Source of the DNA: an uncultured bacterium
Lineage (GTDB): Bacteria; Babelota; Babeliae; Babelales; RVW-14
Assembly (NCBI GenBank): GCA_963759805.1
Contig: CAVXAT010000001.1
Location: forward strand, 256,001 to 320,000
Length of the DNA stretch: 64,000 nucleotides
Reading direction: 5' to 3'
In this document: positions 1-64,000 of the stretch, piece after piece
Position numbering within the stretch: the first letter of the stretch is position 1
Layout of the letters: every line of letters begins with the position of its first letter
Notes under the pieces: generated by a model
What the model was told of the DNA's origin: nothing
What the model saw: the letters and a program-made list of their open reading frames with translations, nothing else
Databases searched by the model: none
Program-made: the position numbers and the translations under genes

Positions 1-1516
1 TGGCAAGGCCGTCTACAAACGTTCTATCATGTGAAACAAATAAAATAGTTCCGGGATACTGATTTAATGCTTTTAATAAAATCTCTTTTGTCTGAAGGTC
101 AAGGTGGTTAGTCGGTTCATCAAGAACCAGAAAGTTGGCATCCAGAAGTAGCGTTTTTACCATTGCTACTCGGTTTTTTTCTCCGCCGCTGAGCACCGAT
201 ATCCTCTTTTCAACATCATCGCCTGAGAACAGAAATGCACCAAGCAAACCGCGTACGTGTGATCGCATTTCCGACGTTGTGCATATGCTCTCCACCTCTT
301 CCAAAATTGTTCTATTTTTATCAAGCGTTAACTCTTGATCCTGTTCAAAAAAAGCCATCTCAACGTTGTGTCCAAACTTTAGCGTACCACCCTCCAGGGG
401 ATATTTCCCTGCAATTAAATTCAACAGGGTGGTTTTGCCCTTTCCATTTGCAGCTACCAGCGCTACTTTATCACCGCGCATAATATCAAACGAAACGTTT
501 GCGAATAACTCAGTAGAATCAAACGTTTTTTTTAGATTGCTAACTTTGAGTACGATATCACCCGAGCGTTTAATATTTGAAAAATTAAGTTTAATCGTAG
601 GAGGTTTGGGTTCAACTTGAATAAGCTCAATTTTTTCAAGAGCTTTGAGCATGCTTTGTGCCATGCTTGCCTTTGTGGCCTTGGCTTTAAAACGATTAAT
701 CGTCTCCATCGTCTTTTTAATATGTCTTTGTTGAGCTTCATACTGAGCCTGCAAAACTGCATCATCATTAGCCTTTTGCTCCAGATATTTTGTATAATTA
801 CCACGATAAATTTTTAAATTTCCTCGATCGATATCAAAAATATACTGGCAGAGGTGATCCAGAAAATAGCGATCGTGACTTATAAGAATAAAACCAAAAT
901 TGGCGTATTTTAAAAAATCCAAAAACCAGTCTTTTGCAACGATATCAAGGTGGTTTGTAGGCTCGTCAAGAAGATAGAAATCTGCTTTTTGTAGAAGTAA
1001 TTTTGCAAGTACAATTCGCATTTTCCAACCAACGCTGAGCTCGCTGACCGGCTTGCCAATTTTTTCTGATGGAAATCCAAGCATAGACAGCATCTTTTTT
1101 GTTTCAACTACGCACTGGTCAAAGTCGTGCTCAGATAACTCTTTTTGTAAAAAAGCAAAGCGTTCAAGTTTCTCAGGGGTGTGTGCCGATTCATGCTCAA
1201 ACTCAGAGTTGAGTAAATCAAATTCAAGCTTCAAATCTACTAAATTACCAAATGTTGTTAGTGTTTCTTCAATAACAGATCTATTGGAGACTAGGACGAC
1301 TTCTTGCGGGAAATAGGCAATTTTAACTCGTTTCTCAATCAGAATGGTTCCGCTGTCAATTCCTTGCTGTCTGCTCAAAACTTTGAGTAGTGTTGATTTT
1401 CCACTTCCATTTCTACCGACAAGCCCGATTCTTTGGTTTTTTTCAATAGAGAAAGAGAGATCTTTAAATAACTCACGTTGTCCAAATTCAAGGCAGATAT
1501 TAGAGGCTGTTATCAT
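1..1516 (-). CDS. ABC-F family ATPase (3' end runs off the window)
   Basis: Manual minus-strand translation from ATG 1516 (MITASNICLEFGQRELF) shows two ABC cassettes: GRNGSGKST, LSVGWKMR, LLDEPTNHLD, then AANGKGKTT, LSGGEKNR, VLDEPTNHLD. No TM segments. Absent from the ORF track because there is no stop in the window. Confidence 0.93.
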   Translation of the reverse strand, partial: MITASNICLEFGQRELFKDLSFSIEKNQRIGLVGRNGSGKSTLLKVLSRQQGIDSGTILIEKRVKIAYFPQEVVLVSNRSVIEETLTTFGNLVDLKLEFDLLNSEFEHESAHTPEKLERFAFLQKELSEHDFDQCVVETKKMLSMLGFPSEKIGKPVSELSVGWKMRIVLAKLLLQKADFYLLDEPTNHLDIVAKDWFLDFLKYANFGFILISHDRYFLDHLCQYIFDIDRGNLKIYRGNYTKYLEQKANDDAVLQAQYEAQQRHIKKTMETINRFKAKATKASMAQSMLKALEKIELIQVEPKPPTIKLNFSNIKRSGDIVLKVSNLKKTFDSTELFANVSFDIMRGDKVALVAANGKGKTTLLNLIAGKYPLEGGTLKFGHNVEMAFFEQDQELTLDKNRTILEEVESICTTSEMRSHVRGLLGAFLFSGDDVEKRISVLSGGEKNRVAMVKTLLLDANFLVLDEPTNHLDLQTKEILLKALNQYPGTILFVSHDRTFVDGLA

Positions 1517-2894
1517 CTTCAATTTTCCCGAAATTTCCGCGTAATTTTCTTATGTAAATTAGAGCAATTATTGCTGTTGCTACAAAAAATGAGGAGTAAA
1601 CCAGAGTGAATTTTATGATGATACTCTGAATTTGTGAATGGCTTATTAACCATGATACAGGAACAAAAAATAATAAACAGATGAGGAATCTTCCCCACAT
1701 GACGGTTTTAACATTTCCGGCTCCACGTAGAGCGCCGGCAAGTACGACCTGTAATCCGTCAAAGATGGCCATAAAATTTATGAATGGAAAAGCGATAACT
1801 GCAAAATTAGTAAATTTGTTTTTGGGGTCAAATAAATTTATAAAGTAATGAGACCCAATGGTTAAAATTATCAAAACGGGAATAAAGGTTAAGGCTGTTA
1901 CTATCAGTAATTTTTTAATGTTAGCAATTGCCCCATTAGTATCTTTTGCCCCAAGTCTGTTACTTACAAGAAATGTTATTATTTGAGCTGATGCCATGAC
2001 CGGTAAAAATGAAAACATACTTAAGCTTCTTATTACATTGTATGAAACAATGGCATATTTACCCATTGGGGTTATCATTGTCACAAGCCAGATGTGGGAC
2101 AGTGACATTGTGGTTTTATCAATAACGATTGGCCAACTCATTGATATTATTTGGATAATCTTTTTTATATCAAAAAATGACTTTAAAAAATTAGGGAAGT
2201 ATTTTCGGTAATTATTATTAAATAAAACGTAGAGTATGGCAATCAGACTCATTGCCGTGTACTGAATTATGCTTGCAATTGCTGATCCGGTTAAGCCGTA
2301 CGCGCAAAATCCGAATTTACCAAAAACTAGTGAATAATCAAAAAAGATGAATATTCCTATTCCCACGAGATTGAGTATCATCGGAATGTGTGTGTTTTTG
2401 ACAGCTCGCATGAATCCCATAAAAACCATTACGGAAAAGATAAGAACTATTCCCAACGATTTTAACTGCAAGAAGGGTATTCCAACATTTGTCATTTTGT
2501 CCGAAACCCCTAACCATCCAAAGATGCTTTTGGCTCCGAACAGTATTAGAATAAATTGCGAAATACCAAGAATAAAAGTGATCCAGAATGTGTTATAAAA
2601 GTATTCGCCGCATTTGTGAAAATCGCCACTTCCATTGAATCGCCCAATAAAGGCTATTGAGGCAACCGGAACGGCTTCTGCAAGTTTTGTCAGCGTTATC
2701 AGGATGTTGGTTGCCATTCCTAGGGCCCCAAATGTGGTTACAGACCTAAGGTTGGCAATAATGAAAGAGTCGATAATGGAGGGTACAACAAGCAAAATCG
2801 AGATGGAGACTATCTCCGGAAGCCAGTACAGAATGATATCTTTGTATGAGTCGCCTTTATAGAAGTCGCCCTTAATTGTATTCATAAGTCCCAA
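1500..2894 (-). CDS. MATE family efflux transporter
   Basis: 464 aa, about 12 TM segments, MATE motifs (GFMRAVKNTHIPM, GLTGSAIASII, GALRGAGNVK). Confidence 0.88.
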   Translation of the reverse strand: MGLMNTIKGDFYKGDSYKDIILYWLPEIVSISILLVVPSIIDSFIIANLRSVTTFGALGMATNILITLTKLAEAVPVASIAFIGRFNGSGDFHKCGEYFYNTFWITFILGISQFILILFGAKSIFGWLGVSDKMTNVGIPFLQLKSLGIVLIFSVMVFMGFMRAVKNTHIPMILNLVGIGIFIFFDYSLVFGKFGFCAYGLTGSAIASIIQYTAMSLIAILYVLFNNNYRKYFPNFLKSFFDIKKIIQIISMSWPIVIDKTTMSLSHIWLVTMITPMGKYAIVSYNVIRSLSMFSFLPVMASAQIITFLVSNRLGAKDTNGAIANIKKLLIVTALTFIPVLIILTIGSHYFINLFDPKNKFTNFAVIAFPFINFMAIFDGLQVVLAGALRGAGNVKTVMWGRFLICLLFFVPVSWLISHSQIQSIIIKFTLVYSSFFVATAIIALIYIRKLRGNFGKIEDDNSL

Positions 2895-2974
2895 GTACCC
2901 CCAATTTAATGCCGGTTTTAATGACGATCTTTAATCATAGCATCAATATTTACAAAGGAAAAGGCTTTTGTCCG

Positions 2975-4036
2975 CTATTTTTCGATTTTTACAACCCCAT
3001 GATCATCTTTGATCTCTAATTTGGTCCCAAATTCAGCGCTCAATTTTTTCATATGGTTTAGAATTTTCTGAGCCAAATCGTTTTTGGCTAAATTTACCTG
3101 CATTTCGGAAATATAAACAGGAATTAGCTCGATTCTCTGGATTCCATCTTTTGTTATTTTTGCCTGAAATAAAAAAGAGTGATCATTGTGTTGATCCGGA
3201 TAAATCATGTAATCATCAATAAAATCTCCGGCGCTGTATATAATTACTTTGCCGTTATAAACTTCAATCCCATGGAATAGATGTGCGCTGTGGCCGTGAA
3301 TTAAATCTGCACCGCAGTCAATTATTTTATGTGCAAACTCAACCATATTTTTTTCCGGGCGTTCAATTTTGTTTGGGCCCCAATGTATTGAAACGATTAA
3401 GACGTCAACCTGGTTGCGTACTGATTTTATGTCGTGTTCTAATTTTTCAATTTGTCCGATTCTGGCATAATTTATGCCGGCTTTTTCGGAAGTTGCTGCC
3501 CAGTCCGGTTCATTGTCCGTGTATCCAATTACACCTACTTTTATTCCATTTTTCTCAAGAATTTGAATTTTGCGAGCTTGGTTAATATCTTGTCCTGCTC
3601 CGACATGCTTGATTTTTTTACTATCAAGTACTTGAGTTGTCTCCAGGAAACCTTCTTCGTTAAAATCAAGAATGTGGTTGTTTGCAATATTTACAAGACT
3701 GATATTTGCTTCAACTAAAGTCTGAACGTTATCCGGATCAAGTTTGAAATTAAAGACTTTAAAAACACGCTTTTCGCTTTTGGTTATTGTTGTTTCAAGA
3801 TTGATAATATTAAAATCATTTTTCTTTAATAGTGGAAGAATATCTCCCCAAGGATGTGCATATCCATGAGTGGTAATTGACTGATTTACTAGTCGTCCAA
3901 GCATGACATCGCCCGTCAGGCCTATGACGATAGATTTCTGTTCATGTAGTCTGTTGAGAATAAGATATGCGCTGGCAATAAGAAATGTTCCCCAGAACAG
4001 TAATTTGCTTTTTTTCATAAACTGACCTTTTTTCAT
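2975..4036 (-). CDS. CapA/PgsA-family metallophosphatase with N-terminal membrane anchor
   Basis: GDVMLGR, INLE, ANNHILDF, SIHWG and GHSAH motifs. Confidence 0.9.
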   Translation of the reverse strand: MKKGQFMKKSKLLFWGTFLIASAYLILNRLHEQKSIVIGLTGDVMLGRLVNQSITTHGYAHPWGDILPLLKKNDFNIINLETTITKSEKRVFKVFNFKLDPDNVQTLVEANISLVNIANNHILDFNEEGFLETTQVLDSKKIKHVGAGQDINQARKIQILEKNGIKVGVIGYTDNEPDWAATSEKAGINYARIGQIEKLEHDIKSVRNQVDVLIVSIHWGPNKIERPEKNMVEFAHKIIDCGADLIHGHSAHLFHGIEVYNGKVIIYSAGDFIDDYMIYPDQHNDHSFLFQAKITKDGIQRIELIPVYISEMQVNLAKNDLAQKILNHMKKLSAEFGTKLEIKDDHGVVKIEK

Positions 4037-4199
4037 AAACTAACCCTTGTAAATTTAAATTAACCCCTGTGAATTATTGCTACAGTTAAAGATTTTTTGC
4101 TAAACAGGTTTGTTTTTGCTAACATTCTTTAGCTTAGCCTTTAGCTTAGCATGAAAATATTGTTTTAAAATACTGTTTTAAAAATTGAAGGGGCCACTA

Positions 4200-4751
4200 A
4201 TGGCAAGTTTTAACCGTGTTATTATGATGGGCAATTTGACAAGAGATCCTGAGTATAAACAACTTTCTTCCGGGCAAGCTGTTTGTCGTTTGGGATTGGC
4301 ATCAAATCGTCAGTTTAAAAATAAACAGACAGGAGCGATGGTTCAAGAGGTCTGTTTTGTCGATGTTGATGTATGGGGTCCTCAGGCTGAAGTTTGCAAG
4401 CAGTATCTGCAAAAGGGGCGTCCGGTTTTGATTGAGGGTCGGTTGAAACTTGATACCTGGCAGGATCAAGAAGGGGCCAAACGCAGCAAGCATTCAATTG
4501 TTGCGGATAGAGTAACATTTTTGGGCGGAGCATCAGCTCAGGAATCTGACGAGACGGATTTTAATGTTGCTGCAACTGATCCGATTACTCCTGCAAAATC
4601 TGAAGCTAAACCTGAAGCTGAATCTAAGCCTGAAGCCGAAAATGAAAAAAAGCCTAGCACTAGAAAAGCTAAGACTATTTCGTCTGAGGCTTCGACCGGA
4701 GAGGTTGCACTCAAGGACGAGGCGCCATTCGAGAATGATTTGCCATTTTGA
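4200..4751 (+). CDS. ssb: Single-stranded DNA-binding protein
   Basis: MASFNRVIMMGNLTRDPE OB-fold start and acidic tail ending NDLPF; ATG at 4200. Confidence 0.97.
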   Translation: MASFNRVIMMGNLTRDPEYKQLSSGQAVCRLGLASNRQFKNKQTGAMVQEVCFVDVDVWGPQAEVCKQYLQKGRPVLIEGRLKLDTWQDQEGAKRSKHSIVADRVTFLGGASAQESDETDFNVAATDPITPAKSEAKPEAESKPEAENEKKPSTRKAKTISSEASTGEVALKDEAPFENDLPF

Positions 4752-4753
4752 TT

Positions 4754-4816
4754 AGTTAGCTTATTGATTTTAAATTAATTTACGCCGGAGGAAGTAGTAA
4801 AAGCCTTGGCGTTTTC
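4754..4816 (+). terminator. 3' element/terminator, copy 1 (weakened stem)
   Basis: AGTTAGCTTATTGATTTTAAATTAATTTACGCCGGAGGA...CCTTGGCGTTTT; near-identical to 7106-7168. Confidence 0.65.
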
Positions 4817-4841
4817 TTTCTTAATTTTGTTTGGGAGCATT

Positions 4842-7094
4842 ATGAATATTTATTTTAGAAAAAACAGAGCATTGATTTCAAAAGTATTGCTGATAATTTT
4901 TGGTGCGAATTTTGGATTATCTTTTTTAGCCGCTGAGACGCAAGCATCTGGGGTACAAACATCCAGCGGGGTACAGACATCAAGCGCTGTGGATAATCGA
5001 CAAACCGTTTATTCGAAAATTTCGGATATGCATATGCCTTCTGTAAAAATGGAGGATTCTAAAGAGCAATCTGAAATGAAAAAAAAACAGGAGGAGAACG
5101 ATAAAGCTTATAATGAGATGCTGACCAATGCAAAGTTTAAAGAGATTAAAATTCCTGCAGTTGGGGATATTGAAAAGCTAAGATTGATATATCAGCTTTT
5201 TCATGGGCGCAGTTTGCAGCTCAATGATGTTATTGGTTGTAGTCGTCCGGTTCTTAATGACAATGTTTTTACCGATTTGCAGATCTACTGTGGTTCGATG
5301 ACCGATTTAAAGCACCATGTTTTTGGGGTTATTGATAATACAGTTACAAGTTTTGGTAAAGTTGAGTTACAACGCTTTTTATATCAAAGGTCTGATTCTG
5401 TTGAACAACTTAAATATGAAATTAAGAATAGGCAGGATATTGTAAAATACCTGGTTGAAAATCCATTTTTGTGCGACAAAATTGAAAAGCAGCTTAAAAT
5501 TGTTAAGCAGGGTGAGACGGATATGCTCTGGTTTTGGAAGGCGTTGGAATTTTCAATCCAAAAATATACTGAGCAGTATTATTTTAAGGGATTTTTGTCC
5601 GGATTAAATGAATCCACAGGGCCTCTTGAACTCCAATCTCTTATGACTACAGTTGTTGCTCCTGCAGACGTAGCTCTTATGGATGCTTTTATGGTAGGAG
5701 TTGGCGCAATTGTGTTGTATAAAGCTTCAAGAGTAGAAAACCTTTGGGCTATGGGTGGGGCAGTTGCCTACTCTGGCCTTTTACTTTTTGGCTCTTATAT
5801 GATGACAAGTATGATTCTTGGATTGGTTCAAACTTTCAATGGCATAACAAATGATATTCAGGATAAGCTGGCAAGTACGGCAAGAATAACGCAAGCTTCT
5901 GCAGCGCTTGCAAAAATTCTAGCTTCTGATGCCAAAATGCCAGTGCTTTGGGATAATTTCAAGAAACTGCAAACAAGTGCGATGCAGGCTCAAGATGGTC
6001 GTGATTTACAAGATCTGTTAAAAAAATTACAGGCAGGAACATTTAAAAGCGAACCTTCATATTTTTCGAACAAAGGGCGAGTGCTGGCGACTTGTAAAAA
6101 GATGTTGCGCTTGAAAGACAATTTTATCAATTCGATTAAGGCCATCGGCGAACTTGATGCATATCTCTCGATTGCAAAGCTCTATTTAAAACATGTAAAC
6201 AATTCTAATGCAAAATACTGCTTTCCTGAAATTATTGAATCAGACAGGCCGTATGTTAATGTAAGCAGAATGTGGCATCCATTTCTTAATCCTGACAAAG
6301 TTGTTACTAATGATATTGAACTTGGACAGGATCAGGCTCAACGAGACTCGTCTCAAAATGTTATTTTGACAGGTCCGAATGCTGCGGGTAAATCAACATT
6401 CTTAAAGGCTTTCACAGTCTCATTAATTTTGGCACAGTCTTTTGGTATAGCTCCTGCCAGTGCAATGAGATTTACCCCATTCATTAAAATCAATACTTAT
6501 TTAAATATATCAGATGAAGAGGGTAGGGAGTCGTTGTTTCAGGCCGAAATGCGACGAGCTCAAGAGCTACTTCGTTCAATCAAGGGGTTGAAAAAAGGTG
6601 AATTTAGCTTTGTTATTATGGATGAAATTTTCACTGGCACAAATCCAAAAGAAGGAACTGCGGGTGCATATGGGGTGGCAAAGAGCGTGTCTAAATATCT
6701 ACAATCAATCTGTATTGTTGCAACACACTTCAAGAAACTTACAGAACTTGAAGAGGATACGAATGGAAGATTTAAGAATTACAAAGTCTATGTAAATAAA
6801 TCTGATACGGGTGATATTGATTATCCTTATAAAGTTGTGCCTGGAATTTCAGATCAAACAATAGCGTTACTGTTATTGGAGAAACAGGGCTTTGATCGAG
6901 AGATTTTGGATGAGGCTTATAAAGCGTTTAATGATGATGAATATGTTCTTGATAGCGTGAAGGGTGAACCTGCTAAACTGGTTCGTGTAGTTGATTTAGG
7001 GGCTGAAGCTGGTGAATATGTTCTTGATAGCGTGAAGGGTGAACCTGCCAAATTGGTTCGTGTAGTTGATTTAGGGGCTGAAGCTGCAGCGTGA
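4842..7094 (+). CDS. MutS-related ATPase (domain V without mismatch-binding domain), with signal peptide, TM hairpin and duplicated C-terminal peptide
   Basis: LTGPNAAGKST, SLFQAEMRR, MDEIFTGT and ATHF motifs; hydrophobic N-terminus and central TM segments; GGGAG RBS before ATG 4842. Confidence 0.88.
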   Translation: MNIYFRKNRALISKVLLIIFGANFGLSFLAAETQASGVQTSSGVQTSSAVDNRQTVYSKISDMHMPSVKMEDSKEQSEMKKKQEENDKAYNEMLTNAKFKEIKIPAVGDIEKLRLIYQLFHGRSLQLNDVIGCSRPVLNDNVFTDLQIYCGSMTDLKHHVFGVIDNTVTSFGKVELQRFLYQRSDSVEQLKYEIKNRQDIVKYLVENPFLCDKIEKQLKIVKQGETDMLWFWKALEFSIQKYTEQYYFKGFLSGLNESTGPLELQSLMTTVVAPADVALMDAFMVGVGAIVLYKASRVENLWAMGGAVAYSGLLLFGSYMMTSMILGLVQTFNGITNDIQDKLASTARITQASAALAKILASDAKMPVLWDNFKKLQTSAMQAQDGRDLQDLLKKLQAGTFKSEPSYFSNKGRVLATCKKMLRLKDNFINSIKAIGELDAYLSIAKLYLKHVNNSNAKYCFPEIIESDRPYVNVSRMWHPFLNPDKVVTNDIELGQDQAQRDSSQNVILTGPNAAGKSTFLKAFTVSLILAQSFGIAPASAMRFTPFIKINTYLNISDEEGRESLFQAEMRRAQELLRSIKGLKKGEFSFVIMDEIFTGTNPKEGTAGAYGVAKSVSKYLQSICIVATHFKKLTELEEDTNGRFKNYKVYVNKSDTGDIDYPYKVVPGISDQTIALLLLEKQGFDREILDEAYKAFNDDEYVLDSVKGEPAKLVRVVDLGAEAGEYVLDSVKGEPAKLVRVVDLGAEAAA
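6939..7088 (+). repeat. Two tandem 75-bp units encoding EYVLDSVKGEPAKLVRVVDLGAEA; third copy at 10011-10091
   Basis: Units start at 6939 and 7014; internal differences are synonymous. Confidence 0.95.
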
Positions 7095-7105
7095 TAGATA
7101 ATAAA

Positions 7106-7168
7106 AGTTAGCTTATTGATTTTAAATTAATTTACGCCGGAGGAGTTAGTAAAATCCTCCGGCATTTT
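7106..7168 (+). terminator. 3' element/terminator, copy 2
   Basis: Stem GCCGGAGGA/TCCTCCGGC followed by T-rich sequence. Confidence 0.8.
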
Positions 7169-7210
7169 AATTGGTTTTTTTATTGCGAGCTTTTTTGTAA
7201 TAGGTGTGTG

Positions 7211-8428
7211 ATGAGAAATACTTTTGAGCGTTGGTTTTTTAGATTAGCGTTGCTGTCTTTTTTATTACTAAATTCTTTGTGCTTAAACGGCATGGCTTCG
7301 AGTGCTGGTACTGAGCAGCAACAAATCCCAGCAGACCAAAAAGAAGAGTTATCTGAGCTCAATAAAGAGTTTGGGACTGTAGCTGCTGAGTTTGACAAAG
7401 AGCTTCCAGCATTACAGTCATTAAGAGAAGAGTTTAGTAAATTTTTAGATGATGTAGATTTGAATGATTCTGGATGGTTTAAGGATTTTAGAAACAAAGT
7501 ATTGTATGAATTGCCGACAGAAGGCTCTTTTACTATGGGCATTTATGGTGAAGATGTTTTACATTTACTGTTTTTAATTGCATATGTCTTTGTTGATAAG
7601 ATTTTTTTTGATAATGTGAAAAAGTATTATTTCCAAATGGTTTCTAGTAATTTCAAAGAAAAACGAGAATTGTTGCGATCTTGTTATAATGAAATTTCCG
7701 GCTTGGAGACAAAGAAATTCTTAGAAAATTCAAAATTAAAACAAAAATTCATAAAAGATTGTTGTTCTAGTTTGAATATCGATCGAGGCCTTGATTATAG
7801 GCTGTTCTCTAACATTTTTATTAATCTGTTTTTTAAAGAGATAGTTAAGTTCTTTGAACATCAGGTATTTCCCTTCGGCAATACAGGATTCTTTGCACTT
7901 TTAAGAAAGGAAAAAAAGAATGCGGAACGCCATGTTGTTTCTCTTTATCCGTTTATTGAATTCTATTTGAAGCCGTATTTTTTTGGAATAACTCCGTTTG
8001 TAGAAGATAAAATGCCTGTGGTGAGGGGCTTTTTGCTTCGACTGGTTGGATGGGATTATAAAATTTTATCGTCGTATGGTTTTGATTTGTGCAAACGAAC
8101 TATGGTTTTAGGGATATTTTTGAAGAGATTAACCGTGTGGTATCAAAACTTATTTAAAGTCTATCTTGATAAAAATATGGAACTATTTTTAAAGATTTTA
8201 TCAGATTTAAATGCGACAAGTGCAACGGATGATGAGCATTTCAAGGCAGCGGAAACAGAACTTAAGGATTTTATTACAAAGGGCTTTGAGTGCTCTTTTA
8301 AAACATGGTTTGATTATAAAAATAGCTGCTGTGCTAACTTTGGTCTGCTATTTGAAACGGTGCTATTATTGCCGGCTATTTGTAAGGGTGGAAAATTAAT
8401 TTACGATAATTATGCTGCGAAAGGTTAA
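7211..8428 (+). CDS. Hypothetical membrane/exported protein
   Basis: About 405-aa ORF with signal-like N-terminus (LALLSFLLLNSLCLNG), a coiled coil and hydrophobic stretches; closely coupled to the next gene. Confidence 0.75.
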   Translation: MRNTFERWFFRLALLSFLLLNSLCLNGMASSAGTEQQQIPADQKEELSELNKEFGTVAAEFDKELPALQSLREEFSKFLDDVDLNDSGWFKDFRNKVLYELPTEGSFTMGIYGEDVLHLLFLIAYVFVDKIFFDNVKKYYFQMVSSNFKEKRELLRSCYNEISGLETKKFLENSKLKQKFIKDCCSSLNIDRGLDYRLFSNIFINLFFKEIVKFFEHQVFPFGNTGFFALLRKEKKNAERHVVSLYPFIEFYLKPYFFGITPFVEDKMPVVRGFLLRLVGWDYKILSSYGFDLCKRTMVLGIFLKRLTVWYQNLFKVYLDKNMELFLKILSDLNATSATDDEHFKAAETELKDFITKGFECSFKTWFDYKNSCCANFGLLFETVLLLPAICKGGKLIYDNYAAKG

Positions 8429-8432
8429 GTAT

Positions 8433-10091
8433 ATGGATTTTGTAAGTAAGTGGAGAGAGCGCTTAGGTTGTAGTGGATATTTTAAGATTTTGATATTTGG
8501 CTTAGGGTTTACGTGTTTAAATAACGCTTATGCAATGCAAGGTGGGCATGGAATTCAAGATGCGAAGTGGTTACAGGATTTAGCTAAGGAAATGGAGAGA
8601 GCGGGAGAGAATTTTGCCAGGGAGAGAGAGGATCACAAGCGAGAGAATGCACATCAAGAAGAATGGTTAGTTGATGAGATACGAAATTTGAAAGCGAATG
8701 GTGTTGACGATAGTGATCCACGAATAAAGCAGGCAGAGAGAAGAATCGGAGAATTAGCTCAGGAAAAACAGACGCAAGATAAGATTGGTGATTTCGGGCT
8801 AGATGTTGTAAAGGGAGTTTGGGGCGCTGTTTTGGGGGATTATAACAAAGAGCAACGTATTGAAGAGGTGCAGAGAAAAGCATTGGCGGATGGTTTTATG
8901 AATAATAAAGGAGCAAGAGAGCGCCTGCAAGCGCTTATGGACCGGATGAAGGATCCAGAGCAGTTATTAAAGTTTGCTATTTTTGCTGCCGGTGTAACAC
9001 TCGGCGTTGTTGGTGTTTATTACGTGGTCAAATTATTTTATCAGTATGTTGAAGCCAGAATGGGCAAACCAAATCTTGTTAGAGAGTCTTCAATTCATGG
9101 ATTTAAACAGGCATTGAAGAAATTCGTGATTTCGATTTTCAGCGGCGAACAGGATCTTGAAGCTGTTCTGAGTGATATTATTTTATCACCTGACATTCAG
9201 GAGAAAGTTTACTTGTTGGCAGATGACACGAAGAACACAAAAGAGTTTAATTTGCCATACCAAAACGTTTTATTTTACGGTCCTCCGGGAACAGGTAAAA
9301 CAGAGTTTGCAAAAATTCTTTCAAGATATTCAGATATGGATTATGCAGTACTTTCGGGCGCCGATTTTAGTCAGTTTAAAAACGGAGAAGGCATTACAGA
9401 GTTGCATAAGTTATTTGAATGGGCAAATAAGAGTAAGCGCGGTTTGATTATTTTTATAGATGAGGCGGATGCCTGTTTTAGAGATCGTGCAACGCTTGAT
9501 AAGGATGGTGTCAATCTTGTTAACGCTTTCTTGTCTCATACGGGATCAAGCTCTGATAAATTTATGATTATTCTTGCTACAAATTATGAAAATGAGCTTG
9601 ATGCAGCGGTTAGAAGCCGTATTCACAAAAAGGTTCCATTCCTATTACCGGCACTTGAAGAACGCTTTAAAATTTTTAAGTTAAAACTTACAAAGTATGT
9701 TCTTAACGATAAGCGTGCTTATTACAAAGAGGGTGTTTGGGTTGAAGAACATCTTGAAGTTGAGGCTGCAGTGGATGATGCATTCTGGAGAGAGATCTCT
9801 ACGCGAACTGAAGGCTTTTCTGGCCGTGACATAGACCAAGCGATTGGTGAAATTAGATTGCGTGCGTATCGTTCAGGCGCTAATCTTGTGACAAAAGAGA
9901 TTGTCGAAACCGTTATTAAAGATAAAATTGCTCAGATAAAGAAAGATAAAGAGTCAACAGAGTATCAAAAGCAGAAGTTTGAGCATATGTTTAATATTCA
10001 TAAGAATGATGAATATGTTCTTGATAGCGTTAAAGGCGAACCTGCTAAATTAGTCCGTGTATCTGATTTGCCAGCTGATGCTCTTGCTTAA
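8433..10091 (+). CDS. AAA+ ATPase, ATAD3-like, with signal peptide, coiled coil and TM segment
   Basis: [15 protein letters not shown], ILATN and EGFSGRDI motifs; pre-AAA segment [16 protein letters not shown]. Alternative start at 8412. Confidence 0.88.
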   Translation: [552 protein letters not shown]

Positions 10092-10102
10092 GAAAGAACG
10101 AA

Positions 10103-10165
10103 AGTTGGTTTGTTAGTTTTAAATTAATTTGCACCGGCGGAAGTAATAAAATCCGCCGGTTTTTT
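10103..10165 (+). terminator. 3' element/terminator, copy 3
   Basis: TTTTAAATTAATTTGC then stem ACCGGCGGA/TCCGCCGGT and a T tract. Confidence 0.8.
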
Positions 10166-10175
10166 ACACTTTATA

Positions 10176-10222
10176 CCGCTCGTCCTGAGTGATTTGCGTA
10201 GCAAATCGTATCGAAGGATGCG
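10176..10222. repeat. REP-like palindrome, left arm of a 47-bp inverted repeat around the GIY-YIG gene
   Basis: CCGCTCGTCCTGAGTGATTTGCGTAGCAAATCGTATCGAAGGATGCG; exact reverse complement at 10599-10645. Confidence 0.95.
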
Positions 10223-10296
10223 AGTTGTCACTCAGCATGAGCGGAATCGTATCGACGGATGAAGCGGCGTCAACGCAGTGCACTGATGGGAGAGAT

Positions 10297-10590
10297 ATGG
10301 AATATTTTTATGTCTATATTTTAAAATGCAGCGATGGATCTTACTATACTGGGCACACCGACAACATTGAAGCACGTATATCTCAGCATCAACAAGGCTT
10401 GATAAAAAGTTGTTATACTGCAACCCGGTTACCGGTAATTGTTGTTTTTGTTCAAACATTTGGAAGCAGGAATGAAGCATTTATTGCTGAACGCAAAATA
10501 AAGGGTTGGTCGAAATCCAAAAAAGAGGCTTTAATAAGGGGGGATTGGGGATTGATTTCATTTTTATCAAAAAAAATATTTTTAAAATAA
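10297..10590 (+). CDS. GIY-YIG nuclease (UPF0213/YhbQ-like)
   Basis: FYVYILKCSDGSYYTGHT, RISQH and AERKIKGWSKSKKEALI; ATG 10297 follows GGGAGAG. Confidence 0.92.
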   Translation: MEYFYVYILKCSDGSYYTGHTDNIEARISQHQQGLIKSCYTATRLPVIVVFVQTFGSRNEAFIAERKIKGWSKSKKEALIRGDWGLISFLSKKIFLK

Positions 10591-10598
10591 ATGTTGGC

Positions 10599-10645
10599 CG
10601 CATCCTTCGATACGATTTGCTACGCAAATCACTCAGGACGAGCGG
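10599..10645. repeat. REP-like palindrome, right arm
   Basis: Perfect reverse complement of 10176-10222. Confidence 0.95.
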
Positions 10646-10779
10646 CCAGTGATGGTATGTCGGGATGGGTAGTCAAAAAATTTGCGAATTCCAGGTTGGT
10701 GCAAATCCCAGATTAGGTGGAAAAAATCTATGTCTGACTGTTATAACGAACGTGCACGCTTAGGGCTTTTAAAAAAATT

Positions 10780-10800
10780 AGGGCCGCAACTCGCGGCCCT
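10780..10800 (-). terminator. dnaK intrinsic terminator
   Basis: AGGGCCGC-AACTC-GCGGCCCT hairpin flanked by A/T tracts. Confidence 0.75.
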
Positions 10801-10840
10801 TTGAAACGATTACTTCAGAATATTTATTTTCTTAGTTTGC

Positions 10841-12772
10841 TTACTTCTTTTCTTCGAAGTCTGTGTCGATTGGTTTGTCATTTGGGTTACTGTTCTCGCC
10901 GGATTTATTGTCATCGGTGCTTTGGTTACCGGAAGTTTGTTGCCCTTCGGGGCCAGCCTGTTGCTGCTTCTCTTTGTATAAAATTTCGGCAATTTTGTAC
11001 GATGCTTGAATCAGATCATCAGCTGCTTTTGCAAGTGCTTGTGCATCATTCTCATTTTCTTTAAGCGCTTTTTTAGCAGTTTCAATTGCAGCTTCGACAC
11101 TGTTTACTTCAGCGATTGGAAGTTTGTCTTTGTTCTCTTTGATTGTCTTTTCGATCTGCATGATTGTACTGTCCAGATGATTGCGCTTGTCGACAACTTC
11201 GCGTTGTTTTTTGTCATCTTCCGCATGTAGTTGTGATTCTTTTACCAGCTTATCAATCTCTTCTTTGGAAAGACCTGAGGATGATGTTATTGTGATGTTT
11301 TGTTCCTTGCCGGTTCCAATATCTTTTGCCGATACGTGAACTATACCATTTGCATCGATGTCGAATGTTACTTCGATTTGTGGCATGCCGCGTGGGGCTG
11401 AAGGGATTCCATCTAATCTGAATCTACCTAGCGTTTTATTATCTTTGGCAAATTCTCTTTCGCCTTGTAGAACATGGATGTCAACAGCAGTTTGATTATC
11501 TTCAGCTGTTGAGAAAGTTTGTGATTTTTTTGTTGGAATAGTAGTGTTACGTTCAATGATTTTTGTTGATACGCCGCCCATTGTTTCAATACCAAGTGAG
11601 AGGGGGGTTACATCGAGCAACAGCACGTCCGTTACATCTCCGCCCAGAACGCCGCCTTGAATTGCAGCTCCGACAGAGACAACTTCATCGGGGTTTACAG
11701 ATTTATTTGGCTCTTTGCTAAAGAAATCTTTAATCATAGATTGTACTTTGGGGATTCGGGTTGAACCACCAACCAATATTACCTCTTGAATTTCTTTGGT
11801 TGTAAGCCCTGCGTCAGCGAGTGCCTTTTTGCATGGTTCGAAGAGCTTGTTGAAAATATCTTGGCAAAGATTTTCAAATTTTGCTCTGGACAATTTGAGT
11901 GTCAAATGTTTTGGGCCGGTTGCATCTGCGGTGATATATGGAAGATTGATTTCAGTTTCAGTTGTAGAAGATAGCTCGATTTTGGCTTTTTCGGCAGCCT
12001 CTTTTAGTCGTTGTAGTGCAAGTTTGTCTTTTTTTAAATCGATACCATTTTCTTTTTTAAATTCATCTACTAAGAAATTTATAATTTTTTCATCGATATT
12101 GTCACCACCGAGCATTGTGTCGCCATTTGTGGATTTAACTTCGACTACTCCATCGCCAACTTCTAATACTGATATATCAAATGTTCCTCCACCGAAGTCA
12201 AAAACTGCAATTGTTTCGTTTGTTTTTTTATCCATCCCGTAGGCGAGTGCTGCGGCAGTTGGTTCGTTGATGATTCGTTTTACGTCTAGGCCCGCGATTT
12301 TACCGGCATCTTTGGTCGCTTGACGTTGTGCGTCATTGAAGTATGCGGGAACGGTGATAACTGCAGAGACAATTTTTTCGCCCAGATAATCCTCGGCCGC
12401 TTGTTTTAATTTCTGCAGAACGGCTGAAGATATTTCTTGTGGTGAAAGCTGCTTGCCTTGAATTTCGATTGCAACGTCGCCATTACTGGCTTCAACCATC
12501 TTATATGGGACAAGATGCTTTTCCTCGCTGGTTAAACTTGAAAATTTGCGGCCAATGAATCTTTTGGCAGAATAAATTGTGTTTTCTGGGTTTGTTATTG
12601 CTTGACGCTTTGCAATTGCGCCGACTAAACGTTGTCCGTCTTTTGTGAATGCAACGATGGATGGGGTTGTGTTGGCACCCTCCTGGTTTGGGATGACTTT
12701 GAAAGTTCCCGCTTCCATTACTGATACAACCGAGTTAGTTGTACCTAGATCTATTCCTATAATTTTTGCCAT
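10841..12772 (-). CDS. dnaK: Chaperone DnaK (Hsp70)
   Basis: [19 protein letters not shown] and [15 protein letters not shown]; full length. Confidence 0.99.
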
Positions 12773-12866
12773 TTGTTTATCCTTATTTAATCAAGATTCA
12801 ATCAAGATTTTAGTTTTAAATCTAATAAATTCTCATGTCTATGTCTTATTTTTTCATACTAAGCTT

Positions 12867-12895
12867 ATTTTAGTCACTTAATGAAGGTAAGTCAA
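12867..12895 (-). promoter_or_regulatory. Sigma70-type promoter of dnaK
   Basis: Minus strand TTGACT-17 bp-TAAAAT. Confidence 0.7.
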
Positions 12896-13305
12896 GTAAA
12901 ATATTAGAAAATCTTAGCGTAACACACTAAGATTTTTGGTCCGGTTTGGGTGGGGGGCATGTCAATGTCGTGTAAATAAATATTATGTAAAAGAAGGGGG
13001 TGCGCCCAGGCTGGCAGGTGAGTGCGACGAGCACTTTTTGCGATTTGCGCGATTCGGCACTCCGTCTCACCCCGCCAGCCAATTACATGGGGGCTTGGGG
13101 GGATTTACGTGGGCATTTTTCGTGGGGGAAATTACGGGGGTATTTTGTGGGGATTTTCGTGGGTGTTTTTATGAGGCTGGTGGGGTTCGCCTCCGTGCGA
13201 ATGCGTGGGATAAACCATGGGGGAATATTAATGTGTAATATTTATATTGGAGGAGTGGGTATGAGGGTAAGTGAGTATGAGCATATAGGAATATTATTGA
13301 TCCAT

Positions 13306-13392
13306 GGATCCTGAATCAAGTTCCCGGCCTTCGCACAAGGCTACGGCGGACGCAGCAGGATGACAAAACTCAGGATGACAAAACTGAGGATG
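13306..13392. repeat. Nested REP-like palindromes plus 15-bp tandem repeats
   Basis: GGATCCTGAATCAAGTTC[CCGGCCTTCGCACAAGGCTACGGCGGACGCAGC]AGGATGAC followed by CAGGATGACAAAACT repeats. Confidence 0.8.
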
Positions 13393-13856
13393 GGATATTT
13401 ATATTCAGGATACATGATAAATGACAACAATAGCTGTACATGTGTTATATCAAGATAAAGACAATAAGCTGTGCATGCGTTCTACATACATACGTTCTAA
13501 TTGCATTAGAGGGAGGGTGCAGACATAACTAAAAAAGGAGCGTGCTAGATGGTGCGTAGATTGAGCTAGGTTGCGTACACATTTATATATATGCATGTGC
13601 ATGTATATACACGCGCGCGTATATATTACCAATCGCACGATAACATGTAAAACTTAGGCTTAAAAACCCCAAACGATCTTAATTAATAAATTAAACTTAT
13701 CAAAACTAAATTAACTCAAAAGTTTCAAATTAAAATTTTTAATGGTTGCTGAAAAACTTAAATACAGAGAACACCAAAAAAGGGAAAAGCGCGACGTTGT
13801 AAAAAAAGGCGTATATTTTTTTTGCACTTAATTGTGTTGAGGATTATTTGGGATAT

Positions 13857-15254
13857 TTAAAGTATAAAAAAAGCGAGTAATGCAATCGCTATTGATAATA
13901 CTAAGTAACGTGGGTTTGCATGAAATTTAGGTTTAATCTTCCATATGGAGTAAGCGTTTATTGATACCATGGCAAAGCTTAGCATCTTTATACTTATAAT
14001 TCCAAGTAAGATCGTTGAAAGTGTCTGACAGTGTTTTGAATAACTAATGAAAATATAGAAAATTGTGAACTCTAAGGCTTTGTAGCAAAAAAGCCTAAAA
14101 GACTTCTCTTCCATGACGTAAAATTGCTCATAAAGTGATGTTACAAAATCTATTATTTGAATAGTTAAGAAAAGTAGGGCCAATCCTATTGTTGCGGTGC
14201 TTAAATTTGAACAGTTAGCATAACGAAGTATTTTGGAGTGGTTTATAAAGAGAATAATTATAAGTGGACCAAGCAGTGTTGAAAGCTTTCGAGTTATTAG
14301 CTCAAATGCATGTTGTTTTTCATGCGGGGAGCTATTTTTTAGATTGGCAAGAATAGCATTACCCAGATATCCAACTGAAATTTTAAACATTGATTGAATG
14401 AAGTGTGCAATGACGGCAGCCAGATAAAAAAGTCCTGCATACTCAAACCCAAACTTTAAAGCGAAAAATGGTGTAAGGAAGTTTGATGTGAAAACTTCGC
14501 GACTTAGACGTAGAAGATAATTAAAAACTTTTGCATTAATAATTCTGTTTTTAATCTTAACCGGCAAGCTTACCTCTGCTGAGGGAAGGTTTTTATATAT
14601 CTTATAAAATAAAGAAGAAAATATGATTGTTACCATTAATGAATCAACTATATGAAAAACTAATATACTTTTTAAAGTAATAGGTAAATTAAATAGAATA
14701 TATGGAATCCAGATCAAAGTTAAATAAAATAAAAATGAAGCCACATCAATAAAAACGGTCTTTTTGCACTCAAGGCTTGTGTAGAGAAAAAGACGTAAAA
14801 ATGATCTGATTGATTCGAGTACAATGGTCGATAATATTGCAATAAGTGTTAAAGTATCGATACTTGGAGCTCTATAAAACACTAAAAATATGGAGGCAGT
14901 TACTGCTGTTAATAAAAGCAGTGGAATATGGGGCAATAAATAAAATCTAAAAAGAAGACGCTTAAAGTTTTGCTTGCTTTTAATAAATAGATGAAAGAAT
15001 GGAAGAATTGAAGTGCTGGCTCCAAAGTCTGCAAACTTTGTTACAAGATAGATAAATGATAAAGTGCTTGCAATAAGCCCGTACTCTCTAGGCATTAAGT
15101 AATAAGTTAAAAGTATATTATGGACTGTTTTAGAAGTTTCATAAATGATGCTTCCCGTGACAGCCCAGCGGAAACCCTTGTGGAATCGTGCTTCAAGCAA
15201 ATTTAATTCATTGGGGGAGGGAAAGTATTCTATATTTTTATGAGTCATAAACAA
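13857..15254 (-). CDS. Polytopic membrane protein, probably polysaccharide flippase (Wzx-like, MOP superfamily)
   Basis: About 12 TM segments; N-terminal LMPREYGLIA...FADFG resembles Polysacc_synt proteins. Confidence 0.6.
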   Translation of the reverse strand: MFMTHKNIEYFPSPNELNLLEARFHKGFRWAVTGSIIYETSKTVHNILLTYYLMPREYGLIASTLSFIYLVTKFADFGASTSILPFFHLFIKSKQNFKRLLFRFYLLPHIPLLLLTAVTASIFLVFYRAPSIDTLTLIAILSTIVLESIRSFLRLFLYTSLECKKTVFIDVASFLFYLTLIWIPYILFNLPITLKSILVFHIVDSLMVTIIFSSLFYKIYKNLPSAEVSLPVKIKNRIINAKVFNYLLRLSREVFTSNFLTPFFALKFGFEYAGLFYLAAVIAHFIQSMFKISVGYLGNAILANLKNSSPHEKQHAFELITRKLSTLLGPLIIILFINHSKILRYANCSNLSTATIGLALLFLTIQIIDFVTSLYEQFYVMEEKSFRLFCYKALEFTIFYIFISYSKHCQTLSTILLGIISIKMLSFAMVSINAYSIWKIKPKFHANPRYLVLSIAIALLAFFIL

Positions 15255-15258
15255 CCTT

Positions 15259-15315
15259 CTTGTCCGTCGACTTGTCCTCCGACCTGTCCGTCGTAGCTCG
15301 GAGAGCGAAGTCGGA
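15259..15315. repeat. REP-like palindrome with partial duplicated copies
   Basis: CTTGTCCGTCGA CTTGTCCTCCGA CCTGTCCGTCGTAGCTCGGAGAGCGAAGTCGGA; same family as 48185-48212. Confidence 0.75.
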
Positions 15316-15739
15316 AAAAATCCTTTTCAGTCAAATTACTATAACAAGGCTTTTGCGTTTTGTAAGCGCTTTATTGATAAAAATACTAAATACTTAATTT
15401 TAGTGTTGATTTTATGTATTTTAAATATGGTGCAATTAAATGAGGGTTAGGGGGGAAGGATTTGGGGGTTGCGCATTGGGATAATAAACAGCGCAACCTC
15501 TATTTCTTTTCTTTGGATTTCTTCAAAAGTCCTAAGGGGGAATAAACGGAAGTACCATAAGATGTATGTTTGCTATTAGAAATTGAAACACATGTTATTA
15601 CATTTACTTTTCTATGCAGCTTGTAAGATAATTATTTTTTCTGTTATAATCATTTTATCTGTGGTCTGTGATTTACGTGTGGCGGGGAAAGTTTTCAGCA
15701 GACAAGAGTTTGTCGGAGACAATAGTCTGAGGGAATATC

Positions 15740-16297
15740 ATGTTTGAGCCCAATGATAAGGTTATTTATCCAGGACATGGCGTTGCAAATGTTGATGGTG
15801 TTATCGAGAAAAACGTTGCTGGTTCAAGTGTAAAATTTATTAAACTCTCTTTCATATATAAGGATATGACCATTTTGGTTCCAGTTTATAATGCTGATTC
15901 TATTGGTCTACGATATATTAGTTCGCAAACAACCATCGATCAGGCATTAAAAGAACTCAAGAAGGAACCGGAGAAGAAGTTTGAGGGGATTGATTTTACT
16001 CCCAGCGGTTGGAATAGAAGGAATAAGGATTATCAGCTGAAAATTCAAGGAGGAAAACTTCTTGATGTTATCAGAATATATCGCGATTTGATGTATATTG
16101 CTCAACAAAAAGAGTTGTCATTCGGCGAAAGAATGCTCTTACAATCAATAGAAGATCTTTTAGCCCAGGAAATTCAATCCGGAAGAAACATTTGTCGCGA
16201 AGAGGTTATCCAAGAATTACGTTGTCACTTCAAGCAGTTATTGAATGTTCCGACATACTCAAAACTTAATGTAAAAAATGGTGTTCAGGCTGCTTAA
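15740..16297 (+). CDS. carD: CarD family transcription regulator
   Basis: FEPNDKVIYPGHGVANV, IGLRYIS and WNRR motifs. Confidence 0.9.
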   Translation: MFEPNDKVIYPGHGVANVDGVIEKNVAGSSVKFIKLSFIYKDMTILVPVYNADSIGLRYISSQTTIDQALKELKKEPEKKFEGIDFTPSGWNRRNKDYQLKIQGGKLLDVIRIYRDLMYIAQQKELSFGERMLLQSIEDLLAQEIQSGRNICREEVIQELRCHFKQLLNVPTYSKLNVKNGVQAA

Positions 16298-16314
16298 AAT
16301 ATTGCAGGCTATGC

Positions 16315-17316
16315 ATGCACTCTAATCTTAGGGCTTTGATAATCACTGGCCCAACAGCATCAGGTAAAACACAACTTTCAGAGATGATTGCCTCCAAACG
16401 TTCATGCGAAATAATTAATGCCGATGTGGGACAATTTTACAAGCCACTTTCAATTGGAACGGCAAAGCCCGATCTGGCCAATGTTCCATACAAACACCAT
16501 TTATTTGACTTACTTGATAAATCTCAAGATTTAAGTGTTGTGAAATATCGAAAGCTTGTTATCGACTTGGTAAAAGATATCTGCGGACGGGGCAAAATTC
16601 CAGTTATTGTTGGCGGTTCTCTTTTTTATATCAAGTCGCTGTTTTTCCCGCCTCTTTGTCATCCTGAACTTGATTCAGGATCTATCCAAACTCTTGCTCC
16701 TTTAAATATTGATAATCTAAGTAAAAGTCAGCAATGGGAGTTGTTACGCCAAATTGACCCGGAAAGAGCTGCAATGCTTCATCCAAACGATAGTTATAGG
16801 ATTGGGCGAGCATTGGCAATCTGGAAGAAAACGGGAACAGTACCGTCAGCATATAACCCTTTGTTTGATCCAGCATTTAACGCATTAATTGTTTATATAA
16901 AGCCCGATCTTACAACATTAAAAGATCGTATTTACTTGCGAACATCTTTAATGATAAATCCTGAAGATCGGCCAGGGTGGATTGATGAGGCTCAGGGTTT
17001 GGTTGGGACAGAATGGGAAGAATTTTTAAAAACCAAAAATCTAATCGGGTACACCGAAATTTTTGACTGGATCAAGGCCGGCAAAAAACAGGCTGAGCTT
17101 CCTGCTTTGATTGAGCGAATTCAAACTCAGACTATCCAATATTCCAAACGCCAAAAAACTTTTTGGAAAAGTTTTGAGCGTAAAATTTTGCAGGCATTTT
17201 CAGAATCAGACTTTTTAGTTCAAACGAAGTTTGTTCAGATGACGTCTGTCGGTTTGCCGGACGACCAAATTTTGAATCAAGTTTTAACGGCATGGGATAA
17301 CTTTTCAAATAACTAA
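16315..17316 (+). CDS. miaA: tRNA dimethylallyltransferase
   Basis: ITGPTASGKT, SIGTAKP, VGGSLFY, HPNDSYR and YSKRQKTF. Confidence 0.95.
   Translation: MHSNLRALIITGPTASGKTQLSEMIASKRSCEIINADVGQFYKPLSIGTAKPDLANVPYKHHLFDLLDKSQDLSVVKYRKLVIDLVKDICGRGKIPVIVGGSLFYIKSLFFPPLCHPELDSGSIQTLAPLNIDNLSKSQQWELLRQIDPERAAMLHPNDSYRIGRALAIWKKTGTVPSAYNPLFDPAFNALIVYIKPDLTTLKDRIYLRTSLMINPEDRPGWIDEAQGLVGTEWEEFLKTKNLIGYTEIFDWIKAGKKQAELPALIERIQTQTIQYSKRQKTFWKSFERKILQAFSESDFLVQTKFVQMTSVGLPDDQILNQVLTAWDNFSNN
16657..16683. repeat. In-frame palindrome in miaA (CHPELDSGS)
   Basis: TGTCATCCTGAACTTGATTCAGGATCT is the reverse complement of the outer element at 13306. Confidence 0.85.
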
Positions 17317-17589
17317 TTCAATTTATTAAATTAATTTAAAATAGAAAACTTACAGTATTGGGGTAATTTAGTGCCATATTTATGCCAATAATTTACTGGA
17401 CAGAATCCAAAAACGTTGCTTAAAATTGATTTTTATTTGAGTTGCCTTCTGGGTTCGATCTGGACGTTGTTTTAAAGGGGCATTTATTGCAGTAAAATTT
17501 TTTGAAGACCAAATTATGGCTTGATGTTAAATTTGATGCTAAAGTGATTATCCAAAAACAAATTAAGTTAATAAGTTAAAGGGAATCTA

Positions 17590-18279
17590 ATGAGTTTCTT
17601 AAATTATTTGATCACGGCAGTTATTCTTACTTTTGTAATTGTTGCTTTTGTTATTTATATAAGATCTGACTTTCGTAAAGATGAAAAAATTTCATTGCCG
17701 GCACCAATATTTGATGGAAAAATTTCCGTTGAAAAGGCTATCAAAACAAGGCGTTCAATCAGATCATACAAACAGGATAATCTTACCTTAGCGCAGGTGA
17801 GCCAGTTGCTTTGGGCAGCTCAAGGCATAACTAGTGATGATGGTTTTAGAACAGCCCCATCAGCCGGAGCAACATATCCACTTGAAATTTATCTTGTTGC
17901 AGGCAAGGTTACGGATCTTGCATCCGGAGTTTATAAATATCTAAACAAAGATCATGTACTTGTAAAAATTAGTGATGGAGATAAGCGTGCAGAGTTAAGT
18001 GATGCAGCGCTATCTCAAGAGTGGATTAAAGAGGCGCCAGCTGCAATTGTTGTTTGCGGAATTTATGAGAGAACATCTAAAAAATATGGCGAAAATGCCC
18101 CAAAGTATGTTCATATGGAGGTGGGGTGTGTTGCGCAAAATGTTTACCTGCAAGCTACAGCCATGGGGTTGGGAACGGTCTTTGTAGGTGCGGTTGAAGA
18201 GGGAAAAATTGCTCCCGTTTTGCATCTGGATAAAAATGAACATGCGTTTGGTATTTTGCCTGTGGGGGTTATAAATTAA
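17590..18279 (+). CDS. SagB/ThcOx-type nitroreductase-family protein
   Basis: RRSIRSY, RTAPSAGATYPLEIY and AQNVYLQATAMGLG. Confidence 0.9.
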   Translation: MSFLNYLITAVILTFVIVAFVIYIRSDFRKDEKISLPAPIFDGKISVEKAIKTRRSIRSYKQDNLTLAQVSQLLWAAQGITSDDGFRTAPSAGATYPLEIYLVAGKVTDLASGVYKYLNKDHVLVKISDGDKRAELSDAALSQEWIKEAPAAIVVCGIYERTSKKYGENAPKYVHMEVGCVAQNVYLQATAMGLGTVFVGAVEEGKIAPVLHLDKNEHAFGILPVGVIN

Positions 18280-18329
18280 ATTTAGATTTAAGTTAAGCCA
18301 ATTTTTATCGTTTACATAAGGGTTTTGTA

Positions 18330-18351
18330 TCCCCAGAAAACTCTGGGGGTA
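18330..18351 (+). terminator. Hairpin, probable terminator
   Basis: CCCCAGA-AAAC-TCTGGGG. Confidence 0.5.
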
Positions 18352-18461
18352 AATATTTGGTATTGGAAAAAACGTTGTTATCCTGTAAACTCTGTTATTG
18401 AAAGTTGTTGTAATTAAGAAATTTAGTATTACTAAAACGTAAGGACAGAAAGGCTTTTTCG

Positions 18462-20423
18462 ATGATTTATATATTTAGAAAAGAGATGAAAAAATGGCAC
18501 ACAGTTTTATGGGTCGTTTTTGCTGCATTGGCGCTTGGTAGCGGGTTTGGGATGTTTATCAGCAGAAGGGGAGGGGATGAAACTGTAATTGGGAGTGTAG
18601 ATGGTAAAAAGATTTATTTTAATGATTATAGGCGAGCTCTCAAACGGATTATGGCTCCATATATGCAGCTTTATGGAATGTCAGAAGATAAACTCCTAAA
18701 TTTACTGGGCCAATTTGGTAATCTGGATGAGATGGCTTTTAATATCTGCGCTGAAGACAAATTAATTAATAGCATTCAACGAAAATTTAAAATTTATATT
18801 GATAAAGAGACGCTTAACTCAAAATTAGTTGAATCTATTCCCGAAAATGTTCTTGATGAGAATGGCAAAGTAAATATTGAGATGTATCATAATTATCTAA
18901 AGATGCTTTCAACGACCTCTGTCGAATACGAAAAGTCAAAAGCATCTGAATTTAAAAACGAAGTTGTGAAACTCTTAATCTCAAATTCCTATACTCAACC
19001 AGATTTTTTTACAAAAGAGATTTTTGAACAAGAGTATGTTAAGAAAAATTTTGAAATAGCAGAGTTTACGCAGGACCATTTTTTAGCCCAGGCAAAGAAA
19101 ACTACTCCGGATGCAAAAAGTCTGGAGGATTTTTATGCTCAAAACAAAGAAGCCTACAGAATACCCGAAAAGTATAGGGCTAAGTACTGGGAGCTCAGCC
19201 TAGACAGTTATGAAAAGGCTATTGAGATTGATGATCAATCAATTAAAAGTTTTTATGAAAAAAATAAGAGTTCTATGTTCAGAATAGCTCCAAAGGTTAA
19301 GGTTCGTAAAATTTTGATAAAAAAAAGTAAAGGGGCAAAAGATAAGGAAAGCGGCTACAAAACGGCCGAGGGGATACATCAGAAGACCAAGCAGGCTCCG
19401 GAAAAATTTGCCGAGCTTGCAAGGCAGTACTCGCAAGATGTGTCTACAGCTAAAAATGGCGGGCTTGTTGATTTCTTCAGCAAGGGTAAATATGATTCTG
19501 CTTTTGAAGTTGCTGCGTTTAAGTTAAAAGAGCCAAATCAGATCTCTGATATCGTTGTAACTAAAGATGGATATGAAATTATTCAGTTGGTAGAACGAAT
19601 TAAGGCTGTTGAAAAACCGCTGGAGAGCGTCAAAAGTGAGATTGTAAATTCGCTGCGTAGTAAGCGTGCTGTCGCGATTTTGCAAGGTGAGTTGGGAATC
19701 ATGATGCATAAAGCCAGAGAGGATGCAACTGCTCTTGATAGTTTTGCAAAAGCACATTCATTGCAAGCGAAGGAAACTGATTGGTTGGCAGAAAAGGATA
19801 TTACGGATGCAGACATTATGGGCCAAATCTCCCAAAGATTGTTTTCAACAAAGAAGCAAGAAAGAGCGATGGGACACTTCAAGACAACCGGAAATTACGT
19901 AATTTACAAATTAATTGATACTCAGAAGAGTTATGTGCCTGATTTTGTGGCCGTTAAAGATACCGTCCTGAAAAATTATTATAAAAATCAGGCTACTCAG
20001 TTGCAACGCAAGGCTGTTAGCCAAATCAAGATGGATATTCTTAATTCGCAAACAACTTTAAAAGATGCGGCTACACGTATCGGTATTAAGGTTATAGAAA
20101 CCGGACTAATCCAAAAGGGTGATACAGTAAAAGGATTTGATGAGAAGATGCCACTTATGAGCAAACTGTTTGTCCTTACCGATAAAAAACAGGTTTTACA
20201 GGACATGTATGAAAATGACTACTATTTAGTTACGCTAAAAGACGTGCAGCACGATGATGAGCAACGCTTTGAGGATAAAAAAGAGGATATTAAAAATAAA
20301 GAAAAATTAAAAGAGGCTAGAAAGCATACAAACGCCTTTATTGCATCATTACTAAGAAATGCTAAAATAGATATGGATAGAAAAGTACTAAGTTTACACA
20401 AAAACCACTCGAAAGACGCTTAA
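18462..20423 (+). CDS. PpiD/SurA-like parvulin peptidyl-prolyl isomerase
   Basis: N-terminal TM anchor, SurA_N-like region and rotamase motif [17 protein letters not shown]. Confidence 0.85.
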
Positions 20424-21490
20424 TGTCAAAAGAAGTATCAACAACCAAAGAAGCACATAATTCGGCTTTGATGAAAATTTCTCCTGAAAAATTTAAGTCG
20501 TTAGAATCGACCTTTGCTCAGATTGATAAAGAGTTTGGAAATGGCTCTGTAATGTTGTTGGGCCAAAAAACAGATACAAAAATTGAAGTTATTTCAACCG
20601 GTTCTATTTTGATTGATTCTGCTCTTGGAGTTGGAGGTCTTCCCAAGGGTAGAATAGTTGAAATTTTTGGGCCTGAATCTTCGGGTAAATCAACCCTTGC
20701 TCTGCACTCAATCGCTCAGGTACAGAAAAATGGCGGTGTTTGCGCCTATATCGACGCTGAACATGCAATGGATCCATCCTACGCTACAAAGGTTGGGGTC
20801 AATGTTAATGAATTGATCATTTCTCAGCCAGATTTTGGCGAGCAGGCTCTTGAAATTACAGAGATGCTGGTCAGATCCAATGCCGTAGATTTGATTGTAG
20901 TAGATTCTGTTGCCGCATTGGTTCCAAAAGCCGAGCTAGAAGGTGACATGGGTGATTCGCATATGGGGTTACAGGCCAGACTTATGTCACAGGCGCTGCG
21001 AAAACTCACAGCCGTTGTACACAAGTCAAAAACTGTTTTGATTTTTATAAATCAGATCAGAAGTAAAATTAATCACGGTATGCCATCATTTGGACCAACT
21101 GAGACAACAACCGGTGGAAATGCCTTAAAATTTTACTGTTCGATTAGAATTGATATTAGAAAAATTGCAACATTAAAAAAAGGTGATGTAGCGTTTGGAA
21201 ACAGGGTTTCCGTTAAGATCGTAAAAAATAAGGTTGCTCCTCCTTTTAAAAAGGTTGAAGTTGATCTAGTTTTTGGAGAGGGTATCAGCGTTGAATTGGA
21301 AATCTTGGATACGGCTCTACATTTTGGGATTATAAAACAGGGCGGCGCCTGGTTCACATATGAAAATGAACGACTGGGGCAAGGGCGTGAAAACTGTGTT
21401 AAAAAAATCAAGGAGGATAAGAAGTTGCTGGATGCTTTGTTAATTGCAGTAAGAGAAAAAATTGATAGTCAGGGATTTGTTTGTGAATAA
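20423..21490 (+). CDS. recA: Recombinase A
   Basis: [23 protein letters not shown] and GGNALKFY. Confidence 0.99.
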
Positions 21491-22037
21491 ATTTAAAGAT
21501 AATAATCAAGATTTACAGAGCAAGTACCGAGTAAATGAGGGTATAAAAGCCGATACGGTTATGGTAATTGGCGGAAATGGTGAGAATTTAGGGGCCATGT
21601 CCAAGCGTCAGGCTTTGTCTGTCGCCGAAGCCGAAGGTATGGATCTTGTGCAGGTGGGGGAAAAGGATTCAGTAGTAATCGCTAGAGTAATGAATTTTGG
21701 TAAATTTATTTATGAGAAGAAAAAACAGATGGGTGAGGCTAAGAAGCATCAAAAGGTTATTCTGATCAAAGAGATTAAGATTCGTCCAAGCATTGATGAT
21801 CAGGATTACAGAACAAAGCTGAATAAGGCCGAGGGCTTTTTTAAAGACGGTAATAAAGTTAAATTTACCCTACAGTTCAAGGGGCGCGAGGTGCCAAAAA
21901 TGGATGAATTTGGCAGCAAGCTCTTTGCAAGAATTTCCCAGGATTTGGCGGCCAAAAACATCGGAATCCTTGTAGAAGAAAAAGACAGCAGGGGTGGCGT
22001 GATTTGGTCCAAAATTTACTTTCTTAAAGAGAAGTAA
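21483..22037 (+). CDS. infC: Translation initiation factor IF-3
   Basis: [26 protein letters not shown] and FKGRE; probable GTG start at 21483 after AGGGA. Confidence 0.93.
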
Positions 22038-22146
22038 ATTTTACCCTGGCATTTTTGAATTTATATGTTAAAATGACTTATAAACTAGTGTTGTTTTAAA
22101 TTATAGAACTTTTCAAATTGTAAATTAGAATTAAAGGGATTTATTA

Positions 22147-22341
22147 ATGCCTAAAATGAAAACTAATTCATCGTGTAAAAAGCGTTTTGTTAAAAATTGT
22201 AAAGGTAAGATTAAGAGGTCTCGCGCCTATAAGAGGCACCATTCATGGGCAAAAGGAACTAAAAAAGTTCGTGAACTGCGTTCAGGAGTGTTTTTTGAAA
22301 CAACTCAAAATAGAAAAATTTCAAAAGCGATGCCTTATTAG
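22147..22341 (+). CDS. rpmI: 50S ribosomal protein L35
   Basis: MPKMKTN...KKRF; located between infC and rplT. Confidence 0.95.
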   Translation: MPKMKTNSSCKKRFVKNCKGKIKRSRAYKRHHSWAKGTKKVRELRSGVFFETTQNRKISKAMPY

Positions 22342-22385
22342 TTTTGTTGATATTTATTTTTCATAACCTGAAATTGAGGTTTTAA

Positions 22386-22733
22386 ATGAGTAGAGTTAAA
22401 CGTGGTGTAATTACCAAGAAAAGACATAAAAAAGTTTTGAAACGAGCCAAAGGTTTTTGGGGGCAACGTAAAAACGTATTCAGACGTGCGCAAGAAACCG
22501 TACTTCGTGCAATGCATTTTGCATTCGTTGGTCGCAAACTGAAAAAACGTGATTACAGAGGGCTATTTATTACAAGAATTGGTGCCGCTTGTAAATCTCA
22601 AGGCATAAGTTACAGCGTTTTTATGGGTAAGTTAAAAAATCTTAACATTCAGCTTAACAGAAAGATGCTAAGTCAGTTGGCAATTTGGGAGCCAAAAGCA
22701 TTCGCAGAATTAGCTGCAATGGCCAAAAAATAA
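22386..22733 (+). CDS. rplT: 50S ribosomal protein L20
   Basis: MSRVKRG, GRKLKKRDYR and LNRKMLS. Confidence 0.98.
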   Translation: MSRVKRGVITKKRHKKVLKRAKGFWGQRKNVFRRAQETVLRAMHFAFVGRKLKKRDYRGLFITRIGAACKSQGISYSVFMGKLKNLNIQLNRKMLSQLAIWEPKAFAELAAMAKK

Positions 22734-22829
22734 AAAAAAATCAAATATGTTGAAATTTTTTCAACCAGCTTATTATTATAAGTTGTGTTGTTTTATGCTT
22801 AGTTTTGTGAGAAAAAGAGGAAGCGAGAT

Positions 22830-23078
22830 ATGAAGTGCTTGGAAGAGCTTGAAAGTAGGGTTCTTCATCTTATCCAGATAAATGCAGAATTAAAAATCAA
22901 GATTGATGAACTCGTTCGTGAAAATGAAGGGTTGAAGGGACAGGTTCATCAATTTGAAGAATCTCTTTTGCGTGAGCAAAGAGCTTTCGCAACCCTAGAA
23001 GATGAAAAAGTAGCTATCAGAAATGTTGTTGAAGGTCTATTGAATACAATTAACACTCTTGAGAGTTCTTCTAACTAG
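22830..23078 (+). CDS. ZapB-like coiled-coil protein
   Basis: 82-aa coiled coil directly upstream of zapA. Confidence 0.65.
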   Translation: MKCLEELESRVLHLIQINAELKIKIDELVRENEGLKGQVHQFEESLLREQRAFATLEDEKVAIRNVVEGLLNTINTLESSSN

Positions 23079-23090
23079 AAGTTTAATAGC

Positions 23091-23366
23091 ATGGATAAAC
23101 AGAAAAATTTGAAAATATCAATTCTTGGAAAAAGTTATCTCATCAACACCGATGAGACGCAGGAAGATGTTTTTGCAGCAGCGCATTTGGTTGATAGCAT
23201 GCTTAAAGAGAGTGCCTCAAAAGGTCTTGTAGCCGATGACAGCAAAGTGGCAGTTATTGTTGCCTTGCAGCTGGCTACAGAACTCAATAAGGCCCTTGGC
23301 AAACTCAGCGGGTTTGAAAGCAAAGTTGAACAGTTGAACGATTTGTTACAAATCGAACGACATTAA
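23091..23366 (+). CDS. zapA: Cell division protein ZapA
   Basis: ISILGKSY, AAHLVDSML and VAVIVALQLA; zapA-rny synteny. Confidence 0.85.
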   Translation: MDKQKNLKISILGKSYLINTDETQEDVFAAAHLVDSMLKESASKGLVADDSKVAVIVALQLATELNKALGKLSGFESKVEQLNDLLQIERH

Positions 23367-23486
23367 GCTTTTTGTTTTGTAGCTATCAATTTTTTGTGCA
23401 ATCCCTTTGCCTGTCCTCTATTCTCACAAAGTTTTATAAGTTTTTTGTTTTTGTTTTAATCTAGCTTTTGAGATGGGGATAATAAG

Positions 23487-25046
23487 ATGTTTTTGATGTT
23501 CGAACTAAGTCTTCTTGGAGCAGGGTTTGTTCTGGGATTTCTTTCTTTATTAATCTACTTTATTGCTCAGAAAAATAAACTTTTTCAGACGCATCAAAGT
23601 GTACAAAATATGCTTCAAACAGCAAGAGATCAAATTGAAAAGGATCGTCGTGAAGCAACGCTTGATCTTAAAAACGAGCTCCATAAAAAACGATCTGAGT
23701 TTGATATTGATGTAAAGAAGGGCAAAATTGAGCTACAGCAGCTTCAGGCTAAGTACCAAAAAAAGGAGGATGCGCTGGACCAAAGAGAGGCTGTTCTTGA
23801 TGATCTACGCCGTGATTTACAGCAGAAGGAACGTGATCTTTCGCGTAGATTAGACTCTTTTGCTATTGATGAAGTCAAAATTAAAAAGCTTTATGAAGAT
23901 CTTGTTCTAAAACTTGAAAAAATTAGCGGAATGAAACAGGATGAGGCCAAAAAGGTACTGTTTGAGTCCTTAGAACGCGAAGTCAAGATTGCAAGTCAAA
24001 AATGGGTTTCCAAAATTGAAACTGATGCCAGGGAGTTGGCAAAGGATAAATCAGTTGAAATTTTGACAAGTGCAATGCAACGATATCTAGCCGACACCGT
24101 AACATTACACACCTCAAGTGTTATAAATCTTCCAAACGATGAAATGAAAGGCCGCATAATAGGTAAAGAGGGTCGCAACATCAAGGCTCTTGAGATGGCA
24201 ACCGGAATGGAGTTTGTGATTGGTGACACCCCTGAGGTAATTACAATTTCCGGTTTTAATCCCATTCGCCGTGAGGTTGCAAAACGTGCTCTAAATAAAC
24301 TTATTATCGATGGTCGTATTAATCCCAGCAGAATCGAAGAGACGGTTGCTAAGTGCGAAGAAGAGCTTGACCAAGCTGTTACGGAAATTGGGCAAACTAC
24401 CGTTCTTGAATTTGGGTTGAGAGGAATCAACACGGAGATATCAAAGCAGCTTGGACGTCTCTATTTTAGAACAAGTTATACTCAAAATAACTTGGTACAT
24501 AGTAAAGAAGTTGCTTATTTTTCAAAAATGATTGCTTCAGAACTTGGACTTGATCCTGAAATTGCGGCAAGAGCCGGTCTATTACATGATATAGGTAAAG
24601 CCGTTTCCGCAGAGGTTGAAGGAACCCACGCAGTTGTTGGTGCCAATTTTGCAAAAGAGTATGGCGAAGACCCAATTATTGTAAATGCAATTGCAAGTCA
24701 TCATGAGGAAGTCCCATCAAGCAACCCATATGGAATTATTATACACATTGCAGATGCAATCTCTGCCTCAAGACCCGGTGCGCGAAAAGAGACTTTGTCT
24801 ACTTATATCAAGCGTTTAGAGTCGTTGGAAGAGATGGCCGCAACATTTGAAGGGGTTAAAAAGGCCTATGCGTTGCAAGCCGGTCGCGAAATTCGCGTAA
24901 TAGTTGATGAAGACCGACTCGATGATGAAAGAGCTGCAGTTTTGGCTAGTGACCTTGCTAAAAAAATTGAAACTGATTTAGCCTTCCCCGGCGAAATAAA
25001 GGTTAATGTTATTCGCGAAAAACGCTTTATTGTTGCCGCAAGGTAA
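23487..25046 (+). CDS. rny: Ribonuclease Y
   Basis: TM anchor, coiled coil, KH domain (KGRIIGKEGRNI) and HD domain (LLHDIGK, ADAISASRPGAR). Confidence 0.97.
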   Translation: MFLMFELSLLGAGFVLGFLSLLIYFIAQKNKLFQTHQSVQNMLQTARDQIEKDRREATLDLKNELHKKRSEFDIDVKKGKIELQQLQAKYQKKEDALDQREAVLDDLRRDLQQKERDLSRRLDSFAIDEVKIKKLYEDLVLKLEKISGMKQDEAKKVLFESLEREVKIASQKWVSKIETDARELAKDKSVEILTSAMQRYLADTVTLHTSSVINLPNDEMKGRIIGKEGRNIKALEMATGMEFVIGDTPEVITISGFNPIRREVAKRALNKLIIDGRINPSRIEETVAKCEEELDQAVTEIGQTTVLEFGLRGINTEISKQLGRLYFRTSYTQNNLVHSKEVAYFSKMIASELGLDPEIAARAGLLHDIGKAVSAEVEGTHAVVGANFAKEYGEDPIIVNAIASHHEEVPSSNPYGIIIHIADAISASRPGARKETLSTYIKRLESLEEMAATFEGVKKAYALQAGREIRVIVDEDRLDDERAAVLASDLAKKIETDLAFPGEIKVNVIREKRFIVAAR

Positions 25047-25050
25047 TGTG

Positions 25051-25893
25051 ATGAACAAAATATTAAAGTTTCTTTTTATTGGCGATGTAATCGGTCAACC
25101 CGGCTTGATGATGTTTCAAAAGTGGGTGCCCAAACTCAAAGAGCAGTACTCCATAGATGCTATAGTTGTGAATGGTGAGAATTCTGCAAAAAATGGACGC
25201 GGGATCACATTGAAAAATGTTGATTTTTTCAAGCATAATGGGGCATCGGTTATAACAACCGGTAATCATGTATGGGAAAATAGGGAATTTTACAACACCT
25301 TAAATTTAAGAGATGATGTTATTCGCCCTGCAAATTATCCGCCGGGCTGTCCAGGAAAAGGGTTTACGTTTTTTGAATTAGATGGTCATACAGTTGCTGT
25401 TATAAATTTGCACGGGAGAGTCTTTGTCAGAGACCATTTGGACTGTCCGTTCAGAACTGTTGACTCTCTTTTAACATTTATACAAACAAAAACCAACATA
25501 ATTTTTGTTGATTTTCATGCTGAGGCTACATCTGAAAAGAAGGCAATGGGGATCTATCTTGACGGAAGAGTGTCAGGTATTTTTGGAACGCATACACACA
25601 TCCAAACTGCAGATACGCAAATTCTTCCAAAAGGGAGTGCATATATTACCGATATTGGCAGCAGTGGGGCAAGGAATTCCGTTATTGGAATGCAAGCTGA
25701 TGGCATCTTGAAAAAGTTTTTGTTTTTTCAAAAAATGGGTTCAATTACAGTTGAAGATGTTGGTCCATTTGAATTAGGCGGAATCGTTGTTAATGTTGAT
25801 GCCGCTTCAGGAAGAGCTTTGTTTGTCGAACGTGTAAATATAATTGATGAAGAATTATATAAAAGTGTGGCGAGTGATAAAAAAGAGAACTGA
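25051..25893 (+). CDS. YmdB/TIGR00282 metallophosphoesterase
   Basis: FIGDVIG, NGEN, GNHVW, DFHAEATSEK and GTHTH. Confidence 0.93.
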   Translation: MNKILKFLFIGDVIGQPGLMMFQKWVPKLKEQYSIDAIVVNGENSAKNGRGITLKNVDFFKHNGASVITTGNHVWENREFYNTLNLRDDVIRPANYPPGCPGKGFTFFELDGHTVAVINLHGRVFVRDHLDCPFRTVDSLLTFIQTKTNIIFVDFHAEATSEKKAMGIYLDGRVSGIFGTHTHIQTADTQILPKGSAYITDIGSSGARNSVIGMQADGILKKFLFFQKMGSITVEDVGPFELGGIVVNVDAASGRALFVERVNIIDEELYKSVASDKKEN

Positions 25894-26930
25894 TGTTATT
25901 TTTCTTTTTTTTAAATCGTTTTTTTAAACAATTTGCTATTGTTTTCTTTATTATCACGGTAGTGCTGGGTGTGAGCAATCTTGTTTTGCGAATTCAAATG
26001 ATCTCAACACCAACGGGATTACTGCAAATTTTTCTTGTTATGCTGCCGCTTATGGCCATATACGCAGTACCGATTTCGGCCGGAGTTGCAGTTCAGATAG
26101 TAGTTGGGCAGCTTTTGGTTGAAGATGAGCTTGTTATCCTTAAATTTTTTAAATCGGCATACAATGCCCTATGCCTATCAGTTGTGGCTTTTGCTCTTAT
26201 ACTTACAATTTTTTACACTCCACTTGTTTTCGAATTTGCGCCGCGTAGTTATTTAATTGGAAAACAGATTATTATTGAATTGGCGAAAAAACAGTTTTAC
26301 AACTTGGAACCACAAAAGTTTCACTCTCCATACCCGGGGTTTACATTTTTCTTTAAAGATAGGCGTTATGAAGATGGTGTGCCCAAATTTAACACAATTT
26401 TTTTAGCATTCAGTAATAAACAGAATGAGCAGTTTATTTTTACGGCAAGAGAGGGTTTTTTTAGAGATAATAATGTTTTTTTACTTGATGGATCTGTCTG
26501 TACTATAAGTGCCGACAAGCGGTATTCTGCAGTATTTAAAGAATCAAATATCAATACTGACAAGTTGCTGAATCTTGAAAAGGACAATAAATCTCTAAAT
26601 GTTCTCAAATTTTGGAACGTGGCCCAATTATTTGAAAAGCTACGGCAGGATATAGAGGTTTTGTGGGAATTTTTAAAAAGAGTAGCTCAGATACTGTGGC
26701 TCTTCCTTTTCCCAATTTTAGGGATTTTTTTTATTTTTAGGTTTGGTGGCAAAAAAAGCAACTTACTGGTTGCCATCACAACAAGCGGATTGCTTTTTTT
26801 TGCTTCATATATATCAATTGCCGTTGCCCAGGCCCTGAGTGCTTATTTTATGTTATCAATGCTTATACTGTTTGGCCCGTTAATTGCCGCTGTCACAGTA
26901 AGTATTTTTTATGTTTTTTGTAAGAAATAA
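25893..26930 (+). CDS. LptF/LptG family permease
   Basis: 3 TM, periplasmic domain, 3 TM layout; YAVPIS...EDELVIL. Confidence 0.7.
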   Translation: MLFFFFLNRFFKQFAIVFFIITVVLGVSNLVLRIQMISTPTGLLQIFLVMLPLMAIYAVPISAGVAVQIVVGQLLVEDELVILKFFKSAYNALCLSVVAFALILTIFYTPLVFEFAPRSYLIGKQIIIELAKKQFYNLEPQKFHSPYPGFTFFFKDRRYEDGVPKFNTIFLAFSNKQNEQFIFTAREGFFRDNNVFLLDGSVCTISADKRYSAVFKESNINTDKLLNLEKDNKSLNVLKFWNVAQLFEKLRQDIEVLWEFLKRVAQILWLFLFPILGIFFIFRFGGKKSNLLVAITTSGLLFFASYISIAVAQALSAYFMLSMLILFGPLIAAVTVSIFYVFCKK

Positions 26931-26965
26931 AAATAATAAAAAAATAATAAATAAAAGGGAGTAAA

Positions 26966-27874
26966 ATGTTTTTAGTAGTGCTTATGTACTCAATTTTGGC
27001 TTTAACTTTTGTTTTTGCAAAAAAGACATTGGCGTATGCCCATCCATTTTTTCTTATCGGTTTTAGAATGATTTTGGCCGGAACAATTTTGCTTTTATAC
27101 CAGCGTTTTTTTAGCAAAACGAGCTTTTCAATTAATAAAAGCGATTACTGGTTATTCTTCAAAGTTGCCCTATTTCATATCTATTTTTCATTTATCTTTG
27201 AGTTCTGGTCCATGCAGTATCTTTCCGCCTTAAAAATAACAATTATATACTCAGCAACGCCCTTTGTTGCGGCAATACTGTCATATATTTTATTAAAAGA
27301 ACGTCTTTCGTGGCAAAAAATCTTAGGCATAATTATCGGACTTGGAGGCTTAGCCCCAATTTTGGCCTTGCAGGCTGGCAATGGTGGTACCACAACGCAA
27401 GGTGCGTATGTTTCATTGCCTGAGTGTGTTCTATTTTTAGCCGTTATTTCAGGAGCATACGCTTGGTTTTTGGTTAAAGAGCTTATGAATAAAGGTTATG
27501 GGCTTGGTATGATTAACGGTGTTGCAATGTTGATAGGAGGCGTTCTTAGCCTTTTTACAGCCGGAATTTTTGAAGGTTTTTCTAGTCCGGTCTCAAACTG
27601 GCCAATGTTTTTAGCCTGGCTTTCATTACTAATCTTAGCTGCCAACATTATAGTTTACAACTTCTATGGCTGGCTTTTACGTTATTACTCAATTACATTT
27701 GTTACTTTTGCCGGATTTCTTTCTCCAACATTTGGAACTGTTTATGAATGGCTGTTTTTTGGCGGAAAAATAACCTGGCACCATTTTGCATCATTAGCAC
27801 TGGTTGCACTAGGATTATATATTTTTCATAGAGAAGAGTTGTCTGCAAAAGATTTTGGGATTTCATCCCGTTGA
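26966..27874 (+). CDS. DMT/EamA family transporter
   Basis: About 10 TM segments in two EamA repeats (FRMILAG, LLKERLS). Confidence 0.9.
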   Translation: MFLVVLMYSILALTFVFAKKTLAYAHPFFLIGFRMILAGTILLLYQRFFSKTSFSINKSDYWLFFKVALFHIYFSFIFEFWSMQYLSALKITIIYSATPFVAAILSYILLKERLSWQKILGIIIGLGGLAPILALQAGNGGTTTQGAYVSLPECVLFLAVISGAYAWFLVKELMNKGYGLGMINGVAMLIGGVLSLFTAGIFEGFSSPVSNWPMFLAWLSLLILAANIIVYNFYGWLLRYYSITFVTFAGFLSPTFGTVYEWLFFGGKITWHHFASLALVALGLYIFHREELSAKDFGISSR

Positions 27875-27910
27875 GATGCAATCTCGTTGAGCCTTCAGCT
27901 CGGTGAGCTT

Positions 27911-28498
27911 TCATCTAATTCCAAGATTTTGCTTAATTATTTTGATTATATCGCTGGCAGCATCATCTAAGTTATTATTTTGCACGTGGTAGTTAAAATT
28001 TTTTTCTTTGGCTTCGCGTTCTATTTCATGTAAGGCAATTTCTAGCCGTTTTTGGACCACCTCCGGTAAGTCGGTTTTGCGTTTCTCAAGACGTTTTTGT
28101 AGCTCTTCGACACTAGAAACTGTTATCCATATTGTTACTGCATCTGGAATTATGTTTTTCTTAAAGTTATTTGCTCCATCTATATCAGTAATTATTATAA
28201 ATGATTTACCATTTTTCATGTCTTGGATGATAGACATAGGCGAACCATAGTAATAATCGGCATACTTTGTCGTTTCAAGGAAAAAACCTTGCCTTTCCCT
28301 TTTTAAAAATTCTTTTTGCGAAAGGAAATAGTAATCAACACCGTCTATCTCCCTGGGCCTTGGGGGACGGGTGGTGAATGTTATGACTCTTTCGATTGGG
28401 ATAGGTGGATTTAATTTTGAAATTACATTTGTTACGACAGATGTTTTGCCCGCTCCAGATGGGGCTGCAACAATGAATAATCGGCCTTCTTTTAACAT
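27911..28498 (-). CDS. gmk: Guanylate kinase
   Basis: APSGAGKTS, TTRPPRPREIDGVDYYF and YYGSP. Confidence 0.96.
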   Translation of the reverse strand: MLKEGRLFIVAAPSGAGKTSVVTNVISKLNPPIPIERVITFTTRPPRPREIDGVDYYFLSQKEFLKRERQGFFLETTKYADYYYGSPMSIIQDMKNGKSFIIITDIDGANNFKKNIIPDAVTIWITVSSVEELQKRLEKRKTDLPEVVQKRLEIALHEIEREAKEKNFNYHVQNNNLDDAASDIIKIIKQNLGIR

Positions 28499-28672
28499 AA
28501 AATCCTTTTTTGCTTAATCTTGTGTTTAAATTTAAAGTCTAATTCTAACTTTGTTTATTGTATAAAATGAATAATTAATAAATAAACTTGATATTTTAAC
28601 GTTAGAATCTATAATTTCCTAGCAAAGTTTTAAATTATTTCATGAGTAGAATGGCTTGCTTTAAGGAATAAT

Positions 28673-30391
28673 GTGTTTAAATATATTTTTAAAATAGCAG
28701 TGTGGACTACTGTTTTAAGTTCCAGTTTTTTGTTTGCATTTAATAAATCAAATAAAGAGATTCGTGTGGAGGATTTGCATATTTTTAATATTTTTAATAA
28801 TGCAAAAGTTGTTTTAATGGAGGATCTTGCGGCTGCAAGTCATTCGACTGAAAGTCATTCGACTGTAGGTCCTTCGACCGTAGCCCAAAAACCTTCTGAG
28901 ACAAAGCCATTTGAAAAGATGTCCTTGGATTTGGTAAAAAAAGAGATTGAATTGCTAAAAGAGATTATACAGGGGTTTAACAATGGACTTCTGCTCCTTG
29001 TTGAGTATAAATTTGTCAGTGTATGCAATTTTTTTAGGCAGCTTGATGCCATTGAACCTAGGAACATCAGGGCATTTAAACGCAAAGTAACCAAATTTGA
29101 TAATTTTATTCAGGATTATAGTTTGAAAAAAAAGAGCATGTTGGATAAGGATGAAGTTGAATTATGTGAAAAAATTTTAAACTTCAATCAAATTTTATTA
29201 ACATGCTTTTTGCGGTATGACTTTTATAATATTGATACGGTTGACAGGGTCATAGATGCCTGTTTTTTCAGGCCGGTTGAAATTATGGGTGAGTACCCAC
29301 TCGCAACCTCTGTCGTCATAGTTGTTTTATCCATTTTATTTTTTCGCTACTGTGTTTATCCTTATTTTAATAATTTTTATAATTGTGACGAAAATGGTCC
29401 GGTGGAAGATAATGGGCAGTTAAAAAAAATTGATCCAAAGAGCGTTGCCTTAGATGAGGAGCATCCAACATTAGAGAACAAAAATAGGCAAATTGATGTT
29501 GCCCAGATTAAAGTTTTTCCGCAAAACGGTAGGATGTGTGGAGCGCATGCAGCCTTTAGGTTGATAGCTTTTCATGAAAGTCATGGAGATGTAGTGCAGG
29601 CGTACAGAATTGCCAATGATGCCAAAAGATTTAATGAATGTTGTAGCCATTGGTCTGAGATTACAGGTGTAAGCAGTTTAAATGATCTTCATTCACGTCA
29701 TCTGGATACTATAATAAAAGATTATAATGTAGCCCATACGGATAATCCAATTCCTGCGGATGATTATATGATTATTGATGATAGCAAGGGGGTTCGTGAT
29801 CCTTCATCAGGGTTCTTTGCGGAAACTTATGGAATTGACGATGAGGTGGATAGCTTAGGTGTAGTGCCAGGTAAGAGGACAAGATTGAACGCGGGACGTA
29901 CGCAGTATGTTATTATTAACACAGCAGAAAATGGCGTTCCGTCAGAATTCGGGGAGCATAAAGATTCGGACAAGGCTGAACAGATGCAAGATAAAAAAGA
30001 TGAGGGCCCAAAGGACAAAGAAAAGCCCAAAGAAGGGACAGATCAAAAGCCTAAAGACGGCCAACAGTATAAAGAACAATCCAAAGAAGGTACGGTGCCG
30101 CAGCCGGAAACCGAACAATCATGGTTTGGGCAGCTGATGGATTTTATTTTTGGAAAAAACAGTGATGGTTCCGGAAATAGTGGCAGTGCAGGGAAAAATG
30201 CATCTACTGCCAAAAGAAGTAAAAAATGGTATAGGACTTCTTATGGACACTGGCTGCCATTTATGTTTGTGCCTGACCCCGGTGTCAAAGATGGGGTTAG
30301 GGTTATAATGGCCGATTCAATGGGAAATCCTGATCGAACAAGAGATCCTATTTTGACTGGATTACACAGAATGTTGGTTCACGGTTCATAA
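28673..30391 (+). CDS. Exported/membrane protein with a possible papain-fold (Josephin-like) protease domain
   Basis: Signal peptide, one TM segment, then Q-x4-C-x2-H, IINT, GHW and ADS motifs. Confidence 0.55.
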   Translation: MFKYIFKIAVWTTVLSSSFLFAFNKSNKEIRVEDLHIFNIFNNAKVVLMEDLAAASHSTESHSTVGPSTVAQKPSETKPFEKMSLDLVKKEIELLKEIIQGFNNGLLLLVEYKFVSVCNFFRQLDAIEPRNIRAFKRKVTKFDNFIQDYSLKKKSMLDKDEVELCEKILNFNQILLTCFLRYDFYNIDTVDRVIDACFFRPVEIMGEYPLATSVVIVVLSILFFRYCVYPYFNNFYNCDENGPVEDNGQLKKIDPKSVALDEEHPTLENKNRQIDVAQIKVFPQNGRMCGAHAAFRLIAFHESHGDVVQAYRIANDAKRFNECCSHWSEITGVSSLNDLHSRHLDTIIKDYNVAHTDNPIPADDYMIIDDSKGVRDPSSGFFAETYGIDDEVDSLGVVPGKRTRLNAGRTQYVIINTAENGVPSEFGEHKDSDKAEQMQDKKDEGPKDKEKPKEGTDQKPKDGQQYKEQSKEGTVPQPETEQSWFGQLMDFIFGKNSDGSGNSGSAGKNASTAKRSKKWYRTSYGHWLPFMFVPDPGVKDGVRVIMADSMGNPDRTRDPILTGLHRMLVHGS

Positions 30392-30455
30392 AAACTTGCT
30401 ATACTTTGAACAAGAAGAAAATTTTAAGTTGGCCTGAAAAGAAATAGGTTGAAAA

Positions 30456-31916
30456 ATGAATAAGTTACCGGATATTAATAAGGATTTTACTCAGTGGTAT
30501 CAGGAGGTTATTTATCAAGCAGAGTTAGTTGACCAGAGCGAAGTTAAAGGGTGCTTTGTTTTCCGTCCATACAGTTTTGCAATTTGGGAAAACATTCAAT
30601 CAGAACTTAATAAAAAAATTAAAGAGACGGGCACGCAAAATGCGTATTTTCCGCTTTTTATTCCGGAATCATTTATAAAGCGTGAGGCAAAACATGTTGA
30701 GGGTTTTTCTCCCGAATTAGCTGTTGTTACAATTGCAGGGGGCGAAAAGTTGGAAGAGCCTTTGGTCGTACGTCCAACATCTGAAACTATTATTTATTCA
30801 ATGTTTTCCCGTTGGATAAAGTCATGGCGCGATCTGCCTTTAAAGATAAATCAGTGGGCCAACGTAGTTCGTTGGGAGATGCGAACAAGGCCATTTATTC
30901 GAAGCACCGAATTTTTGTGGCAGGAGGGGCATACTGCACACTATTCGCATGAAGAGGCTGAGCAGATGGCGGCACAGGCTTTAGATGCCTATCAAGATAT
31001 TTATGAAAATTATTTGGCTATTCCTGTTATTCGTGGGCAAAAATCAGAGTCAGAAAAATTTGCCGGCGGTGAAAAAACTTACTCGCTTGAAGGGATGATG
31101 CAGGACGGCAAAGCATTGCAGTTGTGCACATCACACATTTTGGCACAATCATTTCCGGAGGCTTTTGGAGTAAAATTTCAAGACAAAGATGGTACAATGA
31201 AAACCCCATACTGTACCAGTTGGGGATTTACCACAAGATCGATTGGTGCCATGATTATGGTCCATGGCGATCAAAACGGATTGATTATTCCTCCAAGAAT
31301 TGCACCTGTTCAGTGTGTTATTATCCCAATCTATAAAACTGATGCAGAGAAAGCTTCTGTTTTACAAAAAGCAGAGCAGATTAAGTCTCGACTTGATTCT
31401 AACGGTTTTAGGGTTGTTCTTGATGCTGACGAAAATAAAACGCCGGGTTCAAAATTTTATGAATGGGAACTCAAAGGTGTTCCTGTTCGAATTGAAATTG
31501 GGCCAAAGGATTTGGAAAAAAATCAGGCAGTTTTTGTTAATCGCGTTGAACAAGACCCAGCCTTCGCCAAGGCTTCGGCGGGCAAGCGCAAATTGAAAGA
31601 GTTCGTGCCGCTTGATTCCGTAGACGTTGCATTAAAACGAATGCTTGATTCTATTCATCAGCAGATGTTTGATCGAGCAAAAAAATTTAGATCGGAACAT
31701 TTTTATGAAGCTGAAAAATTAAAAGACTTTGGGCCCGAGCTTGATGTAAAAAATGGATTTTATAAAGTAGGGTGGTGTGGTTCCCCGGATTGTGAGGGGG
31801 AATTAAAGCAGTTTAAATCGTCGATTCGCTGCCTTTTAGAAAAAAAAGAACATGATACTTGCTTTCATTGTCAAAAATCTAGTAATTTCGAAGTCGTAGT
31901 TGCAAAGGCTTACTAA
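30456..31916 (+). CDS. proS: Proline--tRNA ligase (archaeal/eukaryal type, no insertion editing domain)
   Basis: VRPTSET, QWANVVRWE, FLWQEGHT and C-terminal AKAY. Confidence 0.97.
   Translation: MNKLPDINKDFTQWYQEVIYQAELVDQSEVKGCFVFRPYSFAIWENIQSELNKKIKETGTQNAYFPLFIPESFIKREAKHVEGFSPELAVVTIAGGEKLEEPLVVRPTSETIIYSMFSRWIKSWRDLPLKINQWANVVRWEMRTRPFIRSTEFLWQEGHTAHYSHEEAEQMAAQALDAYQDIYENYLAIPVIRGQKSESEKFAGGEKTYSLEGMMQDGKALQLCTSHILAQSFPEAFGVKFQDKDGTMKTPYCTSWGFTTRSIGAMIMVHGDQNGLIIPPRIAPVQCVIIPIYKTDAEKASVLQKAEQIKSRLDSNGFRVVLDADENKTPGSKFYEWELKGVPVRIEIGPKDLEKNQAVFVNRVEQDPAFAKASAGKRKLKEFVPLDSVDVALKRMLDSIHQQMFDRAKKFRSEHFYEAEKLKDFGPELDVKNGFYKVGWCGSPDCEGELKQFKSSIRCLLEKKEHDTCFHCQKSSNFEVVVAKAY
31557..31586. repeat. 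In-frame palindrome in proS (PAFAKASAGK)
   Basis: CCAGCCTTCGCCAAGGCTTCGGCGGGCAAG; related to 13323-13355 and 48185-48212. Confidence 0.85.
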
Positions 31917-31962
31917 ACCTGTACTAGTTTTTTTACGTGAAACTTAGAGGGGTAAAGGTATC

Positions 31963-32892
31963 ATGCAAGATCAAAGTGGTGCGATAGATTATTATGCCAA
32001 TTTCCACGGCTATCTTCTAACCGAAAAACGCGTATCACAAAATACGTTTTTAGCATATAAACGGGATATTGATCAGTTTGGATTATTCCTAAAGCAACGC
32101 AGGGTAGAGATCGGTAGATGTAAAAAGGATCATCTTAAGGCCTTCTTAAAATATTTAAAGGATCAAGGTCTTTCTGCTAAAAGTTTGTCGCGCAAAATAT
32201 CATCAATAAAACGTTTTTATGATTTTTTAAATTCAAAATATGAGGTTCCAAATATCTCCTCTACCCTAACATTTCCCAAAATTGAAAAAACTTTACCTAA
32301 GTATCTTACTGAATCTGAACTTAAGAAATTACTGAATGCTGCCAATCTTGACCATTCAATTAAAGGTCAGAGAAATAAAGTTATGTTATATCTACTCTAC
32401 GCTACCGGTGTAAGAGTTTCTGAACTTGTTAATTTGACATTTGATCAGATTCATTTTGATACAGGATTTATTCAACTTGTTGGAAAAGGAAACAAAGAAC
32501 GCTCTATCCCCCTGCCTAAAAATATTTTAGAACTGCTAAGATATTATCGTGAGCAGATTTATCCTAAATTAATTCCGGCAAATATTGGTATTGAGCGTAA
32601 TCAGCAAAATTTTATTTTTATTACATTGCATAAAAACCATACCAAGCCTATGTCCAGGCAACTCTTCTGGCTTGCTTTAAAAAATATTCTGAGCAAATCC
32701 AATATTTTGAAAAATATATCCCCACACAGTCTGCGCCACTCTTTGGCAACTCATCTTTTTGAAAAAGGCGCGGATATTCGGTCGTTACAATTAATTTTGG
32801 GACACGAAAACCTTTCTACTGTCCAGATCTACACGCATCTTGAGAATAAACAGGTAAGAAAGGTTTATGATGAGAAGCATCCGAGGGCATAA
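31963..32892 (+). CDS. xerD: Tyrosine recombinase, XerD-like
   Basis: LYATGVRVSEL, GKGNKER, HSLRH, LGHENLSTVQIYTH and C-terminal HPRA. Confidence 0.85.
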   Translation: MQDQSGAIDYYANFHGYLLTEKRVSQNTFLAYKRDIDQFGLFLKQRRVEIGRCKKDHLKAFLKYLKDQGLSAKSLSRKISSIKRFYDFLNSKYEVPNISSTLTFPKIEKTLPKYLTESELKKLLNAANLDHSIKGQRNKVMLYLLYATGVRVSELVNLTFDQIHFDTGFIQLVGKGNKERSIPLPKNILELLRYYREQIYPKLIPANIGIERNQQNFIFITLHKNHTKPMSRQLFWLALKNILSKSNILKNISPHSLRHSLATHLFEKGADIRSLQLILGHENLSTVQIYTHLENKQVRKVYDEKHPRA

Positions 32893-33286
32893 TTGCCTGA
32901 AATAGCTATACGACTAACTTAACTGTCACCCTGTCCTCTTCTAATAGTAAGCTTCTACCGGTTGCATTGTCTCTAGATCTTTTGCCGTTCGCATTGCCCC
33001 TAGAAGCATTTTTTCACATTCTGGCGGGTGTTTTTTTCTGATGAGAATCAACAATGCTGTTTGTAGCCTGCATGCGTTAAGATCGCCACGGGCTGTTATT
33101 GCATTCAAAATCCTTTGCAAATATACTACACTGCCATGCTTGGCGGCCCAATCCAATGCAGTATAGCCATCCGCTCCTGCATTCAAAAGAATATCAAAAC
33201 ATCGTGTAAGGTTATTTTTTGCAGCATAATACAATGCTGTAAGGCCAACTCCGTTAACAGCATTAAAGTCTGCGCCTGCATCTAAA

Positions 33287-34642
33287 CAGGACTTCCTCAA
33301 AATAACAAACTGCCTGATCTAGTCTGATCTACAAAAAAAATGTACTCTCTCAGAAGGGTTTGATCGTACAAATCAAAATCTGAGGAGAGTACAATGCTTT
33401 ATTCAAGCACAGTTCTAAAATATCCAGTCTTAACATTGTTGTCTAGAGGCAAGAGAAGCTTCGAAAATATGGGATTACTAATTCAGCGAAGTGGTGACAC
33501 TGTAAAAAGGTTGCTACATCCAGCAGCGCACAGCTTCAACGTATCAAGAAGCATTTGCCAATCTATGTTTGCAAAAAATGAAATTTTATGTGTAGGCATT
33601 GATGATACCTTGTTGCGAAAAATTTATTCGAGATTTATGCAGGGTGCTGGAATGTTCTTTGATACGAAAATTGGTCGCAGTATCATGGCTTACAAGTTGG
33701 TGATTGGCATAATCACAGATGGTAAATTTGCAATCCCAATCGATTGTGCGTACATTTTTGCAAAAGAAATTCTCGATTCAATCGACGAAAAATTTCCAAC
33801 AAAAGATGAAATTGCAAAATCATTTGTAAAAACAGCCATAAAACTTTTCCCAGACAAGAAAATAATTGTGGTTGTTGATGGACTTTACACATCAGTCGAG
33901 TTTGTACGATGGTGCAGGCTCGAAAACATCAAACTGGAGGCTCGAATGCATAGCAATCGCGTTGTTGAATACGATGGCGAGCGAATCAAAATTAAAGATC
34001 TTTTGAAGAAAAAGGGATTGCGGCCCAAGGGCCGTCAGATGGCTCGTACAATATCTGTCGCTTGGCATTCAATTGATCTAGAGCTTACAATCGTGCGTCG
34101 TTTTGACAAAAAAGGCAGAGAATCGATTGTCTTTCAAGTGGCAACATATAAAGCTTTGCCTCGTGAACATGTTGCAAACTATAAAAAACGATGGAAAGTT
34201 GAAGAGCTGAACAGAACCACAAAACAAGAAATCGGGTTGCAAGAATGTTTTTCTAGATCGCTTGAAACACAGCACAATCATGTAGCGTCTGTGCTTTTGG
34301 CTTATGCGTTTGCCCAGCTGGAGCGCAAATTTTCTAGACTTGATAACGTAGAACAAGCGCTCAGACGGTTTGAGACGAAAACTGTGAACTTTTTAATTGA
34401 TAGATTTTCTAGATTTTCAAAGGGCTTTCAGCACTTTGATGCGTGAGTCCTGTGAAACACAGCACAATCATGTAGCGTCTGTGCTTTTGGCTTATGCGTT
34501 TGCCCAGCTGGAGCGCAAATTTTCTAGACTTGATAACGTAGAACAAGCGCTCAGACGGTTTGAGACGAAAACTGTGAACTTTTTAATTGATAGATTTTCT
34601 AGATTTTCAAAGGGCTTTCAGCACTTTGATGCGTGAGTCCTG
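33287..34642 (+). mobile_element. IS701/IS4-like insertion sequence with duplicated right end
   Basis: Ends CAGGACTTCCTCA and TGCGTGAGTCCTG; TSD TCTAAA at 33281-33286 and 34643-34648; 34263-34452 repeated at 34453-34642. Confidence 0.9.
33394..34446 (+). CDS. DDE transposase
   Basis: GIDDT, VVDGLY and YKKRWKVEE motifs. Confidence 0.92.
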   Translation: MLYSSTVLKYPVLTLLSRGKRSFENMGLLIQRSGDTVKRLLHPAAHSFNVSRSICQSMFAKNEILCVGIDDTLLRKIYSRFMQGAGMFFDTKIGRSIMAYKLVIGIITDGKFAIPIDCAYIFAKEILDSIDEKFPTKDEIAKSFVKTAIKLFPDKKIIVVVDGLYTSVEFVRWCRLENIKLEARMHSNRVVEYDGERIKIKDLLKKKGLRPKGRQMARTISVAWHSIDLELTIVRRFDKKGRESIVFQVATYKALPREHVANYKKRWKVEELNRTTKQEIGLQECFSRSLETQHNHVASVLLAYAFAQLERKFSRLDNVEQALRRFETKTVNFLIDRFSRFSKGFQHFDA

Positions 34643-35370
34643 TCTAAAAGAATTTTTAAACATTCTACTTTGTCTCTAACGACAGTACAATGTAGCACTG
34701 TATGCCCATTTTCATCAGCGGCATTAACATTGGCTCCTGCGGCTAAAAGGATTTTTACGCATTCTGTCAGTCCATTACTTGCAGCCTCATGTAACGCTGT
34801 ATGGCCAAATACATCAACGGCATCAAGGTCTGCTCCTGCGTTACGAAGAAGTTTTGCTATTTCCGTTGGAGTTAGTTTATTTCTTAAAGTTTTGTTAACA
34901 TTAGCTACCCGAACAAGGTTTTTTATGGCATTCAAAATCTTTTCTGGTGTATCTACTGACCCAACAATTTGATCAAAGATATTTTCAAATACCCCTGGCA
35001 TTATTAATGTTCCCAAAACCTCATCTTCTCCCACATCTATTATTGTCGCCTCTGCTCCTGCCCCTTGCTCCATTCCCATCATTGCAGATGGAAGTTGTAG
35101 GGTTAACATTGCTGCTAACATTAATTTTTTCATACATTCCATGATTAGCCTTTCATTATTTTTAACCTACTAATTTTTATTAATGGTCTTTTAATGAATT
35201 TTCCGTACAAATCTGATTGTAAAGAAATAGCATTAAAAAACAAAAGTGGCTTGCCTGCCATATATGTTTTATTGACATCTGCTTAACTATATCATTTAGC
35301 ATGCTAACAATTTCGGGATTTTGCTCCATACGGTTCATAGAATACAAATTTTCTGGCTAGCCGTCTTGCG

Positions 35371-36294
35371 TTACACAAGTTTTTGAGTTGCCTGCAAAAG
35401 TATTTTTACGCATTCTTCATTACAAGCCAAATTCAATGCTGTTTTGCCTTTCTTATCAGTGGCATTGACATCAGCACCTGCCTGCAAAAGTATTTTTATG
35501 CATTCTGCATTACCATTACTAGCAGCATGCAATGCTGTTTGGCCATCTTTATCAGTGGCATTAATATCAGTGCCTGCCTGCAAAAGTATTTTTACGCACT
35601 CTACATTACCCCATGTAGCAGCCGAATGCAATGCTGTTTGGCCATATTTATTAGTGGCATTAACATTGGCTCCTGTGGCTAAAAGTATTTTTACGCATTC
35701 TGCATGACCAACTGCATGACCAAGATAAGCAGCCGAATGCAATGCTGTTTGGCCATCTTTATCAGTGGCATTAACATTGGCTCCTGCGGCTAAAAGTATT
35801 TTTACGCACTCTACATTACCCCATGTAGCAGCCGAATGCAATGCTGTTTGGCCATATTTATCAGTGGCATTAATATCAGTGCCTGCCTGCAAAAGTATTT
35901 TTACGCACTCTACATTACCCCATGTAGCAGCCAAATGCAATGCTGTTTTGCCATCTTTATTAGTGGCATTAATATCAGTGCCTGCAGCTAAAAGAATCCC
36001 GCCTATTCGTTCTGGGGTTAATAATGAATTAAAATCTTTGTTGATTTTTCGTAATCTAACGATTTTTTTAATAGCAGCCAAAATCTTTTCCGGTGTATCT
36101 ATTGGCCCATCGCTCAAGATCATCGTGACAAGTATCATAAAGTTATCCATTGATACTAATTCTGCAAGCGACGAGTCTGAATCTGGTTTCGATTGTGAAT
36201 TAGGTGCGATTGCACAAAAAGATGATGATGTTTGAAGGGACAGCATCATCAAAGGTATTAAAAATAAACGCTTCTCCATGATATAACCTTCCAT
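35371..36294 (-). CDS. Ankyrin-repeat protein with signal peptide
   Basis: About six GxTALHxAA repeats, near-identical 99-bp units; N-terminal domain paralogous to the interrupted gene. Confidence 0.93.
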   Translation of the reverse strand: MEGYIMEKRLFLIPLMMLSLQTSSSFCAIAPNSQSKPDSDSSLAELVSMDNFMILVTMILSDGPIDTPEKILAAIKKIVRLRKINKDFNSLLTPERIGGILLAAGTDINATNKDGKTALHLAATWGNVECVKILLQAGTDINATDKYGQTALHSAATWGNVECVKILLAAGANVNATDKDGQTALHSAAYLGHAVGHAECVKILLATGANVNATNKYGQTALHSAATWGNVECVKILLQAGTDINATDKDGQTALHAASNGNAECIKILLQAGADVNATDKKGKTALNLACNEECVKILLQATQKLV

Positions 36295-36496
36295 TATAAA
36301 TTGCTTTAGATTTTACTGGGGCCAACACAGCGCCCAGCATTACCGTTAATTCTACCACAAGATAAAATAATTACAAACGGTAAAAGAGGCTGAATTTTGT
36401 GTTTTATACAAAATATTAATATTTAATTTGATAAAATACATTGAAATATGCAAAAATTGCATAAAAACGAGACAGAAAGGTATTTAATGGCATAAA

Positions 36497-36526
36497 AAGA
36501 AGCCTCGCATAAGAACGAGGCTTCTT
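36497..36526 (-). terminator. Intrinsic terminator
   Basis: AAGAAGCCTCG...CGAGGCTTCTT with an adjacent A tract on the plus strand. Confidence 0.7.
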
Positions 36527-36550
36527 AATCTCAACTTCTTAATTCCAACA

Positions 36551-36946
36551 TTAGTATTTCAGAGATGGAACAAATGAACCTGAAACTGAAGCGCCTGGTA
36601 TTTGTTTTCCGTTATTATCTGTTATGATTGCTTTAATTGATGATTTTGAGTTAGGATCCGTTGAAATAGTAATACCGCTCACCTGTGCAGTTAACGTGAT
36701 ATATATCAATCCAGTATATTGTGATGTATTTGGACTTACTGGTATTGTTTGGGGGGAGAGATTATATGTAATAGTCCCCTTATAGCCATAATTAATAGAT
36801 TGTGTTGTATTTACCTTTACATTAATACCTTTTTCACTCAAATCCGTAATTAAATTTGTGAAAATTAAACTAGCTGCAAACATTGCTGTAGCACTAAGTT
36901 GTGTGAAAACTACTAGCAACGCCAATATCTTTAAACTACTTCTCAT
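36551..36946 (-). CDS. Small exported beta-rich hypothetical protein
   Basis: GGGAGA RBS, signal peptide MRSSLKILALLVVFTQLSATAMFA and S/T/I-rich body. Confidence 0.7.
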   Translation of the reverse strand: MRSSLKILALLVVFTQLSATAMFAASLIFTNLITDLSEKGINVKVNTTQSINYGYKGTITYNLSPQTIPVSPNTSQYTGLIYITLTAQVSGITISTDPNSKSSIKAIITDNNGKQIPGASVSGSFVPSLKY

Positions 36947-37054
36947 GGATTCTCCCTTTTCCCAAAAAATTAATAAAATACTGCTACCAAACTTGTTTAC
37001 TCTAAATTTATGATAGCAAAGCGATTGACAGGTTGTCAATTAAGCGTGAAAAGA

Positions 37055-37660
37055 TTATTTCAGAACGCAGCCAGTCATTTTTTGCCAGATAATAAGATCC
37101 AATCGGGAATGAGCAAGCCCAAATTTGGCTAAAATTTGCTCAAAATCGAGATAATGCTTTGGGTTTAAGTGTTTGGGAATAGAAGAAATCAGATTTTGCT
37201 GCAGTAAAAATCGTAAAATATGACGATCTATGATAGCAACATCATCAAACCCAACGTTGCGTAAAAAATGAGAGGCCTCTTTGTACCCCAACCCCTTAAT
37301 ATTTTTGACCAAAAATTCACGGGCTTGCGGTCCAGGTAAATTCTCAATTTTACTTTTAATATCAATAAACTCTCTTGCTTGTACTATGAATTTTGCTTTA
37401 TTGTTGTGAAATCTGTGCTTATTACTTCTAATAATTTGCGCGAGTTCTTGTTGGGTTAAATTTATAAAACCTTGGAGGCCTATCTCTTTTTGAATGCGGA
37501 TAGCAGTTTCAGCTTTTGAATTTGCTGTCAGAATGCAAAAGCATAACTCGCTGAACCAATGTTTTGTATCAAGCTTGTTTAATTGCTTGAACTCTTTGAG
37601 CCGTGTTTCTATTAAATCGTTGGTTTGTAAATTTAACATATTATACTCTTTTGTGTGCAT
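37055..37660 (-). CDS. ogg: 8-oxoguanine DNA glycosylase/AP lyase (archaeal/Thermotoga type)
   Basis: ELCFCILTAN, HRFHN, KGLGYKEASHFLRNVG, AIIDRH and terminal VLK. Confidence 0.9.
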   Translation of the reverse strand: MHTKEYNMLNLQTNDLIETRLKEFKQLNKLDTKHWFSELCFCILTANSKAETAIRIQKEIGLQGFINLTQQELAQIIRSNKHRFHNNKAKFIVQAREFIDIKSKIENLPGPQAREFLVKNIKGLGYKEASHFLRNVGFDDVAIIDRHILRFLLQQNLISSIPKHLNPKHYLDFEQILAKFGLAHSRLDLIIWQKMTGCVLK

Positions 37661-37772
37661 CTACAACTTGGCTGATTTGTCTTGATGTTGTATAATACTA
37701 GAAGTGTAAAAACATGCAAAGTAATTTACGACGTAAGTAAAATAAATTTCATTGAGTACGAAGGAATTTGAT

Positions 37773-38894
37773 ATGACCGGAAAATTTATAGCATCCCAAA
37801 GAGATTTGTTATCTCTACTGGCATCAATGCAGCCAATTTGTAGTAAAAGAACCACGCTTGATGTTACAGAATCTATTCTTTTTCAAATCACTCCGCGCGA
37901 GCTGACTCTTAAGGCAACCGATCTGGAGATTAGCTTGCAATCAAGTATGGCAATTGAAAGTGATGTTTTGGAAACAAGTAGCTTTTTGATTTCTGGAAAG
38001 CGTATTTTCGAATTGGTCAAAGAACTTGACGGCGAAATCGAGTTTAATGTCAATCAAAATCAGATTAGTCTAAAATCCGGAGGGGTTGATCTTTCCCTTA
38101 ATATTAGAGATGCGCAGGAGTTTCCACCATTTCCTGAACGCATCGAAAATCTAATGGATTTCAAAGCATCATTTATTTTGGACATGATTAGTAAAGTCTC
38201 TTTTGTTATTCCTCAAAATAATTCTAATCCGGCGTTGAATGGGATGTTGCTTGAGATTAATCCAAAAGAGATGAGTATGATTGCAACGGATGGACATAGC
38301 CTTGCTCATGTGACAACAACAAAGTACTCATTGGCTGAAGAAAAAAAATGGTTACTCCCAAAACGTGCAGTAATGGAGATAAAAAAACTTTTCGAAAATT
38401 CAGGTATTGAAGATAGTATCTTTCTTGGAACATGTGGAAATCAACTTGTGTTCTCCGGAAAAAACTTCAATTTTTTCACCAAACTTATCTCTGATGCATT
38501 TCCTGCGTATAAACCCGTTTTGGAAAAAGATGGCTTTTTACCTGCAACAGTGGTAAAAGATTCTCTGCTTAAAACGTTGAAACGTACAAGTTGCTTACTT
38601 GCAGGTCAGTTTGTTTCCACAACTTTCAGGTTTATTCCTGGAACGCTAAAGGTTAACATGCTAAATAAAGAGGTTGGAAAACTTGATGAAGATTTGACAA
38701 TGGATGACTTTTCAGGCGGGGAGATAGAGAGCCGTTTTTATGCTCCATACATCTTGAATGGATTACAAGGTTTCCCTGAAAAGAGCCTGCAGTTCTTTAT
38801 TAAAAATGGTGCTCGTCCGATTATTTTTGAAACAAAGGATGATAACTTTATTCAAACTTATCTTGTAATGCCTGTTTCGATTTCGCAGAGTTAA
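37773..38894 (+). CDS. dnaN: DNA polymerase III beta clamp
   Basis: ATDLEI, IATDGH and terminal LVMPV. Confidence 0.95.
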   Translation: MTGKFIASQRDLLSLLASMQPICSKRTTLDVTESILFQITPRELTLKATDLEISLQSSMAIESDVLETSSFLISGKRIFELVKELDGEIEFNVNQNQISLKSGGVDLSLNIRDAQEFPPFPERIENLMDFKASFILDMISKVSFVIPQNNSNPALNGMLLEINPKEMSMIATDGHSLAHVTTTKYSLAEEKKWLLPKRAVMEIKKLFENSGIEDSIFLGTCGNQLVFSGKNFNFFTKLISDAFPAYKPVLEKDGFLPATVVKDSLLKTLKRTSCLLAGQFVSTTFRFIPGTLKVNMLNKEVGKLDEDLTMDDFSGGEIESRFYAPYILNGLQGFPEKSLQFFIKNGARPIIFETKDDNFIQTYLVMPVSISQS

Positions 38895-38906
38895 GAGCAA
38901 TTAACT

Positions 38907-40007
38907 GTGCATATCAAAAAACTTAAGTTGCGTAATTTCAGATGTTTCTCTGAAAAAGAGGTTGAATTTGATGAAAAAGTTGTTGTTATAAAAGGCAAGA
39001 ACGGTTCAGGGAAAAGTTCTATTCTTGAAGCATTGCATTACTGCTGCTACCTCAGATCTTTTCGTACTCATCTAAATCGTGAGTTGGTTAAAATTGATCA
39101 AGATTATTTTTTTATTGAGCTTGATGTTGAAAACAGTCAGATGACTAGTCAGATTCAAGTTGGTTTTGGTAATGAGCAGGGCAAACTTGTAAAACATAAC
39201 CAAAAGCCGATTAATTCCTATCGAGAGCTCATTTCTCAATACAGAGCCGTATCTCTCTGCGCAGATGACATTATTGTGGTTTCGGGGGCGCCTGAATTTA
39301 GACGTGCCTTGATGAATTACTCAACCTTACTTTTAACCCCTGACTTATACGCCGTTTTCAGGCGTTATAATCAGGTATTGGAGCAGCGAAACAGCCTTCT
39401 TAGGCAGATAAAATTAGGCATGTCAGTTACACCGGCATTGACGGATGAGCTTTTGATTTGGTCAGAGAAGCTCTGGGTGGGAACAGTTGCTTTACAGAGG
39501 GTACGTTTAGATTATCTGAGTATGTTGGAAAATCGGGTAAACCGTCTACTGAAAAGTTATTTTGATGTACCGGAGTCTGATTTTCAGATAAAGTTTTCTT
39601 ACATGCAAAAAAACAGTGCAGGGGAGTCTGATACCTTTGAAGATTTTTGGAAAGAGTATGCAGTAAAAGACAGCCAGAAGATGGAGAATGCCCTAGGACG
39701 AAGTTTTTATGGTGCGCATTTGGATGACTTTGTAATTAATTTTTATGGAAAGAAGGCCAAGATTTATGCATCCCGGGGACAGCAAAAGTTAATTATCTTC
39801 TTAATCAAAATAGCTCAATTAGATTGCATGGAGCAAGCAGGGATCCCAGGTGTACTGCTTTTGGATGATTTTTTGACCGATTTTGATCAGCAGAATTTGA
39901 GAAGGGGGATTAATCTTTTAAACGAAAAAGACTTTCAGGTTTTTATAACTAGTCCTATTGCTCTTGATGTTTTCGACTTTAAACAAGCCCTTTTTGTTGA
40001 AATTTAA
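38907..40007 (+). CDS. recF: DNA replication/repair protein RecF
   Basis: GKNGSGKSSILEA, RSFRT, GAHLDD, ASRGQQK and LLLDD. Confidence 0.95.
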   Translation: MHIKKLKLRNFRCFSEKEVEFDEKVVVIKGKNGSGKSSILEALHYCCYLRSFRTHLNRELVKIDQDYFFIELDVENSQMTSQIQVGFGNEQGKLVKHNQKPINSYRELISQYRAVSLCADDIIVVSGAPEFRRALMNYSTLLLTPDLYAVFRRYNQVLEQRNSLLRQIKLGMSVTPALTDELLIWSEKLWVGTVALQRVRLDYLSMLENRVNRLLKSYFDVPESDFQIKFSYMQKNSAGESDTFEDFWKEYAVKDSQKMENALGRSFYGAHLDDFVINFYGKKAKIYASRGQQKLIIFLIKIAQLDCMEQAGIPGVLLLDDFLTDFDQQNLRRGINLLNEKDFQVFITSPIALDVFDFKQALFVEI

Positions 40008-40339
40008 TATTTTGCATGTTTTGAATTTGACTTTATTAGAATTTAGTTTAGCATCAATGCTCCAGTTTAAAGTAGCTTAATTAAAAGCGACTTAATTAGA
40101 CGAAATTGACATTTTTTGTAGCAAAATTGGCTTTTATGATCATTATTTATAAATAAATTTCATATTTGAAAAGTTAATGATTAATTCTTTTTCATGAAAG
40201 CAAATAAAAAAAGAGCTTGATTTTCTTGTAGAATCAGTTAGATTGAATACAGTAATTGAAAGTTATAGTGGATAAGTATCCAAAAGATAAAAAACAAAAA
40301 TTTTAATAGACTTCATTACTACTCTCCTTTCTCCTTTTT

Positions 40340-40372
40340 CCGCCATGTAATTTATTACATGGCGGTTGTTTT
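40340..40372 (+). terminator. Intrinsic terminator-like hairpin in intergenic DNA
   Basis: CCGCCATGTAA-TTTA-TTACATGGCGG followed by TTGTTTT. Confidence 0.7.
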
Positions 40373-40695
40373 GTGTATTCTATTTCATCTGAAAACTCCG
40401 AAAATAGCTTTTATAGTTTTGCACAAAAATCTCATGTAAAGCGCAAACCAGCTTACAAATGATAAAAACGCTTAGGCATTTCCTCTTTTGGGTTTAAAAT
40501 AATTTGTTTTTCATTTTTAATTATATGTCGTTTGATTGGTTTGGATAGAATGTAATTGTAAGGGATCGTGTGACTGGTTGGGATAGCTATGCAATTAATG
40601 GTCTGTTTAATCTATCCTTTTCAATAAAGATTCGAAGGTTTAATTGCTGTTACGCGACGTCAGTCGCAGTAACTCAATTAAAATTTAGATCCATT

Positions 40696-40723
40696 TTTTA
40701 ACATAATAATCATTATCAGACGT
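40696..40723 (-). other. dif site (XerCD chromosome dimer resolution)
   Basis: Minus strand ACGTCTGATAA-TGATTA-TTATGTTAAAA has 11-6-11 geometry; the XerD arm matches E. coli TTATGTTAAAT at 10 of 11 positions. Confidence 0.85.
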
Positions 40724-40969
40724 CACTTGTCAAGCATAATTCCCATTTAATCAAACTGCCTTCTCAATCAGGGCTCAGAATTTAAGAATGTTGACCTCGG
40801 GAATTATGTGCAAATATTTCTAAGAATTACGAGGCAAACCTCAAAGAATTGCTCCTGGACGATTAAAATTTCAACTTTTTACTCGTTTTTTGCACCTCTT
40901 TGACAGACAATACCATCTGGTTTATAATTATTTTCTATTAGAACAAAACAAGATTTAGGGGGGTATTCC

Positions 40970-42352
40970 ATGTCAAAAAAACTATTCTTTGTGCTTACTG
41001 CCACGCTCATCCTTCAAGCTGCATCACCCTTGATGGGCGCAGCGGTATCACCCCAACAGATCCCAACCGAAGCCGCAACCATCTGGGATACCTTTATAGC
41101 TGCTCTAGAAGCAACACCAACCAATGAGTGCCAGATAAGAGATCTTTTGGATAAGAACCCGGTGCTTGTGCGTGGTACGTACACTGGTCAAGACAATTGG
41201 CTCAATGGGCGGAATGCCCTCCATTTCGCTGCTCAAATAGGACGTGCGGATATAATTCGATTACTAGTCAAAACTTTTGGTATTGATCCCAGCACCACCA
41301 TCAACAATCCTAGATCTGATTGGCATGGTTTTTCAGCCCTTCACCTTGCTGCTAAAAAGGGACTGACCAACATTGTTCGTTTATTCCTTGAAACCTTCGA
41401 GCTTGATCCCAACACCCGCATTAACAATCCCCTACACCCATGGCATGGCTATACAGCCCTACATCTTGCGGCTGAAAATGGTCATGCAAGCGTTGTTCAT
41501 TTACTCATTAAAATTCACTTGGTTAATCCCATCCTACCCGTTATCAATCCAGGAGATCAAGTACATGGGGCAACAGCAATACACCTTGCTGCTGAATGTG
41601 GTCATGCAAATGTTATTCGCGAGCTTCTTGAACATGGTGTCGATCCTAAGGCCCCCATCAACAATCCTGGATCTGATTGGCATGGCTATACTGCCCTACA
41701 TCTTGCCGCTGAAAGTGGTCGGACAGCTGTTATTCGGTTACTTCTTGAACAAAAAGCTTTTCCCATCAACCCCGATGCCTTCATTAATAATCCTCGAGGC
41801 AAAGGACATGGCTATACAGCCATACTTCTTGCCACGATACATGGACATGAATCTGTTGTTCGTCTGCTCATTCAATCCTTTCGTGTTGATCCTGACATCA
41901 CTACTTTTATAGAAGGGGCGACACTCCTCCATATCGCCGCTCGATTTGGCCATGCAGACATTGCTCGTTTACTTCTTGAAGATTTTTTGGCAGACCCTAA
42001 CACCATTAATTGGGAAGGACGCACAGCCATCCACCTTGCTGCTGAATATGGCCATGAAGCCGTTATTCGCTTGCTCCTTGACCATAATGCCAATCCTAAT
42101 CTTCCCATTATCAACCCTGAACATCCACGGGATGGCTGGGCAGCCATCCACTTTGCTGCTGCAATGGGTTATGAAGCGATCGTTTGCTTGCTCCTTGATC
42201 ATAATGCCAATCCTAATCTTCCCATTATCAATCCCGAAAATGAGCATTATGGATATACCGCTCTTTCCCTCTCTATTGAATTTGGACATTTCAATATTGT
42301 AGAATTACTTCAGTTAAGACATGTAGGGATTGTGCTGCTTCAGTACACATAA
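40970..42352 (+). CDS. Ankyrin-repeat protein with signal peptide and extended repeats
   Basis: About ten GxTALHLAA repeats, most 39-42 aa long. Confidence 0.93.
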   Translation: MSKKLFFVLTATLILQAASPLMGAAVSPQQIPTEAATIWDTFIAALEATPTNECQIRDLLDKNPVLVRGTYTGQDNWLNGRNALHFAAQIGRADIIRLLVKTFGIDPSTTINNPRSDWHGFSALHLAAKKGLTNIVRLFLETFELDPNTRINNPLHPWHGYTALHLAAENGHASVVHLLIKIHLVNPILPVINPGDQVHGATAIHLAAECGHANVIRELLEHGVDPKAPINNPGSDWHGYTALHLAAESGRTAVIRLLLEQKAFPINPDAFINNPRGKGHGYTAILLATIHGHESVVRLLIQSFRVDPDITTFIEGATLLHIAARFGHADIARLLLEDFLADPNTINWEGRTAIHLAAEYGHEAVIRLLLDHNANPNLPIINPEHPRDGWAAIHFAAAMGYEAIVCLLLDHNANPNLPIINPENEHYGYTALSLSIEFGHFNIVELLQLRHVGIVLLQYT

Positions 42353-42391
42353 TTTAAAATGTGGAAAAAAAATTTTGTGGGCGCCCAGAAT

Positions 42392-42928
42392 TTAAGACCT
42401 CATCGCTCGGGCCAACACCGAACCAGGCATCCACAGACCACAAAGACTGATAGCCAAAGCATCAGTAACGTCACTTTGAACCGAAACCCCCAATTCAGAA
42501 ACTCTAGGAAACAAGCGAAAAACCATATTCGCCACCTGCTCCTTGCTCGCACCTCCAAAACCGGTAACCGCAGCTTTAACCTCACGTGGCGCAAATTCGT
42601 GCAAGATTTGTCCATGTTGATCGGCCAAAAGATATAAGACCCCTCGCAAATACCCCAACTTTAAAAATGTTTGAGCATTTTTACCCAAAAAGGATGTCTC
42701 TAGCGCTATCTCACGTACACAACATGTTGTAATTTTTTCATTAAAAAATTTATAGAAAATTCCGACACGAGTTGAAAGTGTCTGAGCCGAACTCATTTTC
42801 AAATAACCACAATCAATTAGAAACGTTTTGCCTGATTCTTTTTTTAAAATTGCATAACCGGTTACGTGAAAACCGGGATCAACTCCAAGAATAACCGAAT
42901 CACCATTCATCTCACTCTCCCCATTCAT
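42392..42928 (-). CDS. ruvC: Holliday junction resolvase
   Basis: ILGVDPG, LETSF, VKAAVTGFGGASKEQV and DVTDALAI. Confidence 0.95.
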   Translation of the reverse strand: MNGESEMNGDSVILGVDPGFHVTGYAILKKESGKTFLIDCGYLKMSSAQTLSTRVGIFYKFFNEKITTCCVREIALETSFLGKNAQTFLKLGYLRGVLYLLADQHGQILHEFAPREVKAAVTGFGGASKEQVANMVFRLFPRVSELGVSVQSDVTDALAISLCGLWMPGSVLARAMRS

Positions 42929-43002
42929 GACACTCTTAGAACCTTTTTATTCAAGGATAAAAAATAAATCTAAAAAATTGGACTGTCTACCGGAGAAATT
43001 TC

Positions 43003-44040
43003 TTAATGCTGATCAACGTTATCTTCTGCTTTAAGATCCAGACTAAAAAAACACGGTTTGTATTCCTTGTCTAAGATTTGAGCTATTAAAGATCTAATCT
43101 CGTCCTTGTTATTGAAAATGTTTGCTTGAATAAAATCCCTATTTCTCAGAATCTCGCGTAAGGTTTGCTTTTCAAATTGAGTTCGTGGTAATTTTTTCTC
43201 ATATCCCGTCTGATCTGTATCTGTTAATCCATCCATTATAATTGCAACTGAAATAAATCCAAGGCGTTCGAAGCAGTTGTTCAAACTCTGTTTATCAGCA
43301 CAATTCAAAATTCCTGCAATAGCATGAAATAGCACACATTGATTCAACCCATAGCCATATCCAAATTGATTAAGATTCTTATTTTTGTAACGATTTATAT
43401 CTAAAATGCTACGAAGTTCTATGTTACGCCTATCGATTATTTTTCGGACAGTCCCTACCCCTACTCCCTGGTTAATAACACTTAATAATTGCGCAGCCTT
43501 AAATTGAATTGCTCGATGGATATCCGCTTGGGACGGTCTTTGGGCCCAACCAACACGATAATCCTTACCGGGATCAGGTACTATGTCTTGAATAGCTGAT
43601 TTTTGCACGAAAGCCTTTGAGATAGGACTGTTTTCAACCCTTGTTATAATCGAGTAAAAGTGGTCCATATCTTGTATTTTAAAATGTTCCTCTTTGTGGG
43701 GGCAGCACTCCTGAGGGGTATTTCTTAGATAACATTCAAGAGCACACGATATGCGCATTATTGCCATGTTAAGATCGGACTCTTTACTAGGTTGTGGAAA
43801 TGAACTATTCCCATCAGCATACTCCTTTGCACCACAGTACCAATAGTATTTCAGTGAAGATTGATTTTGTTCAAAATAACAACATAAAGCCTCAATGAAA
43901 TCCATACTTTCTTGCTTCGTCAAATCCTTGTTTTTTAAATTATAGAAATTTAGAGAGCTGCAATCCATAGCATTAATCACGCTAAACAAATGAAGTATTC
44001 CACAAAACACTAACTTTTTTATCTTCAAATTTATTTTCAT
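43003..44040 (-). CDS. Hypothetical exported protein
   Basis: 345-aa ORF with signal-like N-terminus; no recognised domain. Confidence 0.7.
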   Translation of the reverse strand: MKINLKIKKLVFCGILHLFSVINAMDCSSLNFYNLKNKDLTKQESMDFIEALCCYFEQNQSSLKYYWYCGAKEYADGNSSFPQPSKESDLNMAIMRISCALECYLRNTPQECCPHKEEHFKIQDMDHFYSIITRVENSPISKAFVQKSAIQDIVPDPGKDYRVGWAQRPSQADIHRAIQFKAAQLLSVINQGVGVGTVRKIIDRRNIELRSILDINRYKNKNLNQFGYGYGLNQCVLFHAIAGILNCADKQSLNNCFERLGFISVAIIMDGLTDTDQTGYEKKLPRTQFEKQTLREILRNRDFIQANIFNNKDEIRSLIAQILDKEYKPCFFSLDLKAEDNVDQH

Positions 44041-44116
44041 CTTGGTCCTTGCATTGTTTTCATAAGTTTTTTATAACTCGATAAACATAATTTATACTTT
44101 TTAGTGATACTGGCAA

Positions 44117-45508
44117 TTACATTGGATACTCATGATCAGAAACGTCGTAAAACCGCGTTATATCGCCTCTAAATTTGACATTAAGTTGACCGGTGGGCCC
44201 GTTACGTTGCTTGCCAATGATTATCTCTGCAATATCCGGATTCTGCGTGTCTGGATTGTAGAGAATATCCCGATAAATGAAGAATATAACATCTCCGTCC
44301 TGCTCAATAGCACCTGATTCACGTAAGTCAGACAACAAAGGCCGTTTATCCATCCGACTTTCAAGCGACCGAGACAACTGCGACAGTGCTAAGACCGGAA
44401 TTCCCAACTCCTTAGCCAAAGCTTTAAGCGAACGGGATATTGCAGAAATTTCCTGTGTTCTATTTTCATGTCTTTGACTGGAACTTATCAATTGTAAATA
44501 ATCAATCACAAGAAAACTGATGTTGTACTGAGCTTTAAGCTTTCGCGCTTTTGCTCTCAATTCCAGAATATTTAGACCAGGTGAATCATCAATAAAAATT
44601 TTTGCCTCCGCCAGACTTGCCGCAGTGTTGGTTAATTCCATCCATTCGTCAGACGAGACCATTGCATTTCGAATCTTTTGGTGCGGAATCTGCGCCTCTG
44701 CTGAGAGCATACGCAAAACTAGCTGCTCCGACGACATTTCAAGCGAAAATATTCCAACCGATGAACCGCTATGCCAGGCATTTAGGGCAAAATTAAGAGC
44801 CAGAGCGGTTTTTCCCATAGAGGGACGAGCAGCCAAAATAAGTAGATCTCCATTCTGCATACCAGATGTCAACTCATCAAATTTTGCAAACCCTGAAGGA
44901 ATTCCCGTGACCCCTTCGCGAGACGATTTGACTTTGGCCAAATTTTGAAAAGTTTTCTTCAATAAGATATCAAGCTGGACAAATGTTGTCGGCGCAAGTT
45001 TATTTGAAATCTGAAAAATCTTTTTTTCTGCTGAATCAAGAACACTGTCAATCTCATCAATATCCTGATTGTAACAGGTTGTTATAATATCAGCGGCGGA
45101 ATGTATCAGATCACGCAAAACAGCTTTATCTTTAACAATTTTTGCGTGCTGCACAACAAGACCAATAGATGGAATGTCTTCCTGAAGCTCTATGAGATAG
45201 GTAATGCCCCCACAAGCATCCAGTAATTTTTTCGTATCCAGGTAATCCTGCAACACGAGCAAATCAAGTTTTTTATTAGATTGTGCCAAATCAGCAATCG
45301 CTTGATAAATAACCTGATGTTGTTTAAGCGAAAAATCGGAAGACTTTAAAATATCGGTCACTAGGGTTAAATTCTCGTCATTTAAAAGAATTGCAGCCAG
45401 TACAGCCTTTTCGGCTTCAACACTGGCCGGCAATCTTTTACCCAGCACCGATTCAGTCTGAACCGCTCTGCTTTCTTGAAAATTATCCCTGTATGCTAAC
45501 TCAGACAT
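44117..45508 (-). CDS. dnaB: Replicative DNA helicase
   Basis: AARPSMGKT, FSLEMS, IDYLQL, DLRESGAIEQD and KQRNGP. Confidence 0.98.
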   Translation of the reverse strand: MSELAYRDNFQESRAVQTESVLGKRLPASVEAEKAVLAAILLNDENLTLVTDILKSSDFSLKQHQVIYQAIADLAQSNKKLDLLVLQDYLDTKKLLDACGGITYLIELQEDIPSIGLVVQHAKIVKDKAVLRDLIHSAADIITTCYNQDIDEIDSVLDSAEKKIFQISNKLAPTTFVQLDILLKKTFQNLAKVKSSREGVTGIPSGFAKFDELTSGMQNGDLLILAARPSMGKTALALNFALNAWHSGSSVGIFSLEMSSEQLVLRMLSAEAQIPHQKIRNAMVSSDEWMELTNTAASLAEAKIFIDDSPGLNILELRAKARKLKAQYNISFLVIDYLQLISSSQRHENRTQEISAISRSLKALAKELGIPVLALSQLSRSLESRMDKRPLLSDLRESGAIEQDGDVIFFIYRDILYNPDTQNPDIAEIIIGKQRNGPTGQLNVKFRGDITRFYDVSDHEYPM

Positions 45509-45560
45509 CAAATCCCTAGTTTAAAAATCTAAAGTGCGCAATCTAATCAATTTTTGTGTG

Positions 45561-46013
45561 TCAATTCTTTGATATATCGACAACTTTTAATGTAAACTGA
45601 GGCTTTAATTTCGATGAAAGTCTTACAGTAACTTTATGTTCACCGATTGCTTTTACAGATTTATCAAATTCAACCTGTTTGCGGTTCACAATGATCTCAT
45701 TCTTTTTAAGCAACTCAACAATTTCGTCCGGTCCAACTGAACCATAAAGTTTTCCATCATCATGAGTCTTCTCTTTGATTGTGAGATGAAGAGATTTTAT
45801 TTTTTCGGCTAACATTGCCACTTTACTGTTGATGATTTCAGTTTTTTGCTTCACAGCTTCAACTTTCACCTTAAAACTTGAGGCATTTTCATCAGTCACT
45901 TGAGTGGCAAGCTTGCGAGGAAAAAGAAAATTTTTGGCATAGCCATCCGAAACATTTATCATCATTCCTGCCATACCAACATTTACAACGTCTTTGAGCA
46001 TGTACACTTTCAT
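45561..46013 (-). CDS. rplI: 50S ribosomal protein L9
   Basis: MKVYMLKDV, GYAKNFLFP and GKLYGSV. Confidence 0.96.
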   Translation of the reverse strand: MKVYMLKDVVNVGMAGMMINVSDGYAKNFLFPRKLATQVTDENASSFKVKVEAVKQKTEIINSKVAMLAEKIKSLHLTIKEKTHDDGKLYGSVGPDEIVELLKKNEIIVNRKQVEFDKSVKAIGEHKVTVRLSSKLKPQFTLKVVDISKN

Positions 46014-46100
46014 AATCAGCCCTCTTTTATTTGGGATTAATCGCATTTAACGATAAGTTTAAAAAACAGTAAACACGTGTAGAAAATTATAACAGAATGC

Positions 46101-47657
46101 CTAAAAATTTGTATCCAAGAATTTTAATTTTTCATGCCCAACGTAAATAAGTGGAATCCCACTTAAAACAGATTTCAGCCTCGCCCCATCCTGCATGATT
46201 TTTTTAAAGTAACCCATAAACCAGCTGTCATTCACGGAAAATATGATATATGCAGAATTCGCCTGGCAACCCGCTGGTTTATCCCGGCTCCCGGCATTAC
46301 ATGCCTTAACAATCCCAGAAAAAGTTTTATAACTCGAGACAAAAAACAGCTCTGAGCATATTTGTGGAATAAAAATGATCCTGCCAACTGCAGTTGGGTT
46401 TTGCGAATCCCCAATACAGTTAAATTCAAAATAATTCTCTTGTTTTAACTTTTTTGCCCTGGAGAATTGAGAAATCTCTTGGGAAAAAGCTTTATTCAAA
46501 AAAATACGTTGCAACACTTCAAGCTTTTTATAAAAACGGGGGATTTTTTCTACAAATGGCACGCAATGTTTTTTAACATAAATTTTTTTTATGCGACGTT
46601 GATTTACCCAACTCACCGCCTGACAAATTTTTCCCTTAAATTCGTGCTGTGTCCCTATGAACAGATGTGCATTGTCAGGCAGAACGCTACTCCACAGCTC
46701 AATAAACCCGGGATAGGTATTCAACGGAAAAGGAAATGAACTCTCCGGCGCAAGGATTATAAACTGCCTGTCTTCATCCCGTCTCTCCCACAACTTTAGA
46801 TCACAAAGTTTTCTGTAAATCTGATACTCATAGCTAACCGAATTTTGGTCAAAAGATGCAGTATCCGGTTTTAGATAAATAAACTCGACGCCGTCTGCTG
46901 CTGCTAGTTTGCAAGCGGGCAAGCCAGACTGATAGCCAACTCCCCTGCCAAACAAAATACCTGCAAACACACATGTTTTCGTAAATAATTCAAAATTAAC
47001 CAACGGGATTAATGGATTTAAAAACGGATAACCCTCTATTCTCCCCAAAAACCACAACGCATAATTTTCAAGCAGATAAAAATAGCAGTAGCAAGTAATA
47101 AGAAATATTGAAAATTGTGCAGCACTATAACAGTAATAGTCGCAAGAAGAGAAATAGTCGCGAACTTTTCTGAAAATTAACTGCGTAACCCAAACCCACA
47201 CAGCACTTGTAAAAGAAAAATAAGTTATGCTGAACAGATAGACAAAAATAGCAAAGCATGTGCCGGATTTTACTTTATCCAGAAGCAGAACCAATAACCA
47301 GATAAAATGGAATGAAAATACGAGCACGCCCCAAGCCAAACCGTACCAGAAAACAGAAGGCCCAAACTTGCCCGCTCGTGGTGAGTGCCGGCCGATCCCT
47401 CGATACACGCACTGCGTGCGCACTCGGGACGAGCGGCCGGTGTATCGAACCATGCGGGCATAAAATTTACTTGCGATGCTACCATTTAGCGTCTGTCCCA
47501 CTTTAATTAAAACCCAGAAAACCAAAAATAAAGAGGGCAAAACAAGAAATCCAAGATATTCAGAAGAAAAGAAAGCCACATCATAAAGAAGCGCTGAGAG
47601 TAAAATAAGTAACCATAAAAGAGATCCCGGTACCATTTTGATCTTTGGTTTCAGCAT
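46101..47657 (-). CDS. lnt: Apolipoprotein N-acyltransferase-like protein (divergent)
   Basis: N-terminal TMs plus nitrilase-fold E-K-C motifs (APESSF, YVKKHCVPFVE, QICSE) and NDSWF. Confidence 0.75.
   Translation of the reverse strand: MLKPKIKMVPGSLLWLLILLSALLYDVAFFSSEYLGFLVLPSLFLVFWVLIKVGQTLNGSIASKFYARMVRYTGRSSRVRTQCVYRGIGRHSPRAGKFGPSVFWYGLAWGVLVFSFHFIWLLVLLLDKVKSGTCFAIFVYLFSITYFSFTSAVWVWVTQLIFRKVRDYFSSCDYYCYSAAQFSIFLITCYCYFYLLENYALWFLGRIEGYPFLNPLIPLVNFELFTKTCVFAGILFGRGVGYQSGLPACKLAAADGVEFIYLKPDTASFDQNSVSYEYQIYRKLCDLKLWERRDEDRQFIILAPESSFPFPLNTYPGFIELWSSVLPDNAHLFIGTQHEFKGKICQAVSWVNQRRIKKIYVKKHCVPFVEKIPRFYKKLEVLQRIFLNKAFSQEISQFSRAKKLKQENYFEFNCIGDSQNPTAVGRIIFIPQICSELFFVSSYKTFSGIVKACNAGSRDKPAGCQANSAYIIFSVNDSWFMGYFKKIMQDGARLKSVLSGIPLIYVGHEKLKFLDTNF
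47369..47460. repeat. Nested REP-like palindromes in frame within lnt
   Basis: Outer GCCCGCTCGTGGTGAGTG...TGTATCGAACCATGCGGGC containing an inverted inner copy. Confidence 0.9.
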
Positions 47658-48105
47658 TCAAATTGCCATTCGCGTTACGCTCAAGCAAACATCTTAGATT
47701 ACAAACAATCTGATTACCATTCACCAAGCTGGCAGACAAGACCAAACAATCTGTCTTGCAGACAGATTGTTTGGTCTTGATTTCAGATTTTGCCTTGGGA
47801 GCAAATACTGTAAATCGCGCAACGTTTGCATTTTTAATTTCAACTTCAGTTAAACAAAAATTCACATCAACATCTGTTGGTTTTTTCAATTTTAAAAAGG
47901 TATCAAAATTTTTACAAGTCAAATCAACTCCTGAATTCAAAATTCTGTTCGTCAGATAAAACCGTTTATAAAAAAGTTCACGCTGGTACTGGACGTCACA
48001 CATTAAACTCGACACATGCCAACAGCGAATGGCGGCAAGTGACACAACAAATGAAACAATAAAAACAAGTAAAAGAGCGCTACCGCATGAAAGTTTGCTC
48101 TTCAT
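47581..48105 (-). CDS. PilX/GspK-like minor (pseudo)pilin
   Basis: G|SALLLVFIV N-terminus; third gene of the pilin cluster. Confidence 0.5.
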   Translation of the reverse strand: MKSKLSCGSALLLVFIVSFVVSLAAIRCWHVSSLMCDVQYQRELFYKRFYLTNRILNSGVDLTCKNFDTFLKLKKPTDVDVNFCLTEVEIKNANVARFTVFAPKAKSEIKTKQSVCKTDCLVLSASLVNGNQIVCNLRCLLERNANGNLNAETKDQNGTGISFMVTYFTLSASL

Positions 48106-48725
48106 GCTACAACCCTATTCCTAAATTTTATAAAAAATTTTTGTTCAAAAATCTTTTGCTCTTGCCCAGCCGTGCCTGGCGTTTTGTCCGTCGTAGCCTT
48201 GGCGAAGTCGGAAGCCACGACTTGTCCCTCGGAGCTACCTGAGCGGGGTGGGAAGGGCGAAGCCTGGGAACAGGTACTTTTGTAAACAACCCAAACGCCA
48301 CTACATTCCAAAACAAAACTGATCTCTTTTATAGATTTGCAAACAATACAGGATGTTCTAGAAATCCACACATGCTTTACAAAATCATACTCACCCTGTG
48401 CACGCATAAGGCCCTGATTTCCAATAAACCAAGAGACCCCAATGCTCTGCGGTACATTTTTGTCAATCAGGGTTAGTTTTTTAAAAACGGACTGCTGCAA
48501 ATCCCAATCAGTGGAATACTGGCTGGCACTCATCAAATCTCTTTTTAGCAGATCGAGTGCAATGGTTTGTCTATGTAAATTTTCTTGCTCGGAAGAGACG
48601 TTCATAAACTTAAGCTGCGCTCGTGAAGCCACACCCAAGAACAGTACTGATATAAATGAAAATAGAGCGAGATAAACAGTAAATTCAACTAATGAAAAGC
48701 CTTTATTCTTCACATACTCTTTCAT
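48102..48725 (-). CDS. Prepilin-type N-terminal cleavage protein
   Basis: KG|FSLVEFTVYLALF. Confidence 0.8.
   Translation of the reverse strand: MKEYVKNKGFSLVEFTVYLALFSFISVLFLGVASRAQLKFMNVSSEQENLHRQTIALDLLKRDLMSASQYSTDWDLQQSVFKKLTLIDKNVPQSIGVSWFIGNQGLMRAQGEYDFVKHVWISRTSCIVCKSIKEISFVLECSGVWVVYKSTCSQASPFPPRSGSSEGQVVASDFAKATTDKTPGTAGQEQKIFEQKFFIKFRNRVVA
48161..48270. repeat. Nested palindromes in frame in the prepilin gene
   Basis: GC-rich island encoding SQASPFPPRSGSSEGQVVASDFAKATTDKTPGTAGQ. Confidence 0.85.
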
Positions 48726-49123
48726 ATCTCAAGACAACAATTTTTCCCAACCAACGATTTCCACTCTACTTTAACTTTTGTAACTGACTTATCTTTATCT
48801 GGTTGAGCAAGATTCTTTTGCCCAAAAGAGCTTGGCTCAAAACTAAGCCTAAAATTACGCCCATTACTGACAAAAATAGCTGATTCGCCGTTAGTCTTAT
48901 TCAAACTACCCTGCTCCAACAATTCAACCGCCATTCCCAACGCCTTATCCCGCATATAAAAAGAGTCCTGTAGCTCAAGCAGTAGTGATTGCATGCGCAT
49001 TAATGAGGAGATTAGTACCAGTCCTATAACAATAGCCACCATTAACTCTATTAACAAAAAACCTGAAGAGTGTGATTTTGCCATATCAAGCCATCTTTTA
49101 ATCCCACAGTTTGACTTTAACAT
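48722..49123 (-). CDS. Prepilin-type N-terminal cleavage protein
   Basis: SG|FLLIELMVAIVIG; the true start may be the ATG at 49084. Confidence 0.8.
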   Translation of the reverse strand: MLKSNCGIKRWLDMAKSHSSGFLLIELMVAIVIGLVLISSLMRMQSLLLELQDSFYMRDKALGMAVELLEQGSLNKTNGESAIFVSNGRNFRLSFEPSSFGQKNLAQPDKDKSVTKVKVEWKSLVGKNCCLEI

Positions 49124-49188
49124 TCCAAATCCTATAAAATTATATTAGAAATTAAATATTTCGGGCCTTTTATAAAGCCGGGGGGGCT

Positions 49189-50145
49189 ATGAAAATATCA
49201 CGTATGAAAACATCACGTTGTCTAGCAGTTATCATATTTTGCGCAGTTAGCGCAAGTATCTCGTTTTTTATCAAAGCAGATGTATTTGAGGATCTGTTTA
49301 AGAATGTTGATTTTGAACAACTGACAAAAGACATGGAAAAAATGCTTGGAGATGCAGAAGACAGCAAGGAGGGTCTACCCAAAATGCCTGCAGTGCCATC
49401 AAAAGAGGGCGTTACTGGAATTTCTGGAGCAGCTGAAAAGGTAACAGAACCCACCGGACCGAAAAAGGATCGTCGAACTCTTTTTCTTGACCCGGATATG
49501 AAAAAAATTGAGGTTAAAAACAAAACCACAACCGAACCAACCAAAGAATCCCGTAAGGCCCTTTCTAGTTTTGTTAAAGAGATGGATAAAAATTTAAAAA
49601 ATTTTGAGAATTACATTGAGGCCAATAAGAAACTCTCTCCTCAATTCAAAGAAAAATATCTGCATGAGATAAGAAAAAAGATCGATGAGATTGTTGTTGC
49701 AAGTGAATTGATTGATAGCAAGAAAATTTATCAAAAAATATTTCTGACGCCCCCTGTGAGCGCCTCGACACGAAGTGCTTCACCACAAAAATCACCCACA
49801 GGATTTGGCAGCAACATGATGATGCTACAAGATTCAATGAAGCAATTAAGACAGAGATACTTATCACTTATTGATGAGTTAAATTCATTAAATAAAAAAC
49901 TAGAGGTAAGTGAAGAGGAAGAGTCTAAAGAGAAAGATAAAGCAGTTCTTGAAGAACTTGCCGGCAAAGAGGCAGAACTTTTACCAGAGTATACCGCACT
50001 GGTTCCAAGTAAACAAAAAGTACGCGGTGCAAAACCAACACCACAAACTGATCAAAAAAAGTTAAAATCTATTAAAAAAACACATTACTCAAAAACCATA
50101 AAACCCCAAACGTCTGCAGAAGTACAAACCGGAGTACAAAGATGA
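49189..50145 (+). CDS. Hypothetical exported coiled-coil protein
   Basis: Signal peptide; K/E-rich body. Confidence 0.75.
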   Translation: MKISRMKTSRCLAVIIFCAVSASISFFIKADVFEDLFKNVDFEQLTKDMEKMLGDAEDSKEGLPKMPAVPSKEGVTGISGAAEKVTEPTGPKKDRRTLFLDPDMKKIEVKNKTTTEPTKESRKALSSFVKEMDKNLKNFENYIEANKKLSPQFKEKYLHEIRKKIDEIVVASELIDSKKIYQKIFLTPPVSASTRSASPQKSPTGFGSNMMMLQDSMKQLRQRYLSLIDELNSLNKKLEVSEEEESKEKDKAVLEELAGKEAELLPEYTALVPSKQKVRGAKPTPQTDQKKLKSIKKTHYSKTIKPQTSAEVQTGVQR

Positions 50146-52112
50146 AAAAATTATTTTATTTATTAATTTTACTGACAGCAGGCTTACTAAATATTAATTT
50201 ATATGCCGGCGCAGAGTTACCCGTAACGGAGTTGCCTGTAACAGGTTCTACAAGTTCGGACATAGGGACCCCTGCGACAGGCTCGACTGAAGACTTATCA
50301 TTCGCAGATTTTTTAAAACAGCTTGAAACAAAACAAAATTTAGATAAAGAGTCAGCTCAGGATAAAAATTTAAACAATAACGAAGGGGAACGGTTAGAAC
50401 GAGAAATTGTCACTATGTTCAACCAAAAAATAACCCCTCTTGCAAATGATATTTCAAAAATAGTTCAAAGCCCTGATGCAAAAAAAGCGCTTGAAGAGAA
50501 GATAAAAGAGCGAGAACAGAAGCAGAAAGAGGCCGAACGTAGAATAGAAAAGATGAAACTTAAACATCCATCCGGATATACCCCATCCTATCGCCCATCC
50601 AGTGGCTATGGCCGAGACTACAGCCCTTCATCCTACAAAGGTCGTAGTGATAGGTATGGAACTGGTTATGATGGATACACCCCAGGTTCAAGCTACTGGG
50701 ATAAAAACAAGCCGGGTGAGAGTAAATTGGAAAGCAAAGAACCAGGTAAAGCTGGTGGTAAATCTGGAACCGGTGGTAAATCTGGAACCGGTGGTAAATC
50801 TGAATCCGAGGATAAAGAGAAAAAACATGGCGGTTCGGGCGGGGATAAAGACGTCAAAAAGGCTATCGCTTCGGTAGACCATTTAACAAAAGAAATTCGA
50901 GAAATTCTTTCACGAGAAAATAAAAAAATTGGCGATAAGACTGCAATACATGATCTGGCTACACATGGAACTCTTGTGCGCTTGAATAACCTTTTTGATA
51001 AAAGAGAAAAGGAGCTATGGAACATTCCGGAAGATAATAAGGATCTTGATAAAAAATCAAGTAAACAAGTTAGGGGCTTGCGTACAAAGGGTAGGGTTCA
51101 AAGTAAGACTAAAGTCACTGGGCAGAAAGTTAAGGGCTCCGGGAAGGAAGATAACTGGCACAGTAAAATTAAAGATTTCGCTAAAGAAAAAAAGATGTGG
51201 GAACAGTTTGCACCGCAAATTGTCAGCGCCATACAGGATCCTGAAGGTATGGCCGCGGCACAAAACGCAGGTAGCGAACTGCTTAAGTCGCTTAAACTTT
51301 ATGAGTATATATCTGATTTTCCTGCCGGTTATGAATCAGAGATAAGCAAAAAAGAAAAGAAAGAGGAAAAAGAGGAACCCGAATCTCCAGAGAAGTCTGA
51401 TTCTGAAAAGAAAGCAGCGGCTGAAAAGAAACCAGAGGCGAAAGGAAAAACAGATTCTGAAAAGAAGTCCAGTCCCACATTAAATAGAATAAAAATAAAT
51501 ACGCAGAGAATAGAAAAGCTTATTACACAAAATATAAAAGATTTGAAACCAGAATCCAAAAATCCTGCTGATATCGAAAAAATGGAGAGTTTTTTAGCAC
51601 AGATCTTAAAATTATTTAATGAGAGAGATATGGATATCGCCGGATTGGATAACCCCAAAGAAGTAATGCAAAGTAAAGAAGAAACCAAAATGTGGGGTAA
51701 GCTTCTGCCTATCCTGATTCAAGCAGTAACATATTCAGAAGAAAAAACAGGCCGTGAACTTCTTGATTCACTTGAACTTAATGAGTATATAACTGCGTCA
51801 ACAATCAGTTCAGAGATAAGTAAAATTGAGGCCAAACTACTGGCCGAAAAAGCAAAATTAGAGGCCAAAACGCGCTCCCGCGCAACAATGCAAGCACTTC
51901 ATAGAATTGCTCAGCGAGCACACAAAATTTGGGACAAAATCAAAGATGCAGGATTGAAGAAGCTGGTCAGTAAATTCCAACAAGAGGAAGCCAAATCCGA
52001 AGAGAAATCAGATAAAATTGAACATGCAAAATTGAAAAAGCCAATAAGCAAAAGGGCCCTTGCAAAGGAAAAAATGGCCATTGCAAAAAAGGTCCCAAAA
52101 AGAAGAAATTGA
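50142..52112 (+). CDS. Hypothetical exported protein with low-complexity segments and an internal repeat
   Basis: Signal peptide, GY-rich segment, three GGKS(GT) units and a duplicated helical module. Confidence 0.8.
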   Translation: MKKLFYLLILLTAGLLNINLYAGAELPVTELPVTGSTSSDIGTPATGSTEDLSFADFLKQLETKQNLDKESAQDKNLNNNEGERLEREIVTMFNQKITPLANDISKIVQSPDAKKALEEKIKEREQKQKEAERRIEKMKLKHPSGYTPSYRPSSGYGRDYSPSSYKGRSDRYGTGYDGYTPGSSYWDKNKPGESKLESKEPGKAGGKSGTGGKSGTGGKSESEDKEKKHGGSGGDKDVKKAIASVDHLTKEIREILSRENKKIGDKTAIHDLATHGTLVRLNNLFDKREKELWNIPEDNKDLDKKSSKQVRGLRTKGRVQSKTKVTGQKVKGSGKEDNWHSKIKDFAKEKKMWEQFAPQIVSAIQDPEGMAAAQNAGSELLKSLKLYEYISDFPAGYESEISKKEKKEEKEEPESPEKSDSEKKAAAEKKPEAKGKTDSEKKSSPTLNRIKINTQRIEKLITQNIKDLKPESKNPADIEKMESFLAQILKLFNERDMDIAGLDNPKEVMQSKEETKMWGKLLPILIQAVTYSEEKTGRELLDSLELNEYITASTISSEISKIEAKLLAEKAKLEAKTRSRATMQALHRIAQRAHKIWDKIKDAGLKKLVSKFQQEEAKSEEKSDKIEHAKLKKPISKRALAKEKMAIAKKVPKRRN

Positions 52113-52176
52113 GATAGATTCTTCTCCAGCTAACACGTAAAAAAATTATCCCTAAAGAAACCAAAAACCTCAGTTT

Positions 52177-52222
52177 GGGCACACGTTGAGCGCCGCACCG
52201 CACCAACGTGTGCCTCTTTTTT
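52177..52222 (+). terminator. Intrinsic terminator
   Basis: GGCACACGTTG...CAACGTGTGCC followed by a T tract. Confidence 0.75.
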
Positions 52223-52646
52223 ATCTAAACCATTGACAAAAACTCGCCAAATTCGTCATCATGAATACAGTTAGTTTCATAGGCGAAAGGAACAGTAGGA
52301 TGCGATCGAACAACAAAGCGTTTATAAAAATAATAGCGCTAAAATTTTTGTGGATGATAAGTATAATTACGATTATTTTAAGCATCGTAAAGAAATTTAA
52401 AATTTAACATCTACAAATTTTAAATTCATTGCTTTCCCCTCTCAGATATTTTTAAAAAAATTCTTTTTTTAAAAATTCCCAACTTAATATTTTCCGGCAA
52501 CAACTAAACCTTTATATCTAAGCCGAATTTAATTATATTTTACTTTTATTGACTAATATGAAATCGAAACCGTAGAATTAAATTGAAAAGCTAATAAATT
52601 CACATGCACTTTTAATTCAACGTTTTTATTAAGGGGGGAGAAAAAA

Positions 52647-53642
52647 ATGAAAACAATTAGAATTTTGGTCATCACAGCGATGGTTTTACTCAGTTTCTCA
52701 AATTTTGGCATTGCCGGGCATGCAAAAAAGACTAAAACATCAGATGCTGCATCACTGACGGATCTGTCATCCGATGCTGAAACTTTAATTCCAGCGCAGC
52801 AAGCGCTGCAAGATTTTAAATCTTATTTCAATAAACAGATCGCCAAACACAATCTATCACTATCATCCGAACAAATTGACTCGCTTACGGCTAAAAGCCG
52901 CAGCTTAATCTACGAAAGCTCACGCGAAGGCCAGATAAGCCAGGCAAATTCACGCAAGATTCAAAAAGAGTTTAAACTCTACCTCAAAACAGCGTATCCG
53001 GAAAATTTTAAAATCAAACGCTCTCAAAACGAAGTTAATTACAAGCTAGCTCGTCGTAGAATTCGCGCAACAACAAAAGATTTTATCGTAAACAAACTAC
53101 AAATCAAAAATAACACTGAAATAAAAGAACTTTGGGATAAAGTTAAAAGCATGGTCTATAAAAAGCTTGATAAAGCAGCATATTTTAATGATTTTAATGA
53201 GCTGGTTGTTGACGAATCTGCCATTCCGGAGATTATTGGCAAAGTTTTCACCAAGCTTGAAGCTGAGAATCCTAACGATAATAACGGTAATTCCATAAAC
53301 GCCGAGATTCTAAACCGCCACAAGCATACGCACCAACAAGCTACCGCTCCGGAAAAAATCTCTGCCCCAATTGCAGAAAAATTGGTTAGATTAATGATTC
53401 GCAATAAGGGAATCAGCGCAAAGCACAACGACACACTAACTCATAAGATAATGAAAGAAGTAAACAAAAACCTTAAAAGAGGTCGCATATCAAAAGAGTT
53501 TGTTGTGCAGACAACAAAACGAGAAATCGAAGAGTTTATGGAGTTGAAAAGTAATGTCACCAAAAAGGCAACCGGACGATACCTGGATAGATTCATTAAA
53601 GCCATGGGACAGGTACCAGAAACAAACCCAAATGAACCTTGA
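52647..53642 (+). CDS. Hypothetical exported basic protein
   Basis: GGGGAG RBS, signal peptide, helical K-rich body. Confidence 0.75.
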   Translation: MKTIRILVITAMVLLSFSNFGIAGHAKKTKTSDAASLTDLSSDAETLIPAQQALQDFKSYFNKQIAKHNLSLSSEQIDSLTAKSRSLIYESSREGQISQANSRKIQKEFKLYLKTAYPENFKIKRSQNEVNYKLARRRIRATTKDFIVNKLQIKNNTEIKELWDKVKSMVYKKLDKAAYFNDFNELVVDESAIPEIIGKVFTKLEAENPNDNNGNSINAEILNRHKHTHQQATAPEKISAPIAEKLVRLMIRNKGISAKHNDTLTHKIMKEVNKNLKRGRISKEFVVQTTKREIEEFMELKSNVTKKATGRYLDRFIKAMGQVPETNPNEP

Positions 53643-53708
53643 AATTGTAAAAACCAACAAAAATCGATTAAAAATTTCTTAATCCAAAAATATAATTCTG
53701 AATTTCGT

Positions 53709-53733
53709 AAGGGGCGCATTCGCGCCCCTTTTT
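53709..53733. terminator. Terminator between convergent genes
   Basis: AAGGGGCGC-ATTC-GCGCCCCTT followed by TTT. Confidence 0.8.
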
Positions 53734-53762
53734 CTACTATTTCAATTTTCACAAACTTTATT

Positions 53763-55001
53763 TTAGTTATTACTTTGTGATGCAAGTGCTTGCTTAAGCT
53801 CATTTACCTTATTTGTCTGTTCCCACGTGAAATCTGGCTCATTCTCTCGTCCAAAGTGTCCGTAGGTCGCCGTTTTTCTGTAGATAGGTCTTTTAAGATT
53901 AAGATATTTAATTATTCCCGCAGGTTTAAGAGGAAAAACCTTTCTGACAGCTTTTTCAATTGCTTCAGAACTTGTTTGTGATGTTCCAAAAGTATTAACA
54001 TAAACCGAAACAGGTTCTGCAACCCCTATGCAGTATGCAATCTGAACTTCGCATCGATCCGCAATACCAGCAGCAACAATATTTTTCGCTACATGTCTTG
54101 CCATATAAGCAGCAGACCTATCAACTTTAGATGGATCTTTTCCAGAGAAGCAACCTCCACCATGTCTGCCCATTCCACCATAAGTATCAACAATAATTTT
54201 TCTTCCTGTTAATCCCGTATCGCCTTGCGGCCCACCAATTGCAAACGATCCTGTTTCATTAACAAAATATCTGGTTTGGGACGTTACATACTTACCGCAT
54301 ATCGGTAAAATTACATTTTTTATTACCTCTTGTTTAATCACATCTTGCAAAACAGCAGGATCATGTTGCGCGGCAATAACTACGGCTGTAACATTGGCAG
54401 GCTTACCGTCTACATATTTGACGGTAACCTGAGTTTTTCCATCCGGACGCAACCATGAAAGTGTCCTGTCTTTTCGTACCTGCGAAAGTTTGAACGCAAG
54501 CTTGTGAGCTAGACTTATTGGCAACGGCATAAGTTCAGGGGTCTCAGTACATGCATAACCAAACATAAGCCCCTGGTCCCCTGCTCCCTGCTCATGTTCT
54601 TTCGTTTCCTTTACCCCCTGTGCAATGTCAGGACTTTGTTTATTAATTGCCGCAATAACAGCACAACTGTCGCAACTCATTCCATAATCCGGATGGGTAT
54701 ATCCGGCGTCACGCAAAACACCCCGAACAACATCCTGCACATTGATTGTTGCAGATGTTGTAATTTCTCCGGTAACTACAACCATGCCAAGGGTAGCAAG
54801 CGTTTCGCACGCAACGTGGGAATCCGGATCTTGTGCAAGTGCAGCATCAAGAACAGCATCTGATATCTGATCACAAATTTTATCAGGATGCCCTTCCGTA
54901 ACTGATTCAGAAGAAAAAAGATAACTGTTTTCTCCATAAATGGGCTGGGAACAAAGAGTTAAAAATAATATTGCACTGCCCAAAAAAGATATTCGCTTCA
55001 T
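53763..55001 (-). CDS. metK: S-adenosylmethionine synthetase with signal-peptide-like N-terminal extension
   Basis: [37 protein letters not shown] and YGHFGR. Confidence 0.97.
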
Positions 55002-55174
55002 TACAAAACTCCTTTTAAAATTAAGAATAAAATTGGGTTGAGAATTGGGTTAAGAAAATGATTTTATATTGTTTGGAAAATAGTGTAAAGATGAAAATCG
55101 CTTCTGTTTTAATTGAGGTAAAAGAGTAGTTTCAAGTTTAAAATTCATAGTTTTTAGCGTTTTTAATCATTTAT

Positions 55175-55232
55175 TTGCAAATTGACACCGCTATCGTCAT
55201 AATGAGTCTCAAAATGACGAAACCGGCGTCAA
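55175..55232 (+). promoter_or_regulatory. Promoter overlapped by an imperfect inverted repeat
   Basis: TTGCAA-17 bp-CATAAT; TTGACACCG..TCGTCAT / ATGACGA..CGGCGTCAA. Confidence 0.55.
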
Positions 55233-55273
55233 ATTGTTTAAAATATCGATTTGTTTTAAATAAAGGCTAAAAA

Positions 55274-56443
55274 ATGAATTTAAAATATATAACTCGAGTC
55301 TTTAAGGACCCCGAAACAAGCTATTTTCTTTTCGGTCCTAGAGGGACTGGCAAATCAACAATGACTGCGAAAAATCATCCAGATGCATTATTAATCGATT
55401 TGCGACAAGCGGACATTCGATATCGGCTTACTGCAAACCCAGATCATTTAACAGAGCTAGTTGGCGCACAGCCAGATGGAAAAACAATTGTAATTGATGA
55501 GATTCAAAAAATCCCGGAGCTCTTGCCAATCGTACACATGCTTATTGAAAAAAAGCGTATGTGGAAATTTATTCTTACCGGCTCAAGTGCTAGAAAGCTC
55601 AAAAGGCAAGGTGTAGATCTGCTTGGAGGACGAGCATTTAAAAAGGTACTCCATCCTTTTATGGCCTGTGAACTTAAAGAACAGTTTAATCTTGAAGACG
55701 CATTAAACTATGGGCTTTTGCCACTTCGTTTTTCTTATCCTGATTACAAATCAACATTAAATGCCTACATAGATTTATATCTGGAAGAAGAGGTAAAAAT
55801 GGAAGGACTCATCCGCCACATTGAACCCTTTACCAGATTTTTGCAGATAATGAGCCTTTCTCATGGTGCCATTTTAAATGTCACAAACATTTCCCGCGAA
55901 TGCCATGTAAAACGAACAACTGTAAACGAGTGGATCTCTATTTTAGAAGATTTACTGATCTGTTATCAAATCAATGTTTTTACTCAGAGAGCAAAACGAG
56001 AACTTAGCTCTCATCCCAAATTTTATTTTTTTGATGCCGGTGTTTATCGTGCGCTACGTCCAAAATCAATAAAGGACAGTGAATCAGAAATAAATGGAGC
56101 GGGATTAGAAGGTCTTGTTGCACAACATCTGATGGCATGGAAAGATTATACAACCGAAAAGCATGAAATCTCATTTTGGCGTACAAGATCGGGAGTTGAG
56201 GTAGATTTTGTTGTTTTTGGAACACTTGGGTTTTGGGCAATTGAGGTAAAAAATACTGAAAAAATTCGTATCGAAGATCTGGCCGCTCTTTCTGCCTTTC
56301 ATGAAGATTATCCCGAAGCCAAAACCATTTTTCTTTATCGCGGCAAGGAACGCATGTTAAAAAATGGTATACTCTGTTTGCCATGCGATGAATTTCTTAG
56401 CTCACTCTACCCTGACCTGCCGTTATTACATGGATTGGGTTAG
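55274..56443 (+). CDS. AAA_14 ATPase with DUF4143 and PD-(D/E)XK-like C-terminus
   Basis: GPRGTGKS, IDEIQK, LTGSSA, KFYFFDAG and EVDFV...IEVK. Confidence 0.9.
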   Translation: MNLKYITRVFKDPETSYFLFGPRGTGKSTMTAKNHPDALLIDLRQADIRYRLTANPDHLTELVGAQPDGKTIVIDEIQKIPELLPIVHMLIEKKRMWKFILTGSSARKLKRQGVDLLGGRAFKKVLHPFMACELKEQFNLEDALNYGLLPLRFSYPDYKSTLNAYIDLYLEEEVKMEGLIRHIEPFTRFLQIMSLSHGAILNVTNISRECHVKRTTVNEWISILEDLLICYQINVFTQRAKRELSSHPKFYFFDAGVYRALRPKSIKDSESEINGAGLEGLVAQHLMAWKDYTTEKHEISFWRTRSGVEVDFVVFGTLGFWAIEVKNTEKIRIEDLAALSAFHEDYPEAKTIFLYRGKERMLKNGILCLPCDEFLSSLYPDLPLLHGLG

Positions 56444-56529
56444 GAATGAGCAAATGATTGCAAAATAACGAGGTTGAAATTATGAAATTGGGAAAGTAAA
56501 ATCAAGTTTGTTTGTGAAAGGATATTTTT

Positions 56530-56748
56530 ATGAGAGCTATCGAATTTTCAGGTAATATTAAAGATGGAATTGTCAAAATTCCTAAAAAATTTTTACCCAA
56601 TTTAGCTGATGAATCTGTGCGAATAATAATTCTTGTCAAAGAACAAGAACCATCAAGAAAAAAGCTTTCTTTTAAAAAACGGTTTAAATCTGTAGGCCTT
56701 GATACGCGTGGTTTTAAATTTAATCGAAATGAGGCAAATGAGCGATAA
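56530..56748 (+). CDS. Putative antitoxin
   Basis: 72 aa ending FKFNRNEANER; overlaps the start of the PIN gene. Confidence 0.75.
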   Translation: MRAIEFSGNIKDGIVKIPKKFLPNLADESVRIIILVKEQEPSRKKLSFKKRFKSVGLDTRGFKFNRNEANER

Positions 56749-57148
56749 ATTCTTTATCGACACTAATATTTTGGTCTATTTTTATACCAAAACCGAAAAG
56801 ACAAAATTAAATATCTTAGAAAAACTTTTAAACCAAGCCGATTTGGTTGTCAGTACGCAAGTTTTAAATGAGTTATCAAATGTATTACTTAAAAAATTTA
56901 ATTTATCTGCTGACGAAATAACCATGCTAATACAGGAAGTATCGCGATGGTGCTTGGTTCATACAGTTGACATAACCACCATTATTCGCGCTCTTTATAT
57001 TACCAAAAGATATAAAGTCTCTTTTTTTGATGGACTTATGATTGCCGCAGCATTGGAATGCAATTGTAAAATTATGTATTCGGAAGACATGCATCATGAT
57101 TGCTTGATAGAAGAATCATTGAGTATCGTTAATCCATTCAAGATTTGA
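56738..57148 (+). CDS. PIN-domain (VapC-like) toxin
   Basis: FIDTNILVY, STQVLNE, SFFDGLMIAAA, YSED and NPF. Confidence 0.9.
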   Translation: MSDKFFIDTNILVYFYTKTEKTKLNILEKLLNQADLVVSTQVLNELSNVLLKKFNLSADEITMLIQEVSRWCLVHTVDITTIIRALYITKRYKVSFFDGLMIAAALECNCKIMYSEDMHHDCLIEESLSIVNPFKI

Positions 57149-57221
57149 TTAGAAATCAATTTATGCCAGGTCAAAAACTGTAAAGGATTTTTATGATCAA
57201 ACAAATACAAATGTCTGGTCG

Positions 57222-57446
57222 ATGGAAACTGTTTTTCTCCCTGATTGGTGCAAGCGCTTTGGGAACGTTGACAGTTCTGCCGTATGTTTTAACACCAAAA
57301 ACTTGGAAGAAGCGATGCATGCTTACCGCATTACAACCAACGAGGTGAACAATTGCTATCCAACAATCTGTGGAATCCTGTTATTTGGCAAGAACCCACA
57401 ATATTTCTTCCCTGAAGCCCGCATTATGTGTAATCATTTTCCATAG
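57222..57446 (+). pseudogene. Fragment of an AlbA_2/HATPase_c_4 (RecG-related regulator) gene
   Basis: PTICGILLFGKNPQYFFPEARI is characteristic of that family; the rest is missing. Confidence 0.55.
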
Positions 57447-57688
57447 AAAATTTTGAATCCAAAACCAAGAATTTATTGAGGCTGACAGTCATCAATCAAA
57501 CAAATCACCCGGCGCACCTTCCTTCCCGCCATTTTCCCCAAGAACATCTTTTCCCCAACCCAAAGCATCCACCACCCCCTAATAAATTCGCTAGAATCTA
57601 CCAATAACGAAGAAATTTTATAAAAATACTACCAAATGCTATGCTATAAATATAAATTTTTAGATAGGAAGTTAAAGAAAGGGAAAAC

Positions 57689-58657
57689 ATGGTTTCTATT
57701 CAAAATGATGAATTAACAAAACAAATAATTGAGATTAAAAAAAACCACAGCGGAGAAAAAACTGAGGCCGGTGGTTTGAAAATTGAAAATTTACTTACAG
57801 ATAGATTAAAACATGATCCTGATAACATTGATCTTCTATTCAGGCTAGCTATGTTGAATGTATACGAACCATTTACAGACTATCCAGCTTGCTGTGTATT
57901 TTTTGAAAGAGTCATCGCAGTTAGCAAAAAACACGAATCTATCGCTAACATTTGTATCAAGTATAATGATTACGATTTTTTTGCAATTAAACACGCCATT
58001 TCTTGGATCTTCGAAGGCAAAGATCGTAATTTAATTAATGACACTACCAACCAGTTGCTCAACCAAATTATTGAGACGGGCAAATGTAATAATGTTCCTG
58101 AAGCAAAGGTTTCCCTTGAGGGCGAACTTAAACATAAGCCAAACAATGTAGAAACACTATTTTTATTAGCTATGTTAGAACCTTGGGATAAAGCAATTGA
58201 ATTGTTTAAAAAAATTATCAACATAAGCAAAGAAAACGAAGCCATTGCCACGGTATTTTATGCTTACTTGGTAGATATTCACTACATAATAGATCAAGAT
58301 TTATTGAACAGATTAAATAGTCTTCAAACAGACAATCCCGAAATAAATTCCATGATCAAATATGCCATTTCATGGTTCTATGCTGAAAATACACCTCATA
58401 ACAATCCTATTCTTGAAGAAAAATATCTTAAAGAATCTATTGAACTTTACCAAGGACATGCATGGAACTATGTACATCTTGCAGAATTATATAATAAGCA
58501 AGGAATGGGAATTAAAGCTGAGCAACTAATGCATAAAGCTCGGTCGAATGTAAAAAAAGAATATTCTAGCAATGCTAAATTTAAAAATTATGATCCAACC
58601 AGTTTAAATCGGCTTTTAAACGAACTTATTACTGGCATCTCATCTGATAATGTCTAA
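57689..58657 (+). CDS. TPR-like helical repeat protein
   Basis: Internal duplication (HDPDNIDLLFRLA / HKPNNVETLFLLA; AISWIF / AISWFY). Confidence 0.7.
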   Translation: MVSIQNDELTKQIIEIKKNHSGEKTEAGGLKIENLLTDRLKHDPDNIDLLFRLAMLNVYEPFTDYPACCVFFERVIAVSKKHESIANICIKYNDYDFFAIKHAISWIFEGKDRNLINDTTNQLLNQIIETGKCNNVPEAKVSLEGELKHKPNNVETLFLLAMLEPWDKAIELFKKIINISKENEAIATVFYAYLVDIHYIIDQDLLNRLNSLQTDNPEINSMIKYAISWFYAENTPHNNPILEEKYLKESIELYQGHAWNYVHLAELYNKQGMGIKAEQLMHKARSNVKKEYSSNAKFKNYDPTSLNRLLNELITGISSDNV

Positions 58658-58719
58658 GTTATAAAAATTTAGTTTTACCCTAAAAAACATGTGCTACTAA
58701 AAAACAAATAGTTGAAAAC

Positions 58720-59434
58720 ATGGTTTCTACTCAAAATGATGAATTAACAAAACAAATTATTGAGATGAGCAAGAAAAATGAAGAATTAAAAATTGAAAAG
58801 CTACTTGAAGAAATTTTAATAAACGATCCCGAGAATATAGATATTCTCTTTAGATTAGCTTGTCTGGAAATGTACATGCCATTCGCTGATTATTACGCAT
58901 GTTACATATATCTTGAAAAAATTATCTCCATTAGCCAAAAGCATGCAGTTATTGCTTCATCTTGTCTAACATACATTGAGCAAGGCTATCCAAGTGGAGA
59001 CGCTACTAAGCCTGATTATCTATATCCCATACTACGACAGGCCCTCTTATGGTTCTATGAAGTGCAAAAAACATGGGTTACTGATAATGCACTTAAACAA
59101 ATAATCGAGAATGGCAAGGTTGATAATCCTGAAAAAATCAGGCACGATCTCGAAGTAAAATTACACCAAAATCCCAATGATATCGGAACGCTACTTCTCC
59201 TGTCTCTTATTGAACTATTGTGCTCAGACACGAATCTTCAAAAAAGTGCTGGTTTTCTAAAAAAAATACTCTCATTTTGCAAAGAAACAGAGGCCACAGC
59301 CCTAGTCTTTCTTACATATATCAAAGATCTTACTTACATTGATGAAGCCTTGATGAAGAGGGTAGATGCCCTTCATACAGACAATGCTGAAATAAATTCC
59401 ATGCTTAAATATGCTGTTTCATGGTTCTATAATA
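58720..59434 (+). pseudogene. Paralog of 57689-58657 truncated by IS982
   Basis: Shares MVSxQNDELTKQIIE and TDNxEINSMxKYAxSWFY; the frame runs into the IS end. Confidence 0.8.
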
Positions 59435-60458
59435 ACCTGAGTTCGACGTTATAAAAAGTTAAGCATGGGCTGGTAAATTAAGCATAAACTTGCTTCGAAG
59501 TGATGGCTTTTTTGGCAAGAAACAATATGCAACAAGTCCGGCAATAAGATTGACAACAAAGTTTGTTGGGCTGCGATGTCGAGAGTGCTCTATTTGACAG
59601 GTTTCTTTGAGTATACAGTTGACTGATTCTATGATTCCACGCTTACTAAGGCCAAGTCTATCTTCCATTTCCATGATTTGAATTTTCATTTTTTTCTTCA
59701 ATTTTGTAATGAGTTTTATGCCTTTTGCAAAAAGCGCGTCAAAGAGCTTCTTTGAAATATATCCTCGATCTCCCCAAAGCTTTCCGAAGCACTTTCGGGC
59801 AAGGTTGGTTACTACAGATGCGTTGTTGTCGGCAACATTACCAGGTGTGAGCATGAAAGATACTATCTCTCCGCACTAATTGATAATCAGATGAAGTTTA
59901 AATCCATAAAACCATCCAGTAGACGTTTTTCCGCGTGCAGCAATTCCAGAAAACACCTTGTTTCTGTTGATTCGCAAATTATGACATACATGAAGCTTTG
60001 TTGAATCGATAAATCCAAAGCCTGTACATTTGTTTTTACAACACAAATTCATAAAAATTGTTAACGGCACAAGAGCCTGCGGAACCAGCTCTATAAAGCG
60101 ATTATAGCTGACGATCCCGTCGAATGCGCCCTTCAAATCGCCACATTCTTTATAATATTTTTTAAAAGTACGATATCCAGAGTGATGAAAATAAATGAGT
60201 ATCGTCAGAATGTCACTGAGAGACATTCTTTTCTGTTCTCTTTTTACCAATGCCGATAAATCTGCAGAAATTGAATGTGCATCTAGATGTGTTTTAAAAT
60301 CTTTACAAAAATTGTCTACGTCATAAAAAATTTGAGTTAAAATCATTTTACTTCCCTTTTTGAAATCCTTTTTTAGATTGGTTTTAACATTCTAAATCTA
60401 TAGAGGATTTGCTTTAAGGGAAGTCCTTTTCAAAGAATTTTAATTGTCGAACTCAGGT
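59435..60458 (-). mobile_element. IS982 family element
   Basis: Terminal IRs ACCTGAGTTCGAC / GTCGAACTCAGGT; 1024 bp; no exact TSD. Confidence 0.92.
59459..60346 (-). pseudogene. IS982 transposase with in-frame TAG
   Basis: FIDST, GWFYGFKLHLIIN*CGEI, WGDRGYIS and KRGIIES in one frame; stop at 59876-59878. Confidence 0.9.
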
Positions 60459-60989
60459 TATATTAATCCGTATCCATTGATTAGAGTACAAAGAACAAAA
60501 GGCTTTCTTGATTCTGATCATTTTGGACCATTTAGGATCCCAGAATTTTTAGGATTGCAATACATGGTAGATCCTCAGTTCTCAGTTTGTACTTACGATC
60601 CATCAAAACCGCTTTCTGATCAACCATTTTATAAACTTAATCAGAACGAAGTTATCAAAAACCGGTTAACCGGCACTCCTATGATTATTCCTGCACATAC
60701 GCCAATGCAGGCTGATACATTTGGCCCCATGACCATTCCTGATGGAAAGTATTGGATGATGGGTGACAGCAGAAATAATAGCGGCGATAGCCGTTACTGG
60801 GGACTGCTTGATGAAAGTTTGATTCACGGACGTGCAAGCTTTATTATTTTATCGATAGATACCTCAGAATCCTTTTGGATCTATGATCTCATAAAACACC
60901 CTATCGATTTTTGGACAAAACACATTCGATGGAACTGTTTCTTCAAAGGATTAGGGAAGTATTACGGAAGACCTGATTTAGAAAATTAA
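60459..60989 (+). pseudogene. lepB: 3' part of signal peptidase I, 5' part missing at the IS boundary
   Basis: YWMMGDSRNNSGDSRYWG (box E); catalytic Ser/Lys boxes and start codon are absent. Confidence 0.85.
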
Positions 60990-61034
60990 AAGCTGTACCA
61001 AAAATCCCACAAGCTGTGGGACAAACGAAACAAA

Positions 61035-61583
61035 ATGACAATGCAATATAAATTCACTTTTACCCCAATTGAAGAAAAGAATTTTCCATCATTACAATCA
61101 TTATTACAAAAGTGGTTTGAAATGCCTCATGTTGAACAATGGTGGCCTGTGCCAAGAGAAGGCGAGGATTTTTTCAACTCATTTCTAAAACGCATTCGTT
61201 CCGGCACACAACCTTATCTTGTTTTGTGTAATGATATAGCTATCGGCTACATCCAATGTTATAGCGTTGATTTAACCAAAAGCACGTGGTTGCCTAAATT
61301 ATCCGACAATAAAACCGGCAATATAATTGGCATCGACCAGTTTATTGGTGAACCAGATTATCTGAACAAGGGTATCGGAACTCTCTTTATCAAAGAGTTT
61401 GTTAAAAATCTTATAGCCAAAGATAAAACCTTGACCATTGTTGTGGATCCGGATCCAACAAATGCTGCCGCAATCAGGTGTTATGAAAAAGTAGGCTTTA
61501 AAAAACTTGGTGAATACCAGGCGCCATGGGGCCCAGCCTTGGTTATGAGCTATAAGTTGAATGCTAAAAATTGCCAATTTTGA
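61035..61583 (+). CDS. GNAT acetyltransferase, AAC(6')-Ib/Ie-like
   Basis: PHVEQWW, IGYIQ, GIDQFIGE and DPDPTNAAAIRCYEKVGF. Confidence 0.88.
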   Translation: MTMQYKFTFTPIEEKNFPSLQSLLQKWFEMPHVEQWWPVPREGEDFFNSFLKRIRSGTQPYLVLCNDIAIGYIQCYSVDLTKSTWLPKLSDNKTGNIIGIDQFIGEPDYLNKGIGTLFIKEFVKNLIAKDKTLTIVVDPDPTNAAAIRCYEKVGFKKLGEYQAPWGPALVMSYKLNAKNCQF

Positions 61584-61700
61584 TCTATTTCTATTTAAAT
61601 CTCGCGCTGTGAATCAAAATTGCATCAATTGATTCAATTTTGATTCAATTGATGCAATTAATATTTCAATAGACTTCTTGCATAATTTGGAATTCTAAAA

Positions 61701-61836
61701 AGGCGCGCTCGTGGTTCCTTCGACAGGCTCCCAGGCTTCGCCCTTCGTGTCTACGCCGGGCACGGCAGGACGAGCGCCATCGAGCTGGCGCGCTCGTGGT
61801 GAGCTTGTCGAACCATCACCGATAGGTGACGCGCCG
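61701..61836. repeat. Cluster of nested REP-like palindromes between convergent genes
   Basis: GGCGCGCTCGTGGT twice, CCTTCGACAGGCTC[insert]AGGACGAGCG and GGTGAGCTTGTCGAACC. Confidence 0.85.
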
Positions 61837-61866
61837 GGTTAATGGACGACACGAGATAATTTCCCC

Positions 61867-62796
61867 CTACTTCGGTTCACTGAGAAATAATCCTGATTTT
61901 TCGCATTCACTTATTTCAACATTAGTCCACTCTAGATTTTGTCCCATCAGCATTATATGTTCTTTGATCAAAGGATCATCAGGCCGTTCAAGCTCATTCC
62001 TACGATAGTCCGTAAGCAGATTCAGAAGAATAAGCCTTTGTTTTTTAAGCAACTCACATCTTTCCCCCAAAAGCATTTTATGACGTTTTTCTCTTTCTTG
62101 CGCCCAAATCTTATCCATACTAGTAAGTTGTCTTATACATTCTACAATGCTTGCAACAAGTAAAAAGCCATATACAATTTGCTCATCGCTGCCATTATCA
62201 TTAATAATAATATTATCAACCAGTCGTGTTGCTGTATTTATCCATTTTAAAAGTACGCGACCTTGTGACCACGAATTTTTTACGCCATCAAAATGAGCTA
62301 CGACCAACGCAGTAAATCCCTCAATTATCGGCAGTGCTATGGAATGACAAATAATCAGAGATTTTTTTAATTTTTTTTCAACATCATTTCCAGAATCATT
62401 CTCAGGTTTTTCTTCTTTTTTTATGAAGCAATCCCGAATATGTGCAAGCAAACTTGCAGAATCATACAAAGCCCAAAACCTGTCATATGATTGAAAATCA
62501 AACTCGTTTGAATGAAAATCGTTCACCTCACGCTTATTAGCAATTGCAAGAAATGAACTTGATAATCTCAGAACATCATTAAGTAAAATAAAAGCATGCC
62601 CAGCTTTTGTTTTATGATCATTCAAATTCGCTTTGTTGGCTGCAATTCCAACGGGAATTCGGGCCAGGGCCGCTACTTCTTGCGCAAGCGCAGTGGAACA
62701 GTCAGCATTTGAGAATGCAACAAAAAATTCGAAACCCAATAAAAAAATTATTGTTGAACGTGCAATAATTTTTGACAGTATCTTGTTTTTATACAT
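61867..62796 (-). CDS. Hypothetical membrane/exported protein
   Basis: 309-aa ORF with signal-like N-terminus. Confidence 0.7.
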   Translation of the reverse strand: MYKNKILSKIIARSTIIFLLGFEFFVAFSNADCSTALAQEVAALARIPVGIAANKANLNDHKTKAGHAFILLNDVLRLSSSFLAIANKREVNDFHSNEFDFQSYDRFWALYDSASLLAHIRDCFIKKEEKPENDSGNDVEKKLKKSLIICHSIALPIIEGFTALVVAHFDGVKNSWSQGRVLLKWINTATRLVDNIIINDNGSDEQIVYGFLLVASIVECIRQLTSMDKIWAQEREKRHKMLLGERCELLKKQRLILLNLLTDYRRNELERPDDPLIKEHIMLMGQNLEWTNVEISECEKSGLFLSEPK

Positions 62797-62823
62797 TTTG
62801 TTCTCCTACAACTAATTTTTCCC

Positions 62824-63324
62824 CTATTTCAATTCATTAAAATTCAAAATCTGAATCTTATTTCCCAGTGCACTGATAAATTTTCGTAAATCATCCGGTG
62901 ATATAAATGTGGTTGCATCGTTGGTCAATGGATGAAATCCCAACGTTTGATGATCAAACAAACCCTTGTCCAGCACAACATTAACAACGTGATTTTTATC
63001 ATTGATAAGGCCAAATAGCGTCACCGAACCTGCAGTGACGCCCAGATAACTTTGCAACAAATTTTCATTAGCAAAACGTAATTCAGGGGCATGAATAATT
63101 TTGGATAAATCTTTCAATTTGATTTGCGTATCAAAAAGTGCAACCACAAGCCAAAAATTCTTTTTACTATCCTTGAGAAAAAGATTTTTGCATTGACCAA
63201 ACGGTGGGAACTCTTTGAAAACAGCCACAGCTTCATCAACTGTAAAAACAGGTTTGTGACTGTGTGTTTGGTATTTTATCTTTAAATCATCTAAAAATTT
63301 GAATAATGGCTGCGCGACTACCAT
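62824..63324 (-). CDS. YbaK/ProX family aminoacyl-tRNA deacylase (ProXp-ala/PrdX-like)
   Basis: HKPVFTV, KNLFLKD, GSVTLFGLIND and FHPLTND. Confidence 0.9.
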   Translation of the reverse strand: MVVAQPLFKFLDDLKIKYQTHSHKPVFTVDEAVAVFKEFPPFGQCKNLFLKDSKKNFWLVVALFDTQIKLKDLSKIIHAPELRFANENLLQSYLGVTAGSVTLFGLINDKNHVVNVVLDKGLFDHQTLGFHPLTNDATTFISPDDLRKFISALGNKIQILNFNELK

Positions 63325-63347
63325 TTTTCATGCCCTTTTAAAATTTC

Positions 63348-64000
63348 TTATTTTTTTAAAATATCAGAGCAACGTTTGCAGAGCTGTTCAGCATTATCTG
63401 TAACTTCCCACTGCCAACAGCGCAAGCATTTAATGCCATCAGCATGCTCTACCTTAACATGCAACCAATCCAAATCGGTTTTCTCAAGGGGTTTGTTATT
63501 TTTTTCAAATTCAACTTGAGAAACGATAAACCAGTCTTTGAAGAATCGGGTAACATCTTCCTTCTGTGCCAATTTATCGATAAATTCTTTTAGCTGCTTG
63601 CCTTCTGCTGAGTCCGGATTAATGTGAAGCAAAACTTTGCCCTCTAGTGAATGCTTAACAACACCCTTCTCTCTCAAGCCTTCAATTGACTTAAGAACAG
63701 TATCGCGCATTGCCTCCAACAACGCCCACAAATTCAAATCAGCCCCCTGCTCAAAAACAGGTCTTTCTATCCCCTGAACTCTATCGGCAATCAAGCCCTC
63801 AGGCACAGAATCTTTAAACTCTTGTGCAATTTTTGGACTTAAAAAATCCTGTAAATGAATAGACTCCGATTTATTTTTTTGGTAAAAATCAGAAACCTCT
63901 TCGGCTAAAAATGATAGGACCGGAGCCATTAAGCGAGTAAGTGTATCAAGGTTGTGGTATAACACCGTCTGGACGGATCTGCGCAGTTGGCCGTCAGCCT
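63348..64000 (-). CDS. ileS: Isoleucine--tRNA ligase, C-terminal part (5' end outside the window)
   Basis: RRSVQTVLY, MAPVLSFLAEE, FIVSQV and C-terminal zinc finger KCLRCW...LCKRC. Confidence 0.93.
   Translation of the reverse strand, partial: ADGQLRRSVQTVLYHNLDTLTRLMAPVLSFLAEEVSDFYQKNKSESIHLQDFLSPKIAQEFKDSVPEGLIADRVQGIERPVFEQGADLNLWALLEAMRDTVLKSIEGLREKGVVKHSLEGKVLLHINPDSAEGKQLKEFIDKLAQKEDVTRFFKDWFIVSQVEFEKNNKPLEKTDLDWLHVKVEHADGIKCLRCWQWEVTDNAEQLCKRCSDILKK

Follow-up and report, generated by a model that had tools for sequence, protein, structure and literature searches.

An AAA+ ATPase family of Babelota as a bacterial branch of ATAD3, with a linked upstream gene

The window analysed here, a stretch of 64,000 nucleotides from an uncultured member of the Babelota, carries on its + strand, at 8433..10091, an open reading frame of 552 amino acids that encodes an AAA+ ATPase of the ATAD3 clade. 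Babelota, also known as Dependentiae or TM6, are bacteria that parasitize protists. The gene has ssb, a MutS-like gene and dnaK as neighbours, on a 360-kb contig of a 1.5-Mb genome; contamination was ruled out, as this contig also carries recA and relatives of the ATPase occur in 115 genomes. Immediately upstream, at 7208..8428 on the same strand, lies a gene for a nearly all-helical protein of 406 amino acids with a predicted signal peptide, which stops 4 bases before the ATPase start; an alternative in-frame ATG at 8412 would lengthen the ATPase by 7 residues. Scans for promoters and terminators gave no signal above the level of shuffled sequence, and positions 1-20000 of the window contain no Rfam matches.

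The original prediction had described the ATPase as a protein with a signal peptide, a coiled coil and a single transmembrane segment, followed by the motor domain. Hydropathy analysis returns two hydrophobic peaks, at residues 11 and 181. The first belongs to a predicted Sec signal peptide (residues 1-34, 8433..8534), called from hydropathy together with a cleavage site between AYA and M, and the second to a single membrane segment at approximately residues 180-200 (8970..9032; Kyte-Doolittle 2.11), which aligns with the position of the inner-membrane segment of ATAD3. Hydropathy thus agrees with both of these predicted elements. The region between them (residues 43-172, 8559..8948) is long, helical and coiled-coil-like, with AlphaFold helices at 43-88, 96-152 and 160-172, but profile-profile comparison with the N-terminal region of eukaryotic ATAD3 gives a probability of just 0.2%. 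Downstream of the membrane segment follows an ATAD3-type linker motif, recognized from conservation among the aligned sequences (residues 205-220, 9045..9092), and then the AAA+ domain (9180..9962), with Walker A K289, Walker B D343/E344, sensor N384, arginine finger R396 and a pore-loop-1 region of the same length as in the outgroups. All the motifs quoted in the original prediction were found, namely residues 205-220, ILSP, 278-294, 300-309, 323-347 and 364-384. The protein ends in an 18-residue tail (10008..10061), present in the homologue P0004 and missing from P0003, of which two further copies end the neighbouring MutS-like ORF. The AlphaFold model, based on a 27-row alignment (mean pLDDT 77.6), shows a helix spanning residues 175-209 and a classical AAA+ domain, and structure comparison places the fold close to FtsH, p97 and the proteasome ATPases. 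A Pfam match to Zot was rejected as a generic P-loop overlap.

A homologue search in which 8000 candidates were scored and 2293 passed found, among the best 120 of these 2293, that the closest matches beyond Babelota are eukaryotic ATAD3 proteins, with 37-38% identity and E-values of approximately 1e-60. The first named eukaryotic protein among these 120 is beetle ATAD3A (E 5e-60; 37% over 356 columns, in an alignment that runs from the membrane segment on), and the identity to Hondaea ATAD3 is 38% over 326 columns. The top solved structure is Cdc48 (E 8e-26), FtsH is matched at E 8e-22, and no ATAD3 chain stands among the top solved-structure matches. For each of the 184 Babelota-type sequences compared, an ATAD3 outscores all 19 outgroups. 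The catalytic residues are kept in 98-100% of 185 Babelota-type sequences; in the linker, P213 is present in 100% and L215 in 92-100% of these 185 and 127 eukaryotic sequences. Babelota and eukaryotic proteins are built in the same order, with a helical region, the single membrane segment, the linker GKPxLVRE(S/T)S and the AAA+ domain, and in both the family-specific motifs flank the two Walker boxes. The likeness beyond generic AAA motifs, originally proposed from a comparison with human ATAD3A, accordingly holds when it is checked through other named ATAD3s.

There are also differences from eukaryotic ATAD3 (ATAD3A/B/C; PF12037 and PF00004), an AAA+ protein of the mitochondrial inner membrane. 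Babelota proteins have a predicted Sec signal where ATAD3 has its own N-terminus, and most of their N-terminal region is not alignable. The window ATPase scores 14.8-16.9 bits against Pfam ATAD3_N (PF12037), below the cut-off of 25, with a match to the last 40 positions only (E 0.018). Nine of 10 relatives tested pass this cut-off, 8 of the 10 having been picked because of a precomputed hit, and for the relatives P0025, L191 and L256 the match extends over longer parts of PF12037, even though coiled-coil composition can mimic such matches. In addition, the Babelota pore-loop region is longer by one residue, and the ATPase is paired with a partner gene for which the searches made found no eukaryotic match.

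From FtsH, Cdc48/p97 and the proteasome-type AAA proteins, with which it shares the fold, the Walker, sensor and arginine-finger residues and the length of the pore loop, the Babelota ATPase is separated by the long branch that leads to the clade it forms with ATAD3, and its matches to them are at 1e-26 or weaker. FtsH is anchored by two membrane segments at its N-terminus and carries an M41 protease domain at its C-terminus, both absent here; the ATPase reaches 77.8 bits against TIGR01241, whose cut-off is 600, and the FtsH of the same genome is a separate gene. Likewise, Cdc48/p97 possesses an N domain and two tandem ATPase domains, whereas the Babelota protein has a single ATPase domain and scores 65 bits against TIGR01243 (cut-off 802).

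The original prediction missed both a large family spread through the phylum and its conserved upstream partner. Matches at E 1e-35 or better were found in at least 115 of 261 Babelota genomes, a number that represents a floor because five candidates were scored per genome; five closed or near-closed genomes that were negative remained so, 5 of 5, after all their candidates had been scored. This genome itself holds five copies, of which one is truncated at the end of a contig and another is fragmented. Two divergent paralogues (C2:183103-186384 and C8:9805-13381) are each followed by the same two genes, which had no other match among the loci collected.

Outside Babelota, with three or four candidates scored per genome, the family was not found in 401 alphaproteobacterial and 300 gammaproteobacterial genomes sampled. 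Asgard matches at 1e-36 to 1e-38, obtained from six of 151 genomes, were rejected as family members since the ones included in trees grouped with the outgroup. A metagenome scan yielded 144 confirmed loci, of which 80 were kept; a bacterial-type protein is encoded by 26, and 17 of these have the partner gene, while the remaining 54, eukaryote-type or without an ORF, all lack it. The GTDB-wide scan filled up with generic Walker motifs after 1 of 64 parts and so carries no information on other phyla; the loci it yielded entered the analysis solely as outgroups or search centres. On viral contigs the Babelota-type loop pattern occurred in 31 stretches, none of them a relative, and the best match of a generic scan of 5 of 64 parts was E 9e-16; plasmids gave generic FtsH-type matches and nothing closer. 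Look-alike clusters in the ESM Atlas carry the labels Bdellovibrionota and Chlamydiota, with a known phylum for 6 and 8 of their members, and may represent members beyond Babelota or mislabelled genomes. Such taxon labels can be wrong, given that one match labelled Epsilonproteobacteria is identical at its start to a protein encoded by a genome within the family to which the window belongs.

Phylogenetic trees were computed on the core from the membrane segment to the C-terminus, leaving out P0117 and P0188, which have duplicated segments, and with FtsH, Cdc48-type and archaeal AAA sequences as outgroups, among which no Bcs1, Msp1 or Vps4 was knowingly included. In the first mixture tree (LG+C20+F+G4; 35 Babelota-type, 19 eukaryotic and 8 outgroup rows) Babelota and eukaryotes group together at 100/100 and the eukaryotes at 99/95; monophyly of Babelota is not rejected (AU p 0.40). 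Divergent eukaryotes were then added, those named being Plasmodium, Cryptosporidium, Porospora, Perkinsus, Marteilia and Fonticula. A FastTree with 107 eukaryotic rows retains one eukaryotic clade (support 99), and the final 60-row mixture tree gives 100/100 both for Babelota plus ATAD3 and for the eukaryotes. The placement among ordinary bacterial AAA ATPases, which would have spoken against ATAD3 homology, was looked for in these trees and did not occur. Judged from its sequence and this clade membership, the Babelota ATPase is a true ATAD3 relative. The root lies among Babelota lineages in all trees, at only 84/80 in the final mixture tree, and Babelota form one clade in 0 of 200 bootstrap trees of the two mixture analyses.

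A further character is found in the pore-loop-1 region, measured from the conserved Gly after Walker A to the LF before the conserved Trp. This region counts 17 residues in 265 of 265 measurable eukaryotic ATAD3 sequences (7 were unmeasurable). Among 185 Babelota-type sequences it counts 18 residues in 161, 19 in 16 and other lengths in 7, and never 17 (1 unmeasurable), with 18 in the window ATPase. Since 20 of 22 outgroup sequences also have 18 residues, the deletion being present in 2 of 22, the short eukaryotic loop is the derived state, and its absence from 184 Babelota-type sequences renders descent from any sampled eukaryotic lineage unlikely.

These data bear on the proposal, contained in the original prediction, that the gene was acquired from a host. 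A recent donor within crown-group eukaryotes, which would leave the Babelota proteins nested in eukaryotic ATAD3, would agree with the eukaryotic identity of the best non-Babelota matches (among the best 120 of 2293) and with the failure to find the family in the alphaproteobacterial, gammaproteobacterial and Asgard genomes sampled. Moreover, the eukaryotic sample contains no named Discoba, Amoebozoa, Metamonada or red algae, most of its rows being unnamed, and AU tests leave some room for nesting. Nine topologies were compared under LG and C20, with group labels that stand for tree clades with few named members. A sister position of Babelota to the animal-containing group or to the stramenopiles is rejected under both models (p 0.002-0.03) and one with the green-plus-signal-bearing group under LG only (0.04), not under C20 (0.10); four other nested placements are rejected under neither model, so that 5 of 7 survive under C20 (p 0.07-0.25). 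On the other hand, the eukaryotes form their own clade with the high support given above, and the deletion is universal in their measurable sequences, so that nesting of the Babelota proteins would need a re-insertion. A recent capture from a host is unlikely on these grounds, and we regard a crown-group donor as very doubtful indeed.

The alternative voiced alongside it, that of a relative of the ATAD3 ancestor, fits better. We propose that the divergence between the Babelota family and eukaryotic ATAD3 preceded the separation of the sampled eukaryotic lineages. The AU tests allow Babelota and eukaryotes to be sisters (p 0.32 under LG, 0.47 under C20), the competing placement being that eukaryotes arose inside Babelota. 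Capture from a stem eukaryote is possible, the loop deletion being one character that gives no direction for a transfer before the crown group. Conversely, eukaryotic ATAD3, an essential ATPase of the mitochondrial inner membrane, might have originated as an envelope ATPase in a Babelota-like intracellular bacterium. The transfer would predate the last eukaryotic common ancestor, with the orientation of the ATPase kept and the Sec signal swapped for mitochondrial targeting. This tentative scenario, which we hold to be somewhat unlikely, draws on the root among Babelota, the derived eukaryotic deletion and the closeness of L256 to fish ATAD3. L256 has 47.6% identity to the latter, above all but one bacterial relative, and keeps the long loop; together with L191 and L192 it is sister to eukaryotes under LG (SH-aLRT 92), a placement not recovered under C20.

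At L256:2-1279 the ATPase is followed by tandem signal-bearing ORFs with one common C-terminal tail, one of them ankyrin-like by eye. Signal-peptide-like N-termini also occur in 30 of 113 Met-starting eukaryotic ATAD3 representatives (P0272, P0299, P0336 and relatives); one clade, shared with plant and green sequences, takes in 21 of the 22 that were included in the tree, and two have a Peptidase_S74-like N-terminal match. These proteins are possibly paralogues targeted to complex plastids.

The partner gene is linked to the ATPase. A profile search detects it in 55 of 261 Babelota genomes, all within the 115, and the ATPase is present in 55 of 55; an iterated profile finds 44 members among the collected loci and this genome, where both partner copies precede an ATPase copy. 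Following subtraction of 8 second pieces of split matches from 78 rows, 70 partner loci remain, with 56 ATPase places unlisted. In 60 of these 70 the partner lies directly upstream of a listed ATPase, 33 of the 60 being adjacent by construction as seeds of the profile; in the absence of the seeds the proportion is 27 of 37. Seen from the ATPase side, a partner precedes just 60 of 150 listed genes. Tandem duplication of the pair is seen, and the genes that flank the pair in L237 and L238, two close relatives, are 50 kb distant from it in this genome, which indicates that the pair moved as a unit. The model of the partner is a mostly helical chain (pLDDT 81.7), with a membrane-segment score at the N-terminal stretch only. 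No Pfam family is common to more than one of 33 members, and no PDB sequence match, no Foldseek match at E 0.001 and no usable ESM Atlas match was obtained (best VIA Z 6.0); a further search gave 5 unnamed homologues. On the evidence of these sequence comparisons, ATAD3 has a real bacterial branch that extends across the phylum, has a dedicated partner and lies outside the clade of the eukaryotes sampled.

A third gene of approximately 700 amino acids with a signal peptide, near universal in Babelota (255 of 261), is a predicted outer-membrane barrel (L193:1033-3315; in this genome C1:6775-8898) with neither a Pfam match nor a PDB sequence match; its C-terminal aromatic motif is presumably a beta-barrel signal. 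Among 55 genomes with both genes listed, it neighbours an ATPase copy in 13, which belong to just two families and do not include the present genome; the profile, built from ATPase-adjacent copies, favours listing adjacent ones. As the gene is near universal and the adjacency is limited to two families, this may be a local arrangement.

The periplasm contains no ATP, so the ATPase motor must either stay inside the cell or leave it. A hydrophobic N-terminus is present in 125 of 142 full-length family members, versus 1 of 115 eukaryotic ATAD3s of set 1, and in 207 of 382 long ORFs overall; a signal found in more than half of the long ORFs says little by itself. Exactly one internal hydrophobic segment exists in 142 of 142 full-length sequences, with an uncharged core in 144 of 175. 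Net charge is higher on its C-terminal than on its N-terminal side in 109 sequences and lower in 41, a modest positive-inside signal. On a membrane insertion scale with approximate values, the segment of the window ATPase scores -0.3 and the family has a median of +1.6 (below zero in only 21 of 181), which is like eukaryotic ATAD3 at +1.7 and unlike the anchors of this genome's FtsH, PpiD-like and RNase Y proteins at -1.0 to -3.9.

The reading that we prefer, to which we assign a probability of roughly one half, is that the Babelota ATPase acts in the bacterium's own inner membrane, in the orientation of ATAD3, as an envelope scaffold or remodeller working with its partner. The Sec signal would be cleaved after AYA and the segment at 180-200 would halt transfer in SecY, so that the motor is predicted to face the cytoplasm while the helical arm extends into the periplasm. 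ATAD3A has its ATPase in the matrix and an N-terminal region that contacts the outer membrane (PMC8763711), and it has been proposed to be a scaffold (PMC8785211); the predicted orientation would parallel this, with the matrix equivalent to the cytoplasm and the intermembrane space to the periplasm. The ATPase would assemble as a hexamer, bind the exported product of the upstream gene, and couple the inner membrane to the outer layers in an ATP-driven manner during growth inside the host. The single internal segment, with a topology that matches ATAD3A, the 55 of 55 linkage with pairs duplicated and moved as a unit, and the barrel gene adjoining the ATPase in 13 of 55 genomes are consistent with this scaffold. 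It is weakened by the low hydrophobicity of the segment across the family, with TMHMM reported to find no segment in three Babela massiliensis members (supplementary data of PMC4378268), and by the many ATPases that have no partner upstream. Moreover, the family is dispensable and present elsewhere in up to five copies, and a gene absent in some genomes and expanded in others shows a pattern typical of effectors.

This patchiness and the weak, mitochondrion-like segment would suit a different fate, which we consider a serious contender even if the odds are against it: the whole ATPase would be exported by Sec, delivered with its partner through type II secretion or outer-membrane vesicles and inserted in a host membrane, that of the vacuole or of the mitochondrion, where it would reshape mitochondria by imitating or opposing the ATAD3 of the host. 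Export finds some further support in a motif of a small residue plus Met after the hydrophobic stretch, carried by 78 of 155 family members versus 65 of the 362 further long ORFs whose N-terminus is hydrophobic, which resembles the style of the signal-bearing tandem ORFs beside the L256 copy. A type II secretion system is poorly suited to a substrate with a conserved uncharged membrane segment, making the ATPase an awkward cargo. Babela has signal-bearing Ulp1-AAA fusions thought to act in the host as well as a type II system (PMC4378268). Chromulinavorax multiplies while enclosed by an expanded mitochondrion of its host, and it seems to release vesicles (PMC6561590). However, the segment of the window ATPase is hydrophobic enough for stop-transfer, the Babelota proteins are not mimics from any sampled host lineage, and the hydrophobic N-terminus is too common among long ORFs to say much by itself. 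The bacterium's own inner membrane fits a cleaved signal and one membrane segment at least as well as a host membrane does. If export were true, the family would provide a candidate means by which some Babelota reshape host mitochondria.

The intact motor residues, the fold match to FtsH, p97 and the proteasome ATPases, and the one-to-one pairing and co-duplication with the partner could also be read as signs of an inner-membrane quality-control or export motor in the ATAD3 orientation, pulling the partner as its one substrate in the manner of Bcs1 or Msp1. This appears improbable to us, given that the partner carries its own predicted signal peptide and so needs no other exporter, and that the ATPase has no protease domain. 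In addition, the pore-loop-1 position that is mostly aromatic in FtsH and Cdc48 sequences is Lys in 55% of family sequences, a usual residue that makes substrate threading not the favoured job and leaves the envelope scaffold as the preferred role.

ATAD3 has been said to exist only in eukaryotes (PMC7663417). In the literature searched, with most subscription journals outside it, no description of the Babelota/Dependentiae/TM6 family as ATAD3 was found. Pagnier et al. 2015 (PMC4378268, supplementary file 9) list an expanded family 2 of Babela massiliensis as 'CDC48-like AAA ATPase'. It comprises three genes of 506-532 amino acids, SignalP positive and with the layout of the Babelota ATPase family, whose eukaryotic best hits are Ostreococcus, Medicago and Ciona, and two of the three follow a hypothetical gene of one cluster. 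The term 'ATAD3' is missing from the main text and nine supplement files of that paper, and the parts of it available hold no tree, topology or partner analysis of family 2; 'AAA' does not occur in the main texts of Deeg 2019 and Yeoh 2016. A protein described as eukaryote-only has bacterial relatives, and the origin of ATAD3 thereby becomes a testable question, between a non-alphaproteobacterial symbiont as its source and passage from a stem eukaryote to an ancient parasite. The bacterial branch also offers simple proteins for structural and biochemical work, plus a candidate partner.

Some neighbouring features of the window deserve mention. The MutS-like ORF (4806-7094) has MutS domains III and V, a signal-like N-terminus and hydrophobic segments, and would thus be an apparently exported MutS-type ATPase; its relatives occur in 33 of 35 genomes of the family, with up to six per genome. 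It ends with two copies of the C-terminal tail of the ATPase (window 6935-7169; 10007-10166), and since its orthologues in the genus match only up to residue 710-729, this tail looks like a recent duplication of the 3' end. An intergenic palindrome downstream of the ATPase is also found downstream of the MutS-like ORF and of ssb (4754-4806). At 10176-10645 a small GIY-YIG nuclease gene lies between perfect 47-nt inverted repeats; a second copy on contig C9 is 83% identical and many lone repeat copies are scattered through the genome, so that nuclease and repeats look like a mobile element. Finally, an exact 190-nt tandem duplication at 34263-34642, possibly an assembly artefact, adjoins repeat-protein genes at 34618-36294.

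Follow-up and report, generated by a model that had tools for sequence, protein, structure and literature searches.

A GIY-YIG nuclease gene of a UPF0213-related clade lies between CGYTC-tagged hairpins with tandem G-A mismatches in a Dependentiae-type genome

Proteins of the cd10448 group cleave single-stranded DNA immediately upstream of a hairpin that bears a tag, and 42% of cd10448 homologs have flanking hairpins on either side (Chenal et al. 2025, PMC11893778). In Neisseria, SsnA lowers transformation and the integration of repeat-bearing DNA, and the NTS-ssnA-NTS arrangement has been likened to IS200/REP systems and proposed to be a domesticated element (PMC11893778). The layout of a GIY-YIG gene between hairpins and the analogy with REP/RAYT pairs are therein already published. 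In RAYT/TnpA-REP systems an enzyme gene, here a HUH/Y1 transposase (PF01797), likewise lies between inverted copies of an abundant, GTAG-tagged palindromic repeat that also forms gene-less doublets; RAYTs are said to occur in a single copy and to be passed on mainly by vertical descent. Rickettsia palindromic elements (RPE) are palindromic repeats found in frame in conserved genes. The UPF0213 proteins YhbQ and YazA are encoded in fixed housekeeping operons without flanking hairpins, and the annotation of E. coli yhbQ is that of a nuclease of the DNA damage response. Finally, CGTC REPs consist of a CGTC, TGTC or CCTC terminal tag, an 8-9 bp stem and a 4-5 nt loop, and are stated to lack a dedicated transposase (Di Nocera et al. 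2013, PMC3733652).

We analysed a 64,000-nt stretch of DNA (the window; G000:C1:256001-320000) from a Dependentiae-type genome (G000; 1.5 Mb in 21 contigs, 89% complete). An initial annotation of the window had described a 97-aa GIY-YIG gene between exact 47-bp inverted copies of a nested hairpin and had likened it to a RAYT with its REPs. The arrangement is as described: a 470-bp cassette (10176-10645) is made up of a hairpin, the nuclease gene and the inverted hairpin, its two 47-nt arms (10176-10222 and 10599-10645) are 100% complementary, and the ORF runs from an ATG at 10297 to a TAA at 10590. The cassette lies between an AAA ATPase gene (8412-10091, plus strand) and dnaK (10841-12772, minus strand). 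The features of the window are as follows.

10176..10222, plus strand: left hairpin unit, with the CGCTC tag at 10177-10181 and the stem at 10182-10186/10215-10219
10187-10188/10213-10214 and 10191-10207, plus strand: interior of the left unit, the former being the tandem G-A mismatches and the latter the inner hairpin with tip GCGTAGC
10228..10244, minus strand: tag-bearing half of an inverted unit, middle-layer remnant of a triple-nested left arm
10245..10261, plus strand: 3' half of a forward unit, outer-layer remnant of the nested left arm
10297..10590, plus strand: GIY-YIG nuclease, 97 aa, single-domain, UPF0213-related clade
10599..10645, minus strand: right hairpin unit, matching the left unit exactly in inverted orientation, tag outward
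47369..47460, plus strand: gene-less nested unit, in which an outer GGT/ACC unit (47373-47451) holds an inverted CCC/GGG unit (47397-47435)
61701..61836, plus strand: gene-less mosaic of interrupted GGT and CCT units, with an intact GGT/ACC unit at 61791-61814

The nuclease-less units that had been reported at 47369-47460 and 61701-61836 were recovered, and their CCT/AGG, GGT/ACC and CCC/GGG stems are real. The first of them lies in frame within an lnt-like gene (46101-47657, minus strand) and is missing from the ortholog in the congener G003; in the second, the CCT unit is split by a third hairpin type. The degenerate copy previously placed at about 10230-10266 is indeed repeat-derived, but it comprises the two half-units listed above and is not one copy. 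The triple-nested left arm is intact in a paralogous cassette on contig C9 and in a cassette of the congener G002, and the present start of the window cassette is the tag of the inner unit. Contigs of two public runs carry the cassette layout, with the match starting at 10176; among the runs listed there was no RNA run, the shares were 0.06-0.17 and no contig bridged the site. A promoter scan gave nothing above shuffles. Elsewhere in the window, an IS982-family transposase is present in two ORFs (59459-60346), and close by is a GNAT acetyltransferase (61035-61583) whose AAC(6')-family scores are weak and well short of the curated cut-offs.

Each arm of the cassette folds into a nested hairpin that comprises, in order, an unpaired CGCTC tag, a 5-bp stem, a tandem G-A/A-G mismatch, one G-C pair and a variable inner hairpin. 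Across units the tag reads CGCTC or CGTTC (CGYTC). The stem covaries: among 62 distinct short-form copies (kept from 68 in the genome and at homolog loci, with at least 3/5 positions pairing), pair 3 was C-G in 36 and G-C in 17, and pair 5 was T-A in 49 and C-G in 8. Tandem G-A pairs form stably in DNA when flanked as Y-GA-R. The structure is strand-specific, since the complement folds less well (predicted -6.2 kcal/mol compared with -8.4 kcal/mol for the hairpin strand). In addition, the GCGTAGC tip fits the GCGNAGC class of mini-hairpins, described as extraordinarily stable in DNA (PMC13037366). A known RNA family was ruled out as the identity of the repeat, Rfam matching neither the window repeats (E up to 1) nor 10 homolog loci (E up to 0.1).

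The 97-aa protein has PF01541 (GIY-YIG) as its sole Pfam domain (62 bits, E 7e-17), and NCBIfam holds no model for it. Residues Y7, Y17, G19, R27, H31 and E65 do not vary among 86 homologs. Of these, Y7, Y17 and E65 align with Y6, Y17 and E64 of SsnA, whose mutation stops cutting (Chenal et al. 2025, PMC11893778). An AlphaFold model of the protein (pLDDT 91) was compared with known structures using Foldseek; the UPF0213 proteins 1zg2 and 1ywl ranked 1 and 2, followed by Slx1, and the same two entries were matched by sequence in the PDB (E 2e-13 and 1e-11, respectively). Identity to the NTS-flanked protein L047 was 38%.

The pairing of gene and hairpin was assessed at 112 homolog loci, with five duplicates and five loci with short flanks left out. 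In the clade of the window protein (at least 80 bits; 53 members, including the window gene and its paralog), 39 members were bracketed by inward-facing CGYTC units, 46 had a unit on at least one side and none was bracketed by the Ssn-type hairpin. Conversely, 29 of 33 Ssn-type members were bracketed by their own hairpin and 0/33 by the CGYTC hairpin. The counts of 39/53 and 29/33 were obtained with motifs widened after misses had been seen; with motifs fixed beforehand, and duplicates included, they were 36/56 and 22/32. YhbQ, YazA and others were never bracketed (0/7; YhbQ/YazA branch 0/6), and one of nine weak GIY-YIG matches was. Orientation is fixed, with the tags outward, the reverse on both sides being seen in 2/56. 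Bracketed members come from at least four phyla (Dependentiae, Pseudomonadota, Chloroflexota and Thermodesulfobacteriota). A quick IQ-TREE run, limited by 97 columns, kept three groups apart, with 53 rows and SH-aLRT 97 for the window clade, 33 rows and 96 for the Ssn-type proteins and 6 rows and 86 for YhbQ/YazA. A compensatory A-T variant of the pair beside the mismatches flanks a six-member subclade (SH-aLRT 99); at least 13 copies of this variant occur in only 10 of 251 genomes, nine of which belong to one genus, and the best cassette of G147 is without it. Phage carriage was considered and rejected, as the best matches had 25-54% identity and 0/16 checked viral loci had the CGYTC hairpin. 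Two Ssn-clade genes, L044 and L051, are flanked by fully paired hairpins with the CGCTC tag; because the tag is also found there, it is the G-A stem that marks the window clade. We conclude that the pairing is clade-specific and that neither hairpin type is exchanged between the clades.

Within G000, GIY-YIG matches number six. The paralog on C9 is 88% identical to the window protein and is bracketed by the same CGYTC hairpin family. An Ssn-type gene (C1:132943, L003; region 132835-133277) lies between inverted, fully paired, TGTCAT-tagged hairpins, of which the genome has 49-57 copies, so an Ssn-type pair with its own repeats coexists with the window pair. Two genes of a third type (C18:49169, L004, and C5:3782, L005) are found downstream of tRNA genes and have a third kind of hairpin upstream, the kind that is also found inside about 14 CGYTC units at the first G-A mismatch. 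The last match lies in a 606-aa frame, which we take from its sequence to be UvrC. Small proteins of the third type were also seen at L310, L313-L316, L322-L324 and L326, often just after tRNA genes and with a GC-rich hairpin upstream.

Other candidate partners were examined for the same flanks. None of 1069 ORFs of at least 150 aa in G000 was bracketed by the CGYTC hairpin, compared with 39/53 members of the window clade, which answers a comparison of homolog flanks with those of other genes that the initial annotation had called for. It had also named a RAYT flanked by the same repeats as a finding that would speak against its proposal; none was seen. The five Y1 genes of G000 are IS200-like and unbracketed (0/5), and of 18 Y1/RAYT-like loci in repeat-rich relatives none was bracketed, with a one-sided unit at one of them (0/23 overall). 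Among 20 repeat-rich genomes, 13 had no Y1 match at all. A RAYT was accordingly dropped as the partner, as was DUF559, which has no match in the genome (89% complete).

We next compared gene and repeat across 251 genomes of the phylum, scoring the gene as present at a match of E <=1e-15. It was present in 76, several of them with four or five copies. At least 10 repeat copies were counted in 63 of the 76 gene-bearing genomes, compared with 37 of the 175 gene-less ones, and the median was 42 copies with the gene and 1 without. A reversed-pattern control never exceeded 9 copies. The median was higher with the gene in 11/11 families holding both kinds of genome, and genomes with only weak GIY-YIG matches had a median of 2 copies. 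The nominal p value of 2e-20 overstates this co-occurrence, because related genomes are not independent. Outside the phylum, genomes carrying the clade are mostly repeat-rich (e.g. 52, 79, 113, 127, 139, 160 and 255 copies), some not (6, 9 and 11); genomes reached via other GIY-YIG types have mostly 0-9 copies. Mismatches between gene and repeat run in both directions. At least 20 copies were present in 22/175 genomes in which the gene was not detected. Two of these, G122 and G144, are near-complete and have a single GIY-YIG match each, within a frame of more than 400 aa. Fewer than 8 copies were present in 10/76 gene-bearing genomes. Gene loss and incomplete assemblies could be part of the cause.

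Signs of movement were sought in the congeners. The three cassettes (window, C9 and G002) encode proteins of 82-88% identity and occupy three unrelated sites, and at their right ends the match stops 1-2 nt outside the tag. Empty sites in relatives, which it had been suggested to look for, were found for the C9 paralog: its flanking genes are about 835 bp apart in G000 compared with about 20 bp in G003 and about 70 bp in G002. The window locus has no clean empty counterpart, the congeners being also without two upstream genes; G003 has a mutS-like gene beside dnaK and G002 has ssb, so that a larger block differs. In the window, a mutS-like gene (twice) and the AAA ATPase gene end in an identical 17-residue peptide (6950-7160 and 10010-10160), and similar terminator-like hairpins follow the mutS-like gene and the AAA ATPase gene. 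Since the mutS-like gene adjoins dnaK in G003, the block 7208-10650 may have entered via the 17-residue-peptide repeat. Genome-wide, G003 has 4 motif hits in 1.43 Mb (of about 1.5 Mb). Both flanks are adjacent in G003 for 47 of 68 G000 elements (21 being unalignable), and the motif is missing there in 46 of these 47, one or two of which are poorly placed. Neither a target duplication nor a target motif was readable at the 72-87% identity of the flanks.

The hairpin unit has 83 copies in G000 by a strict motif, compared with 0 in three local shuffles, and a wider motif gives 94 copies, which merge into 68 elements; by 16-mer count the unit ranks among the top two repeat families of the genome. 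ORFs of at least 150 aa contain 25 of the 68 elements. In alaS, lnt, mnmA, uvrC, gnd, truA, gpmI and tkt the repeat is inserted in frame and is absent from the G003 orthologs; for these eight of nine genes checked, the alignment with G003 extends over most of the length with 41-64 gap columns, and in the ninth, dprA, it stops at the element. Strand bias relative to local GC skew was not apparent (43 lagging, 31 leading, p 0.2), and a replication-strand bias was rejected, an earlier apparent bias having come from the way the rows were listed.

Many gene-less copies have common arms that extend 20-35 nt past the tag, with varying endpoints. Four near-identical 290-bp elements (95-99%; G000:C1:41203, C1:159426, C4:96537 and C8:91644) consist of a dimer of the CGYTC unit within an Ssn-type hairpin, their ends being the Ssn-type tag, and the G002 cassette itself sits inside Ssn-type arms. 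About 14 units are split at one spot, between the G and the A of the first mismatch, by the third hairpin type. Hairpins thus land in hairpins, with nesting seen among three kinds. Many gene-less copies are enclosed by larger units whose ends are different, so their movement may be due to other enzymes. Outer arms with TA-rich inverted ends, MITE-like in character, were noted in many gene-less elements; some of these arms may resemble RPE-1 ends. A repeat unit is also carried by an 891-aa ORF (G000:C1:206144-208819) that we take from its sequence to be LigD-like; if this identity holds, an end-joining ligase would be a candidate insertion helper.

Compared with the Ssn/NTS system, the cassette has in common an approximately 95-aa single-domain GIY-YIG protein with catalytic Tyr, Tyr and Glu, a gene between inverted cognate hairpins, an unpaired 5' tag that gives the hairpin its direction, and tens to hundreds of gene-less copies. 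However, the window protein falls outside the Ssn clade, for which NTS-flanked proteins (L049 and kin, 33 rows) stand in for cd10448, and belongs to a separate clade structurally nearer UPF0213; the tag is CGYTC rather than CGTC, and a conserved tandem G-A with a variable inner hairpin takes the place of a fully paired stem. The published SRM pattern has 2 hits genome-wide, none of them at the cassette (0-4 in shuffles), and also misses the Ssn-type repeats of G000. The RAYT layout is shared, but the enzyme here is a GIY-YIG hydrolase with PF01541 only, the tag is CGCTC or CGTTC, and the window-clade gene is multi-copy and non-syntenic. CGTC REPs, compared by description only, share tagged hairpins, stems starting with an RY pair, mostly inverted dimers and some copies in frame in genes; the five-base tag (one base off) and the tandem G-A stem are points of difference in the present repeat, which may nonetheless overlap with one of the listed families, and the intragenic peptides of CGTC-1 to -4 are unlike those encoded here. 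With RPEs the repeat has in common in-frame insertion in conserved genes, the core unit being different. Nucleases of the UPF0213 (YhbQ/YazA) and Slx1 types give the best sequence and fold matches (1zg2, 1ywl; also Slx1), but YhbQ and YazA form a separate branch, and the window clade occurs at unrelated sites. The feature is real and specific, likened to Ssn/NTS in its working and to RAYT/REP in its layout, its protein lying outside the Ssn clade and its enzyme being of a different kind from a RAYT. What is new is the separate UPF0213-related clade paired with a CGYTC-tagged tandem G-A hairpin. A literature search, with most subscription journals outside its coverage, returned no paper on this clade or this hairpin, and 13 of the 14 supplements of Chenal et al. 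(2025, PMC11893778) contain no mention of UPF0213 or cd10456.

The window protein probably cuts its cognate hairpin in single-stranded DNA. Empty sites and genome-level co-occurrence support spread of the hairpin; whether this spread is driven by the nuclease we consider evenly balanced. The GIY-YIG protein is predicted to bind the tagged hairpin in single-stranded DNA and to nick near the tag, with cutting that, from the behaviour of SsnA, would be strand-specific and a few bases 5' of the tag. As both tags point to the outside, each strand would receive one cut, at the 5' end of the element. GIY-YIG enzymes act on DNA by hydrolysis, with no covalent intermediate, so that insertion would need host recombination or repair. 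Host repair of the nicks would then spread the cassette and the gene-less hairpins, which is the weakest step of the scheme; repair-based insertion would be expected to give ragged ends and frequent landing in other hairpins. That the cassette is a small selfish element of this kind, in which the nuclease nicks the tagged hairpin and host repair spreads the cassette with gene-less hairpins, has in our estimate about an equal chance of being right or wrong. The earlier analogy with a mobiliser stands as regards bracketing, empty sites and the lack of a bracketed RAYT; the layout and the likeness had already been published in 2025, and, with many gene-less copies lying within other termini, the analogy is supported in part.

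Among other explanations, the protein might cut the hairpin as a host filter on incoming or recombining DNA, as SsnA does, with the repeats being spread by MITE-moving transposases or by the Ssn-type element. We regard this as rather unlikely, though the most probable of the alternatives. The reduced transformation that is the in vivo effect of SsnA (PMC11893778), the frequent position of gene-less copies in larger units with other ends, the repeat-rich genomes without the gene (22/175) and the IS200-like and IS982 genes of G000 all agree with it. Nevertheless, repeat load tracks the window-clade gene and not the Ssn-type gene, falling to a median of 2 where there are only weak matches; a fixed host function would not be expected of a gene that is multi-copy, patchy and found at unrelated sites; and in-frame insertions in alaS, mnmA, uvrC, truA and gpmI look selfish. 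It is improbable that the protein is a repair nuclease like Slx1 or YhbQ that selects for DNA structure, resolves hairpins or cruciforms and is kept where repeats are many, instead of generating them. Its nearest structures (UPF0213 1zg2 and 1ywl, then Slx1) and the annotation of E. coli yhbQ would suit such a role, and co-occurrence alone gives no direction, but a repair enzyme would have no need of cognate repeats on both sides, and YhbQ and YazA lie in repeat-free housekeeping operons on a separate branch.

Similarly improbable is that the gene is passive cargo of a hairpin-pair composite, or that the hairpin is an insertion hot spot, the protein having no special relation to it. The nesting of three kinds of hairpin, which shows hairpins to be insertion targets, is in keeping with this idea, as are the 7/53 clade members with no unit found on either side. 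However, of seven misses that were inspected, five show variant or nested units of the CGYTC hairpin. Moreover, none of the 1069 other ORFs is bracketed, nor are equally small GIY-YIG genes of the same genomes (0/33; 0/22), and orientation is fixed (reverse 2/56) in at least four phyla. Chance adjacency of a small gene to a repeat as common as this one (83-94 copies), or an assembly artefact, is very improbable: the layout recurs in 39/53 homologs from many assemblies and in the contigs of two public runs, and the contrast with 0/1069 ORFs refutes it.

Returning to the selfish-element reading, tiny GIY-YIG clades, each with its tagged hairpin, may constitute a third autonomous/non-autonomous system beside DDE transposases with MITEs and HUH enzymes with REPINs, one in which a nuclease without joining activity spreads its hairpin and its own gene by way of host repair; we advance this tentatively, as somewhat less probable than the reading itself. 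If true, CGTC-like REPs and RPE-like intragenic insertions would gain the mover they lack, and the structure recognised by the window clade would be a tandem G-A one in DNA. This bears on the spread of non-GTAG palindromic repeats, since no transposase was found for CGTC repeats (Di Nocera et al. 2013, PMC3733652). With two clade/hairpin pairs in one genome and filled and empty sites in congeners, specificity and mobilisation are directly testable with matched controls. If the hairpin is cut, it would offer a new specificity for single-stranded DNA tools, and site-specific cleavage of single-stranded DNA would reach beyond cd10448 into a UPF0213-related clade present in at least four phyla.

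Follow-up and report, generated by a model that had tools for sequence, protein, structure and literature searches.

A SAM synthetase with a conserved Sec-type leader and no internal start in Babelota, and its predicted place outside the cytoplasm

S-adenosylmethionine (SAM) synthetase, MetK, is a textbook cytoplasmic enzyme. In the DNA analysed here, a stretch of 64,000 nucleotides from an uncultured member of the Babelota, or Dependentiae (contig CAVXAT010000001.1, positions 256,001 to 320,000; hereafter the window), metK begins with what resembles an export signal, which raises the questions of whether this leader is genuine and where the enzyme would act. The open reading frame is located at 53763-55001 on the minus strand and encodes 412 amino acids. 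An earlier note on this DNA had placed the feature at 54900-55015; this interval spans the ribosome-binding site and the leader, but the gene extends to 53763. Its description of a Sec-type-like leader behind AAGGAG holds. This Shine-Dalgarno (SD) sequence (55009-55014, minus strand), recognised from the sequence, lies 7 nt 5´ of the ATG at 55001, and SD-like sites also precede the leader ATG in most related metK loci. Residues 1-23 (54933-55001, minus strand) form a predicted Sec/SPI signal peptide, judged by a rule of our own, an AlphaFold model and the architecture of related leaders. The rule asks for a positive n-region, an h-region of 7-15 residues and small residues at -3/-1. Its criteria were fixed after the metK leader had been seen, and all of these post hoc criteria are satisfied by 6 of 20,000 base shuffles of codons 2-23. 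The n-region has a charge of +2 (K2, R3), the h-region comprises about 12 residues (approximately F6-C17; best 9-residue hydropathy 2.46), and the c-region reads SQPIYG with P at -4, I at -3 and G at -1. Neither a lipobox nor a twin-arginine motif is found in the leader, which thus has the pattern of neither an SPII lipoprotein nor a Tat substrate. In the AlphaFold model of the precursor, a helix at residues 2-17 is followed by coil and then by the MAT fold.

The leader is not an upstream extension of a gene that could also start in the ordinary way. In-frame ATG, GTG or TTG codons 5´ of the core are limited to codon 1 (ATG) and codon 7 (TTG, without an SD), and none occurs within the 15 codons preceding the core. 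The product has 29 residues ahead of SSESV, and its start does not match the ordinary MetK start position. As the earlier note had stated, the ATG in TATGGA (54937) is out of frame with metK. A promoter scan gave a sigma-70-like candidate, TTTACA-17-TAAAAT (55061-55089, minus strand), in a region where the number of such sites is at chance level (6 against 4.5 +/- 2.2 in shuffles).

Behind the leader lies what appears to be an ordinary enzyme. The product scores 586 bits against TIGR01034 (equivalog cut-off 309) and carries the Pfam domains PF00438, PF02772 and PF02773; the Pfam and TIGR01034 matches begin at residues 27-28, that to TIGR01034 at 28. The mature protein would comprise residues 24-412 plus the stop codon (53763-54932, minus strand), with conserved active-site residues. 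Its modelled core resembles solved bacterial enzymes at 55-58% identity and a predicted TM-score of about 0.8. We take the catalytic and ligand residues of E. coli MetK, in their usual numbering and roles, to be H14, D16, E42, E55, Q98, D118, D163, K165, F230, D238, R244, K245, K265, K269 and D271. The equivalents in the precursor (H38, D40, E66, E79, Q122, D142, D187, K189, F253, D261, R267, K268, K288, K292 and D294) are invariant or more than 90% conserved in 58 sequences, and the catalytic motifs are intact as first read. Judged by sequence, fold and residues, the protein is thus an intact MetK with predicted SAM synthetase activity. It shares three MAT domains and the catalytic residues with bacterial MetK (TIGR01034; E. 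coli 1FUG, 7LOO), and differs in having a 23-residue Sec-type leader and no ordinary start; its departure from the family is in its start and its predicted location. New disulfides in an exported MetK were considered and rejected, the conserved cysteines 113 and 235 being present in leaderless relatives as well.

The leader recurs in related MetKs, as the earlier note had proposed to check. Among 261 Babelota genomes, metK is present in 20, the source genome included, and was not found with this query in the other 241. A clear leader is carried by 15 of the 18 Babelota metK loci with a readable 5´ end. The remaining loci comprise one with an eroded leader behind a stop (G226), two leaderless ones (G171 and G172) and two that are cut at the 5´ end. 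In G060 and G162, an SD and an ATG are found at the ancestral start inside the leader-bearing frame; these two genomes may produce two forms of MetK, which the source-genome gene does not. In a FastTree phylogeny of 200 MetK rows, built on the catalytic core only after 16 duplicate rows had been dropped, every leader falls within one clade of 57 rows (support 99), 44 of which carry a leader (42 by rule and 2 by eye). The other 13 are leaderless as called, and some are visibly clipped; gene callers do clip leaders, P0067 and P0041 being shortened calls of leader-bearing loci. No real leader is seen in the 143 rows outside the clade, where each of the two flagged sequences starts at an ATG of its own in the usual position, or in 77 readable metagenome MetKs (of 80 loci), generic MetKs used as controls only, where the three flagged sequences all have a normal ATG. 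A profile search added 35 MetK homologues, 13 of them with a leader by eye, that of P0252 being lipobox-like.

The clade leaders differ in sequence and preserve their n/h/c architecture. The -3/-1 rule is satisfied by 38 of the 44, often as A-x-A, and most leaders end 2-7 residues 5´ of the YLF that begins ordinary MetK. A comparison of five family-level genomes shows synonymous sites close to saturation (pS 0.5-0.9), with a pN of 0.19-0.57 in the leader versus 0.04-0.16 in the core, which is thus under strong purifying selection; the leader of these relatives is still an open reading frame of equal length. A leader that stays open and constant in length despite saturated synonymous sites rules out an assembly indel as its cause, and drift in sequence with preserved architecture is the behaviour expected of a working signal peptide. 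The presence of a leader without an internal start is thus confirmed as real and conserved. A single origin of the leader is possible. The FastTree support of 99 (57 rows) favours it, but an IQ-TREE analysis of 89 rows grouped 64 of 65 clade rows at a support of only 81, with P0021 unresolved. The closest relatives without a leader bear the names of DPANN archaea and CPR bacteria. Named homologues of metK, and of the EamA gene discussed below, are assigned to Candidatus Dependentiae, Babeliales or TM6; the leader clade also includes an NCBI protein (P0045) that is, by label only, from Chlamydiales. Gain of signal peptides among orthologues is described as a known process (PMC5952966).

The gene is an accessory one, missing from most relatives. 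A family search found no metK in three genomes of the same genus (91-93% complete). In one of these, G002, the two flanking genes are adjacent with no metK between them. A GC-rich, terminator-like hairpin (53709-53730), located between the convergent gene at 52647-53642 and metK, is kept in G002; there, the DNA that follows it immediately matches the window from about 55161 on. The roughly 1.4 kb with metK is therefore either an insertion in the source genome or a deletion in G002. The neighbours of metK differ between Babelota loci, with no conserved gene neighbourhood, and its GC content is 42% compared with 37.8 +/- 3.3% for long ORFs. A second metK, which the earlier note had suggested looking for, was not found by tblastn of the 1.50-Mb assembly (88.7% complete), where the gene is single-copy. 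Elsewhere in the window, a split transposase (DDE_Tnp_1_3) is found beside a 5´-truncated second copy of signal peptidase I (59459-60989).

Published Dependentiae are described as parasites that live inside protists, growing in the host cytoplasm or in a vacuole; they are diderm and have numerous predicted signal peptides (PMC6561590, PMC4378268, PMC4776705). In Chromulinavorax, 44% of coding sequences are reported to have predicted signals (PMC6561590), and the outer membrane in the order of Babela is described as degenerate (PMC4776705). Our main reading, to which we assign a probability of about 0.5, is that Sec carries MetK into the periplasm, where the leader is removed after Gly23 and the enzyme uses ATP and methionine from the host to make SAM. 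Export itself is well supported at the level of predicted features, that is, by a leader whose architecture is conserved, by metK being single-copy and by the secretion machinery encoded, which includes SecY, an intact lepB (C2:74043-75299) and T2SS-like secretin and pseudopilin genes (GspD- and GspG-like, with scores below the equivalog cut-offs). The earlier note went further and had the enzyme exported to the host compartment, on the premise that the periplasm lacks ATP. The export part of that proposal stands. The premise need not hold: the genome has about 8 loci of TLC-family nucleotide carriers, and if nucleotides are imported from the host by inner-membrane carriers, host ATP would have to cross the periplasm. 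With periplasmic ATP plausible, delivery of MetK to the host does not follow, and nothing specific speaks for the suggested alteration of host methylation.

In our model, the precursor would be translocated by Sec and cleaved after Gly23, and the enzyme would fold in the periplasm with K+ and Mg2+ available there. Host ATP would reach this compartment while the cell sits in its host; access is less certain in relatives described as dwelling in vacuoles (PMC4378268). Part of the SAM would serve leader-bearing methyltransferases in the same compartment, and part would be swapped for S-adenosylhomocysteine (SAH) by a carrier and reach leaderless RNA and protein methyltransferases in the cytoplasm. 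Synthesis outside could spare the adenylate pool of the parasite, which an ATP/ADP exchanger would not refill.

Both groups of SAM users are represented in the genome. Four SAM-dependent methyltransferases carry leaders. Proteins that we take from their sequences to be PrmC-, TrmB-, RsmH-, MiaB- and RlmN-like SAM users acting on RNA or protein are all leaderless, which shows that the cytoplasm needs SAM. SahH and Pfs were searched for and not found in the source genome, so SAH must leave the cell. The candidate SAM/SAH antiporter, and putative partner of metK, is the only EamA/DMT transporter of the genome (26966-27874, plus strand), a protein of about 300 amino acids with two EamA domains, unlinked to metK. 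It has relatives in 60 of 61 genomes searched; its named homologues are called only "DMT/EamA family" from Dependentiae, none of them a SAM carrier. A search for a SAM carrier of the mitochondrial-carrier type gave no match in the genome, but a control search was equally blank.

The leader-bearing methyltransferases bear on how much metK matters. One class I family without an NCBIfam name (in the source genome at G000:C1:86703-87644 and C9:21032-22036; L165-L194) is present in 58 of 261 Babelota genomes, with a leader by rule in 32 of 36 hits. Leader-bearing methyltransferases are thus widespread, and host SAM is evidently enough for most lineages; MetK would then be an accessory booster, and relatives without metK must rely on the SAM of their host. 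The distribution of metK speaks against a dedicated partnership, as it co-occurs with neither of the two leader-bearing families tested: the class I family is found in 3 of 20 metK genomes versus 55 of 241 others (p=0.58), and the second family in 1 of 20 versus 2 of 241.

MetK is one case among many in this genome. Of 1249 ORFs with 100 or more amino acids, 312 pass the rule and 427 a looser one. That about a quarter of the ORFs pass the rule speaks against the periplasmic reading. A Pfam scan covered 353 of the 427 loosely flagged ORFs together with 14 window proteins; of those left out, 39 lay outside the regions covered and the rest were filtered as ankyrin- or WD40-like. Leaders precede the domain in envelope proteins, in host-type effectors (UCH, RING, cyclin, ankyrin) and in small-molecule enzymes. 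Among the latter are glycan enzymes, namely Gmd, Fcl, glycosyltransferases of the GT1, GT2 and GT10 types and pyruvyl transferases. A glycan-synthesis island is located at G000:C2:97433-130508 (L121-L123), where most intact enzymes, Gmd and Fcl included, have leaders; leaderless copies of Gmd and Fcl are found on another contig (C8:62415-64828). A leader is also present on a cytidine deaminase (G000:C8:115365-115916) and on an NrdJ-like ribonucleotide reductase (G000:C1:194717-196558), and the only nucleoside diphosphate kinase found (G000:C5:10255-10758) has an N-terminal membrane anchor. A nitroreductase-family protein in the window (17590-18279, plus strand) has an N-terminal hydrophobic segment and a domain that starts at residue 51. 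Apparent leaders on information-processing proteins were dismissed as false hits of the loose rule, produced by an N-terminal domain or an internal start. The exception is a MutS domain III/V protein (window 4842-7094, plus strand), which has a signal-peptide-like N-terminus.

A second step of the methyl cycle is tagged in one relative. SahH is found in 1 of 261 Babelota genomes, G042, where SahH/AhcY (L195:1495-3018, minus strand) has a Sec-type leader and a domain from residue 42 (TIGR00936, 600 bits). In the same genome, MetK has a leader and four homologues of the leader-bearing methyltransferase are present, of which the two checked both carry leaders. Among 50% representatives, several near-full-length SahH matches have alignments that begin close to their own N-terminus but at query residue 37-44. 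NP-I nucleosidase genes (3 of 20 metK genomes, 0 of 20 others) were tried as MTAN and rejected, as they score best as purine/uridine phosphorylases. Two nucleoside-phosphorylase-like proteins, in genomes that both have metK, carry N-terminal signal anchors (L196:1465-2328 in G017 and L198:1426-2277 in G042). One tentative view, to which we give about one chance in three, is that some Dependentiae run a methyl cycle outside the cytoplasm, comprising exported MetK, methyltransferases and, in G042, exported SahH. This cycle would belong to a broader shift in which small-molecule metabolism (nucleotide kinases, GDP-fucose synthesis, glycosyltransferases) has moved to a compartment fuelled by the host, with the enzymes acting on the RNA and protein of the parasite kept inside.

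The leader itself does not fix the destination, since proteins whose site of action must be the host (RING, UCH, cyclin and ankyrin proteins) bear the same type. MetK may accordingly travel onward after Sec, by T2SS or outer-membrane vesicles, and make SAM in the vacuole lumen or the host cytosol, where a raised SAM pool could be imported or used by secreted methyltransferases and could shift host methylation. We regard this as the main rival, though less probable than the periplasmic reading. The T2SS-like genes of the genome and the leader type that MetK shares with the host-acting effectors agree with it. Onward secretion is also favoured by the cofactor needs of leader-bearing Fcl and SahH, as NADP(H) and NAD are most easily obtained in the host cytosol. 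In Babela, no secretion system other than T2SS was found, according to the published description (PMC4378268), vesicles were seen in Chromulinavorax (PMC6561590), and the glycogen enzymes secreted by Chlamydia offer a precedent (PMC6717882). However, the host has its own MAT, which makes the gain unclear, MetK has no eukaryote-like targeting domain, and the lipobox-like leader of P0252 points to membrane tethering. Near the predicted cleavage site, a small residue with Met directly after it is seen in 78 of 312 leader-bearing ORFs versus 79 of 822 others; among effector-like proteins the count is 16 of 43, versus 3 of 27 for enzymes (p=0.026), in hand-picked sets of which the effector set includes some doubtful members. 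The motif may mark a class of secreted proteins; its lack in MetK would count slightly against onward secretion and points weakly to the periplasm.

A less probable alternative, which we rate at well below even the onward route, is that MetK folds fast and stays wholly or partly in the cytoplasm, the leader serving dual location or as a membrane tether. The cytoplasmic SAM users agree with this, as do the second start sites in G060 and G162 and the leaderless genes of G171 and G172. The only adenylate kinase found (G000:C6:3979-4764) combines a lipoprotein-like leader with an internal Met at the start of the domain and lends further support. Against it, the source metK has no such internal start, and positive n-region charge, a short h-region and the -3/-1 site persist from family to family despite drift. 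An h-region of about 12 residues is short for an anchor, and an N-in topology would still place the enzyme outside. It is quite improbable that MetK is carried along almost neutrally, or has a moonlighting role without catalysis, in a lineage where leaders are readily gained and SAM comes from the host: the gene is lacking in most genomes searched with this query and at the syntenic site of G002, and its neighbours differ between loci, but the core is under strong purifying selection and the catalytic residues are invariant in the leader clade. The earlier note's caveat of a read-level indel, in which the TATGGA ATG (7 codons ahead of the core and beside a T6 run) would be the true start and a base would be missing from the T run before SSESV, can practically be dismissed, as this ATG has no SD and independent homologues (P0002 at 88%; L002, L003) keep the leader and E-x-x-YLF in frame.

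Export of MetK to the periplasm, our preferred reading, has partial parallels in other intracellular bacteria. The SAM/SAH antiporter SAMHT (CTL0843) of Chlamydia and the rickettsial SAM carrier RP076 are described as proteins with two EamA domains (PMC3104491); they are the two bacterial SAM carriers known, and our EamA gene is likened to them by family and domain count rather than by direct sequence comparison. As in these scavenging systems, no SAH catabolism is found, a two-EamA carrier is present and metK is missing from most of the lineage. Unlike them, metK is kept here in export-tagged form, and synthesis would lie outside the carrier. Chlamydia trachomatis is reported to secrete the glycogen enzymes GlgA and GlgB and to use host UDP-glucose (PMC6717882), which likewise places a usually cytoplasmic biosynthetic enzyme outside the cell with a host nucleotide substrate, as predicted for MetK. 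These enzymes carry a type III signal, whereas the Sec-type leader of MetK belongs to a different pathway and may lead to more than one final compartment. A further parallel is the Sec/T2SS secretome of Dependentiae, in the same lineage and with the same leader type; the main texts of the papers on it (PMC6561590, PMC4378268, PMC4776705) name hydrolases, ankyrin proteins and ORFans, and hold no mention of SAM synthesis or methionine, although their supplements may list MetK. No description of a MetK with a signal peptide was found in the open-access literature.

In conclusion, the leader-bearing MetK is apparently an undescribed variant of the enzyme and one case of a lineage-wide pattern. If our reading is true, an intracellular parasite produces its methyl donor beyond its own membrane and at the expense of host ATP, which would be a third option beside internal SAM synthesis and plain scavenging. 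MetK would offer a simple and assayable test case for ATP-dependent metabolism of Dependentiae in the periplasm or the host.
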